IMG/VR virus record: IMGVR_UViG_3300035365_000057
Span: 1 to 64,000 of that record
Reading direction: 5' to 3' (one strand)
From: a virus
Lineage: Duplodnaviria; Caudoviricetes
Length of the DNA: 64,000 nucleotides
Shown here: positions 1 to 64,000 of the stretch, in pieces
Position numbering within the stretch: the stretch's first letter is position 1
How the letters are laid out: each line of letters opens with the position of its first letter
Notes under the pieces: model-generated
Databases searched by the model: none
What the model was told of the DNA's origin: nothing
Seen by the model: the letters and a program-made list of their open reading frames with translations, nothing else
Position numbers and translations under genes: made by a program

Positions 1-696
1 GGTTTCGTTCTACTGTCTAGTAGATTCAGCTGATTCTCTTTCAGACTCTTTCTAAACTCTTTCTGTTTCAGCTTGAGCTCTACTTGACTCAGCAGTTACT
101 CTTTCAGATTCTGCTGTAACTCTAGATTCTTCTGCAGATACTCTTGATGATTCAGCCTATTCTCTAGATTGTTCTGCTAACTTTCTTGCTTCCTCTGCAG
201 ACTTTCTTTCTTCTTCAGCTGATTGTCTTTCTGTTTCTGCTGCTTGTCTAGCATTCTCTGCTTCAACTCTTTCAGATTCACCAGATAATACTTGTGCTGT
301 AGCTTCATCTGCATTTTGAGCAGCAGTATTTGCTTTATCTGCAGACGATTCAGCTTGTTGTGTTGCAGATTGTGCATTACTAATTGCTTCATTAGTTTTA
401 TCAGTTGCTAAATTAGCAGATGAAGCAGCACTATTTGCAGATTCGGCAGCAGTATTGGCATCATATGCTGCAGCTCTAGCTAATGCTGCGGCTTCTTCGG
501 CTGGAGCAGAAAGTAAGGATAATGGGGCTTCAACAACTTGATCCCCACTATCATTCAACTTTAAAGCTGGCAAACTATATATATTATCTAGATTGTCAAC
601 GATATCTACTTCGCCAACACCCTGCGATTCTGAAAGAATTTGATCTCTTACTTCTTGCACAAGCTATTCAAACTGTGCCTAATCTGTTATTACCAT
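1..696 (-). CDS. Tail fibre / coiled-coil virion protein, N-terminal part (runs off the window; TAG=Gln)
   Basis: ATG at 696 (MVITDQAQFEQLVQEVRDQ...). In-frame TAGs at 679, 664, 157, 52 and 10 join ORF 157..660 to Ala/Glu/Arg-rich AESERV-type repeats. Confidence 0.75.
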
Positions 697-697
697 A

Positions 698-967
698 TTA
701 TACCGTAGTTTCAGTTAATAATTCTTTAATTGCTTGCTGCAAGGGTACTACATAGAACTTGCTAACAATATCAATAATCTGTTTTGCGTATTCTTCAGAT
801 ACTTCTACTTCTCCTTCTGAGAAATAAATGTTTCTAGCTAATTCATCGAAACCGATATCATTTGTATTCTGTCTCATACGATTAGCTAACTCTTTACGAA
901 TATCAATTACTTGAGGTTCACCCTCGAAATTCATTTGTACTTTTACTTTAGAAAAATCTACTTTCAT
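698..967 (-). CDS. Hypothetical tail-region protein (89 aa)
   Basis: Complete ORF packed between tail genes. Confidence 0.7.
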   Translation of the reverse strand: MKVDFSKVKVQMNFEGEPQVIDIRKELANRMRQNTNDIGFDELARNIYFSEGEVEVSEEYAKQIIDIVSKFYVVPLQQAIKELLTETTV

Positions 968-1003
968 AATCTTTTTATTTAAAAATGTGTATTGTGTATT
1001 TAA

Positions 1004-4000
1004 TTAGTTATCAAAATACATATATTCTACCCAGTATGTACCATTTGAGATAAATATTCTTTTACCAATTGTGGTCCATTTATGAGAATATTTTATTGTA
1101 TTATTAAATAATTTTAGAGTACCTTTCAACGTTACACCAGAAGTTTTTAAGAAATTAAATATAAATATCTTACCTTTACTGCTAGATGGTGTAGGTAATG
1201 TTAATGTGATTGCACTAGAATTATTACATTCTATATAATCGTAATAAGTGTATAATTTCTAACTTGAATTTATTGATACAACATTCACAGTCAATCCGTA
1301 TATTTTTATAAGTTCTCCATTTCTAGCTTCTAATAATACATTACCGTGACTTTCTATGGCATATCCCTCAGTATTATTTAATACGCGTAAGCCATTTCCG
1401 TTAGTGCCGTATGTTGTAATATCTAATGCTATCGAACCATCTGCGCGTATTGCACACATAGCAGATGACAAATTACTATTTACTCTAAAAAACCTAGTAC
1501 CTGTAGAATCACCAATAGAAATATATGCACCAGGTGAAGAACTATCTGAATCGGATAAACCCTACTAATCGATTTTAAATGCACCGATCTTACCAGAAGT
1601 AGCATTAATGGTACCATTAAACGTGCCATCATTTGCAGTTAAGTTATTTAGAGTAACATTGCCAGAAGTATCTACAATAAACTTACCATTGATAACTGTT
1701 TTACCTACAAAGTCAATCTTCTCAGCATTTATTTCAACTGTGGTTGCTGTTTGATTTATATACGATACGATCTTATTTCCATCTTCTAATTCTTTATTAG
1801 CCCATAGTGTATTACCTTCAGAAGTGGTAACCCAGCCAGCAGCATTGATAATATCACCTTTACTATCAAAATTACCTGCAATTAAAGAAATATATTCATC
1901 TGTTTGCTATATCGCTGTTGCATTTGAAGTAGCTTTATTGTTTGCACTATTTGCTAAACTATAAGCACTATCTGCTCTATATGCTGCATCAGTTGCTTTC
2001 GAATAAGCAGTTGCTGCATCATCGGCGGCATCATCAGCTGCTATTTGTGCAGAATCAGCTGCTGTCTATGCAGAATTAGCTTTCTATGTTGCTGCTGCTG
2101 CAGCTGATGCTGCAGAAAGCGCAGCATTTTTGGCTGTTTTTATATCTTCTTCAGTCTATCCTTTAGCTGCCCACAAAGTATTACCTTCTGCTGTAGTAAC
2201 CCATCCCGCTGATTCTGCTTCAATAGCTTCAATTCTTCCGGTGTTGCTATTGACTTTACTACTAATACTAGTAACGTTAGATTCAATCTTTTCGGTATCT
2301 AACTTTATTTGTGCTACATCAGAACTAACGGTATTTGTTTTTCCTTCTAAATTAGTTATAGTGCTTTCATTCTTAGATACTCTTAATGTTATTGAATTTA
2401 TATCTAAGTTTATTTCTGATATCTATTTTGTTATCGTCTGAGTAGTCTGTTCTAGACCAGTAGTTTTGTTTTTTAATGAACTAATTTCATTAGTATTACT
2501 AGATACGCTAAGATTTATATTACCTATTTCAAGTTTTATTTGACTAATAGCTTCTTGCTATTTTGCATCAGTTTGTTCAAGATTATTAGTTTTATCTGTT
2601 ATAGTTACTATATCCTATTCAGTATTACTAACTCTTAATGATATTGAATCTATATTCAGATCTATTTCAGATACTTGTTTCTATATATTTGTAGTAGTCT
2701 GTTTGAGATTGTTTGTAGTATCCTTAAGTGTATTTATTTCAGTAGAATTCTATGTTATATTAAGATTAATATTATCAAGGCTTAATTTAATACTACTGAT
2801 AGTTTCTTCCTATTTATTATTTACTTTTTCTATACCATTGGTTTTGTCTACAAGAGTTGTTATGTTTGATTCTGTACTAGCAACACGTAATGTTATAGAA
2901 TCAAGATCCTATGATATTTCAGATACTTGCGTACTTATACTTGTTGTGGTTTGAGTAAGTTCTTCAGTTGATTCTTCTAATCCTGTGATACTTTCCTCAT
3001 TCTTTTCAAACCTGGTAGTAAATTCCTAAGCTGACAAAGTAAATTCACTATGATACTCTTCTAAAGTTTCGTCCAGATGTGTTACTTTCTAATCAAAAGT
3101 AATAGTCAATTCCTCTGCAGATAACTCTATTGCTGATGTATATTCTGAAGTTATTTCCTATTTAGCATCTGTGATCTTCTTATTAAAATCTACTGTTAAT
3201 TCTTCCGCAGATAAATTAATAGCCGATGTATATTCTTCGGTAATCTCATTCTTAGTATTAGTTATTTTTTTATCGAATTCTACTCTAAGATTTTCAGCAG
3301 TTAATTCTATCAATGAAGTATACTCGGATGTTATACTCTTTTTAGTATCCGTTATCTTCTTATCGAATTTTATTTCTAACTATTCTGCTGTTAATGTAAA
3401 TTCGCTATGATACTCTTCTAATTTTCCATTTATCTCTGAAATATTATGGTCAAATTTAATATTTAATTCTTCCGCGGTCAATCTAAACTCACTATGATAT
3501 TTTTCAAGTTTGCCATTTACTTCAGATATGTCGTGTTCAAACGATACTCTTAATTGTTCTGCAGTTAACTAGAATTCACTACGATATTCTTCTAATCTAC
3601 CATCAATTTCTTCAATACTGTGTTCAAACGATACTCTTAATTCTTCAGCAGTAAATAAGAATTCGCTATGGTATTCTTCTAGTTTATTAGATGTTTCAAT
3701 TATTTTATCGTAGTTAGCCTATATCTTTTCATTAGTAATCTATAACTGTCCGTTAATATATTCATTTAGATTACCTAAATCATCGTCATATAATATAACA
3801 GAATGGATTAAGATTTCTCCTGTAAAACTCAGATAAAAATCACCAGTACCATTCCATTTACCACTTATCTTTAAAGTATTAAAGATAGACGTAGGATTGA
3901 GTTGCTGTGTATAATTTATTTTCTCATATTCCTCAAAATCACCAGTATCTTCATTCTTAAAATAAATAGTAAGTATACCTGGTCTTAATACTTTATATCT

Positions 4001-4441
4001 AAATTGTATGTTAAATAATCTGGCTACCTTTTCATCAAATTCTGGATGTCTATCGTAGTCAGTGTTATATTGCATTATATAACTATTCTTAAGTTCTACA
4101 GCATTTCTATTATTCTCTTTAGTTAATGCTGTTATAGCTTCTTTATTAGAATAAAAATTGTTATTAAAATATAATAACTTTTGACTTACTCTAAATACTT
4201 TAATATTATTACCGTACTACCATTTATCCAGATTATTTGAAAATGATGCATTCGATAAATAATTGTTTAATGCATTTGTTTCATTAATAATATCAGATAT
4301 CTCAAATCTTAAATCTTCTATTAGAGATGTTATTAAGGAGGATCTAATTTTACCATTAGAATTTCCTTCCTAGAAAGGTAACATCTCATTACCAGTCAGT
4401 TTAGTACGTTCTGTAAGCTAACTAATTTTTTTATTTGCCAT
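1004..4441 (-). CDS. Large tail fibre / spike protein, about 1145 aa (TAG=Gln)
   Basis: Starts MANKKISQ(TAG)LTERTKLTGNEMLPF; first TAA at 1004. ORFs 3740..4075 and 1259..1471 are in this frame and end in TAG. Long coiled-coil repeats and a beta-rich C-terminus. Confidence 0.8.
3040..3690 (-). repeat. About 8 tandem 29-aa (87-bp) repeats in the tail fibre gene
   Basis: EEYHSEFxLTAEELxxxFxxxIxE units; equivalent positions at 3662, 3575, 3488, 3401 (87-bp period). Confidence 0.85.
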
Positions 4442-4446
4442 AATAA

Positions 4447-4947
4447 TTATTCCTCCAATAATATTGCATAACCATCTTCAAGTAATACATATCCACCATC
4501 TTCTAACAATAGTTTATTACTATCAATTATCTAACAGATAGAACATATAAGTGAACAAGATACATTTAGTTTATTATTACTATTTACATCTTTAGTATGA
4601 ATACTAATAGTATCACCAACTCTATTTGTTATTATAGTAGGCTATTTACCTATAGTACTTATATTTAAAGATAATGGATTACCTATACGTGATGCATCTG
4701 TAATTAAATCACTATTTACTTTATTAGTAGAAATAGAAAACGTACCATTTACTTTATTAATAACTGTAGTAAAAGAATTCTTTTTATTTTTAATACTTAT
4801 TTTTAGATCTTTACTACATTTAAATATACTAGCTTTTATTGAGTCACCAATATAGCTAAATGCTACGCTAATCCCTTTAGTTAAGGAACTAGCGCAAGCA
4901 TTCATTTCATTACTAATACGTGCTGTGGTTACGTTTAGACATCCCAT
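4447..4947 (-). CDS. Hypothetical tail protein, 166 aa (TAG=Gln)
   Basis: ORF 4642..4947 reads through TAG to TAA at 4447; C-terminus LLLEDGGYVLLEDGYAILLEE. Confidence 0.7.
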
Positions 4948-4948
4948 A

Positions 4949-5251
4949 TTATTTAGATATTATTATGCCAGTAGTAGCTGTAACAACCTCTTGTCTATAT
5001 CCATCATCAAAATCTTTATCAGGAACTTGTGCGGTAATTCTTACTTTAATTTCACCAACTCCTAATTTAGATGAATCAATACATGCCATATAGTTGTCAT
5101 CATCTACATAGATCATTTCATCTTTAGTTAATTCAATATATTTGTCAGCATAGATAAAGAATCTACAAACGAAATCAATATCTTTCATTTTATAATTATC
5201 TAGCTGATCTATATGTATATTTATTTTTAATTCTGTACCTAAGCTGCTCAT
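4949..5251 (-). CDS. Small beta-rich tail/baseplate-type protein
   Basis: Complete 100-aa ORF in the tail operon; fold is inferred from composition only. Confidence 0.6.
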   Translation of the reverse strand: MSSLGTELKINIHIDQLDNYKMKDIDFVCRFFIYADKYIELTKDEMIYVDDDNYMACIDSSKLGVGEIKVRITAQVPDKDFDDGYRQEVVTATTGIIISK

Positions 5252-5259
5252 AAAATATA

Positions 5260-5451
5260 TTATAAATTACCATCTATTTCTCTATATAAAGAACGTAGTA
5301 ATCTGGTAAGGATATTTCTATCCTCCAGATTATCTACATGTTCTAATAGCATATTAATCTCATTAGCACATACTGCATCGATTACAAATCTTGTATTATT
5401 CGATATATCGAATCGCAGTCTGCTATTTACTTTTTTATTATAAATATTCAT
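5260..5451 (-). CDS. Hypothetical protein (63 aa)
   Basis: Complete ORF, operon-packed. Confidence 0.55.
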   Translation of the reverse strand: MNIYNKKVNSRLRFDISNNTRFVIDAVCANEINMLLEHVDNLEDRNILTRLLRSLYREIDGNL

Positions 5452-5455
5452 AATA

Positions 5456-8400
5456 TTACGTTGCTAATTGTTCTTCTGCAATAGAATTCATAGGGAATAA
5501 CATCCATACCGTTGTAACATAATCGGAACTTTGTATATTTCTTGCACCATATCCGATTAAATGAAATGCGCAACCCTAAATATTACTAATAGTAACGGAC
5601 GGAGTCTATTCTTGTAAATCTCCATTCTTAGCTACCAATGTAGCCGAATCTTCTCCTCTGAATACACCCTAAACTACTGTTCTATTCATTAATGGAATCG
5701 TTACATATATTTCCATACTCTCGCCTTCACCCAAATCTGGTAGTGTTCCTAAATTATTATTACTTAATACAATAGATCCGTTAATCGGTTCACTTGAAGA
5801 ATTTGTAGATACATTTAATATATTTTGTTGAGCTTTGATCGTCGTGTTTATTGTTAAAGATCCATCGCTATCCCAACTTATATTACCACCAGCTAATGAA
5901 CCACTCCCATCCGGATAGAAATACGCTTTTCCTCCAATTATTACTACACCATTTTCATTCCAAGTAATAGTACCATCTGCGAATTTACCAGTAGTATCGT
6001 CATTAATATATACAGATCCAGCACCAAACCAAGCTTCACCTGTTTCTAAATTCAAACAAATATTTGGTCTGAATGAATTAGATGTATTCATTGGATCGGA
6101 AGAATTAAAATTCTGGTATTCAGAAGTATTACTATTAGTAGAAGTTTTACCCTATTGACTGAATACAAATTCTTCATAGAATACAGCACTACCTACTAAT
6201 GCTTGACCAAATACACCGATATTAGAATAGATTGCATCAAAGCTATTAAATTTAACCCAAGCATCGCTTTCAGCCGGTCTTACGTACCCTTGTTCAATAC
6301 CATTCCATCTCATTATAGTATTTAATACGTAAAAACCATTATTATCCCAAACATAAGGCGCAGTATCTTCTGTGGTTTCATATGTAGTAGATTCACTGTA
6401 TTGACCAGCAGGATAAATCAATTGTCCTTTTTTTCCATTGCTACCTGGTTTACCGTTTAATATTGCAGGGTTACTCCATTCTCCAATAGTTGAACCTGTA
6501 TTATCATTATTGCTCGAATATTCTATTCTTGCCTATATAAACCATATATATGGATATTGTTCTGTTACTTTTGGCGTATCTAATGACCATCCAGCAGGTT
6601 CTCTCTAAGAACCAGGAGTAAATCCATTAGGAGCAATATCTGTACCTAAACAGAATCGCATTTCAAAGCTAACTCCAGGAATACCACTAACACCTTGAGG
6701 ACCATCAGCACCTGGTGCTCCAGCAGGACCAGTATTGCCTATAGGTCCTTGTTCGCCACTGATTCTGACAGGTGTTTCCCATTCACCTATAAGTGTATTT
6801 TCTGGACTAATAAATGCTTTGGTCATCCACATTATCTCACCTTCACTAGGATTGATTTTTGGAAAATCAGTAGACCATCCAGCGGGTTCTCTTTCTGTTT
6901 TTTCTATATCTGGCGCCGTATCACTGGTATTTTTATTAAATCTAAATTCATAATATCTACCATCCTGAGCCATACCGTCCTTACCATTTAAAGGAACCAC
7001 AGAACCCCAAGTCATTACTAATTCAGTTGTACCATTTACATTTCCAACACATTGCCACCATTGTCCTTCAGAATCAGGATAATCTTGCCAACCATCTCCA
7101 GGATTATTAGGATCATTACCTGTAGGAGCTTCTGGTTTTACATCTGATTTTTTATATACATATGTTTTATAATTAGTAGGAATACCATCAACACCATTTA
7201 TACCATTCACTATCCACGGTCCTTGCCATTTACCAACAAGTTTATTAGCATAATCAACTTCTGCTTGAATCTACCATAAGGCTTCTTTACCAGTGGGTGT
7301 ATGGACGTCCTATTCGAATAATGACCAGATCGAACCAGGATTAATGTTATCTTTTACTACAACAGGAACTTCACTAGAATTCTCGGTAATTGTATACATA
7401 GTTTTTATACTATTACCTGTATGTCCCATTTCACCATATTTAGCCCACAGAGATGGATTACTCCAATCGCCCCAAACTTTGGTATTACCTATGTACTTTC
7501 TAATACACACCCATTCCCACATATACTCAGAGTTAACACCTGATGGATTATCAGTCCAACCTTCTTCTTTTGGAACATAATCATCGACTTGTTCATTTTT
7601 TGTAGGCTTAGTAACCGGAGATGGCGTATTTACTAATTTAAATATATATTCTACACCATCGCCATCCATACCATTAATACCGTATTTTGACCATAAAGAA
7701 GGACCTTCCCAGTCACTCCACACGCTTTGTACTAATTTTCTAGTACAAACCCATTCAGCAATCATTTCCTACGAAACACCAGAAGGATGATCTTCCCAAC
7801 CTGATGGTATATAATCAGTTATATTCGGACTTTCTTCAGGTTTTGTTGGTGGCTCATAATCTGTTTTAGTAAGTTTATAGATAAATTCTAAATTTACGCC
7901 ATCTGCTCCATTTCTACCATCTTCTGCAGTAATTCTAATAGGATCTGACCATTGACCAACCAAACCTCCACTAGAACCAAATAAACCAGTAGATAGCCAT
8001 ACAGGATCTTCTAAATCATCCGATGTTAAAGACCATCCTTCAGGCGGATATACAGTATTAGTTATTAGATCCCAACTACCTCCTGTAGGTCTTTCTGGTT
8101 TGATTTCACTACTTTTATAGATAAATACAGTTCTACCTCCAACGGCATCAATACCATCTTTTCCAGGTATTCCAGGATTACCTTTCTCTCCTTGTGGACC
8201 TCGTTCGCCTTTAGGACCTTTTGGACCAATTGGTAAACCGAAAGTAAAATCAAATAAACCATTCTTAAGGCTTACATTAGCTTCCGGAACTACGGTTTGC
8301 ATTACGTTTGATACTTGAGCTTTAAATACCCCAGAACCGCCTTCACCACCACCATTGCTAATATACTCAGCTAATGTGCTAGCTGTCACTTTACCGTTAT

Positions 8401-8497
8401 ACTCTTCATCCTAGAAAACGAAAGCTTCTTGACCGTTAAGTGATGCTCTTTCTTCTAAATCGCTTATCTTTTGACCATTATCTGTACAAAAAACCAT
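5456..8497 (-). CDS. Collagen-repeat tail protein, about 1013 aa (TAG=Gln)
   Basis: ORFs 7769..8389, 7310..7765, 6605..7210, 6152..6421 and 5669..6091 share one frame and each ends in TAG. G-X-Y runs (GPKGPKGERGPQGEKG; GPAGAPGADGPQG) and repeated W..P.LW.KYG modules. Confidence 0.85.
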
Positions 8498-8516
8498 AAT
8501 CGTATTATATTAAATT

Positions 8517-9194
8517 TTAAATAAATTTCTTATTACAAACAGTACAGCAGCTACCATTACAACATTGCTATTCTAATAAACAACAATCTCCATTCTGTAA
8601 TTTTATACTACCTTCGTCTTCTTTTAATATTCTTCTCTTATTATCAAGAGAACAGCATTCCATTCCGTCTATACGTATTTCTAATATTCTACACAACTCA
8701 ATATATAAGAATAATGCTTCTTCAAAATTATCCATTTCTATGGAATCTTCTAATAACTAGCGTTTAAATACTACAACAGGAATCAACTGCTTTACTTTGT
8801 CATCCAAGCATACAGAACACCTCAATCTTAACTTTTCTATTTCTGCATTATATATCTACTTAGAATCGTAAAATATACCATACACAGTATACGTTTGTTC
8901 ATTATAACTATACTAAAAAGTTATATGTTTCATACTACGATCCATATTAGATATTTCTTCTGATTCTATAGTTACACTGTATGCATTATCTCCAATCACT
9001 TGCATATCTATAGTACTGTTCTCATTATTTATCACATACGTGTGATACTTAATATCTTCAGCATAGATATTACAAATATTATCACATTCATCTACAGTCA
9101 ATGTATAGTCAGTTATATTATCTAATTGAACTTCTGATAATAATGTAAAAGCTATTGAGTTGTTTTCAATTTTTATATCGTATATTTTACTCAT
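8517..9194 (-). CDS. Virion (tail/ring) protein, 225 aa (TAG=Gln)
   Basis: ORF 8913..9194 extends through TAG to TAA at 8517; Cys-rich C-terminus (CCLLEQQCCNGSCCTVC). Confidence 0.65.
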
Positions 9195-9204
9195 ACTATA
9201 GAAA

Positions 9205-9249
9205 TAAAAAGTGGGAGTATAGGGAGCTTAACTCCGCTATATCTCCCAC
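9205..9249 (-). terminator. Intrinsic terminator after the auxiliary capsid gene
   Basis: GTGGGAGTATAGGGAG / CTCCGCTATATCTCCCAC inverted repeat followed by a T-tract on the minus strand. Confidence 0.75.
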
Positions 9250-9271
9250 TCAGTTAAATAAAAAGATTTAA

Positions 9272-10267
9272 TTATTCCTGTGTAGCATTACCAGTGATAA
9301 ACGCCTTAATAGCCTTAATAAAGTTAGAAGTATTAAAGCTAGAAGAATGCTTAACATACAACTCAGTTACCAGAGGAGTAGTCTTAATATACTGGTTATC
9401 ATTGCTCAGGTATTTGTTATCGTTTTCGATAGTTACGTAATCGTAAGTAGCGTCTTTCTCTACCATTCTATCCTGTTCTACGATAGGATATGCACCAGTA
9501 AATACATGGCCAGTATAACCCATATTGCGAACTTCCTGATCACGAACCTGCTTCCAATAACCCTTACCAGGATTACCTACAGTCTTAGTAATAGTTGCTC
9601 CAGGTACCGAAGCAGGATAATTAGAAAGCAATGCACCCGGTATAGTAGTATACAGGCTTACTTCCATGCTTACTACAGAATACTCGTTAATAGAGTATAC
9701 ACCTTCGTTATCATCCTTCTCCATTGCAGTAAGAGTAATCTTACTACCAGATACAGATACAGTAATTCTACGATTCTTGTGTGCATTGATCTTATTTTTG
9801 AAAGCAGTTGCTAATTCGCTAGCAGTTGTAGACTCAGCATATACTTCATAAGTATGAGTAAACTGCCAAGCAGCTTCGTAAATATCCTTGTAGACAATAC
9901 GAATTACATAGCGATTACCAGCTACGATAGTAGCGCTAGCAAGATCGATTTCAACTTTTTCCTGAACAGGAGCAACATATTCACCAAATACCAAATTAGG
10001 TTTAGAGTCTTTCTTAATTTCATTACCAAACTTAATATTAGCTTTCTGTTCTACACTACCATCAGGTTTAGTTACATTTACTTTGTCTTTGGCAACGCCG
10101 ATGTACAGAGAAGTAGCAGCGGCAGCAGCATTAAAATCAGAAGTGAAATCGATAAGCTTACGATCCTGATCGAACAAAGCTACATCACCAGCAGCAAGTG
10201 CATTTACGTCAGATAAAGACGATGCAATTTGTTTACCGATTAATACGGTATCAACGTGTGTAATCAT
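9272..10267 (-). CDS. Auxiliary capsid (capsid-stabilising) protein of crAss-like phages
   Basis: 331-aa ORF (MITHVDTVLIGK...) in the conserved head-gene block; no TAG codons. Confidence 0.7.
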   Translation of the reverse strand: MITHVDTVLIGKQIASSLSDVNALAAGDVALFDQDRKLIDFTSDFNAAAAATSLYIGVAKDKVNVTKPDGSVEQKANIKFGNEIKKDSKPNLVFGEYVAPVQEKVEIDLASATIVAGNRYVIRIVYKDIYEAAWQFTHTYEVYAESTTASELATAFKNKINAHKNRRITVSVSGSKITLTAMEKDDNEGVYSINEYSVVSMEVSLYTTIPGALLSNYPASVPGATITKTVGNPGKGYWKQVRDQEVRNMGYTGHVFTGAYPIVEQDRMVEKDATYDYVTIENDNKYLSNDNQYIKTTPLVTELYVKHSSSFNTSNFIKAIKAFITGNATQE

Positions 10268-10368
10268 TATATTTAAAAAATTTTAGTTAAACATTAATAC
10301 GCGCGTCGTCTAACTATATTCGTTTTTCTACTTTCCTCTAAGGGATTTCCACGTCAAACGAACGCTTT

Positions 10369-11046
10369 TTATTCTTTATTGTCTTTTGATTTATTCGAAG
10401 TATTAGAAGTAAATGTAGCAGCTTGATTTATTAACATCTATACTGCCATATCCACTATTTCCTAATGAGTTACTTCAGGTAAATCTTCGTATTCCTACTA
10501 AGGATTTTTACCAATATCTTTAGCAGGTTTTAAGTAAGTTAGTTTATATTGGTCAATATTATAATTACCATCTGTATATAATACTATTTTACCGTCAGTA
10601 TATAACCTAACTGGCTTTGCCTATCCATGATGTAAGTGATGTTCGGATAGACTGTTACCTAAGATTTTGTCAACGGTTTCTATCGTTGCTTCTATTACAT
10701 CTTGATTCTTTACAATGCGATTGATGCATTTGTTATTTTTTATTTGAATTCTTACCTACTCTCCTAAAACAAACATACAGTCATCAGGATATGTAGTAAT
10801 GAATCTATTATTGTATACTGTGAAATCAGAATAGCGATACGTCTTAGTATTAACTAAAGTTTTCAATTTATCAGTTATTTCCTGATTCTATTGAAATATT
10901 CTATACAGCTACTTAACGTATTCATCTTTTGCTCTATTTATATAATAGTAAATAGTATCTGATTTCAGTTTACCACCATTCAAATAATTAGGAATGATGT
11001 TAATCAACTATCGTTCAAATGAAATAAGAAAATCTCGTTCTGTCAT
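10369..11046 (-). CDS. Tail ring / head-tail connector protein, 225 aa (TAG=Gln)
   Basis: MTERDFLISFERQ... open to TAA at 10369 only if TAG is sense; C-terminal DLPEVTHQEIVDMAV resembles the paralogue at 11049. Confidence 0.7.
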
Positions 11047-11048
11047 AA

Positions 11049-11738
11049 TTATTCTTGTAAATTATTTATTTGTACTTTAGTTGACACTCTCTAAGATTCT
11101 ATATTTTCTAAAGCAATAACTGATGCTCTATTTACAACTTCATGTAGTACACTGTCTGGAACTTCATCAATTTCCTTATCTGGTTCAGTGTAATCCAATT
11201 TAGTAGGATAAGCTAAATACATTAAATCTAATGAATATGATCCTTTCATATTATAAGGATCAATATAGATTATAAGTTTATTATCTTCTAATACACATAC
11301 AGGAGTTTCTATCCAAGGTACGTTAGCGTAAGTCATTTCATATGGCTATGCTATATCGTGGCTTGTTAATTTAACTTCAGTAATACTAGAACCAAATTTC
11401 AGAATACCTTTTATGAAGAATAATCTTTTATTTTCTCCTTCATCGTTTACAAAGTCATCCATCTATAATTTGTTTGTATTTGTAATCAATGATAATGGTA
11501 TATTTTTATCTGTTTTCACTAGTCTCTGCAAATCAGTTGTTCTTTTAGTATTTCCTTCAAATGGTACGTTTAAAGGACTTGTACCGTTGAATTTATTACT
11601 AATTACTTCTAGATACGCTTGATTTAGAAACTATTCTTCTTCCTCTGGAAGAAATGCAGGACATCCTCCATAAGAAACAGATTCAGAATTTTTATCCAGA
11701 ACTACCTTAAACTCTTTATATATATCAGATATCTTCAT
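11049..11738 (-). CDS. Tail ring / head-tail connector protein, 229 aa (TAG=Gln)
   Basis: ATG overlaps the upstream TAA (TAATG); includes ORF 11091..11336; EVPDSVLHEVVNRA motif. Confidence 0.7.
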
Positions 11739-12490
11739 TACTTAGATTTAATTTCATTAAGTATCGCCAATTTAATATCTTGGTTCTTTTTGTCATTTAA
11801 GTAAGCAATAACATCATCAATTCCATTACCGATCAAATCAGTACCAAAGAAATATTGTGTTCTATTCTTACGAATAATATTCTTAGCAATTGCTTCTTCA
11901 ATAACAAAGTTAATTTCTTTATTAGGATTATTCGCCCACTTTAACATAAACTTATCAGGCGATGCCTCTATTTGTTCTGACAGCTTAGCTTCTACTAATT
12001 CATTTGACATTGTATCTGATTTGATACCGTATAAACGTAAGCACTTTCTCATATCTTCTATAGACATCTTATCCATAACTCTATATGCTTCACGTTTAGT
12101 TTGATTTCTCTTATTAGCCTCCTTAGCTTCACTATCCTTATTTATCATAACATAATCCGTAGCTGGTGTTATAGCATTCAAACCATTAGCTACACGTTTA
12201 TGTTTCTTTAAAAATAAATACTTCAATTCATCTTCTGGTTTATCTGTATTCAAAATGAGATCTTTCCTACCAATTTTAATGGCAAAAGTATCCCAGAAAG
12301 AACTAATTGGATTTAAATGACCTTCTTCGTATCCCATTGCTTTTTCTAATCTACGTGCGTCTTCATCACTAAGTCCAGTGTAAGTATTGCCACTTCTAGT
12401 CCAATAAGGCGCGATATAATCATAACAGGTAGGCCATTTAGTAATACCTGTCCAAGGATTTGATTTAATTATTCTAACGATTACTTCCAT
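11738..12490 (-). CDS. Conserved crAss-like virion/head-region protein (250 aa)
   Basis: Complete ORF downstream of MCP; no TAG. Confidence 0.65.
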   Translation of the reverse strand: MEVIVRIIKSNPWTGITKWPTCYDYIAPYWTRSGNTYTGLSDEDARRLEKAMGYEEGHLNPISSFWDTFAIKIGRKDLILNTDKPEDELKYLFLKKHKRVANGLNAITPATDYVMINKDSEAKEANKRNQTKREAYRVMDKMSIEDMRKCLRLYGIKSDTMSNELVEAKLSEQIEASPDKFMLKWANNPNKEINFVIEEAIAKNIIRKNRTQYFFGTDLIGNGIDDVIAYLNDKKNQDIKLAILNEIKSK

Positions 12491-12518
12491 AATATAAAAT
12501 ATTAGATTATCAAGTTAG

Positions 12519-13124
12519 TTATTCTTTATATTTCCAAATATATTTAAGATTCATAATAGAGCGTGGTGTACCGATATTAGATTCTCCTTTTAATTGGCGC
12601 TGTATCGTTCGCCTATCACAGCCTGTGGCTCTACTAGCACCAATTATACTAGGGTATTCTCCTATAAGTTCACCGGTATGAATATCATATTGACAAACAG
12701 CTTTAGCTATTTTCATTCCATTTTCTCTAGCATTCTCTAACATTTTACCTGTTAGTTTACTATTTGGTTTGAATAAAAATTTTTCAGCGGCTTTTCTACA
12801 CGCTTCGGATATAACATGACCACCTTTATCTTTATTATATCCTTTCTCACGATTTGTAGAATCATATTTAGCTATCCATTCTTGCTCTTTAATATCTATT
12901 TCCTTTTGCGAACCAACAACAACCTCAAGTAATTCTGGAATAAAGTTTTGTATACCGTGTTCTCTCATAGCAATGTATAGAAAACAAGATAAATCATTTG
13001 GTCTTTTAGATACAAACGCACGAGATATATGTTCAGAATATCTTTTCATTATATCTCGTTTAGTTTGACCTACGTATACTTTATTATTTGTTAAATCTGT
13101 TATTTTATAAATATTACTAGTCAT
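12519..13124 (-). CDS. Free-standing GIY-YIG homing endonuclease with NUMOD1-type C-terminus
   Basis: NIYKITDLTNNKVYVGQT...R...H; C-terminal KAVCQYDIHTGELIGEYPSIIGASRATG. Confidence 0.9.
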   Translation of the reverse strand: MTSNIYKITDLTNNKVYVGQTKRDIMKRYSEHISRAFVSKRPNDLSCFLYIAMREHGIQNFIPELLEVVVGSQKEIDIKEQEWIAKYDSTNREKGYNKDKGGHVISEACRKAAEKFLFKPNSKLTGKMLENARENGMKIAKAVCQYDIHTGELIGEYPSIIGASRATGCDRRTIQRQLKGESNIGTPRSIMNLKYIWKYKE

Positions 13125-13157
13125 AGTGGTATAAATTTTAAACGTTTATACCACTAT
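13123..13157 (-). promoter_or_regulatory. 13-bp perfect hairpin sequestering the GIY-YIG start codon
   Basis: ATAGTGGTATAAA (13123-13135) / TTTATACCACTAT (13145-13157); the AU of AUG lies in the stem. Confidence 0.75.
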
Positions 13158-13196
13158 AACGTAGAAAATTACTTTAGGTTGTCACAAGCGTGGCAA

Positions 13197-14666
13197 TTAT
13201 TGAGCATCACAAATCAATTCTCCGCATGCTCTAGGGTCACGGAGCATAATACCCATTTCACCAAGGAAGTATACGGTATAACCGTCCTTACCATTAGATC
13301 TCAGAGTATCTTTGCTATGAGCATAACCAGATGGAGCAACAGCACCACCGGTGTACCAAGTAACAAACTCACGATCCTTACGAACAACTTTAACGATGTT
13401 GGCTTCACCATCACGACGGCCAAGATCAAGGAATGTCATACGGTAAGATTCCAGAGGTTTCAATGTTACAGGATGCAACTGACGATTGTAAACTGTATCG
13501 TCATACAGAGGGAAATACTTCAGAGTCAACTCGATACCGTTAGTCATCTTATAAGTCTTGAACTGACCACCGAAGGTAAGACTATCACCCTTGCCGGTAA
13601 CAAATACAGTATCGATCAGATTCATATTAGCAACCTTTTCTTTCAGAATTCTATCGAACTCTCTCATACCCATTTCACCAGTCAGAGCAACGAACTTACG
13701 TTCATTCGTACCAAGTACGTTATAAGACAGATCGAATAAGAAATCTTCAAGTAACTCAGCAGTAAGACGAGTATAATAACGTCTGTTAGAAGGAGCAATC
13801 TGCTCAAGCAGACCAGCGCCAATGAATACAGGACGACCGTTAGTACCAGTCAAATTACAAGAACCATCCTTATTTACATTGCTCTTCATATAAACGAGCA
13901 TACGTTCACATCTCTTATACCACTCACGCATAGCCAACCATTCCTGATAATCAGCCCACAGATAAGAAGTTTTACCAGATGCGGGATCTTTCAATGCGAT
14001 AGCCATTACTGTAGAATAAGCAGAACCAGTAATATCATAGTTGATACGAATTGTAGTCAGATAATTACGCATCTTGAAATGAGTATTATAGTTCAGGATA
14101 TCACCCTCTTCACTGTACTCTTCGTAAGCAGAAGCAAGACGAGATACCTGGCAACCTGCCTGCAGATATTCACCAGGAATATAAGAAGAAGCCTGACCGT
14201 CTGCGATAAAGCAAGTATATACCCACAGATTACCATCCTGATAAGGGGCACCAGAAATACGTGCCTAAAATTCTTTGTTATCAAATTCAATGATAGCACC
14301 ACTAGCAAACCAGTTGTCTTCCAACCACAGTAAGATAGGAGTATTACCCAAACCTGCAGTAGTATCAGCGCTTACAGCAGCACCATTCCATTTAGCGTCT
14401 CTAATTGTAACAGCTCTATCTGCGTCAACAATAACATTCCATTCCCAGCTAGGCTGATCAATAGTCATCACGTTTCCAAGACCGCCAGTCAGCATATCCA
14501 AAGATGTGCTATAACCATTATCCTTAGTACCGAATACCAAAGACAGAATGGTAGAAACCTGATAAGGATTCTATTGCGATGCGGCAGAAATCTTGTTTGT
14601 GTCGATCAAATCTGAGAATCGTTTACCTTTATAGAGCTATAGGTTATTTAAAATACCGTTATCCAT
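13197..14666 (-). CDS. Major capsid protein, 489 aa (TAG=Gln)
   Basis: MDNGILNNLQ(TAG)LYKGKRFSDLIDTN... joins ORFs 14265..14540 and 13197..14072; TAGs at 14637, 14571 and 14265; lies after the scaffold gene. Confidence 0.88.
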
Positions 14667-14718
14667 AATTAATTAAAATTATAATTATAATCTCTAAAAA
14701 TTTAAAAAATTGTTAATA

Positions 14719-15846
14719 TTAATTCACGCGCAATTGTCGTGCAAAAGAATCCCACATAGACAAATCGCTAGTGTTATCCTGTGTTTTAGTTCTTCTGCTT
14801 ATACCAGTTCTATTCAAGCTATTCTTGAATTTGTCTATAGCAGCATTAGAACCTTCAGTTTTTGCTGCTTTCATTAACTGATCACCGTATTTAGTAAAAT
14901 AAGCAGTTTCAATTAAATTCTTTACACTCTTTGACCAATCTTTATGAAATTGTGTTTGGCCATCAGCGTCTGGCTTAAATATGTATTCGATAAGAACTCT
15001 TTTTTCTTTTTCTGGTATTTTCACACCACGAATACTATCCATGCCTTTTATTTCGTTCACAACGCTATTAAAATATTGCTGTTGACGAGCCATTCTCTCT
15101 TTTGCTTGCTTTTCCTGGTTCTTTAATAGCTGTTGTTTTTTATCCTCTCTTATCTCTTTAAGGGCTTCTAAAGCGTCTTCTGCTTCATCTTCCAGTAGAC
15201 CAGCATCTTCATATTTTGTTAATTTCTTATCAATTTGCTTACTATTATAACCCTTCTCTTTTAAGAATTCTCTAAGTACTAATTTCTGATTACCTTCATC
15301 CTCAGTAATATCGATGTTTTCCAAATCGATTTCAGCGTCTATTTGTAAGTAATCTCTAATGTTACCGCCATTTCTAACAAAGTTATCAAGAGCTTCTACT
15401 TCTTCGCTAGCGTACTGAGGAACAGAATTATCTTCGATCACTTGCTGAAAGTATTCGACTAATTCTTCGGGAGTTTGAGGTACCTCGTCTTCATCTGTTA
15501 AATCCCATCCCATTTTTTCGGACAATACTTCAAAGAAAGCACTTACTGTGTTATCGTCATTCTGTACGTCGTCGTTTGTTTGATTACCGTCATCTGTATC
15601 ATCATCTCCCTTAGGTTCATCATTAGTCTTCTTATCTTTATCGTCCTTTTTATCGTCTTTGTCGTTCTTATCGTTTTTATTTGACTTTTTTAACTGTTCT
15701 AATTCTTCATCAGTTAATTCCTCTGACAAACCTTCCATATCGATTTTATCGTCTGTTACATCTTTGCCAGGTTCAGTCGTTGTTTTCTTATCATAAATTC
15801 CTGGCAAGAAGTCTTCAAATACTTCGAAACCGTTTATTGTATCCAT
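14719..15846 (-). CDS. Putative capsid scaffolding protein
   Basis: 375 aa, very acidic with an Asp/Lys low-complexity linker, directly upstream of MCP; no TAG. Confidence 0.7.
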   Translation of the reverse strand: MDTINGFEVFEDFLPGIYDKKTTTEPGKDVTDDKIDMEGLSEELTDEELEQLKKSNKNDKNDKDDKKDDKDKKTNDEPKGDDDTDDGNQTNDDVQNDDNTVSAFFEVLSEKMGWDLTDEDEVPQTPEELVEYFQQVIEDNSVPQYASEEVEALDNFVRNGGNIRDYLQIDAEIDLENIDITEDEGNQKLVLREFLKEKGYNSKQIDKKLTKYEDAGLLEDEAEDALEALKEIREDKKQQLLKNQEKQAKERMARQQQYFNSVVNEIKGMDSIRGVKIPEKEKRVLIEYIFKPDADGQTQFHKDWSKSVKNLIETAYFTKYGDQLMKAAKTEGSNAAIDKFKNSLNRTGISRRTKTQDNTSDLSMWDSFARQLRVN

Positions 15847-15864
15847 AATTATATATAATTAGAT

Positions 15865-16995
15865 TTATTTGTTTTCTTGTTGAGTATAATATCTGTTTGC
15901 TGCAACAGCTCCTGCGCCAAGCAAAGGTATTGTATTAAACCACTTTGCATATTGACGCATACTTTTAAATTGTTTACTTGCTCTTTTTACAGAGTTCATA
16001 TCAGATGGTAATTTATCAATTGTATTCTATAATAATTCTCTATCTACCTGTTGATCTCTATTATTTATTAGTCCTCTATTATACATATATTCTCTCAATT
16101 GATTCATATATGCTTTCTGTTCAGACATATTTCCATAATATTTATTATTACCATCAGCATAAGGTTTAATAGACTATCTCATTTGATAAAAGAGATTACT
16201 ATTACCATCAGCATCACTTGTTTTATTCTTTAAGAAATCAGATAAGTGATTTGTTTCATGAACAGTAATACCTTCTGGTAAATCGGTATCTTTAGCAAAT
16301 TGATATTCGTATTCACCTAGTTTTGGAAATTCTCCACCTTGTTTATGTCTCTCTGTTGATTTCTTAGTAGTAGATATTCTACCATTTGCTCCAGTACTAA
16401 ATTCAGTAGGCATAGCTTTCGGTAGTATATCCGAATTTGTATTATATGCATCAATTAAATCCGCATATATCTAAGTATAGTCATCACCATATTTCTCTTT
16501 AACTCTATTAGCTCGATTCATATAACTCGGATCATCAGTTAATCTCTATATAACTTCATATATTTCATTATTTAAATCTGTAGCTTTCTGTATATTTCTA
16601 GTATTTCTACTGAGAGCTCTATCTATAGCGTCCTATACGTATCTCTTATTAACAGTTGGTATAAACGGCGCTACTGCTAATGCTGATAAACCTGCGCCTA
16701 ACCAATCTCTATTCTTTATTGCTTGATAAGCATCATTAACTGCCAAAGCATCACCAACTGGTGTAAAATCTGCAGCGGTTCTTAAGTCTAATACTGGAAT
16801 TGCTTGACCAGTCGCTATAGGCTATCCTGTCCATCTATTTACTCTTTGGCCATTAATGAACTGTGGATATTTAGATTCTACTTCTCCCCCATCTTCGAAA
16901 GCCTATGCTTTCCAATCCTAGTAGCCTTTACCGGGATTTTGTTCCCGGTAAGACTTCAAGGATTTCATTCTCTATTTAAATTGAGTTCTGTCCAT
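15865..16995 (-). CDS. Virion cargo-like protein with pre-toxin-like segment and zincin (HExxH) domain, 376 aa (TAG=Gln)
   Basis: MDRTQFKQ(TAG)RMKSL..., FEDGGEV motif, ITVHETNHLSD, SEQKAYMNQLREYM; includes ORF 16174..16413. Confidence 0.65.
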
Positions 16996-16997
16996 AA

Positions 16998-17057
16998 TCA
17001 CTTACTTTTCTTTCCGCCTTTGCCTTTAGAGCTAGACTTCTTGCCTCCACATGCCAT
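16998..17057 (-). CDS. 19-aa Lys/Gly-rich micropeptide MACGGKKSSSKGKGGKKSK
   Basis: Fills the gap between two genes exactly; preceded by AAGGAGG; TGA stop. Confidence 0.7.
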   Translation of the reverse strand: MACGGKKSSSKGKGGKKSK

Positions 17058-17059
17058 AA

Positions 17060-17413
17060 TTAATCCTCCTTACTACTTTTAATTTTTAAATATTTAAACC
17101 AAGCATAATGCTTTCTTTCATTGCAATAATTTAAGTTTGTATCATTATTATGAGCTTCTTCTTCAAATGATATATCATGATATTGTTCACCTTGTTCATC
17201 TTTTAATCTAAACAATTTGATAATCAAATATTCAATACCATACCATAAATAGAAAGGAACCCACAGCATTTCCTACATTTGTTTGAGATGAATCTTTTCG
17301 TGATTATATTCAACATCCGTAATTTTCGATTTATCTCTAGTAAAAATAATACCAAATAGATTGATATATTTATATCCTTTAAAAGGAATAAATTTGTTCT
17401 GTACTATTTTCAT
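17060..17413 (-). CDS. Small HExxH metallopeptidase-like protein, 117 aa (TAG=Gln)
   Basis: MKIVQNKFIPFKGY...NHEKIHLKQMQ(TAG)EMLWVPFYLWYGIEY...ISFEEEA. Confidence 0.7.
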
Positions 17414-17415
17414 AA

Positions 17416-20400
17416 TTATTTCTCTCCCGGAACCCTATTCTTAAGAGCCGTTCTGGCTTTCAATTTCTCTCTTTCCATTGCAGCATCATCTGACATTTTT
17501 TGCAATTTCTCTTCGTGCTTCATTCTTTCTTTTTCTAAGGCAACTTTCTTATCTTCAATTTCTTTCTTCATTTTCTATTCACGAATCTTATTATTGAATT
17601 CAAATTGCTTAGATGCTTCTTCTGAAGCTTGTTTTCTTTCTTCTAAGGCCTATCGACCGATTTCAAGTATATCTGGTTCGCCATTATTATTTGCATCGGT
17701 ATCAACAGAACCCATATATGCATTAAGTTGAGCTACAGCTATCTTAGTCGCATTATCTTGATCAATCTTGTATTTTTCAAGATCCATTTCAGCTTCTTTA
17801 AGCATAAGCTCTTCTTCTTTGATTTCATTCTGCATCTGAATAGCTTGCTGTTCTCTCTGAGCTTGTGCTTCTTCCATTGCTTGCTGTTGTTGCATACGTT
17901 TTTGTTCTATTTCTTCAAGTCTATTCTTGATCATAGTAACATTATCCATAGTAATGATCTCAGCAATATCTAACAAACTAGCGCCATTCTACATAGCTGG
18001 CTACATGAGATTCTTAAGAGCTTCTATCTGTTGCTGATTCTTAGTAGTATCTTCAATAAATACATCCATATCTTCATAGAAGAAATTATCAGACAGTGTT
18101 ATAAATGCTCTTGTTGCATCATCTAATACATACTATATCGATGTTTTATTATCTTTCCATGCATATTTAGCAGTATTCAGAAGCATTGTTATTGCTTCTT
18201 TTTTAACTCTGTTATGCACCCAGAACCAAGGTTCAGTAATATGAGCAGACTGTATCACAGATCTTTCTACATTACCAACTAATTCATTAGAAGAAATTGC
18301 ACCTTCTCTTTGCTTACTTACCCCTGATATTTCAGATAACATTGATTCGATCTTATCCATAAGATTAATATACTAATCTATAGTATTAGCCATAGTAAGA
18401 TCTAATGCTGATATCTGATTAAATGTAGAAGAGTTATGGCATATCGTAAAATCATCGAGTAAGAACAAATTATCTCTGTCCAAAGTAAAACCATAATATT
18501 CGTCAATACCATAGTATTCTATTTTGAACATAGATCGATTTATGTCTTTCTGATGAGTTTTATCTCCCTTAGCTTGTTTTCTAGCTATCTTGGTAGGTAT
18601 TCTTTCACATCCTGACAGAATGGATACAACATAAGAATATTCGCTAACGTTCTTACACAGTTTAGAAGGTTTTAACTTTTTCTTACGTATAGATACCTTC
18701 ATACCTAAACTTCTAGCTATAAAAGCAAAATCGTAAGCAATATCTTTTCTATAGTCTACCTAACAAAAACCAAATCTTTTCTTTTTTGGGTCATACCATC
18801 CATCAGAGTCTATCAAACCTGCTAGTAACTCTAGTCTATCTTGCTCACAACAGTAAATATATTCTTTAGGAATGTATTTATTCTCAAAGATCCCTAATCG
18901 TTTCAGATTTTGTATTATATAGTTTGTTGGTTTATTTCTATAACCTTTTTCAGATTTATCTGTAAGTACTAAACTTACGTTCATAGCTTTTTCGTTACGT
19001 ACCTTATCGTATCTTACTCGCATATTATTATTCAAAGCAAATTGCTCCAAATAATCCATTATTTCATAATCTGCAGTTGTTATAGTTGGTTTGGATGTCG
19101 TACCATCTCCTAACCAAAGCCCAAGCAGGTAAGGATCGAAACTATTCCTTTGTTCTCCAAAATAAAGTCCATCTTTACGATATAAGTAATATTTATCTCT
19201 ACATGAAGGAGTTCTATTAAATCTCTCCATTAATGTAATTGGAGTATCTGTCTTAAAAGTAACTTCTCCGGTATGATGGTTCTTAAATCCATAATATATC
19301 TCATGCTTACTATTTACGATTTGTGGATTTCCTCCAGAAGATGGAGTAATCTTGTACATATGATCTTTTCCATGGTGAAGTTCTAGTACTGTACGTGGAG
19401 TTCCATCAGCTCCCATTACTTTATCAAACAGTTTAATATCTTCTACATTTTTTAAAGATCCGTCTGCCATTATTACTTTAGTACCCTTAATGTGACATTT
19501 ACCACCTTCTCTACCAGGTATATCCCAACCTTCTTCGTACGGATTAACAAAGTTAACTCCTAGCGCAGATAAATAATGCATCCATTTAGACACATCAATA
19601 TTCATTGATTTAGGTATTTGAGTAATATCCATGGTTATGATCTTACCTTTGTCTCTAGCCATAGCTAACTCAAGTCTATACCATATTATAATATACATAT
19701 ATTGTAAAGGCTTCATCATACTTACTAAGCTTCGTGGTCTGCTATTAGTATTATTGTATATTACACCTGTATATGGTAATCTTTGAGCATTTGGATTATC
19801 TGCAGATATGTGTTGATACTCTAACGGTTGTATACCGATATATAAGTCTTCTCCAACTCTATAACCTTCCCAAACATCAACAATCCATTTCCATTCAACA
19901 TTCAATTCGTTACCTGTAACTTTATAACTTTCATCAACTTCATATTCTTCAGGTTGTCCTGTTTCTTGATTCAAGATAGTAACGAATCCAATCTTTCTAA
20001 AAGACTTCCAACAACAATGCCATACGTGAACATTATCTGAACTTTCAAAAGGATTGGATGTGAATCCGTTAATTGTATGTGTTTTTATATGAGGATAATC
20101 TAATGAAGTCTTACCTAATTTTGGAGTAATACCACCCTTAGATGCATCATCCATTAATTCTAGTAACTAGTCTAGCTATTTTTCTGACATCTTATCATAA
20201 AGCCTATCATATACTTCAGTAGATGACATTATCATTTCATAGCAGCACCATTCGGCATCGTGGATGAATTCTAGATCAGAAGTATCAGTATCATAATCAA
20301 AGTATATAGGATTTATTCTTTCCATACAAGGTTCTCCATTCTATATACCTACGTAATATACTTCTTCACCGCCAATCAGAGCATCTTTCCAACCTTTAAA

Positions 20401-20985
20401 GAATTCGTGAGTTATATTTAATTTATTCTTTAAATAATTAAGACTATGATATGCTACAGATTCTGCTATATCCTTATAGTCTTTACTCATATATTTTTGT
20501 ATCTATTCAGGTTGCATTACTTCACCAGATTGTAATGCCTATTGATATCTAGCTTGATCTTCAGAACTTAATCTACTCATAATTTCAGCCTAGATATAAT
20601 CAATTAGCATCTACTTGGCTTTATCCTACATCTCACTAGTAGCTATATCACTTGTTCTGCTAACTCTGAAATTGAAAGGTCTTTTTGTTTCTTCACCTAA
20701 TAATAAATCTATTTTTGGTTTGATTATATTATAGTCTTGTGCTGTAGCAGGGAAACCATCTTGCTGTTTAAATGGGTTTGTAACATACTTAAGATCTTTC
20801 TCATTATATATACTATTATATAAATCATAGTATGTCTACATTTCTTCTTTCCTAGTACGTGTATTTCCATTTCTGGAACCACCTTGACTACGACCTATAA
20901 TATAATCAACGCAAGCTTCTTGCCACTCTTTTGTCTTCTTAGACATAGGTAGCTTCTATATTGGCATTTGATTAATATTATTCAT
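17416..20985 (-). CDS. Portal protein with intein (about 1189-aa precursor, about 834 aa spliced; TAG=Gln)
   Basis: Directly downstream of TerL; ORFs 18760..20154, 18373..18702, 18133..18360 and 17650..17976 share one frame and are separated by TAG; coiled-coil C-terminus. Confidence 0.88.
18433..19497 (-). mobile_element. Intein (355 aa) with LAGLIDADG homing endonuclease, in the portal
   Basis: N-terminus CHIKGTKVIMADGS; LLGLWLGDG and LLAGLIDSDG motifs; C-terminus YYGFTLDRDNLFLLDDFTICHN followed by +1 Ser. Confidence 0.93.
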
Positions 20986-20987
20986 AA

Positions 20988-23033
20988 TTAAAACATATAT
21001 GCTTTTAAATCATCAGTATCGTCGTCACGAAACCAATTTTGTGTAAAAATAGGACCTTCAAATAGTACCCTATTTTTATTTTCTTTTTTAACTTCTTTTA
21101 CTTTAACATTATATAGCTGTTCTCTATATATCATTACTTGAGTCAACGCCATCACCCTATCGACGTTGTTGACGTCATTTGCAGCTATCAATTCCTCTAA
21201 TAGCGGTTCTGATAGGATGTTGTATAAGTTCTTCTTACCATCAGCATTGATATCATTTAACCAATCTTTTATCAGACCCCAACCCCACTATTTAATCTAT
21301 TTATTCATATGGCAACCTTTCTTACGTTGTACTTTGGAATTGCTAACAATATCGTTTATGATGTCCGGCTAATCTGCTAGTAGATAATCACAATGTTTAT
21401 TAGTAAAGTATACGAATATACCTTTATTCTGATTTTCATACATTGCCCGTGCATTATAGTATATCAGCAATTTTCTAACATTTTCATAGAATTCGTCTGC
21501 AGTTTTTGGTCTACCAGTATACTCTGCTACAATTATATCTGAATACTATTCTATAGACTAAACTCGCTTATATATAATACAAGAACCTAATGACGTAGTA
21601 CTAGATTCATCATAGTCGTATGAGTCTATACCAGCTATGTATAAACCAGTCGATGCTTCTTTATTTGGATGCTCCCATATTACTATAGAGCCTTCTGGAT
21701 TATCTTCTTTCTTTAACGGATAATGAGTTATATCACCACTCTTCTTTATAGTCCACCTCAAACTACCATCTGGTTCCCAAGTAAGATCACCGACCTGTTT
21801 ATAGTTTTTTAGATTCTTATTAGTTCTTAATAGTGCTAACTATTCCTATAATTCTTTTTTAGGGAATATATTACCATTAAATTCCAAACATGCCTCTGAT
21901 GGAGTGATACAGTGTTCTGCTACATATCTATCTATAGTATTACTATTTGTAGCATTTTCGATTACTTTTCTTCTTTCTTCTAGTATGAATTCTAAAGACT
22001 TTTTGTGCAGCGTATTACCATCATCGTCCATATATATTCTGTGACCTTCTTTATCACGAAAATCAAGATTGGTATACTACGGAATAAAGAATCCGCACTT
22101 CTTTGTAGTAGCTGATTCATCCCATATATTATCAAATTCTAGACAATTATAACCTTCTGGATTATAAAACATATCTTTTAGTGTCTCGAAATGGCTACCT
22201 TCATCACCACCAGTACCAAACGCAACCATAGTACCAAATGCAACACCATCCTGTTCTACAGACGGTCTGGCTATTTGCCATGCTGCGCCTAATTCTGAGA
22301 AAGAACCAGCTTCTTCAAATATAATTAACTTACCAGCTTTACCACGAACAATATCAGGATTGTCTTTCAAAGTAACACCTATGATTTCTGATTTATATCC
22401 TAATTCTACTTCATTACCATAATCATCTTTAGTAAAGAATCCAGCACGTTTACGCATCTAAGTGTTAACTGATCTTTTCTTACCCCAAGCAGTATTCTTA
22501 TCTATAAAGTTCATATAATCCCAAGCTTTAGTAAGTATACCATCTTCAGTAAGATATTGTTTATTAGAAGCGTATATATAGGTTTTTGAGTTGGGAATTA
22601 AATAATAATTACGGCAAGCCATTGCAGCATTCTTATAGGAATAACCCTTTCTACGACTCTTTAATGCACATAGATGTTTTCCTTCTTCTTCAGCTTGTTG
22701 CATAGCCTAAAAGAAATAGTAATCGTAATCATAGAAATCTGGGAATAATAATTCTCTTGTTTTTACTATTTTCTTTATACCATTTACTATTTTTTCTTTA
22801 TACACTATTCTCTAAATAGGACAATAGTTTAAATAAAAATAGTTATACCCACTGATGTAATCACCATCATCAGTAGTATAACCATCAATACATCTATTTT
22901 TTTCTCTATCCCAGAACTGAAAGAATTCCGATGTACCCTAAGGATATGAACAATACTAGCCAGTATTTATAAAGGTCAAAGCCGGCTGACGGAATTTATC
23001 ACTATTATGTATCTTTTTAGTAAAGTCAATCAT
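20988..23033 (-). CDS. terL: Terminase large subunit, 681 aa (TAG=Gln)
   Basis: KSRRKGYS Walker A, IIFEEAG Walker B, FGTGG, AGIDSY nuclease motif, DRVMA; five ORF fragments in one frame joined by TAG. Confidence 0.92.
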
Positions 23034-23067
23034 GTTATTGATATGCGTAATATGGAAAAGTTATAAT

Positions 23068-23099
23068 AAAAGGGGCGCGTTTCACAACGAACCCCTTTT
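23068..23099. terminator. Hairpin between GIY-YIG gene and terL
   Basis: AAAAGGGG-CG-CGTT-TCAC-AACG-AA-CCCCTTTT; flanked by A/T tracts on both sides. Confidence 0.55.
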
Positions 23100-23112
23100 C
23101 TGATTTCAATTT

Positions 23113-23799
23113 TTAAATAGTCTTTTCAGACAGAATATTATCATTTGATTCTGTATCTGCGTACTCCCAGTAGAATCCTAATGATAATTTATGTTTATGC
23201 GTAGCGCCCCTAGATATTATTGTTCTTATATGATTAAGTTTTAAAGAGCTAATTCCTTCTTTAGAAATCCATCTAGCAGCGTCTGCTATACTGTTCCAAA
23301 TTCTTATAAGTTTACCATCTTCATCTATTTGTTTAACTCTCTTAGGAGATTTTAGCACTTTATTAAAAACATAAGTATTTACCGGAACATTATTACTTTT
23401 TAATACATTTCTTACCGTATCAACATGGCAACCAACTTGTTTAGCTACTTTTTCAGCAGAAAGCCCTGTTCTATATAATTCTATTATGTGTTTGTGATCA
23501 TATAATATTTTACCTTCTCCTCCTTTAGTTGCATTGTATCCGGATTTAAATGTATTATAAATATTTATATAATATATTTCTTTCTTAGATAATTCGTTTT
23601 CTTCACAAGTTGCAACTAAATCCACTCTAAAATTTTCTTTTCCGTATTTATTCATCGCTCTATAAAGAGGTCTATTTTCTTCACATCTTCTAGTTGCATC
23701 TTGGCAGTGTTCTTTAAATCTATCTGTTATTGAATTTAATGTTTTACCTATATATTTCTTATTATTAATTAAATTCGTTATACAATAAATGTATCCCAT
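23113..23799 (-). CDS. Free-standing GIY-YIG homing endonuclease (HTH and NUMOD1-type modules)
   Basis: MGYIYCITNLINNKKYIGKT...RFKEH; VKQIDEDGKLIRIWNSIADAAR. Confidence 0.9.
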   Translation of the reverse strand: MGYIYCITNLINNKKYIGKTLNSITDRFKEHCQDATRRCEENRPLYRAMNKYGKENFRVDLVATCEENELSKKEIYYINIYNTFKSGYNATKGGEGKILYDHKHIIELYRTGLSAEKVAKQVGCHVDTVRNVLKSNNVPVNTYVFNKVLKSPKRVKQIDEDGKLIRIWNSIADAARWISKEGISSLKLNHIRTIISRGATHKHKLSLGFYWEYADTESNDNILSEKTI

Positions 23800-23825
23800 A
23801 ATCTCTAGTCTATTTAAAAATTGAA

Positions 23826-23924
23826 TTAAAGGTAGAAAGCTTTCTTGATTTTTAGTACTTTCCTTGAGGAGCTACCATTACCTCCAACTACCTCTTCACT
23901 GTTGATCTTAACCTAAGAGGACAT
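23826..23924 (-). CDS. Putative 32-aa leader ORF with TAG at codon 4
   Basis: ATG TCC TCT TAG GTT...CTT TAA between the suppressor tRNA and the GIY-YIG gene; region is also highly structured. Confidence 0.35.
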
Positions 23925-23962
23925 ACTCTGCTATCAGACTTCAAGTATGCAGTTTTTATTTG

Positions 23963-24034
23963 TCGCCCCAGTCTCGATTCGAACGGACAACTCGAAGGTT
24001 AGAGCTTCGCATATTACCTTTATACTATGGGGCA
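23963..24034 (-). tRNA. Amber suppressor tRNA (anticodon CUA, presumably Gln)
   Basis: TGCCCCA/TGGGGCG acceptor; CGAAG-CTCTAAC-CTTCG anticodon arm; TTCGAAT T-loop. Confidence 0.92.
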
Positions 24035-24115
24035 GTAAACATGGATATTAATTTATCCTCCGTCCATGTAGCGGAGCAGACGCTTACACATTTGTTTCAC
24101 ACGTCCTATGAAACA

Positions 24116-24250
24116 TTAAAACCAGGATAACAATCTCTTATACCAAGGTTTCTTAATCTTTGCGATTTTAACGCGTGATTCATAGATCTGTTCCCAAATA
24201 TTTTCCTCACATGCCGTTAAATCAATAATAATTTCAATTTGCTTTTTCAT
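24116..24250 (-). CDS. Small hypothetical protein (44 aa)
   Basis: MKKQIEIIIDLTACEENIWEQIYESRVKIAKIKKPWYKRLLSWF. Confidence 0.5.
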   Translation of the reverse strand: MKKQIEIIIDLTACEENIWEQIYESRVKIAKIKKPWYKRLLSWF

Positions 24251-24307
24251 AAATGTTAGTTTTTATATTTAAAACGATCTAATATATTTAAGTTCTAATT
24301 TGATGTA

Positions 24308-24838
24308 TTATTTCACCAACTCATATGGGTTAACTTTTGCATCACCTTTTACTCTACCCATGGATACTTCTTCAGATTTAACCATATCTTCTAGCGAATT
24401 AATACTTTCCATAACCTTACCTACAGATGTCATACCTGCTAACAAATCTTTAATCTTCTTCTCATCAAGAGTATCATCAAGAGATTCTTTGTAATAGTTA
24501 CTAATACTGTCTAATTTCAAGCGCATGTTATTTAACATTTGTAATGCTCTTGTATTTAAGAAAGACTTATATTCATCTTCACACATCTATTCTTCAGGAG
24601 TAAGAGTGTAATCACTATTATCGAAGAATCTCTCTTTGAGTTTACTTTCTCTTGAATCAGCATCCATACTTTGTACATATGGACTATCCCATTTGTTATT
24701 AAGTACTATGTAACTGATTATCTTTGTAGCGTATTTCTTATCCTCTTTATCAGATTCCCATAATTCTTTGAATGCAGGTATAATCAACATATCCGGATGT
24801 ATAGTTACGGAACCACCTACAATATCAGCTAGCTTCAT
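24308..24838 (-). CDS. Putative terminase small subunit, 176 aa (TAG=Gln)
   Basis: ORFs 24587..24838 and 24308..24586 join at one TAG; helical protein upstream of terL. Function inferred from position. Confidence 0.6.
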
Positions 24839-25124
24839 TTTCTTTATTTATTTCATTCCGCCAACGTGTAATATCATCTTTTGCTACGGCGTCAGTAACA
24901 ACAATTATTTTTTGTTTATTATTATCTTTATACCATTTAGAAAGTACTAGTATAATATCACCAGCTTCATAGTCAACAACTTCATTCTAAGTTATTACTT
25001 GACCATCTTTTTCAGCTAGATATATACTACGTATATCTATATCGTTTGGTGTATTCTTTAATACGTTATGTTCCTAATCGAAACATACAACGTCATTCCA
25101 TTGATTTACTAATAATTTATCCAT
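24825..25124 (-). CDS. Hypothetical protein, 99 aa (2 TAG=Gln)
   Basis: MDKLLVNQWNDVVCFDQ(TAG)EHN... to TGA at 24825; similar in style to the neighbour at 25127. Confidence 0.65.
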
Positions 25125-25126
25125 AA

Positions 25127-25468
25127 TTAACGGCTAATTTTACAACAACCATCACAACATTCACAGTCATTAATAAGTTCATCCAAACCTTTAAAATATT
25201 CTACAAATCGTTCGTCGTGCAATATAATTATTTGTTTATCTTGATAATCTTTAGTATTAGAGTACATTACGAAAACTATATCGTTTTCTTTAACTTCATA
25301 TTCGGTAATTTTACCAAAATGGTCTTTTACTCTAAGTAAACCATCTTCTTTAATGCGATAAGAATAATCAATGTTAATACCTGAATTAACGTAATCTATT
25401 TGAGGGAAATCGCCATTATTATCTAATTCAAACATACGATTATCCATATCATAATAATAATTCTTCAT
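25127..25468 (-). CDS. Hypothetical protein (113 aa)
   Basis: Complete ORF. Confidence 0.7.
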   Translation of the reverse strand: MKNYYYDMDNRMFELDNNGDFPQIDYVNSGINIDYSYRIKEDGLLRVKDHFGKITEYEVKENDIVFVMYSNTKDYQDKQIIILHDERFVEYFKGLDELINDCECCDGCCKISR

Positions 25469-25525
25469 AATTAATCTATTCTATAACCTAAATAAACTTC
25501 TTTAACTAGTCTCTATAATATCTCT

Positions 25526-25903
25526 TTAGCACGACTTAGTGGTACATTCGGGTTCACATACTCCGGATCCGTCTTGTATTTCCATATTATCTACTGATAC
25601 TCCTTCATTTCCTACTAAAGACTCTCTGTTTTTATATTTTGCCTCATACTTCTTAGTTAATTCCTTGCAAATATCATCAATCATTTGAGCTCGATTTTCA
25701 TCTATATTTTCTTTGGTATTGTTGATAATTTTATTAGTAATCTCATCAATCATATCACTACTAAATTCATCATACATCAACACACCTTCATTTATACATT
25801 TATCTACTACAGCATATAACTTTTGCAAAGGCTTTGACAAAGTTTCAACTTGAACAAATGCTTTTTCTAATTTCCACTGGATTAAACTATCTTCTTTAGT
25901 CAT
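25526..25903 (-). CDS. Hypothetical protein (125 aa)
   Basis: Complete ORF overlapping the upstream gene. Confidence 0.7.
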   Translation of the reverse strand: MTKEDSLIQWKLEKAFVQVETLSKPLQKLYAVVDKCINEGVLMYDEFSSDMIDEITNKIINNTKENIDENRAQMIDDICKELTKKYEAKYKNRESLVGNEGVSVDNMEIQDGSGVCEPECTTKSC

Positions 25904-26327
25904 CTTGTTTTCTTATTTTATTTAAAGTGTTACTAATACAATCTGCTGACCAACCAACTAAATACGCATATGCTTCATTTCCGCTAGAGAAGTCTTGTGA
26001 ATATAAACCTAATTGTTCATAGAAATAATCAGCTACATGAACCGATTCGTGTGCTATTACTTCTGTAGTTACTTTATTCTCATTCATTAATATGATAAGT
26101 ACACCCAATTCATCAGTTGCTATATTCATTACTGCGCAAGTTAATGCTATACTAGTATCATATTCAAAATCACGTTGTATTTCATGATATGTAGAACAAT
26201 TCTCTAAGTTATCTATACCATTTACAAATACGAATTGTTCATTTAACTTATCTATCTCTGTAGTAATCCACAACTTTCTTGGATAAATTTTAGGGTCGTA
26301 TTTATCAACATTGAGCTTCTTTTTCAT
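25896..26327 (-). CDS. HExxH metallopeptidase-like protein
   Basis: VIAHESVHVAD...NEAYAYLVGW zincin-like motif. Confidence 0.7.
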   Translation of the reverse strand: MKKKLNVDKYDPKIYPRKLWITTEIDKLNEQFVFVNGIDNLENCSTYHEIQRDFEYDTSIALTCAVMNIATDELGVLIILMNENKVTTEVIAHESVHVADYFYEQLGLYSQDFSSGNEAYAYLVGWSADCISNTLNKIRKQDD

Positions 26328-26508
26328 ATCTTTTCTTAACCTTTATTTTTCCTAGATAAGTAAACCTAACAGGTTTACTATCATAATTACTTATTACATC
26401 ATTTAGAAAATGAAAGGGACTGTTACATATGACTTCTATTACTTGATAAGGCAAATTGTACTTATTACTTAACTCAGTATATATACTCTTTGCTTTCTTT
26501 ATCTACAT
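26305..26508 (-). CDS. HU/IHF-like DNA-binding protein, 67 aa, TAG at codon 2
   Basis: ATG TAG ATA AAG...IYTELSNKYNLPYQVIEVICNSPF...RFTYLGKIKVK; missing from the ORF track. Confidence 0.65.
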
Positions 26509-26881
26509 CGATTAATCTGTAATAATTATTATCTGATAAATATTTGTTATCGACAAATAACGGAATATTGTTGAATGTTTTTGGCCTAATTATATTTGCT
26601 ACATGCATTATTTCTGCCCAATCACAGGATACAGTAGAAATTATCTGTTTCAATTTGTTTATTTCTTTATTGTTATATTTTCTTATGGGAGTATAAATCT
26701 TAACATCTTTCAATCCTTTGACATAACAATATTCAGTATTATCTCTAAGTAATAACGCTCTGTTATAAGGTAGCTCTTTTCTTCTAATCTTATACCACAA
26801 TTCTTTAAAGAAATTGTGCTTTTTCCATATTAATATTGTACCGGCATTCAGTGGTACATAGTTAATTTTTATCTTTTTCAT
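26474..26881 (-). CDS. Hypothetical protein (135 aa)
   Basis: Complete ORF. Confidence 0.7.
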   Translation of the reverse strand: MKKIKINYVPLNAGTILIWKKHNFFKELWYKIRRKELPYNRALLLRDNTEYCYVKGLKDVKIYTPIRKYNNKEINKLKQIISTVSCDWAEIMHVANIIRPKTFNNIPLFVDNKYLSDNNYYRLIDVDKESKEYIY

Positions 26882-27251
26882 TTATTCTTAGTATTATCGT
26901 AACTTGTATTCTATCGCCGATTATCTCAGGTACTAATATCTTATTGACTATAACTTCGTCTTCGATTTTACCTTTAACTAAGAATCCTTTCTCTTTAAAT
27001 TTAGTAATGTACCTACTTAGATTATCTGGAGTAATACCTAATGTTTTACGTATATACTTTCTATTATCAGTACTGATAACATTCTTACTTATATTCGGGA
27101 GTTTTGGAGTATTGACATCAATGTCAATCAATGTTGCCAATAACTCCAATTCCCTATCAGTTAAATCTAATATACCATTTAAAGACTTTAAGAATTCCTT
27201 GTATAGATCAGCTTTAGATACTGTCTTAACAAGTTTATTCATATCATGCAA
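26862..27251 (-). CDS. Putative winged-helix DNA-binding protein
   Basis: LTDRELELLA...RKTLGITPDNLSRYITKFKEKGFLV HTH-like pattern. Confidence 0.55.
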   Translation of the reverse strand: MHDMNKLVKTVSKADLYKEFLKSLNGILDLTDRELELLATLIDIDVNTPKLPNISKNVISTDNRKYIRKTLGITPDNLSRYITKFKEKGFLVKGKIEDEVIVNKILVPEIIGDRIQVTIILRINEKDKN

Positions 27252-27630
27252 TTAATTTACTCTTAATTTCTTTTAATACCTTAGTAAGGTTATAATATAC
27301 GGTTTCAGCTTCCAATTTAACGCATGGTTGTATTTCACCATTATTAAATTTTCTAATTGTTTCATTAAGATCTGAATCGTATTGCTCAAGTAAAGAATCG
27401 ATAAATTCAATTGTTTCTTTAATTGTCTTTTCTAAGTAACCGTTTGAATGTTTCAATTCTATGACATTTCCATTTTTCTCATAGATCTCCAACGTATTAC
27501 AATCTATCGCCATATAACGATTAAAACCATTGTTTTCATCTATCATTTCAAATGTATTAGTGTCAACATTATATTTAAAGATATCACCTTTCTTCGCAAT
27601 ACCGAAACTTTTAATAACTTTATATTCCAT
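27244..27630 (-). CDS. Hypothetical protein (128 aa)
   Basis: Complete ORF. Confidence 0.7.
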   Translation of the reverse strand: MEYKVIKSFGIAKKGDIFKYNVDTNTFEMIDENNGFNRYMAIDCNTLEIYEKNGNVIELKHSNGYLEKTIKETIEFIDSLLEQYDSDLNETIRKFNNGEIQPCVKLEAETVYYNLTKVLKEIKSKLIA

Positions 27631-27711
27631 ATTATTCTTTAGTTTTATTTAATTTATATGCTATTAACCATATTAATGCTACATACAAACCTATCAAACA
27701 AATTCCTTCCA

Positions 27712-28062
27712 TCATTTCTTTATTGCAATAATGTCGTAGGCTTTAACTAACTGGCTATTCTTAAATAAATCGAAATCCTTTGCAAATTTCTTATTGTAAA
27801 CAACAGTATCACCTACTTTGAATTGTGTTTCAATATCTGAAGGAATCTGTAATATTACACCAGTAGCCCAATCAGATTCAACTTCCTTTGTCTCAGTCTT
27901 AGTATCGTAGAGATTATAACCGTCTTCGTCTTTCTGACCATTTGGTATTTGTTCTGTAATTTCTTTAGTAACCATAATAGGATCTAAAGGTTTTACAAGA
28001 ACATCCTTCAATACCGTATACTCAATTCCATTTACTACTGTTTCTAATACTTTATCTTCCAT
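27712..28062 (-). CDS. GroES-like co-chaperonin
   Basis: DVLVKPL...TGVILQIP...FKVGDTVVY...DIIAI pattern of the Cpn10 fold. Confidence 0.6.
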   Translation of the reverse strand: MEDKVLETVVNGIEYTVLKDVLVKPLDPIMVTKEITEQIPNGQKDEDGYNLYDTKTETKEVESDWATGVILQIPSDIETQFKVGDTVVYNKKFAKDFDLFKNSQLVKAYDIIAIKK

Positions 28063-28067
28063 ATTGT

Positions 28068-28301
28068 TTATTCTTCTACTAATTTAAATATATTTCCACC
28101 ATTTGAACAACATATCGTTACAGCTCTATTTGGACATTTCTTGCCTAAGAAATAACAACCATCGCATGTTCCTGTAGGGCTAGACTTAACAATAACTTTG
28201 ATATTACCAAATGGTATTTCTGTTTCATTTTTAATCATATCTGCTATGATAGGATCTTTCTGTCTCATTAGATATTCTTTAGTATAAATCCTTGTCTGCA
28301 A
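28068..28301 (-). CDS. Small Cys-rich hypothetical protein
   Basis: CDGCYF...C...CC motif. Confidence 0.6.
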   Translation of the reverse strand: MQTRIYTKEYLMRQKDPIIADMIKNETEIPFGNIKVIVKSSPTGTCDGCYFLGKKCPNRAVTICCSNGGNIFKLVEE

Positions 28302-28424
28302 TACTTTAGCAAATAATTACTGCACGCATTATTGTCGTTTAATACACAACCTTGGCATCCGCCTCTTACTTTTTCATTAATTAATACATATTCTTTATCT
28401 TTATAAATGATATGCTGTCCTTCT

Positions 28425-28769
28425 TTAGCTCTTACTTCCTTCTCCATTATTCAATCCTTTATTATGTTTATCACAGTATAACATCGCTATTGCATTCCAA
28501 GCTACCGCAGCCAGATGTAGACATCCTGTTTCTTCATCGAACGTATTGCCTTTTTCGTATTCCATTAAATGTCTTAACATAGCACCTTTATATCTATTGT
28601 ATCCGTCAGGTAAACCTTGCCACTTATTTGGACCGTATTTTTCAGCACCGGCTGTATATACTTTAACAATATCTTCAATTTCTTCTAATGGGAGTAAATC
28701 CCATCTTAATTTGTGATCTTTAAAATCGTTCTTTACACTTTCAGTTTCCATAGTATCGATTATACGCAT
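28425..28769 (-). CDS. dATP/dGTP diphosphohydrolase-like protein (DUF5664 family)
   Basis: KLRWDLLP...GAEKYGPNKWQ...RHL...ETGCLHLAAVAWNA. Confidence 0.8.
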   Translation of the reverse strand: MRIIDTMETESVKNDFKDHKLRWDLLPLEEIEDIVKVYTAGAEKYGPNKWQGLPDGYNRYKGAMLRHLMEYEKGNTFDEETGCLHLAAVAWNAIAMLYCDKHNKGLNNGEGSKS

Positions 28770-28965
28770 TAATGAATTTATTATTAGTATACCTCGTCAA
28801 CATTTCTTTATGAAGTTCTTTTACGAATTTTTCATTTGCGTATATGAATTGGTTATTTCCTAAATCGATTTTAAAAATACCGTTATCATCACAAGTAATA
28901 CTTGGATTATAATTCATATCCTGTAATACGTTTCTTAATTGATCTAAAGTTACTTTATTCTCCAT
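28741..28965 (-). CDS. Hypothetical protein (74 aa)
   Basis: Complete ORF overlapping neighbours. Confidence 0.6.
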   Translation of the reverse strand: MENKVTLDQLRNVLQDMNYNPSITCDDNGIFKIDLGNNQFIYANEKFVKELHKEMLTRYTNNKFINAYNRYYGN

Positions 28966-29890
28966 CGTGATTTATATATTTGTTGTATAGTTCGTCAAAT
29001 TTACCTGGATACATTTCATTTAATTTGACTAGTAATTCTTTAGCTAATTTCTGTGCATCTGGGTGAGCTGAAGGAGCACAACGTAATTCAAAGAAATGAA
29101 TCCAATCAGATAATAATCCTGTCATTACTAACTCTGTCTTTAAAGCATTTGGTAATACTTGTCTTGCTTGTTGTGGTTTATATCCATTTTCTATCAAGTT
29201 TAGATAACCTAACTCAGAATTTATTGCCGTGTATAAAAATGTTTTAGTATACTCACTAACTTTCAATTTAACTTCCTGTTTTGTTAAGTCACTCTATACG
29301 AAATTAAATGTTTCCTCTAACCCATTTAATACTGTATTATTAGAAATATCATCAACCCAACTAGGAATAATAAAAGTTAATCCGTTTCCAAACTTATTTT
29401 TAGAATAATTACAATATCTTGTAGATTCAGCGGCGAAGCTGAATGTTCTGTGTCTTGTAAATTCTGCAAGGATACCTCTATCACAAGTCCATTTAACGGT
29501 AATGCGCTTTTCGTGATATTCAGTTGGTTCACAGATATATTGTAGATCATCTAATCTGTTATTTTCAATTATAACTCTAAAGTTAGTTGTAACATAATAT
29601 ACATCGTCTTGTTGAACTACTTTAGAATATTTATTCCCGTTTCTCCAAAATAACATTGCTGGTGGTATATTACTGTTGTCTTTGGTTATTTTTAAGTAAA
29701 CAGTACCATGTTCAAGTACTGCCCCGTGGCGGGACTTAATCATTCTATCTACAAATGCTTTAGCACTATCTTCAGTAATCTTATCCTCAGATTTATAGCA
29801 TGTTCTACCAGCTAATTCAATCTGTTTGTACATACCATCTAAACCTGGTTGTTGTTCTAATATCTCTAAACCCGAATTAATTAGTCTCAT
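28955..29890 (-). CDS. thyX: Flavin-dependent thymidylate synthase, 311 aa (one TAG=Gln at 29294)
   Basis: AGRTCYKS, HGAVLEH, RHRTFSFAAESTRY, ARQVLPNALKTE, FFELRC..SAHP; the two ORF halves join in frame at TAG. Confidence 0.9.
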
Positions 29891-30218
29891 ATTTCTTTCC
29901 AATAAATAGTTTAACAGCCCAATGTGATCTATAACGTTTTACGATATCTTTCCAAGTGCATACTTTCCAGTACAATTCCGAATTACTATGTTTTAGTCTT
30001 TCTATTTCGACATTTAAAGAACTGATTTGATTATTGAGATTATTAATCTTGTCTTCATAATCTTTTCTCACAATATCGTATACTTCATTGTACTTCTTTC
30101 TATATTCATTTGCCGCATTCTCATACCTCTCTTTTGAATCTCTTATTTCTGTTTTTAGAAGTAAGTTTTTATATTCAGAAGTAGTAATCAATGCTGTATT
30201 AATACGTGTATCCATCAT
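29877..30218 (-). CDS. Coiled-coil hypothetical protein
   Basis: 113-aa ORF with heptad pattern. Confidence 0.6.
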   Translation of the reverse strand: MMDTRINTALITTSEYKNLLLKTEIRDSKERYENAANEYRKKYNEVYDIVRKDYEDKINNLNNQISSLNVEIERLKHSNSELYWKVCTWKDIVKRYRSHWAVKLFIGKKYETN

Positions 30219-30387
30219 AATAAAAATAAATTATCTAGAGTAAGAGTAACTATTTAAGTTATTATTACTGTTCTTAGTAATACCCCCTTACCCCCTTTGC
30301 ACATACATAATAACGTAGTACTTGTTAATTTGGTATTAATATTTTAACATTTGTTAAGGATTTATACAATAATTAAGTAAAAAATAT

Positions 30388-30642
30388 TTACAAATTGTTT
30401 GTAATCAAATACTGATCTATCATATCTCTTAATTCTGGTATAGTTTGTGCTTCAATCTTGATAATATTGTTTTCATTACTCCGGATATGCCCTATATAAT
30501 GGGTTATTTCAGTAAATAAATTATTATCTAATTCGTATGCTGTTTTAGCATTAGTTACTCCGCTAATCCATATTTTAACAGATTTATTAGAATAACGATT
30601 GTTAATTTCGGTTAATTGTTTATAAATTTTTTCAATATCCAT
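30388..30642 (-). CDS. Hypothetical protein (84 aa)
   Basis: Complete ORF, first gene of the leftward arm. Confidence 0.6.
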   Translation of the reverse strand: MDIEKIYKQLTEINNRYSNKSVKIWISGVTNAKTAYELDNNLFTEITHYIGHIRSNENNIIKIEAQTIPELRDMIDQYLITNNL

Positions 30643-30917
30643 AACTTTTATTTAAATTATTTATATATTATTAACGTAAAAGTTAAATAAAAATAAAAAT
30701 TAGTAAAAAATTTTTACAAAAAAATTTTAAGAATTTTTGTGAGTGTGTGGAACTATCCCCAATTCACCCCCCTCTGTCATCGATCGGCGGGAATACCCCG
30801 TTGGGTCGTCTACCCTAAAACTCAAAAAGCTGAGTATAGACTATTCTTCCGTGACTGACAGGAATTCGGAAGAGGGGTGCAAAGACTGTCGTTTTTTTTA
30901 TTATTTTTTTAATCACT
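30643..30917. promoter_or_regulatory. Divergent strand-switch region (promoters / possible origin or genome end)
   Basis: All genes to the left are minus strand and all to the right are plus; very AT-rich tract followed by a GC-rich patch with C-runs. Confidence 0.5.
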
Positions 30918-31067
30918 ATGAAATACAGAATAGATGCTTATCAAAAGAACGGTGCTGTTAAGCAAGGCACAAAGCTGTTAGAAGATATTGATGCAGCAAT
31001 TAAATTAGCAAAACAAGTTGCATCTCATTATCATTGTTACACACGTATTGCAAGGGTACAGGCTTAA
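30918..31067 (+). CDS. Small early protein (49 aa)
   Basis: MKYRIDAYQKNGAVKQGTKLLEDIDAAIKLAKQVASHYHCYTRIARVQA. Confidence 0.5.
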   Translation: MKYRIDAYQKNGAVKQGTKLLEDIDAAIKLAKQVASHYHCYTRIARVQA

Positions 31068-31551
31068 TGCCTGTATTCCTACGCATACGGATGCAATTCA
31101 ATCTCTACTGTAACTTATTGGTAATTTAGATTATTAATTTTAGTTATTATCATAAGTATTATGAGCGATATACATTTTGCTTCAGGAGTGATATGTTTGT
31201 TATTATTCCTATGGTTTAGATATGTGGAGGATTAATATCTGATAAACAACAGAACAATTCAGACCCAACTCCCAACACACGGCAGTAATAGAACAGTATT
31301 TACTACACAATATCCGGTACTGATTACACAGTACTGAGTATTGTTGGTAAAGGCTGCGCACCGGGAACAATTCAGCCCCATCTGCCACAAATTGGAGAGA
31401 AAAAAGAAAGGATTTAAGGATTTGTGAAGTTGTGGGATTGAGAGGTTATCCCAATTTCCGAACATAATCGCAAATCAAATCCAAACATAATTTTCTCCAC
31501 CGCTTAATATATAGCGATTAATTTAATTATTCACCAAAAAATCATACAATT

Positions 31552-32217
31552 ATGGCACGTTATCGTATTTTAAATCCAGTCATCAAGACTGTAGAGCAAG
31601 GCAAACAGAATGCAGGTAAGAAATATTTAGTTGCAGACCTTCAGAACACTATGTGTATTTGGGAACCAACCCAGATATTCACATGTTTCATTGACGCTAT
31701 TGTTGCAGCATTTACTCCACTATTATCAATAGCACACGGAGGAACAGCACAACAAGATGCTCAACTACCAGAAGAACTATCAACCGTAACAGGTTGTTGG
31801 ATTGACTGGGTACCGCCTCAGAAGTTCTATAAACAACATTTATCATCGCATCCTGCACAGCCAGCTACTCCTACAAGAGCAGCACGACCTGCAATACAAG
31901 CAGGTGAATTAGTCAAAAAGGGCGATACTCCTATTTTGTACACAACTCTTCGTATATTCTGTCAATATTATCTTGACGAATTTAACGAAAAACAATGGAT
32001 ACGCGGAGGTTCACCAGAAGAAGTTGGACAAAGAGCATTCAGTGCATATTGCATTCCTGCAAAAGAAGACGGAACGCCACAAGCAATGCCAACAGCTCAG
32101 CCAGAGATAGTAAGTGGGCAAGTTATACAAACAGCTCCACAACCTCAACCTCAACAGCAAGTTCAAGGTCAAGGTCAATTCAATGGTCAACCAACACCCG
32201 CAATGCCATCATTCTAA
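31552..32217 (+). CDS. Early hypothetical protein with Gln/Pro-rich tail
   Basis: 221-aa ORF; low-complexity C-terminus ending MPSF. Confidence 0.75.
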   Translation: MARYRILNPVIKTVEQGKQNAGKKYLVADLQNTMCIWEPTQIFTCFIDAIVAAFTPLLSIAHGGTAQQDAQLPEELSTVTGCWIDWVPPQKFYKQHLSSHPAQPATPTRAARPAIQAGELVKKGDTPILYTTLRIFCQYYLDEFNEKQWIRGGSPEEVGQRAFSAYCIPAKEDGTPQAMPTAQPEIVSGQVIQTAPQPQPQQQVQGQGQFNGQPTPAMPSF

Positions 32218-32578
32218 TTAATAGATGACAACTTGAAAGAAAGTGACAGCCTGGAAAGACAGGCATTTTCATTGATTATTTACTTAAAACAATATATCAT
32301 ATGAAAAAGTTTATCAAAGAAACAGTATTAACAGCAATTTGTACATTTGCAATACTATCATTTTGCGCATGGGATGTTCAATGGATTGCAAGCTGCCATG
32401 TAATATTACGTGTGTTTTTTGCAGTATGGTGCATAGCCATTGGCGTACTCAATCGAGTATATCTTGAAAATAAATAAATACGTATTATAAAAACTTAATA
32501 ACTTCCCAAGTTGTTGAGGGCACCAGTTTTCCTTGTGACTTAGTTAGAAGCTGGCACGGCTACTATCCTGATATAAAG

Positions 32579-33240
32579 ATGGTAATAAATGTGCATAAAT
32601 TACTTAATTGTAAATCTAACGGTGATAAGTCACAGGGTTTAGGTGTAAAACACATTATAATAGATATGGAATATACAAAAGAATACAAATACTGGGTATA
32701 TCATAGAATTATGAGTAATCCAAAAGATAAACCATTTCTATTAGCTCATTTAAAATTATTAGATGAGATTTTAAAAGAAATAACAAACTTATGATATATA
32801 TCATATTAGAAACATCATCAGATAGCATAGAATCTTTTACAAGGATTATATTTGCATCAACAGATAAAGAAAAAGCTGAAGACAAATTCAATGAATGCAA
32901 AAATCTTTGTGCAAATACAAAAGATGATAAATGGTGGAATGAATTTAATTTCATTAAATATGATGATGAAACAAACCAACAAAAAACAATAGAAACAATA
33001 GATAATACATAAATTGCAATCTTTAACTACAATAAATATATGAAAAAAGAATATGTTTTAGAACCATTTGTAGGAGACTATGACTCATCTTGTTTCAACT
33101 GTGATTTAGCTGATTACTGTATGGGGAATACTAAAACATTCGAAAAAACAAATCAATCTATTGAAGAAATAGACAAATTAATAGAAGAATGTTTATATGA
33201 TGATTTCTGTTACATTAAATTGCATACATATGAAAGATAG
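32579..33240 (+). CDS. Three small early hypothetical genes (32579..32794, 32791..33012, 33040..33240)
   Basis: Adjacent or overlapping ORFs; the last ends in TAG and overlaps the ATG of a 24-aa hydrophobic ORF. Confidence 0.55.
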
Positions 33241-33399
33241 TTTAGAAGCTTTAGGATTTGGTCTATTAATAGGCCTATTATTTATTATTGGTTTAATATT
33301 ATAAGATATTCTATACACATTTCGCTTAGTAACTATTCTGTGAAAGGCAAATATCCTTCTACAATCGTGAGATTGCAATTTACTTCGTTAAACTATAGT

Positions 33400-34680
33400 A
33401 TTATGAGTCAGGTATGACCTCATAAAGAGTTAGGTAACGCTAACATACCATATTACTATAGTTACTCTTCTAATGCAGCCAGATAAAGACAGTCACAAGC
33501 CTGTTTAATGCAGAGTGGAAGATCGTACGATTGAGTTTAGGTTTGACTCATAAAATAAAGTAACTAATCTTAAAGCAAGCAACGGAGAATAACGCTGTAC
33601 CAAAACAGAGGACAATGGTGCTTGACAGTATGACACTAACTGATAAATAATGTGTTGTGAAAATTAATTAAAATTCATGAATTTTACTCAAGCTATATAG
33701 TGTGAGTAAACGTACAGCCGCACGTTAGTGGGTTACAGTTCGTATTCTAGCAAGAAAAGAATATTGTATTGCCGAAAACTGGGGACATGTAAATAATACG
33801 TAGGTTCCGTACACATGTTGAAGAAACCAATCGAATAGTAAGCATAGAGAAATAGGCAAACGACCAGCCAAAATGGTAGTGCTTACAAATAAAAAAGATA
33901 AGAGAAAGTGATATCCGTGCATATATAGATATCTTAGTATAGTTAAGGCCTCAAGCTGCACTGAGCAAATATATTACACTTATCTTTATTAAACTCTTTA
34001 CTGAATTGCAGCCTAAATATGTCAAAGGTAGCGCATGAAAGTAAAGAGTTTCTACACTGTGAGAATCAGTGTCAACTTTGTGGGGCTTATATTTAGATGA
34101 GCGCACAAAAGTAAACCTATATTGTGTGTAGCATTTCGAAAAATTATATTTAAACTAGCTAGATAATTCGTAGAAAGAGTGATATCAGTATAGAGAGACT
34201 TTTGCATCTAATATTAGTGCAGAGAAATCAAAGACAAGATTATATCCTGAGTGTATAATCTAGTAAACTACTAGAGGCTGGTCACCTCGGCAGGAAAGCG
34301 CGACCATGGAGAGGTTTGTGGTAGTACCTCTCCGCTCTTTATGGTGAGAATCCATGACAAGCATGTGGGGCTTATATCTTTATGAGAGACAATACGGTAA
34401 AAATACCCTTCATAAAGTATTAGTGCGGACTTAAAAATCATGCAATGTAACAATTTACTTCTCAATCTCGCGTATAAATACTTCACGTTACAAATCTTGT
34501 TACATTTATTTGGGCTAAGTGTAGCCTAGTCATTAGCCACTTTATAAAACCTTCTTTCTTTTATGTAAAGATCTAGCATATTAGTCTGTGAAGATCGATA
34601 TGCTAGGTGCACTCATGAGATAACCTTCACGTGGTGAGTGTGTAAGTAAGGGTCTAACAAAACTTCCTATTCTACCCTGA
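33400..34680 (+). ncRNA. Structured non-coding region (unassigned RNA motifs)
   Basis: About 1.3 kb with no credible ORF; long-range helix 33405-12/33542-49 and repeated hairpin motifs. Confidence 0.5.
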
Positions 34681-34696
34681 AACTAATATCTCAAAT

Positions 34697-34781
34697 GCCC
34701 GAATGGCGAAATTGGTATACGCATTTCACTTAAAATGAAATATCCATACAGGGTGTGCGGGTTCGACTCCCGCTTCGGGTA
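34697..34781 (+). tRNA. tRNA-Leu(UAA)
   Basis: GCCCGAA/TTCGGGT acceptor; TTTCA-CTTAAAA-TGAAA anticodon arm; long variable arm; GCGGG-TTCGACT-CCCGC. Confidence 0.92.
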
Positions 34782-34830
34782 CAAACACTTTTAAATTAAT
34801 TTAAAGTTTAATTCATTAATTATCAAAATT

Positions 34831-35088
34831 ATGGAAAAAATTAAAGATTTTCTCAAGAGAAATGACATTAAGCTAGCAGCAAATGCTAAGGCTAAGAAAC
34901 TTATTGAAGGTAATGCAGAAGAAGCAACAATCGCCGTGGCTATGAAGTCTACGAAGGCTTACAAAGAGAACGCCGAATTACGTAGTCTTTGCGACGAAAT
35001 TATTTCCGCTGCCGGTAAGCAACAAGCTGAACGTAAAGAAGCACCGACTAGCACATCCGATTGTCCTGGAGAAAGAACCAGATGGTAA
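34831..35088 (+). CDS. Hypothetical protein (85 aa)
   Basis: Complete ORF with A-rich initiation region. Confidence 0.7.
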   Translation: MEKIKDFLKRNDIKLAANAKAKKLIEGNAEEATIAVAMKSTKAYKENAELRSLCDEIISAAGKQQAERKEAPTSTSDCPGERTRW

Positions 35089-35097
35089 AAATGAATA

Positions 35098-35135
35098 AAG
35101 CTCTATATAGTATTTCTACCATATAGAGCTTTTTA
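35098..35135 (+). terminator. Intrinsic terminator
   Basis: AAAGCTCTATAT / ATATAGAGCTTT stem plus T-tract. Confidence 0.7.
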
Positions 35136-35155
35136 AACTATTAAATTAATTTATT

Positions 35156-36391
35156 ATGACTAAATGGCAAGAATCGTGCATTACAGCACTCGCTTCATCA
35201 CCATTCGCATGGGAAGCCTTTAAAATGAAGCAAAGAAACAAGAACTTATTATGGCAATATATAAATAGAATATGGCCGTATCACCGTATTGTAAGTACTA
35301 ATAAAAAGTTATCGAAAGATTCACAAATGATTAATGAATTGAATAGATTACTAGTATATCTTAAAGCATATGATATAGAATCTAATTGTAATTATGATTT
35401 CTCATCGGCTATTGATTTTATAATTACAGATAAAGATATGATAGCAATTGAAGCAGCACGTTTATTACCAGATTCTGCGAGAAATATATATGATACTAAT
35501 AGATTTAATGTTACTCTTACAGAAGGTAATTCGGTATCAGGTACTACTGATATTATTGAACTTTTAGCGAATCAACAAGTTGGAAATCATATACATTTCA
35601 ATGCTATTTGTGGACATATGAATAAACCTAAAGAACAAATTAAAAATTGTATTCATGGCATTGAACTTTTAATATGTACTTATAATTCGATACATGAAAC
35701 GCAAAAAGAAACTAAATTAATTAAGAAAAAGATTAAGACATTAAATTGGCTAAATATTGGTATTGAAATAGAACATGATGCTTCAAATGAAACCTCTGAA
35801 AAAATTGTGAAACGTATTTTACAACAAAATTGTACAGAATACGATTCTGGTTATGATGGAGGAATGCGTTCTCGATTACGAGAAAATAGGATTCGTCTTA
35901 ACGGTATTAAAGGTCTTAAAGGTTTATATACTTTATTACAAGATATGCAAGAAAATGCAGCAATTGCTAATAATAGTAGTGTGCATATGCATGTTGATTG
36001 TAAATTTGATAATTCTTACGAAAGAATAAAATCAAATGTTAACAGTATGGTTAACGAAGGTAGAAGAAACTTTGCAGATCTAGAACAAACTTTTGTAGAT
36101 ATTATTCTAAATTATGAAATTTTAGAAGAATTTGTACAAATTTTTGATTTACATAAAATATCGTGTATTTCTGATTTTGAAAGATGGGTAGATTTGAACG
36201 GTATTATTCGATTTAATAATGAGTTTAATACTGTTGAATATCGTTTCTGCATACCAAACTTTAATTATTCTGATTATGTGATTCAAATATTATTCTTAAT
36301 ACATATTACAGAATGTATTAAGCATAATTCTCCTATTAACAAAAATTACGTAATAATGCTATATAGAATAATGAATAGTATACGTAATTAA
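35156..36391 (+). CDS. Putative amidoligase (COOH-NH2 ligase fold)
   Basis: IGIEIEH, RENRIRL, SSVHMHVD, NTVEYRF motifs. Confidence 0.7.
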   Translation: MTKWQESCITALASSPFAWEAFKMKQRNKNLLWQYINRIWPYHRIVSTNKKLSKDSQMINELNRLLVYLKAYDIESNCNYDFSSAIDFIITDKDMIAIEAARLLPDSARNIYDTNRFNVTLTEGNSVSGTTDIIELLANQQVGNHIHFNAICGHMNKPKEQIKNCIHGIELLICTYNSIHETQKETKLIKKKIKTLNWLNIGIEIEHDASNETSEKIVKRILQQNCTEYDSGYDGGMRSRLRENRIRLNGIKGLKGLYTLLQDMQENAAIANNSSVHMHVDCKFDNSYERIKSNVNSMVNEGRRNFADLEQTFVDIILNYEILEEFVQIFDLHKISCISDFERWVDLNGIIRFNNEFNTVEYRFCIPNFNYSDYVIQILFLIHITECIKHNSPINKNYVIMLYRIMNSIRN

Positions 36392-36799
36392 TAATTAAAT
36401 TATATTTTAATAGCAAATCGGGAATTAAATGACGATTGACGCTGGACAGACAGCTGCGCTTGGATGCGTATTTTTAGAAATGTATGATATCAGCATACAT
36501 TTCAGGTCTCCGACTTTGACAATTATTCCTGATATGTTTAGTTGTCATAACTGGGATTAATGTTAATAGGTAAGGCCATTACCTAAAACATTCGGTGCCA
36601 CAACTAGTTCTTGCCAAACAAATGTGGATGGGAGTAATATATTGGAGTAGCTACCAATATATTATTCAGCTCTTCATTGGAGTGGTGAACCAATGATTCT
36701 AGCCCTATAGTTTAAACATACGTAAAACAAGCCTTAAGAAAGCTTTTGCAATAGTCGTTCATTGCTAGGGTACATTATTAACTTTAAAATATTATCAAA

Positions 36800-37717
36800 A
36801 TGATTAAACCAGTAAATCCAAGGCATCATATTATAGTATATATGCCATTAAGATTATTAATGTTCTTGATTAAGAAGAAAATTTTACACCAATGGTTAAC
36901 TTATGTTATACGAGAACAAACAGGATTAAGAACTGCACCAGAAATAGTCAGATTCCTAGTATGCCATAAAGAAAACACATTTAGTGGATTATTTCCATGG
37001 TCTTATACCGTAGAAGGATCAGACTTTTGGTTAGATGTTGATCGAAAATGGCGGAATAGTATATGGAAATAATATTATTGAAAGTAATCATAATAATATT
37101 TGCTATGATTACTGGAGGATTTATAACTCTTAGTTTTGTTTGTTTGTTAATTCTTGAAAAAAAGAAAAGCATCGAGTGCGCAGAATATGCAACAATAAGC
37201 TTTATAATAATGCTGTTATTTATAATCTATACATATAACATTAATTAAAATTATTATCAAAATGGAAAATTTAGAAAAAAAGAAAAGCCACAACTGGATT
37301 TGGTGGTTAATCGCGATGATTATCGCATGTGTTACAACTGGTTTCATTGTCCACAATAACGGACCTGAGATTAACAAACTCCTTGATCGTGGAAACGATA
37401 TTGGGTTACAAGAAGGTATTGTATGCGAAGATACGGCATATGCTGAGCCAAGCATACAAGATATTCTCGAATTTAGAGAATATGCTCGTGAATGCAAACG
37501 AATTGATAGTATATTTATAACAATGCCGGATGTGGTTCTTATTGACATACTCATGAATCACGGTACAAGTCTATCAAATTCGGATATTGTATACATATAT
37601 GAAAACAATCCGAAGACATATAATGCAGTGCAATCAGGGGCAAGAGCTCAAAGGTATAAAGAACAAATTGAACCAGACAGCTTACCAACAAAGCCTATTC
37701 CAGATAAATTGGAATAA
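36800..37717 (+). CDS. Three early hypothetical genes (36800..37072; 37063..37248 membrane; 37262..37717 membrane-anchored)
   Basis: Operon-packed ORFs; hydrophobic N-terminal segments in the latter two. Confidence 0.6.
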
Positions 37718-38001
37718 CTTTTTTTATTTGTGTCACTTTACCTTTTTATGTTTTAAGTCATACTAGTCTGTGAGGATAGGTATGACGTCCTCAGAAGATG
37801 ACAAACCTGTGGGGCGTAAACTATGTCCTATTTTAAGAGTTAGGCTTGCATAACTCAGTAAATCAGGATGCAAGAACATAGTGATCGTGCGGACGTTAAA
37901 ATCAGGTACTCCAATAAGAAATAGTTTGACAGCTTATTTCTGCTTACGAGTTAAAACTAAAGTAAGATAGTCATATTAAAAATTAACAATAATGTAGATT
38001 T

Positions 38002-39034
38002 TTGTTCTTTTCTAATAACAAATGTGTAATCGGTACTGATCAGAATAGAAAATCCCAGAGTACCCTGGGCGTCATCAAAATGTTTAACCAAAAAAAATTT
38101 ATCAAAATGAAAGTAATCGGACATTTTCTGGTAGTAGATCAAGTGTTTACAGACTTACCAGAAACAAAAACAGCTTTAGTCGATATCAAAAGTATCGCAA
38201 ACATAAGCGAAGTAAAACTTAATGAAAAAGATTGTAGAAAAATTTATTTCAACAATTGCGCCCCATTAAGTGTAAGCAACACAATGGAAGAAATCATAAA
38301 TACTTTAGAAGATGCATACACAGAAGAATACTAAAGTGTTTCTGACAGCAATTAAATTCAATACCACTCATTATCTTGCAAACATGCTTGCTGTAACTAA
38401 AATACTCGGTATTCCAATGAGTATGGCAAGAACATTATGCAAGAATAAACCAAATGATTGGATTGAAATTGTGCCTTATTTCGAGTTAAAAAGTAAGCAT
38501 ACTCTTGATGAAATACTTACTGAACTTGATGAATACGAAATCGAAATCAAAACACTTAATCAATAAGTTATGAAAGCAATAGTTATTTTAATTGATGGTT
38601 CTCTTGGACAAGAACCACATGAAACAAACGCAATGTCCAATATGATTTCAGCATTGTTGAAATCGCCAGGAGTAACAATCAATAACGAAACCATCAAAAC
38701 AGCAATACTGTACGATGAAGATGTCGCAAAATGTTTAGTACAACACATTGTTACACCAGCAAAGAAACCTTCAAAAACTGAAATAGAAACAGCAAAAGAA
38801 GTACAATTACAAGCTTTTTGCAAAGACGTATTAGGCGCATGTGGAGAACAACCACTTGCAGATCAAGCGGCATACAGACGTAAATTCATTACGTGGATGT
38901 TGAATGATACAAAAGCATATTCGTCAGAAATTGTTCAAAGCTTAACGAATCCAACAAAAAGACAAATGGAAATTCTCCGTGAACATGGTTTACAAAACAT
39001 TCCCGCTTATCTCAAAATTATCCAACAGATATGA
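38002..39034 (+). CDS. Three early hypothetical genes (38002..38334, 38312..38566, 38570..39034)
   Basis: Adjacent or overlapping complete ORFs. Confidence 0.6.
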
Positions 39035-39549
39035 GCCAGAAAAAAGTAGAATTTAGAAATAAATTCAGAAAAGAAGTTTCAGACATGAACAAAAACATCA
39101 AACAAGCAGAAACTTCAATAAAAATCTTTGACGAAAAGTTCAAAAAGAGACCAAAGCATAAAAAAATGGAACCATACAAACGTGATAAAAAATTATGGAG
39201 ATAAAACAAGATTGCCCTACACAAGATAATAAAATCAACTGTAGTGAATGTAGTCATGAGTGTAAACTCAGAATACAACCAGAAATAGAAGCTAATTCGA
39301 ATTTGCCAGAGTCCGAATTAGCAACTATATATTACTAACTAAAACTTAGTATACATGGTGGATTCAGTCAACCTAAGAACTATTTTATAACCAGAATCCT
39401 AATGGAAGCCCAAAAGGCAAGAGTACAAGGGACCATACAACGGTCAACCAATTTATATTGGTCTGGAGAAGAGCAGGGGTTATCTACTAAATAAGACGTA
39501 CGAATAAGTAGAAATAGTTCTTTTTATTTAAAAATCAAAATTAAAAAAC

Positions 39550-40352
39550 ATGGGATTAAGACATTTAATGTATTTTTGCAAAAAACGTGCAAAAAAATAC
39601 GATTTCACACCAGAAGAATTAAAGTCTGATTTTGATTTTAGCAAAGCAGAAGAAGACGAAAAACGTTTAGCTAATGTAAAAAGAGAAAGTATCTATCTTA
39701 CTATTGTAAGAGAAAATACAATCAAAAGAATGCAATCCTATAAAAATAGGAAAGAAATTAAAGCTGGCGAAAAAGAAAGCTATCGCACAAGAAAATTCAA
39801 AGCTTGGCAAAAACGTAAAAAAGCGTATAATCGTGTTAATTAACATATGTTAAATCAATTAAACGTAAATCAATTATGGCAAAAGAAAAAGAAACCAAAG
39901 AGGTGAAAACCTCGATCTTCAGTGATGCGAACGAAGAAAACATCCAAGAAGTAATCAAAAACGCTTCCATCGTTACCGAAGAAATTGTCACAGCAGCAGC
40001 CGAAGACATTGCCAAACGAAGGAAGGAGAAACTTACTGAAGAATTGAAGAATATTGTTCAGAAGTGCGACTATACGATCAAGAGCTCTGTATTAGCTGTA
40101 CGACGCTCTAATCGTATCAACCAACGTAACAAGAAGTATCTGAAGGATCTATCCGCTTTGGCCGAAGATATCAAGAGTGGAAAGAAACCGACGACTGCTT
40201 GGGACAAGGAGGCAAGGGAACTGAAAAAGCAACTCGACAAAGACTTGATTGAAATTGGAAAAGATATTGACGAATCACAGCGCGACCTCGACAATATTTT
40301 CCCAACTTCATGGAATTGGAGATACGGCGAATTCATTCCTAGCCGTGATTAA
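39550..40352 (+). CDS. Two early hypothetical genes (39550..39843 basic; 39876..40352 coiled-coil)
   Basis: Complete ORFs with A-rich initiation regions. Confidence 0.65.
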
Positions 40353-40689
40353 CAAATAAAAGAGGCTCCAAACTTAGAATCTTTGAATCAATAGTTAATG
40401 TATGTCTACGCGTGAAAAAAGTACGGTGTACAAAGCACGGCGGTACAAAGACCTGAATTAACAGGTCTCATGCAGAATCTTTGAATCAGCCATGAGGAGC
40501 TACCGTGAACCACTGATCATGAGTCTGAGATCGCGACAATAAGATTGTCCTCTAGCAATAGAGAAAAGCTTTAGTCGTGATATCAAGTCAGACAGAATAT
40601 GCAGAATCTTAGAATCTGTATATAGTAATAAATATGCTTTATACACATATTCGTATATTATCAAGATCAGAATTATAGGACTAACCATC

Positions 40690-41000
40690 CTAAGACCAAA
40701 TAAGGCTAGTAACTTTGGTCGGTCACTAGCCTACTATTGACTGTTAGGTCATTATACAATCGTTAAGACGGGGCTCTCGGATGCCCCTACCTCCACTAAG
40801 TAATGTTTACGTAATTAATTTACACAAGAAACGTTCTATTTTATGTATATTATATTAAGGGGGTAAACGGTTTTTGATTAGCGATGAGATGTAGTGAATA
40901 GGTCAATAAAGCCGATAAATGGCAAAACTTTCGTAACAGACTACACTCGTATCGCCGCAGCGTGATACAGGAAGTCAACGGCTAAGCTAATGTCGTAAAA
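40690..41000 (+). ncRNA. ssrA: Circularly permuted (two-piece) tmRNA
   Basis: 3' acceptor piece (GAC-GGGGC-loop-GCCCC-TACCTCC-A, ends 40795) precedes the 5' piece (GGGGGTA at 40859). 7-bp acceptor stem with G3.U70; multi-segment inter-piece helix; H-type pseudoknot; tag GKTFVTDYTRIAAA-TGA at 40921-40965. Confidence 0.88.
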
Positions 41001-41006
41001 AGCTGG

Positions 41007-41062
41007 AGTAGGGAGGTTACCTAGATTAAGTTCTATGGGGAGTTCGATTCTCCCCTCTACTA
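41007..41062 (+). ncRNA. Minimal tRNA-like element (acceptor stem + T arm, no D arm)
   Basis: AGTAGGG/CTCTACT-A with GGGAG-TTCGATT-CTCCC; only 24 nt between them. End coordinate approximate. Confidence 0.55.
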
Positions 41063-41099
41063 CTATTAAAATTAAGTTTAATCAATAAATTAATTTGAA

Positions 41100-42406
41100 A
41101 TGGGATTAATAACATTTATTAGACGTAATCTACCAGAACCGGTAGAAAAAGCTTGTTTAGAAATGCGTATGAAAGAACAAGTTGTTCAACGCATTTATGG
41201 TGCAGTACCTCAACAATTCAAAAATAAATATCATTACAAAGAAGGGTTGAGTCGTATAAAACTCATATTTCATTCTATTACCGAAAAAGGTACAGCCATA
41301 TATCATTTAATTGATATGACTGATGTAGAAGATCTAACTAAGTGGAAAGAATTAGACAACAAAATCAAAAATTACAAAGAATATGCGCGTTAAATATTTC
41401 GCTTGGTTTGATTCTAAGCACGAAAAAACAGAATTCGTAAATTTACTAAGAGAATGTCGCTCAGATATGGAAGCTGTATCTAAAGTAATGGAAAGATATC
41501 CAGAAATTAATATGAGTGAAGCTATGGGAGTTGTAGAAAATTTTAAAAAAGAAATTAATACAAAGAAATCATGAGACTCAATCATCCAGGTATATATCGA
41601 ATCGTTGGCGAAAAATTCGAATTATTAGCCAATATCGAAGGCGAAGCGCCATTATTGAATATCAATGAAGCTTTACTAGTAAATGATCTCGTAATTGACG
41701 GTAAATTTACTATATTAAACAGTGAATCACTTGAAATTCAACAAGTAATAAACAATCCTGATCAATTCATATTCATTGAATACGAATATTCAGATATTGC
41801 AAAATTACCACTTTATCGTAAAACGATTCGTGGTACAAAGGTGCCAAACATCACAAATAACGAAATGAAAGAATTTGAAGAAAAGTATATTCATGATATG
41901 AAAACTAGACGTGACACCACACGAACTAGAGCATATATTATGGAGAGAACTAATCTTTCATTATCGCAAATAAACGTGCTTATCATGCAAATGGCAAGAA
42001 AATTTAGAAACTTATGATCGTAAATTCACTTACTAATCATGTATATACCCCATGGGGAGTAAGATACAATGAATTTAAATGGAGAAACGAATGGTATACT
42101 TTTTTAAAATTATACGATAAAGAACTAAAAGAAATAGATAGTTTTAGAAAAAACACTACAAACTCTGTAAGTCATATAATTTGTTGGTTTGACAGAAATG
42201 TTATCCAACGAATTGGTATCGATAATAAAGTAACCATACAAGTAAGAATCAGAATTATCTGTGGCATGATAAACAAGTTATTTATCCCTACTGTAACTAG
42301 AGAAATGAAAATAGAATTCATGGAATGCATATGGGATACATATAAACAAATGGATAAATCCTGGTCTGACTATTATTGTCTTAATATATTAGGTTTGCCA
42401 TTTTAA
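41100..42406 (+). CDS. Four hypothetical genes (41100..41393, 41383..41574, 41571..42017, 42014..42406)
   Basis: Overlapping starts and stops (ATGA) indicate an operon. Confidence 0.65.
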
Positions 42407-42457
42407 GGGTATGCGGCTTTGATCGGCCGCATATTCACATATTAAAAGCCCGTTACT

Positions 42458-43021
42458 ATGACAGAGAAAGATAAACAAGAAGTATCTGACCTGATCAAAC
42501 AGGCTAAAGAAGGTAAACAAATTGCCTTCTCAAAACTTTACGAAATGTTCAAAAGACCTCTTTATATTACTATCATTAAGATAGTCAATAATAAAGACGT
42601 TGCAGATGATATCTTATCAATGGCATTCGTAAAGGCGTTTACTAAACTAGATAGTTATGTAAACGATATTTCATTTGAATTATGGCTAAAAACAATAGCT
42701 ATAAATAGTAGTATCGATTATATACGTAGGTATAAGAAAGACTCAAGCTTATATTGGATTGATGATGACGAGAATTGTAACATTCAGTTGGGTAGTACTG
42801 CAGATTACTCTCCTGAAGAAGATTATATCTTCAAAGAAACCGATTCTCGTTTATCAGAAGCTTTTAGTAGATTGAGATTCAAGTATCGAAATATACTCGA
42901 ACTACGAACCGTTCAAAATCTCTCTTACAAAGAGATTTCAGAACAGTTAGGCCTTAGTGAAAGCCAGGTAAAATCCACGCTCAACAAGGCTAGAGAGAAA
43001 TTAAAACAATTGTTAAACTAA
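42458..43021 (+). CDS. ECF-type sigma-70 factor
   Basis: Region 2 (DDILSMAFVKAFTKLDSY...WLKTIAINSSIDYIRR) and region 4 (LSYKEISEQLGLSESQVKSTLNKAREKL). Confidence 0.9.
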   Translation: MTEKDKQEVSDLIKQAKEGKQIAFSKLYEMFKRPLYITIIKIVNNKDVADDILSMAFVKAFTKLDSYVNDISFELWLKTIAINSSIDYIRRYKKDSSLYWIDDDENCNIQLGSTADYSPEEDYIFKETDSRLSEAFSRLRFKYRNILELRTVQNLSYKEISEQLGLSESQVKSTLNKAREKLKQLLN

Positions 43022-43033
43022 AACTTTACTTTT

Positions 43034-43408
43034 ATGCCAGCAGCAAGTATTATTTTATTACTTATGATCGCATTTGTCGCTTCGCGTTTATTCCGAAGCA
43101 CGAAAATGTGGTGGACATTCTTATCCACAATCATGGCTGGTCTATTAGTAGGTATGTTGGGGAGAGAGGTTATCGGTCATATTGATGACAACAAAACCTC
43201 TCAAACTCAGCTAATTGAAACTACAAACACTGTAGATTTAGGATGCATGCAAAGCTTAGTAGTATTTGCAGAATCAGATGCTACCACTTGCCTAACTGGG
43301 GTTGCAGGTAACATACCTAAATACACAGAAAGTTTGCGTGACATAGTTTTAATTAGTAATACCGAGACTAATGGACGTGACTCACCATCTATAGAGGATG
43401 ATAGTTGA
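43034..43408 (+). CDS. Membrane protein (2 TM)
   Basis: Two hydrophobic N-terminal helices. Confidence 0.6.
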   Translation: MPAASIILLLMIAFVASRLFRSTKMWWTFLSTIMAGLLVGMLGREVIGHIDDNKTSQTQLIETTNTVDLGCMQSLVVFAESDATTCLTGVAGNIPKYTESLRDIVLISNTETNGRDSPSIEDDS

Positions 43409-43474
43409 CCTCTTTAAATAACCTATCGACTGAATTAAAATTGTTTATTAACCACCAAAAATTTATCAAAAATT

Positions 43475-44989
43475 ATGGCAACAAAAGAAATGACGAAGAA
43501 GGAACGTCGCGAAGCAATTAAAGCAGCAAAAAGAGCTGAAAAAGAAGCAAAAGCAGCAGAAACTAAGACTACCGTAGAAAATACTACCGTAGAACAACCA
43601 AAAGACGAGAAGAAGAAACCTACAGAAAAGCCTGCAGAAATGAAAAACCAGCAAGCAACCGAAAAGAAGACGGAAGAAAAGAAGGAAGATCCGAAGCCGA
43701 CTCCTAAGAAGAATGCACCCAAAGACAAACCTAAGGAGAAGAAGGACAAGATTCCTACAATTATTCCTGAAGATGCTGGTGAAAAAGAAGTAGATCGCGC
43801 CAACAAATTAACAGGAGTGATACCTACTGGTAAGAACCGTACAGGTTCATCATTCGATGCAAAAGCAATGCTCTTGCATTCTATGACAACCCGTTATTAC
43901 AACAATGAAGAACTTCAGAAGAACTATCCGGAGTTGTATAACGATCTGAACCGTAGTATGGATGTAATAACCTTGCTCGCATTGGTAGACTTACGTCAAG
44001 AAGTAATCGAACGTAATACTTCTGGGCAGTTGATGCTCACAGTCAATGCTGATCAGATTCTGCCGTTGCAGGGTATGGCCGCATTGTTGGGAATTGAACT
44101 CGCACCCGCAAAAGCACTTCCTGGAAACGATGGTCAAATGCAAATCGATTTCAAGGAGTCAAAAGTACCCGAAGAACTCGTAAAGGACGCAGGTAAAAGC
44201 ACAGAAGAAAAACCAGAATTGGATCCTAAAAAGATTCAATCCGCGGAAGATGTAAAGAAAGCTCTCGAGTATTTACTTCGTTCCGATAACAATACAGCAA
44301 CAGCATTAGTAAACGCAGTAGAATGGTATCGTACAATGCGTATGACCAATGAAGAAGATGCTAATAAGAAGCTCGCTATGGACGACAAAACCGTAGAAGA
44401 GTGGATTAACGAAATCATTAGTATAACTAATCCTACAAGTCTTCTCCGTGGTCTTGGCCGAGCAGTATATCTATACGACTCGCAATTAGGATCTCCGATC
44501 TTCTCTCATTCACTCTTGCATCATCATATCAGCAAAGTCGGCTGGTCTGAAGAACAAATCGCAAGTGCTCATAAAGCTCTCATTCAAGAGAATGTGCGCA
44601 TGAAGTTGAAAGAAGATGAGAACGCCAAACCTCAAGACGATAAAGCCTTGAAGGCCGTTATCGGTTCTCTTGGAACAGAATATATCGAAAAGCTGTTCAA
44701 CGATGCTAACATCAACATGGATGAAGTAGCAGAAGACAAGAAGACCGAAATGGAAAATGCGAAGAAAGACGCCAAGAAAATTCTTGGAGTAATTCGTACA
44801 AACTACTTCGAAAAGGATCATGTTCCTACCACAGACGAACTTCGCATGTGTGTTGGACAGATTATCAATCTGTATCGTGATCCGGCAAATCGCTTGGCAG
44901 AGTATTGTCAGAACTACATAACTTCTTCGAAAGAGGGTGAATACCCTGAAAAAGCAAGCGGCGAAAAAAAAATTAACGCCCTCGTTTAA
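43475..44989 (+). CDS. Large hypothetical protein (504 aa) with Lys/Glu-rich disordered N-terminus
   Basis: Long ORF with strong codon bias. Confidence 0.8.
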   Translation: MATKEMTKKERREAIKAAKRAEKEAKAAETKTTVENTTVEQPKDEKKKPTEKPAEMKNQQATEKKTEEKKEDPKPTPKKNAPKDKPKEKKDKIPTIIPEDAGEKEVDRANKLTGVIPTGKNRTGSSFDAKAMLLHSMTTRYYNNEELQKNYPELYNDLNRSMDVITLLALVDLRQEVIERNTSGQLMLTVNADQILPLQGMAALLGIELAPAKALPGNDGQMQIDFKESKVPEELVKDAGKSTEEKPELDPKKIQSAEDVKKALEYLLRSDNNTATALVNAVEWYRTMRMTNEEDANKKLAMDDKTVEEWINEIISITNPTSLLRGLGRAVYLYDSQLGSPIFSHSLLHHHISKVGWSEEQIASAHKALIQENVRMKLKEDENAKPQDDKALKAVIGSLGTEYIEKLFNDANINMDEVAEDKKTEMENAKKDAKKILGVIRTNYFEKDHVPTTDELRMCVGQIINLYRDPANRLAEYCQNYITSSKEGEYPEKASGEKKINALV

Positions 44990-45050
44990 GTTTCTGAAGA
45001 AAGTTAAAGAGTTCATTTTAACATCGTTCTACGAATAAATCATAATCAAT

Positions 45051-45870
45051 ATGAGTATTCGAATTCTATCTGTTGTTAGCATGTTTATAGCCAGTATTTT
45101 CGTTGGTTATAACTTGCTACCAACCGAACAAATACAAGCTCAAACGCTTGTAATTCCTTCACCGATTGAAATACCACACATGATGGATATTCAACCGAAA
45201 AAAGAGGAGTTGTCCACACCAGAGATAGATGTCCAGATAGACCTATCTACTAAAGAAGTATCTGTAAAAGGAACAGTGGACGCAAAGGTCAATGTAACAA
45301 CGATTGGTGAACCAAAACCAATTGTTAAGTGGAAAACCAGAGTAAAGAAAGAAGTTCGTAAGGATACTATTGGTTATCCTTATGTAAAATCAGTAGGACG
45401 TATGCCAACAGATAGTAAACCAATTTCTATACTCAAAACAATTGATAAAAATGCCAAGCAATAAGATTATATTAAAACAGATGCTCCGTTTATCACGAGT
45501 AATCCGAGATCTTAAAGAATCCAGAATGAAAATGAACTTAGTTCAAAATCAAACTGAATACTTTGTATGTGGTGGAGAATCATTAGATATGATTCGTTCC
45601 ATGGCAAACACGAATATATCTAATTGCTTGTATTTAGAAAAGTACTTACGCTCGTCTGTAAGTAATGCATGTAAATGCTTGGATGGTTTCATTCCAGGTA
45701 AAATGGATCCAATAGACTACATCAGTAGTAGTGATGTAAAAAATAAATTTGTCGACTTATGTCTAGGTAGGAATATTGTAGCAACAATCAATCTTACCAC
45801 TGGAATCATTATACCAACTGAACCAGAGCAAAATTTGGCAGAAGATAAATGCCCATCGGAAAAAAGTTAA
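45051..45870 (+). CDS. Two hypothetical genes (45051..45464 signal/TM; 45442..45870)
   Basis: Overlapping complete ORFs. Confidence 0.65.
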
Positions 45871-45879
45871 CATCAATAA

Positions 45880-47970
45880 CCGATTAACAAATACTATAAT
45901 TATGATGTAGTTCGAGAGGAGTAAAACTATAGCGTAAATCACTCCGACAGAAGTCATGCGAGTCATAAAATAATGACAGTCGCGCTGTGTCAGGGAGCTG
46001 TGTTCATTTACACTGGCCCGAAAAAGTACAGGATCCGAGAATATGTTAGCCGCTAAAACGGTGAGATTACTCAAAAGGTAGGATGATAGGCCAAAACGTC
46101 TGAAAAACGGATGGTAAATGGGGATCAGAGTGCTTACCCTCATTAGGTAATGAGAACCGTACTGGTGATTACTAAAGACTCATAAATACTGCAATCAGTA
46201 CCGCTAATGCAGATTTATAAAAATAAGCAAGGGGAACGAAATCCTCTTTAATTACTCGTTTGTATCATCAAAATATGAATCAAGAAGGAGTATAAACACG
46301 ACGCCGAAACAGGGGCAATCCGGCTCCTGGGCTAATCCTTTGGAAAGAGAAGCCGAAGCCAAAAGGCAAACAATAAAATGCAGATAACGCATCAGCGGGG
46401 TCCAATCTCGCTTAATAAAAGCGCAATTATGCGTCCTGACTGGGAAAATAGGCTAACTCTAGTGTTCAGTATACATCAGCTGTGATGCAATATTATTATA
46501 TTGGAACTTATACTTATGAAGGGAGTAAATTAACTGATACTAATGTGAGGGTAACCGTGTTATGGTACATATTATTTAAAATGAGATGGATACGCAATGA
46601 TCCGGGGAGTGAAACTACGGTGGAACCATGATCCGACTGATTAACGTGGAGCAGAAGTAAATTCTGTGCATTATGGTAAATAGTGTTCTCTAAAATTTTA
46701 AATAAGGATGATGTATATGAGATTGATACAGCCTTCCAAGACTAAAGTTGACTCACGAGCTTAGTCGTTCATGTGAGTATAATATATGACGAATGACGAG
46801 ACTAAATAAACAGTCTAAAATGCGGTTTGAGGGCGCTTTAACCCTGATTCTAGTGAACAAAGACCTTTAGCAAGTCTTAGCATATTATGTTCTAAAATAA
46901 ACTTTAGGTGATGCGTAGAAAACACCTACTAAAAAATCGCAGAGTTTAAGTATTTTAAGATATATAAATACCTTTGCTAATAGTTTATATGCACTCCAGT
47001 ATATCGACTAAACGCATCGTAAAAAGGGAATATGAGAGCTTATATTGTTGCTGTAGCCTAACAACCTACAACCAAAATATATCGCATTGCTTACTTAAGA
47101 AGTTAAGAAGCATTAATCAAAAGTATTTACGCTGAATAGAGTCAGCTGCAATAAATGTACTCTAATTGTTTAATTTTTTAATAATTGGGGAAGTCCAATG
47201 ATAGGTCAGAAATATAAGCTACTGTTGTAAAGTAGACATATGGAGAGCGAGTCACCCCCGACTACCAACCGTTATGCTGACTGTTAAGACACTCGTAAAG
47301 TATATAGCCGCAACTATATATGTATGAGAACGCTGAATCGTAGCACTGACCGCGTAGTATATACTGTCTCTATATAATACGTAGTAAACTCATGATGAAG
47401 GTATTTCCATGAGCAAGGTAAAGAATGATGAATGGGTGGAAATCCCATATATTCGTGTAGTATAAATAAGAAATCCGAGAGGTCAAGTGGGCGTCTTGAA
47501 AAATTAGACGGCTTGTTATGGGTTTTAAAATTTTTCTCAACAGGAAAAAACCTCATTCGCTTAGAATGTTGTAATCCTCAATGTTGTCCCGTAGGCATAC
47601 CAGTTGCTGATGATGGGTACTTTTCGAATTGTACTAACACAATACTTATGTTAGAGAATATGATTTGAAATAGGGTGATAGGTGCATACGGCATCGTATA
47701 AGTTGAATCCGTATAGTTTTTATCTTTACTTATAAAAGATTATATCAGAAAATATCAGATGAAATAACAGAAACGTAATTTCAAATAAATTTCAACATTT
47801 ATCATTTATACCTAGTAAGTTATGTGATTGAATTCACTACCAATGTTCTAAACTTTTTAAAGTGAAACCACATGCTGGTTTTTTGGTACCGAGAAATAAC
47901 TGAAAGGTGGAGAGAATTAATTTTAATATTAACTAATTTCGTATTGGTATATCAAGTACGGAATCAAAAA
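45880..47970 (+). ncRNA. About 2-kb non-coding, hairpin-rich region (candidate large ncRNA)
   Basis: No credible ORF; many short stems (46097-46113, 46139-46154, 46751-46778, 46906-46929). Confidence 0.5.
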
Positions 47971-47981
47971 GGAAAATAGTT

Positions 47982-49159
47982 ATGGACGTAAATGTAAACA
48001 TCAATAACAAAGGCGAACAAATCATTGGACGGTATCGCCAGGTTTTAACTTCTTACGGACCTTATTTTGGTCAGAAGTTATTCACAGTAATAAAGACTAA
48101 CCCTGATTTGAAGTGGAAAGAAGACACATTCAACGGCAAAAATACGTTACGGCAAGAAGTAAACGTATACATGCTGAAGGGTATTGACATTAAGTCAGTA
48201 GCATTTAAAGAGAAAGATATCGATGGTAATCCGAAGATTATCTTCAACGCAGAAGACAACGACAATACGCTCGTATTCCCGCTCGAAAAGCCGGACTTCA
48301 AGAATGCAACTCGCGATACTATCGCAGATTGTATTGATCGGTTGAGCAAACCGAACAGCAAGCCTATGTTCTTCGACGCTAAGGAACTTCCGGAGCTCGT
48401 AGAATTGCTGCGTATTGCTAATCAGAGTGTATTGGAATTCTATGAAGAACAGTCTCGTAAGTTCTTGAATCTATCTCAGACTGTACGCGGTATGATGGAT
48501 CAGGCAGATCGCTTCCAAGTCGAATATTTACGGCAGTGCGGAGTATCTACAGCCGAGGCTGAAATCAACGTAAAGATCGAAACTAAAGAGTAACCATTAT
48601 GACTGGCAGAATGTCTCCTTCTAGGATAGCGCTTCTGCAATTACTCATCTGTTCAGAACCAACCATATTGAGCAAAGTTCAGATTTGGAACGGCGAACAA
48701 AAGGAAACTGCCAAAAAAGTAAGCATAAGAGAGGATGGATCGGTCTTCTTTTACTATGGTAGTGGTCCATTATGGTGGCAAAGACTGTTTGGTGCTTATA
48801 AAGCCGTAAGTATTATAGACGCAGCTATAAATATTGCAGATGCAATTACTGGTTCTAATGGAACTCGTAACGAAATAGCTTTTGATGGAATTACTAAAAG
48901 TATTCTTGATGAAGCTGTTAAGAAAAAAGATCTTGATTGCGTAGTAGATATATTGTTTGATAGTATGAGAAACTGTTCTGATGGAGAACTGCATTCTAAG
49001 TATATCACACAAGAAAATCTTCGCAAATACGCAAAAGAAAAAAACTTACAAGGCAATCTCCGTATAGAGATGCCTGATGATCTATTCGGATTCGCATCCG
49101 TAGAGATACGGCCTGGGGTATCAGTACCCATTCGTATAGGCCGTGTCAAATTTAAATAA
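47982..49159 (+). CDS. Two hypothetical genes (47982..48593, 48599..49159)
   Basis: Complete adjacent ORFs. Confidence 0.7.
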
Positions 49160-49195
49160 TATTGGATTGGATATTATTAAAAACAAAATAATTTC

Positions 49196-49327
49196 ACAGT
49201 ACTGAACTGGGTACTGTTTAACATAGAATTACTGAACTGGGTAGTTCTTTGTTTATATCATAAGTAATCCAAGGTATTGAATTGGATACTTGGTGGATGT
49301 TAAAGGTTCGACTCCTTTGCTTATGAC
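49196..49327 (+). ncRNA. Three UGAAYUGG-loop hairpins, the third inside a tRNA-like acceptor/T-arm frame
   Basis: Stems differ while loops are conserved; TCATAAG/CTTATGA acceptor-like stem and AAAGG-TTCGACT-CCTTT T arm. Confidence 0.65.
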
Positions 49328-49375
49328 AACACCAGTAAGCGATTTCGGCGAGTTATTAACAATTTAAAAATCAAT

Positions 49376-51238
49376 TTGCCTATGAAATCAATTACATCTA
49401 AATATATTATCGACCGTCGTAAAGAACTTAGTAACAACATTACAAAGTATTGGAATATTATTAAAAATGAAAATGTAATTCCGAAAGACGGAAAACGAAA
49501 CTACGATCTGAAAGCGTTACTTACGAAGATCGAAGAAATGGCCGACGAACGAATATTATTGAAACTGTATTTACAGTGTATCAATATGGGTTATAAAAAG
49601 TTTTCAGAATTACCTGAAAATAATAACTATCTCGCCATTTTCACACTTAGTGAAAAGTCGGAACAACTATTTCACTTAAGCAAGATACGCACGATTGACC
49701 AAAAATTAAAGCGTTCTAAAGGTAAGAAAAACCTTAATACAACCGAAGAATTAACTTCTTCATTCATCAATATGCGTATAAACAAAATCCAATTAGAAGT
49801 AAATAAATTAGAAAAAGAAATAGAAAACTTTAACAATTCAGCAACTTTAGAAATAGAAACAGCAGCTAAATCATTAGCAGCATGAAAGGAGCAATTTACT
49901 TAAAACAGCATTTGCTTGAAACTAATAGTCACTATGAAGAAAGAGTTAACAACTACATAGTGACTGTTAGCGAAAAGTACAAATTTCTTGGAATAGAAAC
50001 TAAATTTCGCCAAGTAACAATTTATTTTGAGACTAATGAACCGTTACAAGAAAATTCAAAAAGAAAAATTGATTTTCCTGTAACAAGTAATAACATTTAA
50101 AAGATTATCAAGATTATGAAAAAGATATATTCACAAGCCGGTAAAAGAAAAGGAGTTAAAACTAGTTGTTCTAACAAAAACAAATTACGCCGTAAACAAC
50201 ACGGTATATTAATGCGTTCGATAGAACGTCCAGCACCGGAACCATCTCATCTGATAAAAGTTACAGAAACTGAGAATGGGAAAACAATAGAAATTCAGAG
50301 AGTATTAGGAAATAAAAAACAATCTGAATATACTACAAACATTGCGAAAAATGCAATGGCTGATAATAAATCTGCAAAACAATCCAAGAAAGAACTTATC
50401 AAAAAGATACTTATGGAAGCAGGATATGAACCCACAGTACGCTATACTCGTAAGCAAAAGAAACATTTTACGCGTATAGTTAAAAACAAACTATTTGCTA
50501 AACCAAAACCAATCAAACAACTTTCTAAAGAAGAATACAAAAAGAAATTCGCCGAAGAAAGAGCTGCAAAAAAGATAAAATTAGACAACTTACCACACGC
50601 ACAATTACCTGTAATAAAAGGTAAACAAAGACCAATATCAGCTGCAGAAGCAGTAAAGAAAGAAAAACCAAATAACAGAAAATTCCGTTACGTAATAAAC
50701 AGAAAATCTGATGAAAACCCAAACAAGGTTTATGATTTCTTAACAGATTATTTTGATGCTTCAACAAGAACTGAAGCAAAAGACAAAGTAAAGAGTATTG
50801 CTGAAAAATACAAGAAGGATACTTCATTCACAGGTATAACCGTTCAAGATATTAACGGAGATAATAGTATTACATACTATACTAAAGAAAAATTAGCAGC
50901 GTAATAACCATTAAACTATCAAAATTATGGGAGAACAAAATTATATTGAATGGAAATTAGCAGAAGCAAAAAGACCTCGCAAGAAACTTTGGAAAGAAAA
51001 AGAAAAAGAAAGAATTGCAAAAGCAAGAACAAATACACCAAAGCCCGAGGGTAAACCTGAAGACTGGTTGTCTGAAAGGTTAGTCGCTAAACGTATCGTA
51101 AACCGACACAACAAGAAGATTATACGTTTAAACGAGCAAAAGGCTCGTTTAAACAGCAAAATAAAATCTTATCCGAAACAGCATATTGCTGAAAAACGAT
51201 ATAAGATAAAAACATTTGCTATGTTATTAGCAGCGTAA
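49376..51238 (+). CDS. Four hypothetical genes (49376..49885, 49882..50100, 50116..50904, 50927..51238); three end in -LAA
   Basis: Complete ORFs; C-termini KSLAA, EKLAA, MLLAA. Confidence 0.7.
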
Positions 51239-51275
51239 ACTAACTAAAATCGGTTGTTTTTATTTTTTAAATGTT

Positions 51276-51351
51276 TCGCATATAGCTCAGTTGGTAGAGC
51301 CGCAATACTAATACTGTGTGATTTGCGTGGGTTCGAGTCCCACTATGCGAT
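51276..51351 (+). tRNA. Atypical tRNA (anticodon uncertain, AAU by best fold)
   Basis: TCGCATA/TATGCGA acceptor, canonical D and T arms; anticodon arm 3 nt too long and irregular. Confidence 0.6.
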
Positions 51352-51375
51352 CGATAATCCCCAAAATATATTCAT

Positions 51376-53232
51376 ATGATAATTCGTAATAAACCATGTA
51401 TTGTCTATGATATTGAGGTGTTTATTAATGTATTTCATTGTACTCTATATAATACTGAAACACAAGAACTAATTAAGTTTGAATGTTCTCAGCGTAAAAA
51501 TGAAATTCATGAAATGTGTCAGTTCTTTTTATATACTGATGCATATTTTGTTGGTTATAACAATATTCATTATGATAATCCAATAATCAACTATTGTATT
51601 GAGTATTTTAATAATGATAACTATACTCACAATCGAATTTGTGAATCTATTTTTAACATGTCAAATATTATTACATCAAACGATGATAATAATTTTGATA
51701 AATGGAAAAGATGGAAATACGCAAAAAATTTCTTGACATTAGACTTACTTACAATGCTGTATAGTAAGCAGTTACGAGTTTCTTTAAAAGAAATGCAAGT
51801 AACCATGATGTATAAAAATGTACAAGAATTTAATATCGATTGGAGAGAACCGTTATTATTAACTCAAATAGATGAAATGATTCAGTATAATATAAATGAT
51901 GTAATGTCTACTACTGAATTATTGAATCGCTGCAAGAAAGATATTGAATTACGTATAAGTATTGAAAACCAATATAATATTGATTGTTTATCAAAAGATG
52001 GTGTTAATATCGGTATGCAAATATTAGCAGAAGAATATATGCGTAAAACAGGAATTCCTTGGAATATACTAAAGAATTTACGTAGTCCTGCAGATAAAAT
52101 TGCATTAAAAGATATTATACTACCATTTATTCACTATCAAACACCAATACTACAAGAATTACTTACTGAAATGAAATCATTAACAGTAAGTCCAGGTAGA
52201 AAAGGGTATGAAAAACAATTCGTAATGGATGGTACAACATATTCAGTTGGTGTTGGCGGTATTCATAGTATAAACAAGCCAGAAATAATAATACCAAAAA
52301 ATGATGAATTACTAATTGATTGTGATGTTGCATCACTATATCCAAGTATGCTATTAAACTTTAATTTCTATCCAAAACATTTAGGAAAAGAATTCAAAGA
52401 AGTATATTCAGATATACGAGATAGAAGAATTAAAGCAAAACACGAAGGAAATAAAATTGTAAATGAAACGTTAAAATTAAGTCTAAATGGACTTAGTGGA
52501 AATTTACAAAATGAATTTTCTTGGTGTTACGATCCTAATGCAGTAATGTCTATTAGAATAAATGGACAATTATTATTATTGATGTTAGCAGAAGAATTAA
52601 CAATTCACGGATGTCGTATAGTTCAAATCAATACAGATGGTATTTTATACTTATGTAAGAAAAACAAATACGATATTATAAAAGCAATATACAATAAATG
52701 GCAAGAATTAACTGGATTAGTATTAGAAGAAGAAAACTTCAAAGCTTTTTATCAATTAGCAATTAATGATTATTTTGGTATACTTGACAACGGTCAAGTA
52801 AAAGAAAAAGGATGTTTTATTACTTCTGTTAAACTTGGTAAAGGTCTTACTCCAAAGATTATACCGAAAGCAGTAATAGCATACTTTAAAGATAGAATCC
52901 CAATTGAAAATACAATTAAAAACTGTACCGATATTAAGGATTTCTTAATGTCTGAAAAGACAGGCAAACAATGGCATGTTGAATATTTAGAAAAGGAACA
53001 ACAGCGTATTAATCGTTTCTATGCGTCTACTAATGGTGGATATCTATGGAAATGGAAAGATAATAACGGAGAGAAAGCATACCAAAATATGCTTACTGCA
53101 TCTGGTGTTACTTTACTAAATAAATTTGATGATAAACCAATCAATGAACGTAAGATTAATTACCGGTATTATATAACAGAAGCCGCTAAGATAATCGACG
53201 AATTAACTACTAAACAATTGAGTCTGTGGTAA
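51376..53232 (+). CDS. polB: DNA polymerase family B
   Basis: Exonuclease YDIE and GYNNIHYD; polymerase DVASLYPS, KLSLNGLSG, NTDG. Confidence 0.92.
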   Translation: MIIRNKPCIVYDIEVFINVFHCTLYNTETQELIKFECSQRKNEIHEMCQFFLYTDAYFVGYNNIHYDNPIINYCIEYFNNDNYTHNRICESIFNMSNIITSNDDNNFDKWKRWKYAKNFLTLDLLTMLYSKQLRVSLKEMQVTMMYKNVQEFNIDWREPLLLTQIDEMIQYNINDVMSTTELLNRCKKDIELRISIENQYNIDCLSKDGVNIGMQILAEEYMRKTGIPWNILKNLRSPADKIALKDIILPFIHYQTPILQELLTEMKSLTVSPGRKGYEKQFVMDGTTYSVGVGGIHSINKPEIIIPKNDELLIDCDVASLYPSMLLNFNFYPKHLGKEFKEVYSDIRDRRIKAKHEGNKIVNETLKLSLNGLSGNLQNEFSWCYDPNAVMSIRINGQLLLLMLAEELTIHGCRIVQINTDGILYLCKKNKYDIIKAIYNKWQELTGLVLEEENFKAFYQLAINDYFGILDNGQVKEKGCFITSVKLGKGLTPKIIPKAVIAYFKDRIPIENTIKNCTDIKDFLMSEKTGKQWHVEYLEKEQQRINRFYASTNGGYLWKWKDNNGEKAYQNMLTASGVTLLNKFDDKPINERKINYRYYITEAAKIIDELTTKQLSLW

Positions 53233-53291
53233 TACCAAAAGACTATCAGATATATTTCAAAACCATAAACTCTGTAAAAATATAGAGAATT

Positions 53292-53861
53292 ATGATTTTA
53301 GAAATAGACACTTCTATCTTAGATAGAATTCCAAACTTGTCTATTAATCAATTAGTATTCCTAACTCTTGTATTGAGTGATATCAAAACAATCAATCAAG
53401 ACATTCAAAAACTTCTCAGCCTGGTTAATGAAGAAGAAATACATGAGTTAGAACTTCAAGGTTTAATACTAATCAAATTAGATGAATCAGGTAACCAAGT
53501 CATTAGTAAAACAGAAAAACTAAACGAACTTCTAAAAGAAGATAAGTCCATGTTTGATGAATTCTATGACCTATTTCCAGTTTATGTTACTAGACCTGAC
53601 GGAACTAAAGGTTTCCTTAGGAGTAATATAAACAAATGTAGAAAAGAGTATAACCGTATCATTGGTAAATCTAAAGCAATGCATGAACATATCATGGCTT
53701 GTTTAAGATATGAAATCGATGATAAAATGCAAACAGGCAAATTAGGTTATATGAAAACTATGTGGAAATGGCTCACTCAACACGAGTGGGAAACCGTTGA
53801 AGAACAAATGAAATTAGAAGAACCTGTAAATAGTTATAGCTATGGAACAGAATTATTCTAA
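53292..53861 (+). CDS. Putative replication initiator / helicase loader
   Basis: wHTH-like N-terminus, FDEFYDLFP segment; overlaps the helicase gene. Confidence 0.55.
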   Translation: MILEIDTSILDRIPNLSINQLVFLTLVLSDIKTINQDIQKLLSLVNEEEIHELELQGLILIKLDESGNQVISKTEKLNELLKEDKSMFDEFYDLFPVYVTRPDGTKGFLRSNINKCRKEYNRIIGKSKAMHEHIMACLRYEIDDKMQTGKLGYMKTMWKWLTQHEWETVEEQMKLEEPVNSYSYGTELF

Positions 53862-54822
53862 TACGCTAACTTTCCAACATATTTCAACAGCAACTAAAGA
53901 AGCGGTTGAATATATTCGCAAAAGAAAGAATCACGAAATTCAATCTCTTGCAACACGATGGAATAAGTTCAATAAACACTGTATGGGTGGAATTGAACCG
54001 AATACGATATATACTATAGTAGGTATATCAGGTAGTGGAAAATCTTCATTTGTGAATACGCTCGAAAATGATTTAATAGATTTAAATCCAGATCAGGAAA
54101 TAATAGTATTGAATTTTAGCTTTGAAATGCTTAGTTCAAGAAATGTTGGTCGTAAATTGAGTAGTAAGTTAAGGCAAACTACTTCTCAGCTTTATAGTTC
54201 TACAGAAGAATTATCAGATGAATTATTAAATGAGGTAGAAGAGACAGCAAATGAAATAAAGGAGTATCCGATATATTATATCGATACTCCAGGAACTGTA
54301 TCTCAAATATCTGAAACTATCGATTACTTTTATGAACAAAAAGTAAAAGATACAAATAAAAAGTTTATAATCATCTTAGACCATACTTTATTAGTAGAAG
54401 GTCAAAGCTCGACATTACAAACAATATCCGATTTACAGAAACTGTTTATTAAGGTGAAAAAATACCCGAATACTACTATAATTCAGTTATCACAGATGAA
54501 TCGTAATATTGAGTCTCCTGAAAGGATTAACAATCCGTCTATGCATTATCCAATGCGTAGTGATATTTCCTCAGCGGATACTATATTTCACGCGTCAGAT
54601 TACGTTATTTGTATTCATCGTCCAGAATTACTAAATATTGGAGCGTATGGACCGAATCGTTTACTGGTGAAAAACAAAGTCTATTTGCATATCTTAAAAA
54701 ATAGAGATGCAGGAGAATGTGTGATATTAGAATTCGAAAACGATTTAAAATACAATAATTTAATTGAAACAGTACGAAATGAAGAATCTGCAAAGAAAAT
54801 TTCATTTAGTAATAACAATTAA
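53842..54822 (+). CDS. dnaB: DnaB-like replicative helicase
   Basis: GISGSGKS, FSFEM, ILDH, LSQMNRNIE, ILKNRD. Confidence 0.88.
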   Translation: MEQNYSNTLTFQHISTATKEAVEYIRKRKNHEIQSLATRWNKFNKHCMGGIEPNTIYTIVGISGSGKSSFVNTLENDLIDLNPDQEIIVLNFSFEMLSSRNVGRKLSSKLRQTTSQLYSSTEELSDELLNEVEETANEIKEYPIYYIDTPGTVSQISETIDYFYEQKVKDTNKKFIIILDHTLLVEGQSSTLQTISDLQKLFIKVKKYPNTTIIQLSQMNRNIESPERINNPSMHYPMRSDISSADTIFHASDYVICIHRPELLNIGAYGPNRLLVKNKVYLHILKNRDAGECVILEFENDLKYNNLIETVRNEESAKKISFSNNN

Positions 54823-54836
54823 AAGGCTGAAAAATT

Positions 54837-55379
54837 ATGAAAACATATACTTTTACATTACCGAAGAATAACAATAGTGCTAAGATTTATAAAGAAAAGT
54901 TGATGGACCGTATTATAACTGCTTATCCTTGGATGACAGTTGAAAGTAAGTGTGATTATCCGTATAGCAATGACGGTATCGAATATGCCAGCGCAGGTGA
55001 TATGATTACGCTTGGTGTAAGTAAGACGCATAATGTATCTTGGTTACCTAAGGAAATCTATACCAATAAGACTGCAGAAGAACTTGCTAAAGAATTGTTC
55101 GGTTTTGATCCGTACAATAATATCAACTTTGATTTAGAAACAGAGTTCTATAAAGCTATTAACGCATTAAACGTATACGCAAACGAACATTATCCTTTCG
55201 AAAAGGATTACGATTACGTAGACGAATTCGGTACTCCGATTAAAATCTTTGATAACTTTATCCAGATTGGTTATGAGATTATTCCTATCGCAGCAGGTTC
55301 TCTTAATCATCTGAAACCTAAAACTAAGAAAACTATCATTGACATTACGATTAAGATTAAGAATCGTGGTCTTTATTAA
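54837..55379 (+). CDS. Hypothetical protein (180 aa)
   Basis: Complete ORF. Confidence 0.7.
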   Translation: MKTYTFTLPKNNNSAKIYKEKLMDRIITAYPWMTVESKCDYPYSNDGIEYASAGDMITLGVSKTHNVSWLPKEIYTNKTAEELAKELFGFDPYNNINFDLETEFYKAINALNVYANEHYPFEKDYDYVDEFGTPIKIFDNFIQIGYEIIPIAAGSLNHLKPKTKKTIIDITIKIKNRGLY

Positions 55380-55442
55380 TAACAATTCCGTACTATCAGA
55401 AACTATCAGAAATTATCAGGGAATACAAAAATATAAGCTTTT

Positions 55443-56183
55443 ATGATTGTATTACCTAAAGAAAAACAAAAGGCTAAAGTTGCCAATCCAAAACTCTTAA
55501 TATTATTTGGTAGACCAAAAGCAGGTAAAAGTACACTTGCTGCAGCCATTGATAATAATCTCATCATTGACTTAGAAAATGGTTATCAAGCTCTATCAGC
55601 TTTAGTAGTACAAGCTAGGTCTGTTAAAGACTTCGGTGAAATAGCTACAGCTATTAAAGAAGAGATTAAGCGTAACGGTAAATTCCCTTATAAGTATATA
55701 ACAATAGATAATGCAACTCGCCTTGAGGAAATGTGTCTTTCGTATGCCATTCAGTTGTACAAAGCCACACCTCAAGGTAAAAATTACCAAGGAACAGATA
55801 TTCGTACTCTCCCAAATGGAAGCGGATATATGTGGCTTAGAATGGCAGTTAAAAAAGTAATAGACTTGTTCAGAGATCTATGTGAAACGCTTATAATTAT
55901 CGCTCACGTTAAAGATAGACAAATAACCGTAGATGGTCAAGAAATGTCAGAAATGACAATTGATTTGACAGGTAAATTAGGAGATATAATTTGTGGAGAA
56001 GCAGATGCAATTGGTTACGTATATCGAAAGAAAAACGAAACTATTGTATCATTCGAAGGTGGTGAAAATACCATCAGAGAAGCTAGAGCAGAACATTTAC
56101 GAGGAAAGAAGATTGTAGTAGCTACTAGTGATGAAAATAACAATATTACGGTAGATATGACAAAAATATTTCTCCCAGAATAA
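55443..56183 (+). CDS. Sak4-like / AAA_24 recombination ATPase
   Basis: GRPKAGKST, IIDLE, ITIDN, IIAH, GEADAIGY. Confidence 0.8.
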   Translation: MIVLPKEKQKAKVANPKLLILFGRPKAGKSTLAAAIDNNLIIDLENGYQALSALVVQARSVKDFGEIATAIKEEIKRNGKFPYKYITIDNATRLEEMCLSYAIQLYKATPQGKNYQGTDIRTLPNGSGYMWLRMAVKKVIDLFRDLCETLIIIAHVKDRQITVDGQEMSEMTIDLTGKLGDIICGEADAIGYVYRKKNETIVSFEGGENTIREARAEHLRGKKIVVATSDENNNITVDMTKIFLPE

Positions 56184-56222
56184 CTTTAACAGAATTTTAA
56201 ATCAGTTTAAAGAAAAGATATT

Positions 56223-56825
56223 ATGATATACAGTACAGAATTAGCAAACAAGATTGAAACTATCGATAACAGTAATAAATATCTTGAAGCAGGTATTCAT
56301 GAAAACGTATCTTTAGTAAGTGCAAGAACAGAAAAATCTATTAACGGTAATACGTTCTTAGAAATTAAGTTCGAAAAGGATGGTAAATCATTAGTTCATA
56401 CTGAATGGGAATCTAACAAATTTCCTGAAATGACTGAAGAAGCATACCAGGAGAGAGTATCTCGTCAGGTTAAGCGTGTACTTCAGATTTTGAGCTGTTT
56501 CTATCCTAAAGAAGCACTTGTGTTTGCAGGAGCAACTTATAAAGAATTTGCAGAGTGGGCTGCGAATCTATTAAATGCTGCAGATAAGACGAAATTAGTA
56601 AGAGTAAAGATTGTATATAACAATAAGGGATATACTACTTTGCCTAGCTATTGTAAGTTTACTTTCATTGAACCTATGGAATTACCAGAAGGTGAAAAGA
56701 GTAAGATTACAATTCTGAATATCGATCAGATAACTCGTCCTGTTGTAGCAGATAACGAAGCAAAAGAAACAAATCCTTTGGAAGGAACTACAGAAACATC
56801 AACTAACGATGATCTGCCTTTCTAA
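56223..56825 (+). CDS. Putative single-stranded DNA-binding protein
   Basis: Follows the Sak4-like gene; acidic tail ending DDLPF. Confidence 0.7.
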   Translation: MIYSTELANKIETIDNSNKYLEAGIHENVSLVSARTEKSINGNTFLEIKFEKDGKSLVHTEWESNKFPEMTEEAYQERVSRQVKRVLQILSCFYPKEALVFAGATYKEFAEWAANLLNAADKTKLVRVKIVYNNKGYTTLPSYCKFTFIEPMELPEGEKSKITILNIDQITRPVVADNEAKETNPLEGTTETSTNDDLPF

Positions 56826-56870
56826 AGATTAAAACAAAATAAGCCGCCTACGCTAGGCATATATAGCGAC

Positions 56871-56955
56871 ACGAGGATTAGTATACCACACTATGAAACT
56901 ATCTAAGATAAGTCAGAATAAGTGATTACAAAATAGTATACAATCCTCGTTTTTT
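56871..56955 (+). terminator. Long-loop hairpin with T-tract
   Basis: ACGAGGATT-A-GTATAC ... GTATAC-AATCCTCGT then TTTTT. Confidence 0.5.
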
Positions 56956-56992
56956 AGAAAAAAAATAATATCAAAAACGATTGTTTATAGTC

Positions 56993-57068
56993 TGTGGTTT
57001 AGCTCAGTGGTAGAGCGACAGTTCTTAGTAAGCTGTAGGTCGTAGGTTCGAATCCGGTACAACCACGG
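56993..57068 (+). tRNA. Atypical tRNA (Thr-like scaffold; loop TCTTAGTAA, anticodon ambiguous)
   Basis: TGTGGTT/AACCACG acceptor, canonical D arm, ACAGT/GCTGT stem with 9-nt loop, 2-nt bulge in the T stem. Confidence 0.65.
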
Positions 57069-57117
57069 GTCAACGTTGGAGTTGCTATAAAAGGTAGTTT
57101 TGATATTTTTAAAAAAA

Positions 57118-57628
57118 GGACTTTTAGCTCAGTCGGTCAGAGCATTTAGATTAAAAAAATATGCAAAAAATGAAAAAATACGATATAGAAAACGTAATAG
57201 ATTTACGCGATAATTAGAACTTAACTTGGAAACAAATTGGAAATCTTTTAAAAATCTCTCCAGAAACATTACGAAAAGCATATAAAAGAATAAAAGAAGA
57301 AAAGACTTCGCATTAGATAAATCCGAATTCTTATATTTTTCAAAAGAAAAGAGGTTTGGAAAGAAAAAAACAATTTGTAAAAGATTTAGGTGGAAAATGT
57401 CAAATATGCGGTTATAATAAAAATATAGCAGCGTTAGAATTTCATCACATACAACCAAGTACAAAAAAATTCCAATTAGATGTAAGACACTTATCAAATA
57501 CAAATATACAAACATTAAAAGAAGAAATAGAAAAATGTATATTAGTGTGTGCTAATTGTCATAGAGAAATTCATTATGCTGCATAACTCATAATCTGAAG
57601 GTCGTAGGTTCAAGCCCTACAAGGTCCA
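57118..57628 (+). tRNA. tRNA-Met(CAU) interrupted by a 436-nt HNH-coding insert
   Basis: 5' half 57118-57150 (GGACTTT, D arm, TTAGA); 3' half 57587-57628 (CTCATAA, TCTGA, AGGTC, T arm, AAGGTCC-A); the halves pair. Confidence 0.85.
57170..57586 (+). CDS. HTH-HNH endonuclease, 138 aa (2 TAG=Gln)
   Basis: MKKYDIENVIDLRDNQ(TAG)NLTWKQIGNLLKISPETLRKAYKR...CQICGY...LEFHH...LVCANCHREIH. Confidence 0.85.
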
Positions 57629-57647
57629 CAATTAAACCATATATCAT

Positions 57648-58619
57648 ATGCTATACGATACAACTAAAATACAAGAAGAACAGCAAGTTACGTTAGAATG
57701 GATACTTTCTAAAGTAACTGAATATGATATATACTCAGCGTATATTGGTAATTTTAAAGTAGGAATGATCTATAACAGTCCTTTTAGACAGGATAAAAAT
57801 CCTTCATTTGGCTGTTATTACAGTAGAACGACGAAACAACTAATGTTTAAAGATCATGGTACAGGTGATTGCGGTAATGTAATTAAATTCGTCTCATTAC
57901 TTACCGGTTTAACTAATTATTCAGATATACTCAATAATATAGTTAATAAGCTTAAAATTACTAATAATACGCAACTCGTTAGCTCTAAGCAATACATATC
58001 GTCCAAAGAGACAGTAATTGGTGTTGTCCGACAAGACTTTACTCTAACTGACACCAATTACTGGTCTCAGTTCAATATATCATTAGATACATTGAAAAAA
58101 TTTGGAGTAAGTAGTATTAAATATTATTTATGTGACGGTATTGTTAAGGGTATTTACAAGGATACAAATCCTATGTACGCATATAAGGTCTACAATCATT
58201 TTAAAATATATCGACCTTTAGCAGATAAATATACGAAATGGCGTAATAACCTGACAGAAAATGATATTCAGGGGTTTAAACAGTTACCTAAAACTGGAGA
58301 TATACTCATTATTACAAAGAGTATGAAAGACGTCATGTGTTTATACGAAATGGGTATACCAGCAATAAGCCCATCATCAGAAAGTACGTTTATTCCAGAT
58401 AAGGCTTTAGAACAGCTTAAAAAACGTTTTAAACGCATTATAATACTTTTTGATAGAGATAAAGCTGGTGTTAAATATCTTCGCAAAATAAGCGTTAAAA
58501 CAGGCTTAGAAGGATTTCTTTTAAATAAGAAATTTAAAGCAAAAGATGTATCGGATGCTATTAAAGCTAATGGATTTGAAAAAATTAAAAGTTGGATTTA
58601 TAAAGAGTTAAAACTATGA
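57648..58619 (+). CDS. dnaG: DNA primase (TOPRIM)
   Basis: SPFRQDKNPSF, FKDHG, ITKSMKD, FDRDKAG, KDVSD. Confidence 0.88.
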   Translation: MLYDTTKIQEEQQVTLEWILSKVTEYDIYSAYIGNFKVGMIYNSPFRQDKNPSFGCYYSRTTKQLMFKDHGTGDCGNVIKFVSLLTGLTNYSDILNNIVNKLKITNNTQLVSSKQYISSKETVIGVVRQDFTLTDTNYWSQFNISLDTLKKFGVSSIKYYLCDGIVKGIYKDTNPMYAYKVYNHFKIYRPLADKYTKWRNNLTENDIQGFKQLPKTGDILIITKSMKDVMCLYEMGIPAISPSSESTFIPDKALEQLKKRFKRIIILFDRDKAGVKYLRKISVKTGLEGFLLNKKFKAKDVSDAIKANGFEKIKSWIYKELKL

Positions 58620-58840
58620 ATACAGTAAATAAAATATTCAATGGAATTCGTAAAATAATTGCTTTTCCTTTTAAAGCAATTGGTATTATTACTATTGTAC
58701 TTGGTACACTGATTCTATTAGGTGGATTTAGTATTTATGGTAATATTGATAATGTGAAAAAATCAATAGCAGATCTAAAAATTGAATTAGAAAATACCAA
58801 AAATGAGATAGAAAAAGCAAAGAAAGAAGAAAAAGAGTGA
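58616..58840 (+). CDS. Small membrane protein
   Basis: One TM segment followed by a coiled coil. Confidence 0.6.
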   Translation: MNTVNKIFNGIRKIIAFPFKAIGIITIVLGTLILLGGFSIYGNIDNVKKSIADLKIELENTKNEIEKAKKEEKE

Positions 58841-59204
58841 AGGTCTTGTTAAGAACGCCACTCCTAACGAATTCGATGGAATAAAATTTCGTAGTAAACT
58901 TGAAACATATACATATAAAAAGCTGAAAGAAGCAAAAATAGATGCTGAATATGAAAAGCATAAATTTGAGCTACTTCCAGCTTTTAATTTTCATGGTGAA
59001 AAAGTAAGAGCAATTACATATTTACCAGATTTTGTCGGAAAAAACTTTATAATTGAATGTAAAGGATTTCCGAATGATGCCTTTCCTTTAAAGGAAAAAC
59101 TATTCAAACATCTGCTCGTGGATATACTCCCAGATAGTATGTATTATGTAGTACATACTCAAAAACAAGTCGATAAATTAATTAACGAATTGAAAAATCT
59201 ATGA
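58803..59204 (+). CDS. PD-(D/E)XK endonuclease (resolvase/DUF1064-like), 133 aa, TAG at codon 3
   Basis: ATG AGA TAG AAA...KNATPNEFDGIKFRSKLE...YLPDF...IIECKG; TGA overlaps the next ATG; missing from the ORF track. Confidence 0.8.
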
Positions 59205-60055
59205 GCAATTTTATTATTAACGGAGAACGTATTGTAACTAAACCAGAAGGTCAAGATTATGATTTAATGCCGGGCAAAGTATACGATTTACTATTCGATA
59301 ATTATGAAATGTATTCATATTTAAAAGAAAATGGTAACTTAAATATGCCTAAAAAGATATATGAAATTGAAGAAGATATTAAATTCATGGATAGAGTATT
59401 ATTATTCCACAATTCGGAATACAATAACGGTAATACTGGTGTGTTACTTGCTGGAGATAAAGGAACCGGAAAATCCATGCTAGCAAAAAGAATTGCTTTA
59501 AAAAGTAATTTACCAATTATAATTGTAGATTCTTCATATCCTTTATGGCAAATTACTAAATTCTTTAAGAAAGTAAAGACAGAAACATGCATTATCTTCG
59601 ATGAAATTGAAAAAAATCCAAGAACATGGCCATCTGAAGATCTATTAACATTTTTGGACGGTATACAAGAAACCGGTAAGAAAATCGTAATTATGACATG
59701 CAATAAAACAGAAGGCTTAGATGAAAATCTGTTCGATCGTTGTTCTCGAATACGTTATTATCGCAAGTATAAAGCAAACGCTAATGAAATATTTATTAAA
59801 GAAATGATTGAAGATAAAGGTTTAACACCCAATCAACCTTTAATAGATTTTATTAAACGTTTCACAGTAAAATCATTCGATAATATCAATTCATTCTTAG
59901 ATGAATATAAATTATATTTAGAAACTACTGATACTAACTTTATGTTAGAAAATGTAGCAAATATAATGAATATTTCATTAGAAGATGAGTTAGAAAAGAA
60001 TGATTCAAAAGATAATATTGAAAATGATCTTATTCTTAACGATATTGACGTATAA
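59201..60055 (+). CDS. AAA+ ATPase
   Basis: GDKGTGKS Walker A, IIFDEIEK Walker B, MTCN, DRCSR. Confidence 0.85.
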   Translation: MSNFIINGERIVTKPEGQDYDLMPGKVYDLLFDNYEMYSYLKENGNLNMPKKIYEIEEDIKFMDRVLLFHNSEYNNGNTGVLLAGDKGTGKSMLAKRIALKSNLPIIIVDSSYPLWQITKFFKKVKTETCIIFDEIEKNPRTWPSEDLLTFLDGIQETGKKIVIMTCNKTEGLDENLFDRCSRIRYYRKYKANANEIFIKEMIEDKGLTPNQPLIDFIKRFTVKSFDNINSFLDEYKLYLETTDTNFMLENVANIMNISLEDELEKNDSKDNIENDLILNDIDV

Positions 60056-60072
60056 ACTTACTTTGTGTATCT

Positions 60073-61050
60073 ATGACGATAACTAAACCGTATTACGAAG
60101 ACATGGACCGTATCAGTAACTCTGGTATTGGTTGGTTCCTTAAAAAAGGACCTCAGTACTATCATGATATGGTTACAGGTAAAGAAGAAGGATTAAAACT
60201 TCCTCAGCTTGAAAAAGGTACGATGATACACGAATACTTATTACAATCAGAAGAATTCTGGAAAGATTATGTTGTTCTTGATTATGAAGTACCTAAAGTA
60301 AAACAACAAAAAGATTTCTGTGAGGCATATGTAGCTTCATTAGAACTTACAGAAGATGACAAAAGACTAAAAGCATATCGTAGCGCATATAACAATACGA
60401 AAAGCGATGCAATAGCCTTAAAAGAAGCTACAGAGTTAGTCAATAAATATCCAAATTATATTGATTATCTCAGTCAAATTGACAATAAAAAAGTAATATC
60501 ATTTGCTGATTTAAATATGCTCAAAAAGATTAAAGAGAATATTGATAATCATAAGAAAGCAAAAGAATTATTATCCGATATATCCGGTTGTGAAAATCAT
60601 AATGAATTTCACATAAACTGGGAAATAAAAATAAAAGGTTGGTTGGCACCTTGTAAATCATTATTAGATAGAGTCATATTTGATCATATAAATCATAAGA
60701 TTATACTAATAGATTTAAAAACAACCAGTGATGTTTATAATTTCAAACATTCTGTAGAAGAATTTGGATATTATAGACAAATTACGTATTATCTAATGGC
60801 AATTACATGGTATATGAAAGACTGTGATATTGATATTAGTGAGTACGATTTGGAAGCTTACATTATAGCCATTCAAACAAATGGTAATAATGAAGTAAGA
60901 GTATTTGATATGTATAACGATGAGGAGTTACTCAGCAGTAAAGACATTATCTTAGATGCATTATCAGAACTTTCATACCATTATCAGACTAATAATTGGG
61001 AACATACTCGTAATTATTATGAAGGCAATGGTGTTGAAAAACTTGAATGA
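60073..61050 (+). CDS. PD-(D/E)XK exonuclease (RecE/ExoVIII-like)
   Basis: GTMIHEYLL, KSLLD, IDLKTT, YYRQITYY. Confidence 0.8.
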   Translation: MTITKPYYEDMDRISNSGIGWFLKKGPQYYHDMVTGKEEGLKLPQLEKGTMIHEYLLQSEEFWKDYVVLDYEVPKVKQQKDFCEAYVASLELTEDDKRLKAYRSAYNNTKSDAIALKEATELVNKYPNYIDYLSQIDNKKVISFADLNMLKKIKENIDNHKKAKELLSDISGCENHNEFHINWEIKIKGWLAPCKSLLDRVIFDHINHKIILIDLKTTSDVYNFKHSVEEFGYYRQITYYLMAITWYMKDCDIDISEYDLEAYIIAIQTNGNNEVRVFDMYNDEELLSSKDIILDALSELSYHYQTNNWEHTRNYYEGNGVEKLE

Positions 61051-61528
61051 CGTTAGTATCTTTATTGCTCCACTATTAGACGATAAAATTACAATAAATG
61101 ATTTGACAACTGAAAGTGGATTTATTAATGCTTATACTTCTGATATAAATAGACCGTATCTAGAAAATAAAGTATTTTTGTTATATGATAGCCAAGTAAA
61201 TACAAAAGAATCTTTAGAACGATTTTGTAAATTCGATAAACTTGATACTATTCATAACACAAAATATATTACAATAAATAAGCATCATTATACAGTATAT
61301 TGTTTTAACAATCCTATTTACAATAATGAAATTAATAATCTTAAATCTTTTGGTAAAACAAATAATCTTAATGCTAATTTTAGAATATACAATTTTTGGA
61401 AAGACGTGCCAATTCCAAGATTGAATGAAAGATTATTTTTTCCGAATTGCGGTTTTGGTGAGACCGTAGAAGCTGAATTACCAGAAGAAGATTATTATGA
61501 TTATCTAGATAAATTTATTTCTAGATAA
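61028..61528 (+). CDS. Hypothetical protein (166 aa)
   Basis: ATG at 61028 overlaps the upstream gene; last gene of the rightward arm. Confidence 0.65.
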   Translation: MVLKNLNDVSIFIAPLLDDKITINDLTTESGFINAYTSDINRPYLENKVFLLYDSQVNTKESLERFCKFDKLDTIHNTKYITINKHHYTVYCFNNPIYNNEINNLKSFGKTNNLNANFRIYNFWKDVPIPRLNERLFFPNCGFGETVEAELPEEDYYDYLDKFISR

Positions 61529-61530
61529 GA

Positions 61531-61573
61531 AAATAGCCCTGATAGCAATTAAGTTATCAGGGCTATATTTTTT
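61531..61573. terminator. Bidirectional intrinsic terminator between convergent arms
   Basis: ATAGCCCTGATAGC / GTTATCAGGGCTAT stem flanked by A and T tracts. Confidence 0.85.
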
Positions 61574-61611
61574 ATAAGTAAAATTAATATCTGAGAATCT
61601 ATATAGAAACT

Positions 61612-64000
61612 TTAGAAGCTCATCAATTGATTCTATAAATAATTTCGTTTAGATTTTGGATCTTGTGCTTCAATAATACTTCTAAAAGGTGTTACCTTTA
61701 TAATATTTTTTAAAATTCTTGGCATTCCTTCGTATACACCTCTATCGATTATATCAAAAGGTCCTTTTCCTCCGAAGTATGTAAATGGATTAAATAATCC
61801 TATAATATTAGAAGCATTCTCCAAAGTTGAAAATGCTGCTGTTGGAGATTTAATCATTGAAACAAATTCAAATGGATTATACATAGTTCTAAATTCAAAT
61901 GCAGATCGCAATGCCAAATATGTAATAGACTAGAATAACCAATTATCATAATCATCATCACCGTCTACAATTGCAGCCATTGTTAAAGCTACTGTTGTAG
62001 AACCAGCTATCAATAGCATGTCATATAATACTTTTTTAACAGCATATTGCTCATATTCCTACATATTATCATAATCAGCTAATAACTGAGTAAGAGCAAA
62101 ATGTCTATTTCCAATTACATTCTTTAAAAATTTTCCAGTAACCCAATAATATCCATCTTCTATTACTCCTAAATCCAAATTGAAATGTCTTCTTTTAAAT
62201 CTGTCGTGCAAACCCTATATCATAAAGTTTTTATGCATTACAACATATGCAGTTATTGCATTTGCATGTATAGCTGACTTATCAACCTCTCTAAGAGTTC
62301 CGTCTATTCGTTTACTTATTATCTCTATTCTATTTCTAACATCATTCAATAATTTGTTTGTTACATATTTAGAATATTTATCAGATAATATTGTATCTCC
62401 ATTTGGTAATTCCTCATACGCATCATATAAATTTGTATCCAATTGTGAAAACATTACTTTACCTTTTTTTCTGTTAGCTGGATAGAATTTATTAATGTAT
62501 TCATTTTCGGACATAAATCCAACACCTTTTACAAATCTATAATTATCATATACACTTAATAAAGTGTGACTCTTAACAACGTAATCAGATTGGGTATAAC
62601 CCATATACCAGAAGTTCTAATTAATAGATCTTAATACCTAGCTCTAATCGAGTCTATCGAATAATTCTCTATTCTCTTTTACAACCTGATTTAGCATCAT
62701 AAGATATGCTAATTTTCCTTTCGGAACTGGATTACCTATATTTTCCATCATACTTGGTAATTGTCTTTGAAATTCCTATATAGCAAATCTTAAATTCTTA
62801 GTATTAAAAAATCTACCTAATTTAGATTCCATAGTAGTATACGTAGTATCTGTAAAGAAACTAGTTGCTATAGACCATATATTACCAGATAGATTTACTT
62901 TAGTAATAAAAGATCTTAGTAAATTTAATAACTTAGATACATTTATTTCTTTGCCGAATATTTCTGTTTGAATAGGATTAACTTTTCTACCATAAAGTAT
63001 TCTATCAACTAATAACTGTGCCTATTGATAAACATTAGTAGATCCTGCGGTTTTAATTCCTCTTTTTGTAGAGATCTATATTTGTTTTAATAGATTCAAT
63101 AACATTTCAATATCATCCTATTTACTACTCATATTTTTATAATTAGCAGCCATATCATAATATTGAACTACCGCAGCAACAGCATCAGTACTAATAGTAT
63201 TCGGATCATCTAACATTTTTATATACCTAGTAGGTATTACTTTTATAGGGTCACCATTAGGCATTGTTGAATAATCTTCTACAAAATCTAAATCGTCAGA
63301 CTATGTTTGAATAACTTCTTCAAAACTATATTTGATAGATCCAAGAACACCTTTTCTTCCTATAACTTGCATATATCTAGCAGGTATTTGAGGCATTCTT
63401 GTATCATCGTGATTAACCAAGAAAGAAATATAAGAATTAGCTTTCAACATTGTATCTGTTATCTAATCATATAATTCTTTTACTTCTGGTTTATTAGCCA
63501 TTTCGTTGTACGCTTTACTATTATCATACAATTTCTTGTTAGGCTGAATTGATGGACCATTTGGATCGAAATCTTTATTATACCAATCAGAACTAGGATC
63601 TACATCACTATACTTATTTATAGGTATTATTTCAGTATATTTTTCAATATATTCATCTTTTGGTTTTAATTGAGTATAATAAGATGCCGGTCTCATTTGT
63701 CCTCTGTTATCTTCGTAGTGATTAGCATCAAACCATTCCTAGAATTTACCATTTTCTCTAGCAATATTTGCGTCTCTATAATATTCATCGGTAGGTACAA
63801 CCTCAGCGAAATTAGAAAATTTATCGAGTAATCCATCCGGATCGTCTACTTTTTCATACGTACGCAGATCAGCAATATCTTTATCTAACTATAATATTGA
63901 TGCTTTTTCAATATCAGATAATGAATCGGCTTTTACTGTACCAGTTACTGGATCTCTAAATAATCGTAATATATATCTTCTCTTTTCTCTTAATTCGTAT
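61612..64000 (-). CDS. C-terminal ~795 aa of a giant virion-packaged protein (RNA polymerase gene cluster type; TAG=Gln)
   Basis: ORFs 63463..63696, 62215..62604 and 61633..61917 share one frame and end in TAG; first TAA at 61612. Identity inferred from size and position. Confidence 0.7.

Follow-up and report, generated by a model that had tools for sequence, protein, structure and literature searches.

A genuine, phage-borne, circularly permuted tmRNA gene lies at positions 40677-41062 (plus strand) of a 64,000-nucleotide stretch of viral DNA (positions 1 to 64,000 of IMG/VR record IMGVR_UViG_3300035365_000057; hereafter the window). Read directly from the window sequence, the tRNA-like domain is encoded back to front, its 3′ half ahead of its 5′ half, and the two pieces can pair as a tRNA-Ala-like domain with a G3.U70 pair and discriminator A73. 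We consider it highly probable that this is a functional two-piece tmRNA gene of a family found in Suoliviridae crAss-like phages, and a role in trans-translation is likely. An earlier, sequence-only reading of the window had listed the main features of the gene, all of which are present where it had placed them. The sequence, an Rfam permuted-tmRNA model and the relatives bear out its account: the phage encodes a permuted tmRNA whose acceptor has G3.U70, whose acceptor piece contains a pseudoknot and whose resume codon is a Bacteroidota-like glycine codon. It knew of no such gene in a crAss-like phage, but at least five Suoliviridae relatives have a 'transfer-messenger RNA, SsrA' in their RefSeq records, and ARAGORN calls these genes permuted. 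The window copy is a divergent member of a family present in public annotation and not a new discovery.

Architecture of the two-piece gene

All elements of the gene lie on the plus strand. An acceptor piece, comprising a pseudoknot, the 3′ strands of P2, the T arm and the 3′ strand of the acceptor stem, is followed by a 63-nt spacer and then by a coding piece that holds the 5′ strand of the acceptor stem, a D-loop analogue, the 5′ strands of P2, the tag frame, helix 5 and a conserved hairpin. The total RNA is ~250 nt, as against ~395 nt in hosts.

Directly 5′ of the pseudoknot, a small hairpin can be read from the sequence (AGGA-CTAACCA-TCCT, 40677-40691). In 25 of 105 relatives the loop CTAACCA recurs 5′ of the gene, on a stem with compensatory changes (GAGAA/TTCTC versus AGGA/TCCT), and the hairpin may mark the 5′ boundary of the acceptor piece or serve in processing. 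The H-type pseudoknot occupies the PK4 position (40694-40732), and both of its stems pair perfectly (S1, 40694-700/40714-20; S2, 40703-10/40725-32). At least eight different S2 sequences occur among relatives, all of them able to pair. The number of loci with the pseudoknot varies with the search pattern, from 24 to 35 of 105, and cr114_1 and cr115_1 lack it. On this comparative evidence, the upstream pseudoknot is real yet dispensable.

The 3′ strands of P2 (40736-40766; P2c 40736-42, P2b 40750-56, P2a 40759-66) were placed by cofolding, covariation and the Rfam alignment, and pair with strands in the coding piece. In P2a, ATCGTTAA (40759-66) pairs with TTAGCGAT (40878-85), and in P2b, CATTATA (40750-56) pairs with TGTAGTG (40890-96). 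For the distal end, the sequence-only reading had drawn two helices, TCAATA/TATTGA and AATAG/CTGTT. A pairing region is present there, but the family is best fitted by GGTCAAT (40901-07) with ATTGACT (40736-42), which overlaps both; the columns of this helix (P2c) are invariant, so that variation offers no choice of register. A GAC linker and the T arm follow (40767-40787), with the stem GGGGC (40770-74)/GCCCC (40783-87) closing an 8-nt loop, TCTCGGAT (40775-82). The acceptor 3′ strand TACCTCC (40788-94) and discriminator A73 (A40795) end the piece (40788-40795). All seven positions of the strand pair with GGGGGTA (40859-65), giving a 7-bp acceptor stem that includes G3.U70, and CCA is not encoded (A-CTAA).

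The intervening segment (40796-40858) is A+T-rich, and processing is predicted to excise it from the precursor. Relatives have segments of 15 to ~600 nt here, and that of cr114_1 holds a tRNA-His called by ARAGORN. In cr56_1 (L003) and cr113_1 (L007), an endonuclease gene is annotated on the opposite strand inside the tmRNA gene region (locus 751-1332, minus strand). The parsed intervening segments of cr56_1 and cr113_1 are ~600 nt, and MT835588.1 (L008) has an equally long segment (601 nt) that carries no annotation.

The 5′ end of the coding piece (40859-40907) consists of the acceptor strand, the D-loop analogue (40866-77) and the 5′ strands of P2a, P2b and P2c. The resume codon follows P2 after only 13 nt (40908-40920), too short a stretch for pseudoknot 1 (PK1), which is missing. 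PK1 is important in E. coli tmRNA, and Bacteroidota tmRNA has ~60 nt, including PK1, at this position, whereas all phage relatives have 11-13 nt; because the absence is family-wide, it marks a variant family and does not exclude the window copy. The tag frame (40921-40965) runs from GGC at 40921 to GCG at 40962, with the stop codon TGA at 40963-65, and encodes (A)GKTFVTDYTRIAAA. Around the tag end and stop codon, cofolding places a helix 5-like hairpin (40945-40975; 40945-47/40973-75 and 40949-53/40964-68). The predicted 3′ end of the coding piece (40977-41006) comprises the 20-mer AACGGCTAAGCTAATGTCGT (40977-96), which contains a hairpin (40978-82/40992-96) that is a possible PK2-like element, and the tail AAAAAGCTGG. 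The 20-mer is present in all 13 GenBank relatives recovered by blastn; it also served as a search pattern, which puts its hairpin beyond the reach of covariation.

Relatives and covariation

ARAGORN reports three tRNAs in the window, including tRNA(CUA) at 23962-24034, and neither ARAGORN nor Rfam at gathering scores gives a tmRNA there. The permuted model RF04321 (tmRNA_permuted) aligns to 40736-40965 end to end with 38.7 bits, below its gathering score of 47 (E = 4.7e-6 on 1 kb; 8.4e-8 on the 76.5-kb genome record). The computational check that the sequence-only reading had proposed, ARAGORN together with permuted tmRNA models, therefore came out mixed: ARAGORN was silent, and RF04321 matched at full length though under its cut-off. 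Both misses are likely due to the 8-nt T-loop. When the two predicted pieces were folded together with RNAcofold, the acceptor stem, P2a-c, the T arm, helix 5 and the 3′ hairpin were all reproduced.

A blastn search of phage records returned 13 Suoliviridae crAss-like genomes with 74-86% identity over the coding piece, and in five of these (cr114_1, cr115_1, cr125_1, cr52_1 and cr60_1) RefSeq annotates 'transfer-messenger RNA, SsrA' at the matched place. ARAGORN finds a permuted tmRNA with a homologous tag in all five, as well as in cr50_1, cr130_1 and cr131_1, and the tags it gives for RefSeq-annotated relatives are GNFYVTDYTRIAA, GNTSYIMNYSRIAA, GNTSYVTDYTRLVA and GNTSYVMDYTRLAA. Relatives score 50.9, 50.3, 60.3 and 54.4 bits with RF04321, above the cut-off. 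Searching IMG/VR with the 20-mer yielded more than 115 viral contigs of ~60-100 kb among the matches listed. The window and its relatives have in common the 20-mer and the invariant blocks ATTGACTGTTAGGTC and GAATAGGTCAAT.

Covariation was assessed in a MAFFT alignment of 58 sequences (A1), and acceptor and tag counts were taken from a direct parse of 105 loci. In the parse, the acceptor stem occurs in nine versions and is paired at 7/7 positions in 105/105 loci; G1-C, G2-C, G3.U and A73 never vary, and compensatory changes occur at positions 4-7. The same helix is only 62% paired in A1, where MAFFT put G1 of the window one column off, and the direct parse gives the valid count. Across the whole structure the covariation score is 0.214, compared with 0.073 in shuffles (0/500 reach 0.214) and no more than 0.107 when registers are slid. 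Pairing of the T stem is 100% across the 58 sequences, with compensatory changes in all five pairs. Compensatory pairs were also found in P2a and P2b, in line with the pairing between pieces that had been read from the sequence, and P2c and the 3′ hairpin never vary.

More than 100 genomes conserve the tmRNA gene, and they look like those of lytic-type crAss-like phages. Given this conservation and a permuted order that host genes do not have, we rejected the idea that the locus is what remains of the attachment site of an integrated element.

Genomic neighbourhood

Upstream of the tmRNA gene lie a RAGATH-9 RNA (39364-39522, plus strand, 133 bits) and a diverged RAGATH-20-like RNA (40450-40532, plus strand, 31 bits) with the conserved 3′ sequence CCACUGAUCAUG...GAUC. 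Relatives have RAGATH-9, RAGATH-20 or RAGATH-7-assoc RNAs at the same place, and the RAGATH-9 RNA of cr115_1 abuts the acceptor piece. Homology, the invariant blocks and this RAGATH neighbourhood all place the window copy within the family.

Farther upstream, three Hatchet self-cleaving ribozymes were identified on the plus strand (34050-34233, 34335-34443 and 37787-37907; 78.9-99.2 bits, cut-off 51). Two of them lie just upstream of tRNA-Leu(TAA) (34697-34782), an arrangement that suggests ribozyme-assisted processing of a polycistronic RNA. A tRNA match at 56994-57066 (plus strand) was found by Rfam only, at 37.2 bits, with ARAGORN silent. About 1.4 kb downstream of the tmRNA gene, in the standard-code block, is an ECF-type sigma factor of 187 aa (Sigma70_r2, r4_2; 42458-43021, plus strand). 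It was the only Pfam match among ten neighbouring ORFs, none of which gave a translation-related hit.

Tag frame and amber recoding

The tag frame is open in 105/105 loci. Its 32 nucleotide variants encode 18 peptides of 13-14 aa, and all indels are multiples of three, a pattern by which the tag is under constraint at the level of the peptide. Tags end in TGA (68 loci) or TAA (37 loci), and TAG occurs neither within nor at the end of any of them. Helix 5 shows partial covariation, with compensatory changes in three of its five inner pairs, and it is kept among relatives together with the resume context.

The sequence-only reading had described an amber-recoded genome, and for the late genes it was right: large minus-strand ORFs of the window carry 9-24 in-frame TAG codons each, plus-strand ORFs carry none, and the tRNA(CUA) suppressor (23962-24034, minus strand) sits beside the late-gene block. 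With TAG confined to minus-strand ORFs, the window is recoded block by block, and the tmRNA gene falls in a standard-code block. The same reading went on to propose a private rescue RNA tied to recoding, which would free ribosomes stalled at UAG while TAG turns from stop to Gln and would for that reason end its own tag in TGA. We regard this link as improbable. The recoded late genes and their tRNA(CUA) are consistent with it, as are the avoidance of TAG in all 105 tags and the 3-17 in-frame TAG codons in TerL of every close tmRNA-bearing relative with a TerL homologue (10/10 from RefSeq and 48/48 from IMG/VR). These 58 recoded relatives form one clade, however, and so represent a single evolutionary event. 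Outside that pattern, cr50_1 (Boorivirinae) has a homologous permuted tmRNA gene (60.3 bits, tag GNNFVTDYTAIGA) and no in-frame stop in either TerL or the adjacent late gene (portal by the cr130_1 annotation), so the expected co-occurrence with recoding breaks down for these two late genes. The TGA stop is not telling either, as the sampled tags of Bacteroidota hosts also end in TAA or TGA, and avoidance of TAG is therefore not special to the phages. Finally, tmRNA acts where a ribosome has reached the end of a truncated mRNA and its A site is empty, and a ribosome stalled at an internal UAG would not be a direct substrate.

Of the ten outgroups to which cr50_1 belongs, cr130_1 and cr131_1 are recoded and have the tmRNA gene. 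No tmRNA gene was found in the non-recoded cr55_1 and ProJPt-Bp1 or in four Steigviridae/Intestiviridae phages, and a third late protein (window 1004-4441) had no homologue in the outgroups. From this distribution, the gene is a Suoliviridae trait and not bound to recoding. In many relatives (cr53_1, cr56_1, cr118_1, cr131_1 and many IMG/VR genomes) TerL lies in two to three separated pieces, which suggests introns, inteins or inserted genes; the window copy (20988-23033) is continuous.

RNA processing and proposed action

Downstream of the coding piece lies a tRNA-like element (41007-41062, plus strand). It has an acceptor stem (AGTAGGG 41007-13/CTCTACT 41055-61), a T arm (GGGAG-TTCGATT-CTCCC, 41038-54) with a canonical TTCGATT loop and a discriminator A (41062), and only 24 nt replace the D and anticodon arms. 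An element of this kind stands at +10 after the 20-mer in most parsed relatives, with covarying acceptor and T stems, and in a few of them the 20-mer is followed by a tRNA that ARAGORN recognizes (Ile-GAT in five loci, Leu-TAA in cr60_1). Folded alone, the window element is no better than shuffles (z -0.58), so that its support is comparative. The flanking tRNAs and tRNA-like elements suggest processing by RNase P, and cleavage at the window element, a putative target of that enzyme, would define where the coding piece ends.

We propose a single precursor transcript that covers the gene together with the plus-strand standard-code block. Cuts by host RNase P at G40859 and at the tRNA-like element (41007) would release a coding piece of ~148 nt, and the acceptor piece would be finished at A40795 by host 3′ trimming and CCA addition. 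Host AlaRS would then charge the RNA through G3.U70, and host SmpB would deliver it to ribosomes stalled on truncated mRNAs. The nascent chain would gain the phage tag AGKTFVTDYTRIAAA, the C-terminal Ala-Ala of which resembles host degradation tags. The likely benefit would be extra or altered ribosome rescue while the phage infects its host and non-stop complexes arise through mRNA decay or through host defences that cut RNA.

A decoy could act on the same host factors: the RNA would sequester SmpB or AlaRS, or would block host trans-translation by competing with the host's own tmRNA. A minimal RNA without PK1 (~250 versus ~395 nt in hosts) would suit such a role, no SmpB (PF01668) was found in the 76.5-kb phage record, which is 77% complete, and the odd T-loop may alter function. 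A pure decoy, however, needs no tag, and the peptide-level constraint on the tag (an open frame in all loci, in-frame indels and synonymous variants that collapse 32 sequences to 18 peptides) argues against it; helix 5 and the resume context are conserved as well. We consider the decoy slightly less probable still than the recoding link, and favour a trans-translation role for the window tmRNA.

The 8-nt T-loop

The canonical tmRNA T-loop has 7 nt (TTCRANY type), and contacts between the T-loop and D-loop matter for the tmRNA elbow and for SmpB binding. The window T-loop, TCTCGGAT, has 8 nt and is unique among the 105 loci, most relatives having TTCGAnT. In a sister clade (cr109_1, cr56_1, cr113_1 and others), at least 13 loci have an 8-nt loop, TATCGTAT or TATCGTAA, on a T stem that covaries (GGGGC, GTGGC, GAGGC). 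ARAGORN missed all five sister-clade loci scanned (L003, L004, L007 and L008 among them). Other lineages have non-canonical T-loops (TTCGCC, GGCAGTA, TTTGATC) coupled with changes in the D-loop GG, which the window retains. The 8-nt loops and covarying stems of the sister clade argue that such loops are tolerated under selection, and the comparison as a whole suggests that T-loop variants reflect tolerance and not decay.

This bears on whether the window copy is itself decaying, that is, a disabled member of a functional family whose T-loop has taken up an inserted nucleotide. The silence of ARAGORN, the sub-threshold Rfam score and the single occurrence of the loop among 105 loci would fit, but the other elements are intact (7/7 acceptor pairs, G3.U, the P2 helices, an open tag and all invariant blocks) and a similar 8-nt loop is kept by the sister clade, making decay the least probable of the alternatives and a very unlikely one.

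In four IMG/VR relatives (L015, L036, L052 and L075), several hundred nt interrupt the permuted tmRNA gene within the T arm, and in L015, L036 and L075 the break comes after GGGTT, inside the T-loop. A group I intron (RF00028, 77-97 bits) is present at each of the four loci. Permuted and intron forms thus appear combined in one tmRNA gene. T-loop position-3 introns in tmRNA have been reported only in Bacteroidia (PMC11915505).

Origin and comparison with known tmRNAs

The RefSeq Suoliviridae tmRNAs (cr114_1, NC_055897.1 19180-19622; cr115_1, NC_055898.1 42525-42886; cr125_1, NC_055900.1; cr52_1, NC_055888.1; cr60_1, NC_055891.1) share with the window gene the permuted order, the invariant blocks, related tags (VTDYTRIAA core), the lack of PK1, a tRNA or tRNA-like element directly downstream and RAGATH-9/RAGATH-20 RNAs upstream. 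Unlike them, the window has an 8-nt T-loop, the GGGGGTA/TACCTCC acceptor, one more Ala in the tag (IAAA) and a downstream element cut to a minihelix with a 24-nt insert. It also retains the upstream pseudoknot, unlike cr114_1 and cr115_1.

To our knowledge, permuted tmRNA is not known in the host phylum, Bacteroidota. The phage sequences are close to Bacteroidota tmRNA in both halves of the tRNA-like domain and in the resume context. Most phage relatives have the 5′ motif GGGG-N6-GGTTTTGACAGCG, which beyond them is almost restricted to tmRNA genes of Bacteroidota: when 185,579 species genomes were scanned with it, nearly all hits came from that phylum. The genes matched there are one-piece tmRNAs in standard order, ~395 nt long, and their tag is GENNYALAA or GNNNFALAA. 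Two matching contigs outside the phylum, from a 'Clostridium sp.' MAG (L196) and a 'Limnohabitans sp.' MAG (L210), carry a typical Bacteroidota tmRNA with tag GENNYALAA and were probably binned into the wrong genome. Besides the 5′ motif, the window gene and one-piece Bacteroidota tmRNA (RF00023; Parabacteroides, Bacteroidaceae) share the 3′ half ...GTTTGGACGAGGGTTCGACTCCCTC-NNGCTCC-AC, a GGC (Gly) resume codon after ...AA(C/T)T and an apparently unencoded CCA. Where the host gene has the standard order and PK1, the phage gene is permuted, ~40% shorter and without PK1, and its tag is longer, at 13-14 aa with the core (V/I)(T/M)(D/N)Y(T/S), VTDYT in the window.

Two-piece tmRNAs are established in Alphaproteobacteria, some Betaproteobacteria and Cyanobacteria (Keiler et al. 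2000, Sharkady & Williams 2004, as cited in PMC9004378 and PMC11915505), and the tmRNA database paper recognizes three main permuted clades (PMC11915505). The phage gene resembles these in its permuted order, a tRNA-like domain built from two RNAs, a removed segment and an internal tag frame. It is not a member of any of the three lineages, differing from them in its Bacteroidota-like tRNA-like domain and resume context and in lacking PK1. Of the lineage models (RF01849, RF01850 and RF01851; RF04321 is the merged model), RF01850 (beta_tmRNA) gave only a partial match to the tRNA-like domain (22.7 bits, cut-off 84), and RF01849 and RF01851 gave none.

Phage-encoded permuted tmRNAs are a known category. 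The marine phage Melnitz and pelagimyophages have two-piece tmRNAs, and 53 of 133 unique phage tmRNAs are two-piece (PMC9004378). The marine genes belong to the alphaproteobacterial type and were in permuted form when captured, and that of Melnitz carries a glutamine riboswitch, whereas the crAss-like gene is apparently a separate permutation of Bacteroidota tmRNA. The Bxz1-group tmRNAs and the tRNA-like-domain-only RNA of mycobacteriophage DS6A, for which a decoy role has been proposed (PMC4131195), are likewise phage-borne tmRNAs or fragments that depend on host SmpB, but they are one-piece or have no tag frame and are unrelated in sequence to the crAss-like gene. Our literature search found no paper describing the crAss-like family, and the phage two-piece tmRNAs in it came only from marine phages; the accessible part of the supplements of the tmRNA database paper (PMC11915505) held no mention of phages that we could find.

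The Bacteroidota-like tRNA-like domain and resume context suggest a separate origin of the permuted form. By sequence comparison, the family looks like a separate permutation of Bacteroidota tmRNA, minus PK1 and ~40% of its length. For the fuller proposal, the evidence leaves us evenly balanced: it would hold that this is a separate, undescribed two-piece origin from the one-piece tmRNA of Bacteroidota, with an RNA of ~250 nt without PK1, ends set by flanking tRNAs or tRNA-like elements, T-loop/D-loop corners that tolerate change, and re-tagging of stalled proteins with a 13-14-aa degron of the phage's own. As a weaker addition to this proposal, the gene may bring extra benefit in TAG-recoded phages.

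Implications

For the window, the practical gain is that the gene can be annotated correctly and that a connection to stop-codon recoding, which the evidence does not support, is dropped. Because standard finders (ARAGORN and the Rfam cut-off) miss tmRNA genes with an altered T-loop, phage tmRNAs are undercounted. As a natural minimal tmRNA, made of two pieces, without PK1 and with a variable elbow, the family could be used to study what trans-translation truly requires. It also raises the question of why phages that are abundant in the human gut carry a ribosome-rescue RNA and a distinct tag of their own.

What the first reader, a model, noticed from the sequence alone, without database searches (positions are those of the whole stretch)
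49196..49327. Three tandem hairpins with the same UGAAYUGG loop, the third grafted into a tRNA-like frame
Seen: ACAGTAC-[TGAACTGG]-GTACTGT (49196), GAATTAC-[TGAACTGG]-GTAGTTC (49226) and CCAAGGTAT-[TGAATTGG]-ATACTTGG (49269). The third replaces the D and anticodon arms between a 7-bp acceptor-like stem (49258/49320) and a canonical T arm. Different stems with an invariant loop indicate a selected RNA ligand. Inference: a chimeric tRNA mimic displaying a protein-binding loop (sponge, or autoregulatory operator for the downstream gene).
Basis: partly seen in the sequence, partly recalled or inferred. Interest (0 to 1): 0.75.

Follow-up and report, generated by a model that had tools for sequence, protein, structure and literature searches.

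The report
Conserved hairpin array beside degenerate tRNA
A chicken-gut crAss-like phage carries a row of small RNA hairpins that show the same eight-letter loop on different stems. Every relative examined keeps them, next to a tRNA or a worn-down tRNA, so they look like docking sites for a still unknown partner, and I found no description of such an element.

Summary
The window has five + strand hairpins with loop UGRAYNGG, not three. One lies inside the upstream gene ORF186 (loop 48736-48743). Three are free in the spacer (loops 49163, 49203, 49233). One sits inside a tRNA-like element (loop 49278). No other 8-nt hairpin loop recurs on this strand of the 76.5-kb genome.

In about 100 related loci (Suoliviridae, Crassvirales) the motif is always flanked by a stem. 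There are 72 distinct hairpins, every stem pair covaries, and no copy lies on the opposite strand. Two copies sit at fixed places inside ORF186 and are kept partly by a compensating synonymous change. Distant subfamilies keep the same gene cassette and hairpin array, but with other loops (GAUGG-type, CUGCGG-type).

The tRNA-like frame occupies a slot that holds a genuine tRNA-Arg(UCU) in some relatives and anticodon-less tRNA shapes in others. Its acceptor stem and T arm covary.

Best reading (0.45): a multi-site RNA recognition array on the ORF186 message, bound by a co-evolving factor that is probably phage-encoded. The decayed tRNA is probably kept as an RNase P/Z cutting signal. The binder and expression are unshown. 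I found no Rfam family or paper that describes the array. This scan had already noted anticodon-less tRNA shapes in other crAss-like phages.

The parts
48726..48753 (+). Hairpin A, inside the ORF186 coding sequence. 10-bp stem, loop TGGATCGG (48736-48743). Encodes the conserved ..REDGSVFF.. segment.
   Evidence: Orthologous copies sit at the same offset (+137 from the ORF start) in most Loutivirinae-type loci, with changed stems.
49155..49178 (+). Hairpin 1. 8-bp stem, loop TGGATTGG (49163-49170). The 5' stem contains the TAA stop of ORF186 (49157-49159).
49196..49217 (+). Hairpin 2. 7-bp perfect stem, loop TGAACTGG (49203-49210).
49225..49248 (+). Hairpin 3. 8-bp stem with one U.G pair, loop TGAACTGG (49233-49240).
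49258..49327 (+). tRNA-like element in the tRNA-Arg slot.
- Acceptor stem 49258-49264 / 49320-49326.
- Outer 5-bp helix 49267-49271 / 49294-49298.
- GG bulge 49292-49293.
- T arm 49302-49318.
- No anticodon loop.
   Evidence: Rfam tRNA model gives 18.1 bits, below the gathering score of 29. ARAGORN finds nothing. Acceptor and T stem covary. It is syntenic with tRNA-Arg(TCT) of relatives.
49272..49291 (+). Hairpin 4, embedded in the tRNA-like element. 6-bp stem with one G.U pair, loop TGAATTGG (49278-49285).
   Evidence: Loops in the sister lineages are TGAATAGG, TGAATTGG and TGAATCGG.
48599..49159 (+). ORF186. Conserved protein of no known family, whose message carries the hairpins.
47982..48593 (+). 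ORF203, the first gene of the cassette. It is fused with the ORF186 homologue into one 399-aa CDS in phage cr53_1.
49328..49375 (+). Conserved leader between the tRNA slot and the next gene.
   Evidence: Alignment. The same block is seen.
49376..49885 (+). ORF169, the third gene of the cassette. Basic (pI 9.4), no known family.

Best explanation
The element is a cis-acting array of RNA hairpins on the sense transcript of the ORF186 gene and its 3' spacer. Each hairpin displays the loop U-G-R-A-Y-(N)-G-G (core GAY(N)GG) on an otherwise free stem.

The standard layout in this phage group is two copies inside ORF186, one at its stop codon, one or two more in the spacer, then a tRNA or tRNA-shaped element, then the next gene. 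I read the loops as repeated docking sites for one sequence-specific RNA-binding factor. This factor is most probably a phage protein of the same three-gene cassette (ORF203 / ORF186 / ORF169). It would assemble on, and thereby control, the ORF186 message through its translation, stability or processing.

The tRNA-like element at 49258-49327 is a remodelled descendant of a tRNA gene. It keeps only the acceptor stem and T arm, the part that RNase P and RNase Z recognise. It most likely serves to cut the transcript between the hairpin array and the downstream gene. In this lineage an extra copy of the hairpin is lodged where the D and anticodon arms were.

Shown: the structures, their conservation, covariation, strand and position.
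Inferred: that the molecule is RNA, that a protein binds it, which protein, and the cleavage.
For: 1. Structure under selection.
- 140 of 140 motif copies in the homologous spacer of 80 IMG/VR loci are flanked by a stem of at least 4 bp.
- There are 72 distinct hairpins. All 7 stem pairs change on both sides, and 89.7% of cells are paired against 52.6% in shuffles and 31-55% when the partner is slid.
- All four closing pair types occur, while U1, G2, A4, G7 and G8 never vary.

2. One strand only. There are 313 hairpins on the gene strand and none truly on the other (the six '-' rows are L082, the same contig reversed).

3. Local, not genome-wide. In the 76.5-kb genome the hairpins occur only at 48.7-49.3 kb.

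4. Tied to ORF186.
- Copies sit at fixed offsets inside its coding sequence (+137, +200) and at its stop codon.
- In hairpin B a Thr-to-Ala change (ACT to GCT) is matched by a synonymous AGT-to-AGC change on the other arm.
- In distant homologues the in-ORF copies lie at other positions but again inside the ORF186 homologue and its 3' spacer.

5. The loop changes with lineage while the architecture stays.
- UGGAYGG in L055, L101 and L103.
- CGAUGGG in L100.
- GAUGG-core loops in L107 and in Uncouvirinae.
- CUGCGG-type loops in Oafivirinae and CAGCGUG in L108.
This is what a co-evolving specific partner predicts.

6. tRNA-like part.
- It is syntenic with tRNA-Arg(TCT).
- Four acceptor pairs and two T-stem pairs change on both sides between sub-lineages.
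- Independent lineages keep tRNA shapes whose anticodon arm is a 3-4-bp stub or is absent.
Against: - No binder is identified. ORF203, ORF186 and ORF169 match no Pfam, PHROG or NCBIfam family.
- A confident AlphaFold model of ORF186 (pLDDT 86.7) resembles no solved RNA-binding fold.
- Only two residues are nearly invariant across the deep ORF186 family, while the GAY(N)GG core persists down to about 25% identity. This fits a conserved host factor, or another phage protein, at least as well as ORF186 itself.
- Nothing here shows that the region is transcribed as one RNA, or cut at the tRNA-like element.
- Hairpins inside a coding sequence are unusual for classic operators.
- My hairpin set was selected for at least 4 inner pairs, G.U allowed. 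The inner four pairs are therefore paired by construction, and the G.U against A.C count (24 against 10) is not an unbiased test of strand or of RNA against DNA.
Confidence: 0.45

Rival explanations
1. Decoy or sponge. The hairpin array, possibly released as a stable small RNA by cuts at the tRNA-like element, soaks up a host RNA-binding protein or nuclease. This is.
For: Several copies of one loop on different stems are the hallmark of sponge RNAs (own knowledge: CsrB/RsmZ). The core GAY(N)GG persists while ORF186 diverges to about 25% identity, as expected for a conserved host target. The array is followed by a tRNA-shaped element that could define a 3' end.
Against: Copy number is low and nearly fixed, at 3 to 6 per locus, with no sign of expansion. 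Two copies are inside a coding sequence. Oafivirinae use a different loop although the family as a whole infects related gut hosts (hosts not shown here). No discrete RNA is shown.
Confidence: 0.17
2. RNA-only role. The loops, which resemble the 5' half of a tRNA D loop (A-R-Y-(N)-G-G), dock on T loops or other RNA. Alternatively the hairpins simply protect the 3' end of the ORF186 message after RNase P cuts at the tRNA-like element.
For: - The loop part R-A-Y-(N)-G-G, with an optional N, parallels D-loop positions 14-19 with the optional position 17 (own knowledge of tRNA numbering; loops).
- The array always precedes a T-arm-bearing element.
- In true tRNA-Arg and the stub forms, the G19-C56 tertiary pair covaries to A19-U56, so elbow contacts are under selection here.
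Against: - One T loop cannot serve three to six hairpins.
- A purely protective hairpin needs no invariant loop.
- Oafivirinae loops (CUGCGG type) have no D-loop likeness.
- The idea of pairing to one fixed RNA target fails, because loop position 6 is any base or absent.
Confidence: 0.12
3. Single-stranded DNA element. The hairpins form on one DNA strand during replication and act as priming or initiator sites of an origin that lies within and behind the initiator's own gene, as the lambda origin lies in gene O.
For: The cassette lies in the replication module, upstream of the DNA polymerase at 51376-53232 and, in cr53_1, of helicase and primase. Hairpins confined to one strand with conserved loops are known for single-strand initiation signals and rolling-circle origins (own knowledge). 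Nothing here proves the hairpins act as RNA.
Against: - Stems of 5-8 bp with 8-nt loops would not extrude from duplex DNA.
- The hairpins respect a gene unit (ORF186 and its 3' spacer) in all lineages, even where their positions differ.
- They are always on the sense strand.
- The strand-composition switch of the window is at about 31-32 kb, not here.
Confidence: 0.1
4. The third hairpin is only the decayed D arm of the old tRNA, and its likeness to the free hairpins is inherited chance, not a graft.
For: - MAFFT aligns the loop with the D loop of tRNA-Arg.
- L001 shares a 9-nt run (ATTGAATAG) with the D loop and first stem base of the genuine tRNA-Arg of L036 and L080.
- Loop position 6 is T, A or C in the embedded copies.
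- The sister lineage L083-L090 lacks the inner hairpin.
Against: - All embedded copies still fit UGRAYNGG. Free copies also vary at position 6.
- The inner stem is kept with a compensatory G-C to A-U change.
- An 11-bp two-part hairpin is not a D arm.
Confidence: 0.15

Closest known systems
Protein-bound operator hairpins with a fixed loop: T4 gp43 operator (8-nt loop), MS2/PP7 coat-protein operators, lambda N boxB, PyrR binding loops, ANTAR dual hairpins (own knowledge, not tested here)
   Same: A short stem of free sequence presents a loop of fixed sequence. They occur at one or a few defined places in a transcript. Specificity differs between related phages.
   Different: Here there are three to six copies per locus, with some inside a coding sequence. 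The loop sequence matches none of these. No boxA partner, terminator overlap or ribosome-binding-site overlap was found. The binder is unknown.
CsrB/RsmZ-type sponge RNAs and CsrA-regulated leaders (own knowledge)
   Same: Many hairpins carry the same loop motif on different stems in one RNA.
   Different: The CsrA motif needs GGA. Here position 3 is A in most copies (GAA), so the defining motif is not met. Copy number is small and fixed, and the array overlaps an ORF.
t-elements of plant mitochondria: tRNA-like structures that direct RNase P / RNase Z cuts at mRNA ends (Forner et al. 2007, PMC1920247; found, abstract only read)
   Same: A tRNA-shaped structure without decoding capacity sits between coding regions. 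It keeps the acceptor and T-arm part that the processing enzymes recognise.
   Different: This one is in a phage, sits in a slot that still holds a working tRNA in sister lineages, and carries an inserted motif hairpin. Cleavage is not shown.
Canonical tRNA (Rfam RF00005), specifically the phage tRNA-Arg(UCU) of relatives L002, L004, L007, L080, L105
   Same: Same genomic slot, 7-bp acceptor stem, canonical T arm, similar length (69 against 75 nt).
   Different: No anticodon loop and no normal D arm. It scores 18.1 bits against a gathering score of 29, and ARAGORN does not call it.

Membership tests
tRNA (RF00005) | Score at or above the Rfam gathering threshold, or a call by a tRNA finder | tested here: not met
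   18.1 bits against 29. ARAGORN calls three other tRNAs but not this element.
tRNA (RF00005) | 7-bp acceptor stem and 5-bp T stem with a T loop of the GTTCRA type | tested here: met
   49258-49264 / 49320-49326 and 49302-49318. Both covary in relatives.
tRNA (RF00005) | Anticodon arm with a 7-nt loop, and a 4-bp D arm | tested here: not met
   A single two-part hairpin with an 8-nt loop fills the space.
tRNA-like processing signal (t-element type) | tRNA-shaped acceptor and T-arm structure between coding regions, kept without decoding function | tested here: met
   Stub, armless and WIN-type forms are all kept in the same slot.
tRNA-like processing signal (t-element type) | Cleavage by RNase P at the 5' end and RNase Z at the 3' end | not testable with these tools
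   Only assembled contigs of RNA libraries were available, and these cannot show RNA ends.
CsrA/RsmE-binding hairpin arrays | GGA core in the loop of every site | tested here: not met
   Loop position 3 is A in most distinct hairpins. TGAATTGG (19) and TGAACTGG (10) are the commonest loops.
lambda-type nut site (boxA plus boxB) | Pentaloop boxB hairpin preceded by a conserved linear boxA | tested here: not met
   Loops are 7-8 nt. The linkers between hairpins are not conserved across sub-lineages.
Intrinsic terminator | G+C-rich stem followed by a U tract on the transcribed strand | tested here: not met
   The scan finds no + strand terminator-like site in 48500-50000. Two copies lie inside an ORF.
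Any Rfam 15 family | A match at or near a family's gathering score over 49100-49420 or 45400-49400 | tested here: not met
   Only sub-threshold chance-level rows. None at E up to 0.5.

The most novel reading that the evidence does not exclude
The three-gene cassette conserved across Suoliviridae encodes its own ribonucleoprotein. One of its proteins assembles on five or six loop-specific hairpins, which are written partly into the coding sequence of ORF186 and partly behind it. Loop and protein co-evolve between subfamilies. A tRNA gene next to the array has repeatedly been stripped of its anticodon and reused as a structural or processing module that can even carry an extra binding hairpin. 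This would be a new kind of phage RNA-protein regulatory unit in one of the most abundant groups of gut viruses.
Probability: 0.3. Interest if true: 0.75.

Novelty: new variant of a known kind. Interest (0 to 1): 0.62.

Why it matters
Crassvirales are among the commonest viruses of vertebrate guts, yet almost nothing is known about how they control their early and replication genes.

This element is small and sharply defined, and it is strongly conserved. Its loop letters, stems and positions are known across a whole family, with natural specificity variants between subfamilies. It therefore gives a direct handle for finding an RNA-binding regulator by pull-down or gel shift.

It also shows RNA structure selected inside a protein-coding sequence. 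And it adds a clear case to the growing set of phage tRNA genes that have lost decoding but kept their shape.

Tried and rejected
- **Rfam and ARAGORN.** Searches of the window and the region give no family for the hairpins.
- **Genome-wide promoter or terminator motif.** Rejected. The hairpins occur at one locus only and have no U tract.
- **Pairing of all loops to one fixed RNA target (CCAGUUCA).** Rejected once loop position 6 proved to be any base or absent.
- **RNA libraries.** Four runs were laid on 47900-51400. All are assembled contigs of relatives. They cannot show ends, strand or level, and the spacer is too diverged, so there is no conclusion about expression.
- **Protein families for ORF203, ORF186, ORF169 and three neighbours**: none.
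- **PDB sequence profile**: only chance-level rows.
- **AlphaFold of ORF186.** With 26 sequences the model was poor (pLDDT 61). With 79 sequences it was good (86.7). Foldseek and VIA-align against PDB gave only generic three-helix-bundle matches with Z up to 6. BFVD gave only uncharacterised crAss-like proteins.
- **ESM Atlas.** Nothing for ORF186. For ORF169 there is a weak lead to DUF6847, not confirmed by Pfam.
- **Pattern scan of IMG/VR for the window-type T arm plus acceptor**: only the contig already held.
- **Hairpin at 41089-41110 (loop UGAAAUGG).** It is conserved without covariation and holds the start codon of the next gene, so it is not counted as a family member.
- **Literature**: no description of these hairpins was found.

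Full report
**What is in the window**

The window is part of a 76.5-kb contig of a crAss-like phage. Its nearest named relatives are Suoliviridae, subfamily Loutivirinae, such as cr53_1 and cr4_1. The DNA occurs in chicken-gut metagenomes.

The flagged stretch lies in the + strand early/replication arm. It sits between ORF186 (48599-49159) and ORF169 (49376-49885), about 2 kb upstream of the DNA polymerase.

I found two more.
- 49155-49178: loop TGGATTGG. Its stem includes the ORF186 stop codon.
- 48726-48753: loop TGGATCGG, inside ORF186.

The acceptor-like stem and the T arm are also as described. The Rfam tRNA model aligns them well but scores only 18.1 bits against a threshold of 29, and ARAGORN does not call the element.

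**Chance**

The octamer alone is not enriched. However, on the + strand of the genome there are 260 hairpins with a stem of at least 6 bp and an 8-nt loop, and only this loop recurs. The five related loops lie within 560 nt.

**Relatives**

I fetched 80 IMG/VR loci through the ORF169 homologue. I added 14 closer loci through ORF186 homologues and several GenBank records.
- Every motif copy in the homologous spacer (140 of 140) has a stem of at least 4 bp.
- With one mismatch allowed, there are 313 hairpins on the gene strand and none truly on the other.
- The loop consensus is U-G-R-A-Y-N-G-G. Position 6 is mostly U but can be any base, and it is absent in one group, giving UGGAYGG.
- There are 72 distinct hairpins. 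All seven stem pairs change on both sides, and the covariation score is 0.95 against 0.21 in shuffles and 0.08-0.26 for slid partners.
- A caveat: I selected hairpins with at least four inner pairs. The unbiased evidence is therefore the 140/140 count and the outer pairs.

**Hairpins inside a gene**

Two further copies sit at fixed offsets inside ORF186, at +137 and +200. They overlap conserved protein segments.

Their stems nevertheless covary. In hairpin B, a Thr-to-Ala codon change on one arm is matched by a synonymous Ser codon change on the other. The window's phage has lost hairpin B, and its protein reads YKAV there.

The usual layout is A, B, one hairpin at the stop codon, and one or two more in the spacer.

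**The tRNA slot**

Directly after the array every lineage has a tRNA-shaped element. The forms are:
- a genuine tRNA-Arg(UCU) (L002, L004, L007, L080, L105);
- a form with acceptor, D and T arms whose anticodon arm is a covarying 3-4-bp stub (L043, L055, L056, L068, L075, cr52_1, cr113_1);
- a 50-nt form with no inner hairpin (L083-L090);
- the window's form, shared with L001, L091 and L093-L096.

In the window's form, four acceptor pairs and two T-stem pairs change on both sides between sub-lineages. The inner hairpin keeps a family loop: TGAATTGG, TGAATAGG or TGAATCGG.

An outer 5-bp helix and a conserved GG bulge (49292-49293) could stand for a D stem and G18-G19. That is inference.

In cr53_1 the tRNA-Arg is split in its anticodon loop by an insert carrying an HNH gene. 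This suggests one route by which anticodons are lost here.

**Wider family**

A profile search found ORF186 relatives down to about 20% identity. Their loci and named genomes show the same cassette: an ORF of about 200 aa, an ORF of about 180 aa, a hairpin array, a tRNA or tRNA-like element, and an ORF of about 175 aa. It is present in Loutivirinae, Uncouvirinae and Oafivirinae.

Hairpins with one shared loop on different stems recur inside the ORF186 homologue and behind it, but the loop differs by lineage.
- UGGAYGG in L101 and L103.
- CGAUGGG in L100.
- GAUGG-core loops in L105, L107 and Uncouvirinae.
- CUGCGG-type loops in Oafivirinae.
- CAGCGUG in L108.

**Proteins**

None of the three cassette proteins matches a known family. 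A confident model of ORF186 (pLDDT 86.7) has no informative structural neighbour.

**Reading**

An invariant asymmetric loop on free stems, on one strand, at one locus, with lineage-specific variants, is best explained by specific recognition by a co-evolving partner. The tie to ORF186 points to a factor acting on that message, possibly a cassette protein. The tRNA-shaped element kept without an anticodon fits a processing signal for RNase P and RNase Z, like plant mitochondrial t-elements (PMC1920247).

Rivals are a decoy for a host factor, an RNA-only role, and a single-stranded DNA origin element. None is excluded, because no expression or binding data could be obtained.

**Known or new**

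Rfam 15 has no matching family, and the paper searches found no description. Earlier notes of this scan had already reported anticodon-less tRNA shapes in other crAss-like phages and proposed the processing reading. The hairpin family and its link to ORF186 are new to this scan as far as I could see.

Noticed in passing
L081 2710-3268 (phage cr53_1, NC_055889.1): The tRNA-Arg(UCU) of the slot is split in its anticodon loop by an insert of about 490 nt that is almost entirely an HNH endonuclease ORF. The halves match the intact tRNA of L080. The insert leaves too little room for a group I ribozyme core.
   Followed up: partly
L075 4374-4431, L068 4851-4908, L083 3394-3450: Upstream of the DNA polymerase gene of relatives there are 57-58-nt tRNAs with acceptor, D and T arms, but only 3-4 nt in place of the anticodon arm. 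They score 41-49 bits on the Rfam tRNA model. The window has a 77-nt tRNA at the matching place (51276-51352).
   Followed up: partly
window 45871-47981: A 2.1-kb stretch just upstream of ORF203 has no ORF under table 11 or under TAG=Gln. It lies in the most G+C-rich part of the window (0.37 for 44-48 kb, against 0.28-0.36 elsewhere). The same gap is present in cr53_1 (85519-87645). No Rfam match. It may be a large structured RNA or an origin region.
   Followed up: partly
window 47982-49159; L081 1417-2616: ORF203 and ORF186 are separate here, 5 nt apart and in different frames. In cr53_1 they are annotated as one 399-aa CDS.
   Followed up: no
window 40736-40965 and 41089-41110: There is a permuted tmRNA-like match (RF04321, 38.7 bits, below the gathering score of 47), and cr52_1 has an annotated tmRNA at the same place. 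A nearby hairpin with loop UGAAAUGG holds the start codon of the next gene. It is conserved without covariation.
   Followed up: partly
window 34050-34443, 37787-37907, 39364-39522: Three hatchet ribozymes and a RAGATH-9 RNA match above Rfam gathering scores in the early arm.
   Followed up: no
window 23962-24034 (- strand): tRNA with anticodon CTA, an amber suppressor. It fits TAG reassignment in the - strand arm, where table-11 ORFs are short.
   Followed up: no
L007 and L036, tRNA-Arg at 2873-2947: The D-loop/T-loop tertiary pair appears to covary. L007 has GG in the D loop with TTCGA in the T loop. L036 and the stub forms have GA with TTTGA.
   Followed up: no
window 56994-57066: The Rfam tRNA model matches at 37.2 bits, but ARAGORN makes no call.
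   Followed up: no

Follow-up and report, generated by a model that had tools for sequence, protein, structure and literature searches.

Positions 57118–57628 of the window (the whole 64,000-nucleotide stretch of DNA analysed, from a crAss-like phage of chicken gut origin whose nearest annotated relatives are Suoliviridae/Loutivirinae, e.g. cr4_1) hold a tRNA(CAU) in two halves, separated by an HNH endonuclease gene. We conclude, with moderate confidence, that a homing-endonuclease cassette is accommodated here in the anticodon arm, a dispensable part, of a non-decoding, tRNA-like punctuation element, and that this is not a spliced tRNA. Homing endonucleases in essential genes normally persist only within self-splicing introns or inteins. 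The HNH gene described here appears to persist inside a tRNA-shaped RNA without splicing, since what counts in that RNA is its shape, not its anticodon; if correct, the locus represents a new type of safe harbour for selfish genes. The locus is made up of the following parts.

57118–57150, plus strand: 5′ half of the tRNA-shaped frame (D arm, with the 5′ strands of acceptor and anticodon stem)
57151–57586, plus strand: insert of 436 nt, between tRNA positions 31 and 32
57170–57586, plus strand: HNH homing-endonuclease gene (138 aa from ATG 57170; 141 aa from 57161)
57587–57628, plus strand: 3′ half (anticodon loop, variable loop, T arm and discriminator A, with the 3′ strands of anticodon stem and acceptor)
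57629–57647, plus strand: conserved leader ending ATATATCAT, ahead of the primase ATG
57648–58619, plus strand: DNA primase gene (zinc ribbon and Toprim)

Segments 57118–57150 and 57587–57628 are the two halves of a single tRNA(CAU), and they are intact and complementary, as the original prediction had stated. The acceptor GGACTTT/AAGGTCC is paired at 7/7 positions and the anticodon stem TTAGA/TCTGA at 5/5, each with one G-U. The D arm is GCTC-AGTCGGTCA-GAGC, the T arm GTAGG-TTCAAGC-CCTAC and the anticodon loop CTCATAA, with CAT at 57589–57591; CCA is not encoded in the 3′ half. One extra base lies between the D stem and the anticodon stem, and the same base is found in intact homologues. ARAGORN in default mode does not call the split tRNA in the native sequence, but calls a 76-nt tRNA-Met(CAT) once 57150 and 57587 are joined in silico; with its intron option, it calls a tRNA in the native DNA with a 436-nt intervening sequence. 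The Rfam tRNA model scores only 15 bits, in the 5′ part. With 436 nt interrupting the gene, the locus does not have the contiguous cloverleaf and 7-nt anticodon loop of a canonical decoding tRNA. The 3′ half is 91% identical to the intact tRNA-Met of Lak-A1, an uninterrupted tRNA-Met carried by an unrelated phage contig of 158 kb (L132) is likewise a close match, and these intact homologues indicate that the halves derive from a real phage tRNA(CAU) family.

The insert begins TTAAA and finishes ATAA; its last base is A, and the nearest G lies 6 nt upstream. Nearly all of its 436 nt are occupied by the ORF, whose TAA (57584–57586) abuts the loop CTCATAA as originally described, leaving only ∼10–19 non-coding bases. 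ATG 57170 is the most likely start, since relatives have either lost ATG 57161 or carry it out of frame. The product matches PF01844 (E = 8e-7, 29.6 bits; cut-off 21.4) and phrog_2255 (E = 5.5e-26) and carries a C-terminal CxxC...HH...CxxCH core, in which C80, C83, H95, H96, C130, N132, C133, H134 and H138 are invariant across 13 homologues. It thus has the His, Asn and Zn-binding Cys core of the PF01844 HNH endonucleases. A PDB sequence search with the protein returned nothing at E ≤ 0.01. The description of the ORF as HTH-HNH holds for its HNH part; for an HTH there is only a sub-threshold Pfam hint at the N-terminus.

The cassette (both halves and the HNH gene) recurs in 13 further contigs, as five distinct sequences with four tRNA variants (V1–V4). 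Variable sites in the HNH gene are distributed 11/3/31 over the three codon positions, and 27–30 nucleotide changes accompany 10–12 amino acid changes. Judging from this pattern, the gene is clearly live and under purifying selection.

The closest annotated relatives of the HNH protein are free-standing genes within tRNA arrays of T5-like, FelixO1-like, Lak and jumbo phages, and tRNA genes flank a relative at 11 of 15 IMG/VR loci. By these affinities, the gene is best grouped with the free-standing nucleases of phage tRNA clusters. Relatives at 60–66% identity adjoin split or orphan tRNA(CAU) pieces. One contig (L117, ∼1000–1700) has a tRNA-Met split by the HNH gene, with ∼11 nt missing and an extra tRNA-like element before the HNH gene; another (L119, ∼980–1090) has an orphan tRNA 5′ half followed by an intact tRNA-Met and the HNH gene. 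At ∼1100–1200 in L114–L116 and L118, a conserved tRNA-like element with covarying acceptors precedes the related HNH gene.

The reading frame of the HNH gene contains two TAG codons, and a suppressor tRNA needed for reading them is encoded elsewhere in the window.

57215–57217, plus strand: first in-frame TAG, codon 16 of the HNH gene counted from ATG 57170
57314–57316, plus strand: second in-frame TAG of the HNH gene
23962–24034, minus strand: suppressor tRNA with anticodon CUA

We confirmed that these two codons lie in an otherwise TAG-free early arm: all other plus-strand ORFs of at least 99 aa with coding-looking frames between 31.5 and 61 kb are free of TAG, whereas the late genes on the minus strand have up to 24 in-frame TAGs. 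Only one other long plus-strand ORF of the early arm, 58803–59204 (133 aa), has an in-frame TAG, a single one. The first TAG of the HNH gene is kept in all five distinct variants, and homologues show Q, D, N or E at this position. The second is CAG or CAA in every other variant, an alternation which indicates that TAG is read as Gln in this gene. Because an in-frame TAG is conserved, full-length nuclease would be made only once the phage suppressor tRNA-CUA is active, i.e. in late infection, and late-only translation of the HNH gene through TAG is plausible from the sequence.

The halves could be rejoined at the RNA level. The original prediction had leaned towards a functional spliced or two-piece tRNA and had taken the preservation of both halves as its sign. 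On this explanation, either proteins (a host or phage endonuclease with an RtcB-type ligase) or a cryptic ribozyme would remove the insert to yield tRNA-Met or tRNA-Ile2(CAU), with the HNH protein as the homing enzyme of the intron. The halves do hold every canonical tRNA feature and give tRNA-Met when joined, compensatory changes keep the stems, the insertion site is the same in every variant and Bacteroides genomes encode RtcB. Moreover, in the predicted fold of the 511-nt RNA, the first three insert bases, TTA, pair with loop bases TAA to give a 9-bp extended anticodon stem, much as intron bases pair with the anticodon loop in many pre-tRNAs.

The same fold, however, places the 5′ junction inside the continuous 9-bp helix and the splice sites outside any bulge-helix-bulge (BHB), so that the insert does not qualify as an archaeal-type BHB intron. 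No group I, group II or other ribozyme model of Rfam matches 56700–57900 at E ≤ 10. The insert does not combine the P1–P9 core, terminal G and 5′-splice-site U of group I introns (no RF00028 match), and the non-coding bases left beside the ORF are very few. Nor does it have domains I–VI, the GUGYG...AY ends and the usual RT ORF of group II introns, its ORF being HNH. The absence of a ribozyme match and of a terminal G agrees with what had been noted before. RtcB, Rnl2-type, T4 Rnl1-type and EndA genes were sought in the 76.5-kb record (77% complete) and none was found, PF01974, PF01139, PF09414 and PF09511 all being without a match there; the idea of an RNA ligase elsewhere in the genome thus found no support in this record. 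The host may supply RtcB, so the missing phage ligase is compatible with splicing.

The joined junction 57150|57587 occurs in none of the contigs examined. One tRNA variant has the anticodon AAT, the slot in 92 relatives holds non-decoding elements (see below) and the tRNA-Met split by a related HNH gene in L117 has lost ∼11 nt that splicing cannot restore. We therefore regard a spliced tRNA, by whatever means, as very unlikely. Its strictest form, a ribozyme-free phage tRNA intron in which proteins (e.g. a host endonuclease plus RtcB) excise the insert and ligate the halves into a decoding tRNA(CAU), is a shade less likely still; if true, protein-spliced tRNA introns would for the first time be known from beyond archaea and eukaryotes. 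To our knowledge, no protein-spliced tRNA intron exists in bacteria or phages. Preservation of the halves is better explained by a frame that needs its acceptor, T and D arms and can do without an anticodon loop.

What such a frame might be for is suggested by its location. The split tRNA ends 19 nt ahead of the primase ATG, and at the same slot in relatives, elements end 14–23 nt ahead of it. We compared 92 HNH-less relatives, made up of 9 GenBank crAss-like phages, 80 IMG/VR contigs (primase identity 82–91%) and 3 Logan/ENA contigs (93–96%). A tRNA-like frame of some kind is present at the primase slot in all 92. Strict criteria (5-bp T stem with T-loop motif, acceptor with at least 6/7 pairs and an end no more than 45 nt from the primase ATG) are satisfied by 80 of the 92, compared with 0–3 in shuffled sequences and 0 in the reverse complement; in the remaining 12, either the T stem is bulged by one base or the acceptor has a mismatch. 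The slot helices covary, as is evident from 14 distinct acceptor pairs and 10 distinct T stems.

Between these conserved helices, the slot elements differ widely. The distance from the acceptor 5′ strand to the T stem is 10, 15, 39, 45, 58 or 87–104 nt, compared with 41 in a real tRNA, and the bodies range from a 10-nt minihelix through a D arm alone (15–16 nt) or a tetraloop arm to 45–104 nt of other structured RNA. In the HNH-less elements, the anticodon arm is missing, reduced to a tetraloop or replaced by 20–100 nt of other RNA, and there is no canonical decoder. ARAGORN finds no canonical tRNA at the slot in 80 of 84 loci, and its four calls have undefined or dubious anticodons; the Rfam tRNA model matches two slot elements, only by skipping inserts of 50–65 nt. 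Judged by these features, the slot is held by a tRNA-like element that is unable to decode. Its covarying acceptor and T arm, fixed site by an mRNA end and non-canonical body are those of a tRNA-like processing element. Since every HNH-less relative keeps a tRNA-like frame there, the slot is under selection. In HNH-positive genomes, the cassette is the sole occupant of the slot. The literature searched held nothing relevant on tRNA-like elements or tRNA introns in Crassvirales, and a tRNA-like punctuation family of this kind is not described in the papers covered.

The L002-type slot element (∼1446–1570) corresponds to the L053/L054 type plus a 34-nt insert with 10–11-nt direct repeats CTATTATAATA. 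It has the look of slippage or of a very small mobile insert within the pseudo-anticodon arm.

The halves of the cassette look maintained among the variants, and not in decay. Across the five distinct sequences, 99.2% of the cloverleaf stem cells pair. Acceptor pair 6-67 is T-A in the clade of the window and C-G in V3, a change on both sides of a 430-nt insert, and D-stem pair 11-24 changes from C-G to T-A in V4. In addition, one G-U becomes A-U, and in one variant a D-stem pair gives way to a C.A mismatch. Six stem-column changes are thus seen: four compensate, and of the other two, one strengthens a pair and the other disrupts one; the observed covariation score was reached by 9 of 500 shuffles. 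With five sequences, this covariation is suggestive of maintenance of the halves. Repeated homing into already diverged intact alleles could produce the same covariation. Outside the stems, C and T both occur at position 32. V1–V3 have the anticodon CAT and V4 (L128, L131) has AAT; the anticodon is not conserved among orthologues as that of a decoding tRNA would be.

In the predicted fold, the acceptor (pair probabilities 0.71–1.0), D arm and T arm are kept, and the minimum free energy structure retains the cloverleaf frame. The acceptor helix also forms with each of 40 shuffled inserts, so that framing is owed to the halves and not to any special adaptation of the insert.

These data bear on a simpler explanation, insertional inactivation: the tRNA would be dead, its halves a functionless recent scar of endonuclease-driven recombination, and the covariation a result of differing intact alleles. 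Acceptor pairing would survive whatever the insert sequence, the divergence of the halves (3/76 between the window and L113) is not significantly below that of the ORF or the spacer, and orphan or incomplete tRNA(CAU) halves adjoin related HNH genes in L117 and L119. A scar, on the other hand, does not account for a tRNA-like frame at this very spot in 92/92 HNH-less relatives (80 by the strict criteria), nor readily for stem changes that are compensatory in four of six cases, with one more improving and one breaking a pair. Furthermore, an intact allele is found neither in any relative's slot nor by three junction scans of sequence collections, which returned only the L132 homologue. We consider inactivation unlikely on balance, if still deserving of some weight.

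The reading we prefer, a frame kept for its shape, has difficulties of its own. In the variant of the window, the CTCATAA loop and all canonical tRNA features persist, and a pure frame function needs neither. The covariation amounts to two both-sided changes among five sequences, for which independent homing is an alternative. One variant carries the D-stem C.A mismatch, and the slot of relatives is without an intact allele of this exact tRNA.

The history of the cassette can be read from closely related phages. L112 and L113 encode an identical primase protein, and the flanks of their slots match at 149/150 positions on the left and 296/300 on the right. The slot of L113 holds the split tRNA with the HNH gene, and that of L112 an unrelated 85-nt tRNA-like element, TLS-X. 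The swapped segment is exactly the element, between ...GATATTTT and ACAATTAAACC. TLS-X is also present in L110 and L111 (1900–1980 in L110 and L112, 1899–1980 in L111) and has the acceptor GAGAGA/CTCTCTC. The stem of its hairpin covaries (CTGCG/CGCAG, CCGCT/AGCGG, TCGTA/TACGA), and the hairpin loop is conserved as ATAGGGAG or ATAGGTAG. This pattern suggests a selected ligand-binding loop grafted into a tRNA-like frame.

In a contig from run X6, an independent bird metagenome, 57109 is joined to 57627 with 80 other letters between, and a contig from an RNA-library run (X15) also has an HNH-less allele. A short piece from X17 covering 57587–57620 was rejected as a cross-match of a bacterial initiator tRNA-fMet. 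The left flank of the window is nearer to that of HNH-less L112 (792/799) than to that of HNH-positive L113 (777/797), and in L126, L127, L129 and L130, the cassette stands directly after a terminator-like hairpin, without the neighbouring aberrant tRNA (tRNA1, below). The cassette is therefore found in at least two left-flank contexts, from which it appears to move between backgrounds, as expected of a homing element. Sporadic presence and absence at one locus among close relatives is likewise the behaviour of a homing endonuclease. The alternative offered by the original prediction, a nuclease that homes into tRNA genes, thus gains on two counts at the sequence level: the family resides in and around phage tRNA genes, and the gene is present or absent between near-identical phages.

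An uninterrupted allele of the split tRNA in the slot was sought in relatives and by scans of collections, and none was found. The 5′ half as an exact DNA pattern gave 0 matches in IMG/VR, the joined junction GCATTTAGAYTCATAATCTRAAGGTCG gave 0 in IMG/VR and GTDB genomes, and patterns of tRNA1 gave 0 in IMG/VR and JGI metagenomes. The sole find of a shorter junction pattern was the intact homologous tRNA-Met in L132.

Immediately after the primase gene, L112 and L113 carry a NUMOD4/HNH_3-type endonuclease gene (2968–3480) that the window does not have. By its family and location, it would be a second homing-endonuclease polymorphism in the same operon.

Two further elements lie upstream of the slot.

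56872–56955, plus strand: terminator-like long hairpin followed by a T run
56994–57066, plus strand: aberrant tRNA ("tRNA1"), bulged in the T stem and with 9 nt in the anticodon loop, TCTTAGTAA

Element tRNA1 scores 37 bits with the Rfam tRNA model and is not called by ARAGORN. It is kept with few changes in L110–L113, both with and without the HNH gene, and is missing from the backgrounds of the V3 cassette; it forms part of the left flank of the cassette. The hairpin at 56872–56955 matches no Rfam family. It is conserved at the same place in L001–L003 and L022–L113, its loop in relatives holding variable structured inserts of up to ∼150 nt, and an upstream ATAGCG/CGCTAT pairing could compete with it.

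Further tRNA-like frames occur on the plus strand at 41007–41061, 49259–49325 and 51276–51350, each 25–56 nt upstream of an early gene. All three have an acceptor and a T arm, and their anticodon arm is aberrant or missing. The leader of the element at 51276, ...ATATATTCATATG, resembles the primase leader. ARAGORN labels this element tRNA-Ile(AAT); we rejected it as support for a decoding AAU tRNA, as its anticodon arm is aberrant. A scan of the whole window for acceptor and T arm up to 600 nt apart gives 2–12 chance hits in shuffled sequences, and such a scan alone is therefore no evidence for the split frame. The early arm also contains, with scores above the Rfam gathering thresholds, three Hatchet ribozymes and a RAGATH-9 RNA (34050–34443, 37787–37907, 39364–39522), one Hatchet lying ∼250 nt upstream of a tRNA-Leu (34697).

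Taken together, the observations are best accommodated by a mobile cassette, in which a free-standing HNH gene has settled in a tRNA(CAU)-derived gene, where the anticodon loop starts on its 5′ side. This cassette would occupy the tRNA-like slot that Loutivirinae-type crAss-like phages maintain immediately ahead of the primase gene, both halves and the HNH gene replacing the resident tRNA-like element in phages that are otherwise 98–99% identical. Replacement of the resident element at the DNA level is largely shown by the aligned genomes, and the homing endonuclease would drag its flanks along, as T4 SegB does. The transcript would stay unspliced, with the halves pairing across the 436-nt insert into a tRNA-shaped frame and the HNH mRNA forming an oversized anticodon loop on the 9-bp extended stem. 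The job of the slot would need only this frame, most likely for recognition by host RNase P and RNase Z, which by analogy would cut the early transcript just ahead of the primase leader. If only the frame is needed, any content of the anticodon arm would be tolerated, and the selfish gene would gain a safe harbour from which it could not be deleted imprecisely.

The frame might instead mainly serve the nuclease: RNase P and RNase Z would excise a tRNA-capped, exonuclease-resistant HNH mRNA, and any function on the primase side would be incidental. This would fit the tmRNA-like topology, the related HNH genes in L114–L118 that are each preceded by a tRNA-like element of their own, and the conserved TAG, which would silence a stored mRNA until late infection. 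It would also fit the location of the insert at the cargo position of engineered tRNA scaffolds; the scaffolded RNAs tested so far are, however, structured and no longer than ∼250 nt (PMC3753655). In addition, the slot element of 92 relatives is without an ORF, so that the frame predates its cargo here. We think it quite improbable that service to the nuclease is the main role of the frame.

If our preferred reading of a cassette in a punctuation element is correct, crAss-like phages, which rank with the most abundant viruses of the gut, depend on a family of tRNA-like punctuation elements in which the anticodon arm can evolve freely, and the locus is a natural counterpart of the engineered tRNA scaffold, with stop-codon recoding as a timer for the nuclease. 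It would also call for caution in annotation, as an interrupted or abnormal "tRNA gene" in these phages is not necessarily a pseudogene or a tRNA with an intron.

Several known systems resemble parts of this arrangement. The cyanobacterial tRNA-fMet group I intron, which encodes I-Ssp6803I, likewise places the ORF of a homing endonuclease in the anticodon loop of a tRNA(CAU). That ORF lies inside a self-splicing ribozyme of ∼650 nt with a terminal G, whereas the insert of the window has neither and is filled by its ORF. Archaeal bulge-helix-bulge introns and split tRNAs share the ribozyme-free interruption and the halves that are still complementary, but archaeal BHB introns depend on EndA and on junctions with a BHB motif; searches for the window turned up neither, and the host is bacterial. 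tmRNA also joins a tRNA-like domain to an internal ORF. It differs in its pseudoknots, alanine identity and a tag ORF without a start codon; the window shows no pseudoknot architecture, 56700–57900 has no match to the Rfam tmRNA model (RF00023) and ARAGORN finds no tmRNA in the window.

T4 SegB and the F-Tfl HNH enzymes of T5 spread their own gene along with neighbouring tRNA genes (PMC2330249), and as in the window, the nuclease gene resides among tRNA genes. Their genes, however, lie between intact tRNA genes, whereas the HNH gene of the window lies inside one, at the edge of the anticodon loop; its host element occupies a non-decoding slot, and its expression would need TAG suppression. In plant mitochondria, tRNA-like folds termed t-elements guide cleavage by RNase P and RNase Z at the ends of mRNAs (Forner et al. 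2007, PMC1920247). The slot elements share with them a non-canonical tRNA-like fold, a conserved T arm and a location adjacent to an mRNA. t-elements are cut by RNase P and RNase Z, whereas the slot element is a phage element predicted from sequence, one occupant of which carries a protein-coding gene. Finally, bacteria process and stabilise RNAs that replace the anticodon stem-loop of engineered tRNA scaffolds (Ponchon and Dardel; PMC3753655). There, as in the window, acceptor, T and D arms close off a foreign RNA at the position of the anticodon stem-loop; the frame of the window, however, is natural, and its cargo is a 138-codon mRNA with its own start codon.

What the first reader, a model, noticed from the sequence alone, without database searches (positions are those of the whole stretch)
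57170..59204. The only TAG-dependent genes found in the early arm are nucleases
Seen: the PD-(D/E)XK endonuclease has a single plausible start, ATG-AGA-TAG (58803-58811), and the HNH has TAGs at codons 16 and 49. PolB, helicase, primase, SSB, the ATPases and the exonuclease around them have none. Inference: amber codons act as a translational timer or safety catch, so a resolvase-type nuclease is transcribed with replication genes but made only at packaging time. This would extend the proposed lysis-timing role of recoding to DNA processing.
Basis: partly seen in the sequence, partly recalled or inferred. Interest (0 to 1): 0.8.

Follow-up and report, generated by a model that had tools for sequence, protein, structure and literature searches.

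The report
Amber-gated resolvase in phage replication operon
In a gut crAss-like phage that reads the stop codon TAG as glutamine only in its late genes, one gene of the otherwise TAG-free replication operon, a DNA-junction-cutting nuclease, starts ATG-AGA-TAG, and nearly all recoded relatives of one clade keep such a TAG, so this enzyme can probably be made only once the phage's suppressor tRNA is present.

Summary
The window is a TAG-to-Gln recoded crAss-like phage (Suoliviridae). It has TAG-rich late genes and a CTA suppressor tRNA at 23962-24034(-). Its + strand replication arm is almost free of TAG.

In that arm, the DUF1064/PD-(D/E)XK "resolvase" (58803-59204) begins ATG-AGA-TAG. An HNH gene (57161-57586) has two internal TAGs.

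Resolvase:
- In a 19-member primase clade, 17 of 18 known-recoded phages keep at least one TAG in this gene, mostly at codons 2-10. The one loss is cr4_1.
- In 16 recoded relatives, ten neighbouring early genes carry 2 TAG against 936 CAA/CAG.
- Standard-code relatives have Gln at a matching site.
- A second recoded clade (Oafivirinae) has no TAG in this gene, so the trait is clade-specific.
- Downstream initiation is unlikely: the codons after the TAG evolve as coding sequence and no canonical start lies between.

HNH: it is a free-standing homing endonuclease inserted in a tRNA-Met anticodon loop. It is absent from relatives, and homing endonucleases in their early arms mostly lack TAGs.

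Timing is inferred, not shown, and selection cannot be separated from tolerance. Recoding as a translational timer is published, including for an intron endonuclease. I found no paper on the resolvase case. Other first-reader notes of this scan flagged the same resolvase start and split tRNA on this same genome.

The parts
58803..59204 (+). Resolvase-type PD-(D/E)XK nuclease gene (133 codons), needs TAG read as sense
   Evidence: Pfam DUF1064 E 1.7e-11 and Phage_endo_I below cut-off. PHROG 190 'Holliday junction resolvase' E 4e-17. AF2 model pLDDT 85.9 with PD-(D/E)XK folds on top. Motifs PDF...ECK are invariant.
58809..58811 (+). In-frame TAG, codon 3 of the resolvase (the proposed gate)
   Evidence: Relatives carry a TAG at codon 2-10 of the same basic tail.
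58616..58840 (+). 74-aa ORF with a hydrophobic segment, TAG-free. Its ATG overlaps the primase stop and its last 38 nt overlap the resolvase start in another frame.
   Evidence: No PHROG hit. cr4_1 has a 92-aa ORF in the same position.
57648..58619 (+). DnaG-type primase, TAG-free, upstream operon partner
   Evidence: Pfam Toprim_2 and Zn_ribbon_DnaG. 0 TAG in 15 relatives.
59201..60055 (+). AAA ATPase. Its ATG overlaps the resolvase TGA (ATGA).
   Evidence: Pfam AAA E 6.6e-14. Sequence.
57161..57586 (+). HNH homing endonuclease ORF (141 codons) with TAGs at codons 19 and 52
   Evidence: Pfam HNH E 7.9e-7. PHROGs 2255 and 3106 cover residues 33-139; PHROG 18469 covers 1-49. The CxxC...HH...N...CxxCH motif is intact.
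57118..57150 (+). 5' half of a split tRNA-Met(CAU) gene (acceptor, D arm, 5' strand of the anticodon stem)
   Evidence: ARAGORN with introns allowed. Intact homologue in IMG/VR locus L080.
57587..57628 (+). 3' half of the split tRNA-Met(CAU): loop CTCATAA, 3' stem strand, T arm, acceptor
   Evidence: The 436-nt insert 57151-57586 is almost wholly the HNH ORF. No group I intron or ribozyme match.
23962..24034 (-). Amber suppressor tRNA (anticodon CTA). It lies at the border between TAG-poor (30642-24308) and TAG-rich (23033-1) minus-strand genes.
   Evidence: ARAGORN and Rfam tRNA. TAG counts per gene.

Best explanation
The resolvase gene is a late-coded gene embedded in a standard-coded replication operon. 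It overlaps the stop or start of its neighbours, so it is presumably co-transcribed with the primase and the ATPase.

A ribosome meets UAG at codon 3. While release factor 1 is unopposed, this ends translation after a dipeptide. Once the phage's own tRNA(CUA), encoded at the head of the TAG-rich late block, has accumulated, UAG is read as Gln and the full 133-residue PD-(D/E)XK junction nuclease is made.

Production of a branch-cutting nuclease would thus be withheld during replication and released when concatemers must be debranched for packaging. The HNH homing endonuclease would be held back by the same rule, but as a lineage-specific passenger.

Shown: the TAG, its reading as Gln, its retention in one clade, and the TAG purge in all neighbouring genes. 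Inferred: late action of the suppressor, co-transcription, and resolvase activity.
For: - TAG at codon 3, with no canonical in-frame start before the conserved core.
- The 13 codons around the NAT motif, between the TAG and the first conceivable alternative start (ATA/ATT at I27), differ among 15 relatives 164:166:607 by codon position. They are therefore translated in this frame.
- In cr6_1 and G008 the TAG sits at codon 33, inside the conserved YTY-K-LKEA block.
- The standard-code relative L029 has ...SQNKKIKNAT where the recoded L009 has ...S-TAG-NKKIKNAT. TerL TAG sites align mostly with Gln.
- 16 recoded relatives: resolvase has 16 TAG against 48 CAA/CAG. Ten other early genes have 2 TAG against 936 CAA/CAG in 30,754 codons.
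- Primase tree: every TAG-bearing resolvase falls in one clade of 19, and 17 of its 18 known-recoded members carry the TAG.
- Position: TAG lies in the tail before the NAT motif in 14 of 17 recoded genomes with known code status in the alignment. Late genes of the window show no 5' enrichment, at 1.08% both overall and in the first 15 codons.
- TerL control: only 26 of 104 TAG sites are kept as TAG at 73-89% protein identity.
- The suppressor tRNA lies at the border of the TAG-rich block.
- Precedents: Borges et al. preprint 10.1101/2021.08.26.457843; T4 RBS hairpins that delay late products on early transcripts (PMC2988022).
Against: - No expression data exist for any recoded crAss-like phage, so suppressor timing is assumed.
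- Recoded Oafivirinae (cr273_1, cr7_1, cr131_1) and cr4_1 have TAG-free resolvases. The gate is therefore dispensable.
- The TAG share of Gln codons in the resolvase is about 25%, similar to late genes (100 TAG against 246 CAA/CAG in the window). A gene simply freed from early-phase selection would look much the same.
- By my rough estimate, the number of TAGs per gene (0, 1, 2 or 3) is not clearly non-Poisson.
- The basic tail is poorly constrained, so TAG may accumulate there for that reason alone.
- The relatives are not independent samples. One ancestral gain explains most of the pattern.
- Resolvase activity rests on family names and fold only.
Confidence: 0.6

Rival explanations
1. Tolerated, not selected. 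The resolvase is needed only late or at low level, so selection that removes TAG from early genes does not act on it. TAG and CAA/CAG then drift to the late-gene equilibrium. The delay is a by-product with no adaptive timer, and the 5' bias reflects the unconstrained basic tail.
For: - The TAG share of Gln codons in the resolvase (16 of 64) matches late genes (100 of 346).
- Lineages carry 0, 1, 2 or 3 TAGs.
- TAG-free resolvases occur in recoded Oafivirinae and cr4_1.
- TAG sites turn over fast in TerL.
Against: - By my count from the alignment, about 14 of 23 Gln codons in the tail are TAG against about 7 of 52 in the core.
- cr6_1 and G008 have CAA/CAG at the tail Gln and instead carry a TAG at a conserved Lys position.
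- Only 1 of 18 known-recoded clade members lacks a TAG. I estimate about 4 would be expected from the late-gene TAG share (0.29) and about 4.3 Gln codons per gene.
- None of these is decisive, because the relatives are not independent.
Confidence: 0.28
2. The TAG is never decoded. Either ATG-AGA-TAG is a mini-ORF and the nuclease starts at a non-canonical codon downstream, or it is made as a fusion by a +1 frameshift from the overlapping upstream ORF (the 74-aa ORF here, the primase tail in cr53_1 and cr109_1).
For: - The upstream ORF overlaps the resolvase start by 38 nt in the +1 related frame.
- In cr53_1 and cr109_1 the primase 3' end overlaps the resolvase start in the same way.
Against: - No ATG, GTG, TTG or CTG lies in frame between the TAG and the conserved core in the window, and no ATG, GTG or TTG in the relatives inspected. 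The first ATA/ATT is at invariant I27, after invariant N18, A19 and G26 and near-invariant D25.
- cr56_1 has no overlapping upstream gene yet keeps TAG at codon 3.
- The TAG at codon 33 in cr6_1 and G008 is inside the core.
- No slippery motif lies at the GAG-TGA junction.
- The genome decodes about 100 other TAGs as sense.
Confidence: 0.05
3. Decay. The TAGs mark genes on the way to loss. For the HNH this would mean a dead homing endonuclease left inside a broken tRNA gene.
For: - The HNH is absent from all fetched relatives.
- It splits a tRNA gene with no recognisable self-splicing core.
- A TTG at 57356 could give the HNH domain alone.
Against: - Resolvase: strong purifying selection along the whole ORF in more than 20 lineages.
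- HNH: the only interruptions are TAGs, with no TAA, TGA or frameshift. Both TAGs lie inside regions that match HNH-family profiles, and the catalytic and zinc motifs are intact.
Confidence: 0.05

Closest known systems
Stop-codon recoding as a switch for late-gene translation in gut phages (Ivanova 2014; Yutin 2021, PMC7886860; Borges et al. 2021 preprint 10.1101/2021.08.26.457843; Peters 2022, PMC9523058)
   Same: The logic is the same: early genes are readable in the host code, while in-frame TAG needs a phage suppressor tRNA and so delays translation. Borges et al. already propose this for a group I intron endonuclease that sits in an early gene of TGA-recoded Agate phages.
   Different: Those papers describe the crAss-like replication machinery as standard-coded and name lysis and tail-tube genes as preferentially recoded. 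Here one core replication-arm gene, the resolvase, is the consistent exception, usually with a single TAG close to the start. I found no mention of it.
T4 translational delay of late products carried on early or middle polycistronic transcripts by RBS-sequestering hairpins (I-TevI/II/III, segB, mobE, soc, e and others; reference list includes Barth 1988 on gene 49 endonuclease VII); review PMC2988022
   Same: The outcome is the same: nucleases transcribed with early genes are translated only late.
   Different: The T4 mechanism is an RNA hairpin plus a late promoter. Here it would be a sense-reassigned stop codon plus a suppressor tRNA. No hairpin was looked for in this window.
T7 endonuclease I (gene 3) and DUF1064 phage junction nucleases
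   Same: Small PD-(D/E)XK nuclease with a basic N-terminal tail, the FRSxLE...PDF...E-x-K motifs, and a location among DNA-metabolism genes.
   Different: Sequence similarity to Pfam Phage_endo_I is below the family cut-off (19.3 against 29.1 bits). T7 Endo I ranks only 42nd in Foldseek. Activity has not been tested.
Free-standing HNH homing endonucleases in phage tRNA gene clusters (T5-like, FelixO1-like and Pseudomonas phages)
   Same: The window's HNH matches these at 30-45% identity, and they lie between tRNA genes.
   Different: Here the ORF lies inside the anticodon loop of a tRNA-Met gene and carries two amber codons.

Membership tests
PD-(D/E)XK nuclease superfamily (DUF1064, PF06356) | Profile match above the curated cut-off | tested here: met
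   PF06356: 45.0 bits against a cut-off of 24.7, E 1.7e-11.
PD-(D/E)XK nuclease superfamily (DUF1064, PF06356) | Catalytic motif (P)D...(D/E)-x-K on the core strands | tested here: met
   P75, D76, F77 and E85, C86, K87 are invariant in 14 sequences.
PD-(D/E)XK nuclease superfamily (DUF1064, PF06356) | Restriction-endonuclease-like alpha/beta fold | tested here: met
   AF2 pLDDT 85.9. VIA-align top hits: I-Bth0305I Z 8.8 (rmsd 2.5, 86 aligned), VRR-NUC Z 7.5, Vsr Z 7.1, TnsA Z 7.0, Hjc Z 5.8. Foldseek E-values were all above 0.05.
Holliday junction resolvase (T7 endonuclease I type, PF05367) | Profile match above the curated cut-off | tested here: not met
   PF05367: 19.3 bits against a cut-off of 29.1. 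PHROG 190, named 'Holliday junction resolvase', matches at E 4e-17, but that is only an annotation name.
Holliday junction resolvase (T7 endonuclease I type, PF05367) | Structure-selective cleavage of four-way junctions | not testable with these tools
   Needs a biochemical assay.
Stop-codon-recoded (code 15) phage with late-gene recoding | Many in-frame TAGs in conserved late genes that align with Gln | tested here: met
   TerL 13, portal 17 and MCP 3 TAGs. TerL TAG sites align with Gln or TAG in relatives.
Stop-codon-recoded (code 15) phage with late-gene recoding | Phage-encoded suppressor tRNA with anticodon CUA | tested here: met
   tRNA(cta) at 23962-24034(-), found by ARAGORN and Rfam.
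Stop-codon-recoded (code 15) phage with late-gene recoding | Temporal switch: suppression active only late in infection | not testable with these tools
   No transcript or proteome time course is available. It is inferred from the TAG-free early arm.
HNH endonuclease (PF01844) | Profile match and H-N-H / CxxC motifs | tested here: met
   29.6 bits against a cut-off of 21.4. Motifs are intact.
Group I intron in a tRNA anticodon loop | Ribozyme core (P3-P9) in the insert | tested here: inconclusive
   No Rfam match up to E = 10 in 56850-57700. 426 of the 436 nt are ORF, which leaves little room for a core. Absence of a match is not proof.

The most novel reading that the evidence does not exclude
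A single start-proximal amber codon is a selected, relocatable translational switch. Recoded phages would place it on an individual dangerous or late-acting gene inside an early operon. It has been kept on the junction resolvase since the origin of recoding in one Suoliviridae clade, and it is replaced by a new TAG elsewhere in the gene when the old one is lost (cr6_1 and G008).
Probability: 0.35. Interest if true: 0.7.

Novelty: new member of a known kind. Interest (0 to 1): 0.55.

Why it matters
The regulatory role of phage stop-codon recoding is still a hypothesis built on genome maps. Published maps show the crAss-like replication module as plain standard code.

A single gene in that module that keeps an amber codon, usually within the first ten codons, across many genera gives a minimal and clean test object. 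It involves one codon and one protein, sits in one operon with built-in TAG-free controls on both sides, and has a natural TAG-free allele (cr4_1, Oafivirinae) for comparison.

If the gate is real, recoding is used gene by gene as well as block by block. It would also mean that crAss-like phages postpone branch resolution by translation, as T4 does with RNA hairpins.

It matters for annotation too. Standard-code gene callers miss this gene or mislabel it: cr52_1 has no resolvase CDS called over the matched stretch.

Tried and rejected
- Downstream or non-canonical start, and +1 frameshift fusion with the overlapping upstream ORF. Rejected on codon-position evidence, lack of start codons, cr56_1 having no overlap, and the core TAG in cr6_1.
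- General 5' enrichment of TAG in late genes. Not found.
- 'Nucleases in general carry TAGs'. Rejected. The exonuclease has 0 TAG in 16 relatives. No TAG was flagged in the Mre11-like genes of the six annotated relatives. HNH and intron endonucleases in the early arms of cr125_1 and cr6_1 have none or only a C-terminal one.
- Other TAG-bearing ORFs in the arm. No family hits; they are not conserved, or they lie in conserved non-coding DNA.
- Late polyvalent gene (61612-63999) as a control for TAG retention. Too divergent at 25-36% identity. TerL was used instead.
- cr4_1 bases 1-48000 as a late-gene control. Almost no orthologues of the window's late genes lie in that half.
- PDB sequence search for the resolvase. 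Nothing.
- Foldseek against the PDB. Only weak E-values.
- Exact-pattern search for an uninterrupted copy with the window's own anticodon stem. No hit. A search with the 3' half alone found intact tRNA-Met genes.
- Rfam search for an intron or ribozyme in the HNH insert. Nothing.
Full report
**What the window is.**
Megablast and tblastn place the window among crAss-like phages of the family Suoliviridae, with cr4_1, cr53_1, cr56_1 and cr109_1 of Loutivirinae as nearest named relatives. The record is 76,554 bases, and the window is its first 64,000.

With TAG read as sense, the minus-strand genes at 1-23033 and 61612-64000 become long ORFs holding up to 24 TAGs each. They include the major head protein, portal and large terminase. 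ARAGORN and Rfam find a tRNA with anticodon CTA at 23962-24034(-).

On the minus strand this tRNA lies at the border between a TAG-poor block (30642 down to 24308) and the TAG-rich block. The + strand arm from about 31.5 to 61.5 kb holds a sigma factor, DNA polymerase, DnaB helicase, AAA_24/Sak4, primase, AAA ATPase and an exonuclease.

**Check of the observation.**
ATG-AGA-TAG is at 58803-58811, in frame with a 133-codon ORF that ends at 59204. The standard code gives no ORF in that frame.

The product matches DUF1064 above the Pfam cut-off and PHROG 190, which is named 'Holliday junction resolvase'. It keeps invariant PDF and ECK motifs. The AlphaFold model (pLDDT 85.9) finds PD-(D/E)XK nucleases as its best structural matches: I-Bth0305I Z 8.8, VRR-NUC 7.5, Vsr 7.1 and Hjc 5.8. 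Similarity to T7 endonuclease I is below the Pfam cut-off, so 'resolvase' is an inferred function.

The HNH ORF (57161-57586) has TAGs at codons 19 and 52. Both lie inside stretches that match HNH-family profiles, and the zinc and H-N-H motifs are intact.

All other called + strand genes between 47982 and 61528 have no TAG after their start. A few further small ORFs in the arm contain TAGs. They have no family hits. They are either not conserved in the closest relative or lie in conserved non-coding DNA with non-protein-like translations.

**Relatives: the resolvase TAG.**
I collected the orthologous gene from 51 IMG/VR loci and 16 GenBank crAss-like genomes. The code state of each genome was judged from TAG counts in the large late gene next to the arm.

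In recoded genomes the resolvase usually carries one TAG in its short basic N-terminal tail:
- MRq in the window.
- MKRq in cr53_1 and G001.
- MTq in cr56_1.
- MKKq in cr109_1 and cr60_1.
- Codon 7 in G002 and cr52_1.
- Codon 9 in G006 and cr125_1.
- Codon 10 in cr115_1.
- Codon 5 in G004.
- Codon 4 in G007.

cr6_1 and G008 have CAA/CAG at the tail Gln and instead carry a TAG at codon 33, in place of a conserved Lys. Standard-code relatives have Gln at a matching site: L029 reads ...SQNKKIKNAT against ...S-TAG-NKKIKNAT in L009.

Across 16 dereplicated recoded relatives the resolvase holds 16 TAG against 48 CAA/CAG. Ten other conserved early genes hold 2 TAG against 936 CAA/CAG in 30,754 aligned codons.

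In a primase tree, every TAG-bearing resolvase falls in one clade of 19 (support 93/93). Of its 18 known-recoded members, 17 have the TAG. cr4_1 is a recent loss and L021 has unknown code status. The sister group uses the standard code.

**Limits of the pattern.**
cr4_1 is recoded (139 TAG in 12,869 late codons) yet has a TAG-free resolvase. The recoded Oafivirinae (cr273_1, cr7_1, cr131_1) form a separate clade, and their resolvases are also TAG-free. The trait is therefore clade-specific and dispensable, and most of it can be traced to a single ancestral gain.

The TAG share of Gln codons in the resolvase is about 25%, which equals that of late genes (100 TAG against 246 CAA/CAG). In that respect the gene simply looks late-coded.

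Three things go beyond that:
- Position. TAG lies in the tail before the NAT motif in 14 of 17 recoded genomes with known code status in the alignment. By my count about 14 of 23 Gln codons in the tail are TAG, against about 7 of 52 in the core. Late genes of the window show no 5' enrichment.
- The relocated TAG in cr6_1 and G008.
- Persistence. Only 25% of TerL TAG sites stay TAG at higher protein identity (26 of 104).

None of these is decisive, because the tail is weakly constrained and the genomes are related.

**Can the TAG be bypassed?**
No ATG, GTG, TTG or CTG lies in frame between the TAG and the conserved core in the window, and no ATG, GTG or TTG in the relatives inspected. The 13 codons around the NAT motif differ among 15 relatives 164:166:607 by codon position, which is the mark of translated sequence.

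A +1 frameshift from the overlapping upstream ORF would not work in cr56_1, which has no overlap. The TAG at codon 33 in cr6_1 lies inside the core.

**Mechanism.**
The primase stop overlaps the start of a 74-aa ORF. That ORF overlaps the resolvase start by 38 nt, and the resolvase stop overlaps the ATPase start. This speaks for one transcript.

In my reading, UAG at codon 3 ends translation while only the host machinery is present, and it is read as Gln once tRNA(CUA) is available. That the suppressor acts late is inferred from two facts: all early genes avoid TAG, both as a sense codon and as a stop, and the tRNA sits at the head of the TAG-rich block.

T4 reaches the same end by other means. 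Late products carried on early polycistronic transcripts, including homing endonucleases, are kept untranslated by RBS-sequestering hairpins (PMC2988022). The same review cites Barth 1988 on gene 49, endonuclease VII.

**The HNH.**
ARAGORN with introns allowed finds a tRNA gene at 57118-57629 interrupted by 436 nt that are almost entirely the HNH ORF. The 3' half keeps a canonical CTCATAA loop.

An uninterrupted tRNA-Met(CAT) with the same acceptor stem and T arm exists in an IMG/VR contig. No intron or ribozyme model matches the insert. The whole tRNA-plus-HNH block is missing from relatives.

Homologues are free-standing homing endonucleases lying between tRNA genes in T5-like and other phages. 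Homing endonucleases in the early arms of recoded relatives mostly have no internal TAG. The HNH TAGs are thus a lineage-specific case of what Borges et al. proposed for an intron endonuclease, and 'nucleases' as a class is not the right generalisation.

**Comparison with the literature.**
Yutin 2021 and the Borges preprint state that recoding in crAss-like phages is confined to late genes and that the replication machinery is in standard code. Borges et al. name lysis genes, a tail tube gene and one unknown family as preferentially recoded. Searches for resolvase together with in-frame TAG in crAss-like phages found nothing.

The concept is known; the conserved resolvase case appears to be new. 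Other first-reader notes of this scan flagged the same start and the split tRNA on this genome. I tested both here.

Noticed in passing
window 57118-57629: A tRNA-Met(CAU) gene is split between nucleotides 31 and 32 by a 436-nt insert that is almost only the HNH ORF. No self-splicing core was detected. The two halves still pair (acceptor 7 bp, anticodon stem 5 bp). An intact homologue sits in a five-tRNA cluster in IMG/VR locus L080.
   Followed up: partly
window 56994-57066: A tRNA-like gene found by Rfam (37 bits) but not by default ARAGORN. It has either a 9-nt anticodon loop (TCTTAGTAA) or a 7-nt loop with anticodon TAG on a short-variable-arm body, and two extra G in the T stem.
   Followed up: no
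window 34050-34443, 37787-37907, 39364-39522: Three hatchet ribozymes and a RAGATH-9 RNA lie in the early arm. Two of the hatchets are just upstream of tRNA-Leu(TAA) at 34697-34782.
   Followed up: no
window 45870-47980: About 2 kb with no plausible ORF on either strand under either code. It is 71% identical in DNA over 1.7 kb to the closest relative G001 (L077), and Rfam finds no match at gathering thresholds. It is a candidate large non-coding RNA or origin region.
   Followed up: partly
L060 (cr60_1) primase, L061 (cr52_1) helicase, L062 (cr125_1) regulator: In relatives, the only TAGs annotated inside early genes are in the last few codons (primase codon 326 of 332, helicase codon 321 of 321). 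These proteins would end at TAG early in infection and gain a short C-terminal extension once suppression starts. In the window no gene of the replication block (47982-61528) ends in TAG.
   Followed up: partly
L069/L070 (G001), L068 (G003), L075 (G008), L072/L073 (cr56_1): The large terminase gene is split into two separated pieces in several relatives, presumably by introns or inteins. It is in one piece in the window (20988-23033).
   Followed up: no
L061 (cr52_1) 7980-8360: The RefSeq record of cr52_1 has no resolvase CDS over the matched stretch, only a 'hypothetical protein' overlapping its start. The ORF there carries three TAGs.
   Followed up: yes
window 58616-58840; L001 2190-2468: A small ORF with a hydrophobic segment lies between primase and resolvase in the window (74 aa) and in cr4_1 (92 aa). 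It is absent from cr53_1 and cr109_1, where the primase tail overlaps the resolvase start. cr4_1, which has the larger insert, is the one clade member whose resolvase lost its TAG.
   Followed up: partly
window 40360-41100: A 0.7-kb gap without a credible ORF. It is partly conserved in G001 (77% over 44 residues of a spurious minus-strand frame) and shows a repeated DSKILH-coding motif, which suggests DNA repeats.
   Followed up: no
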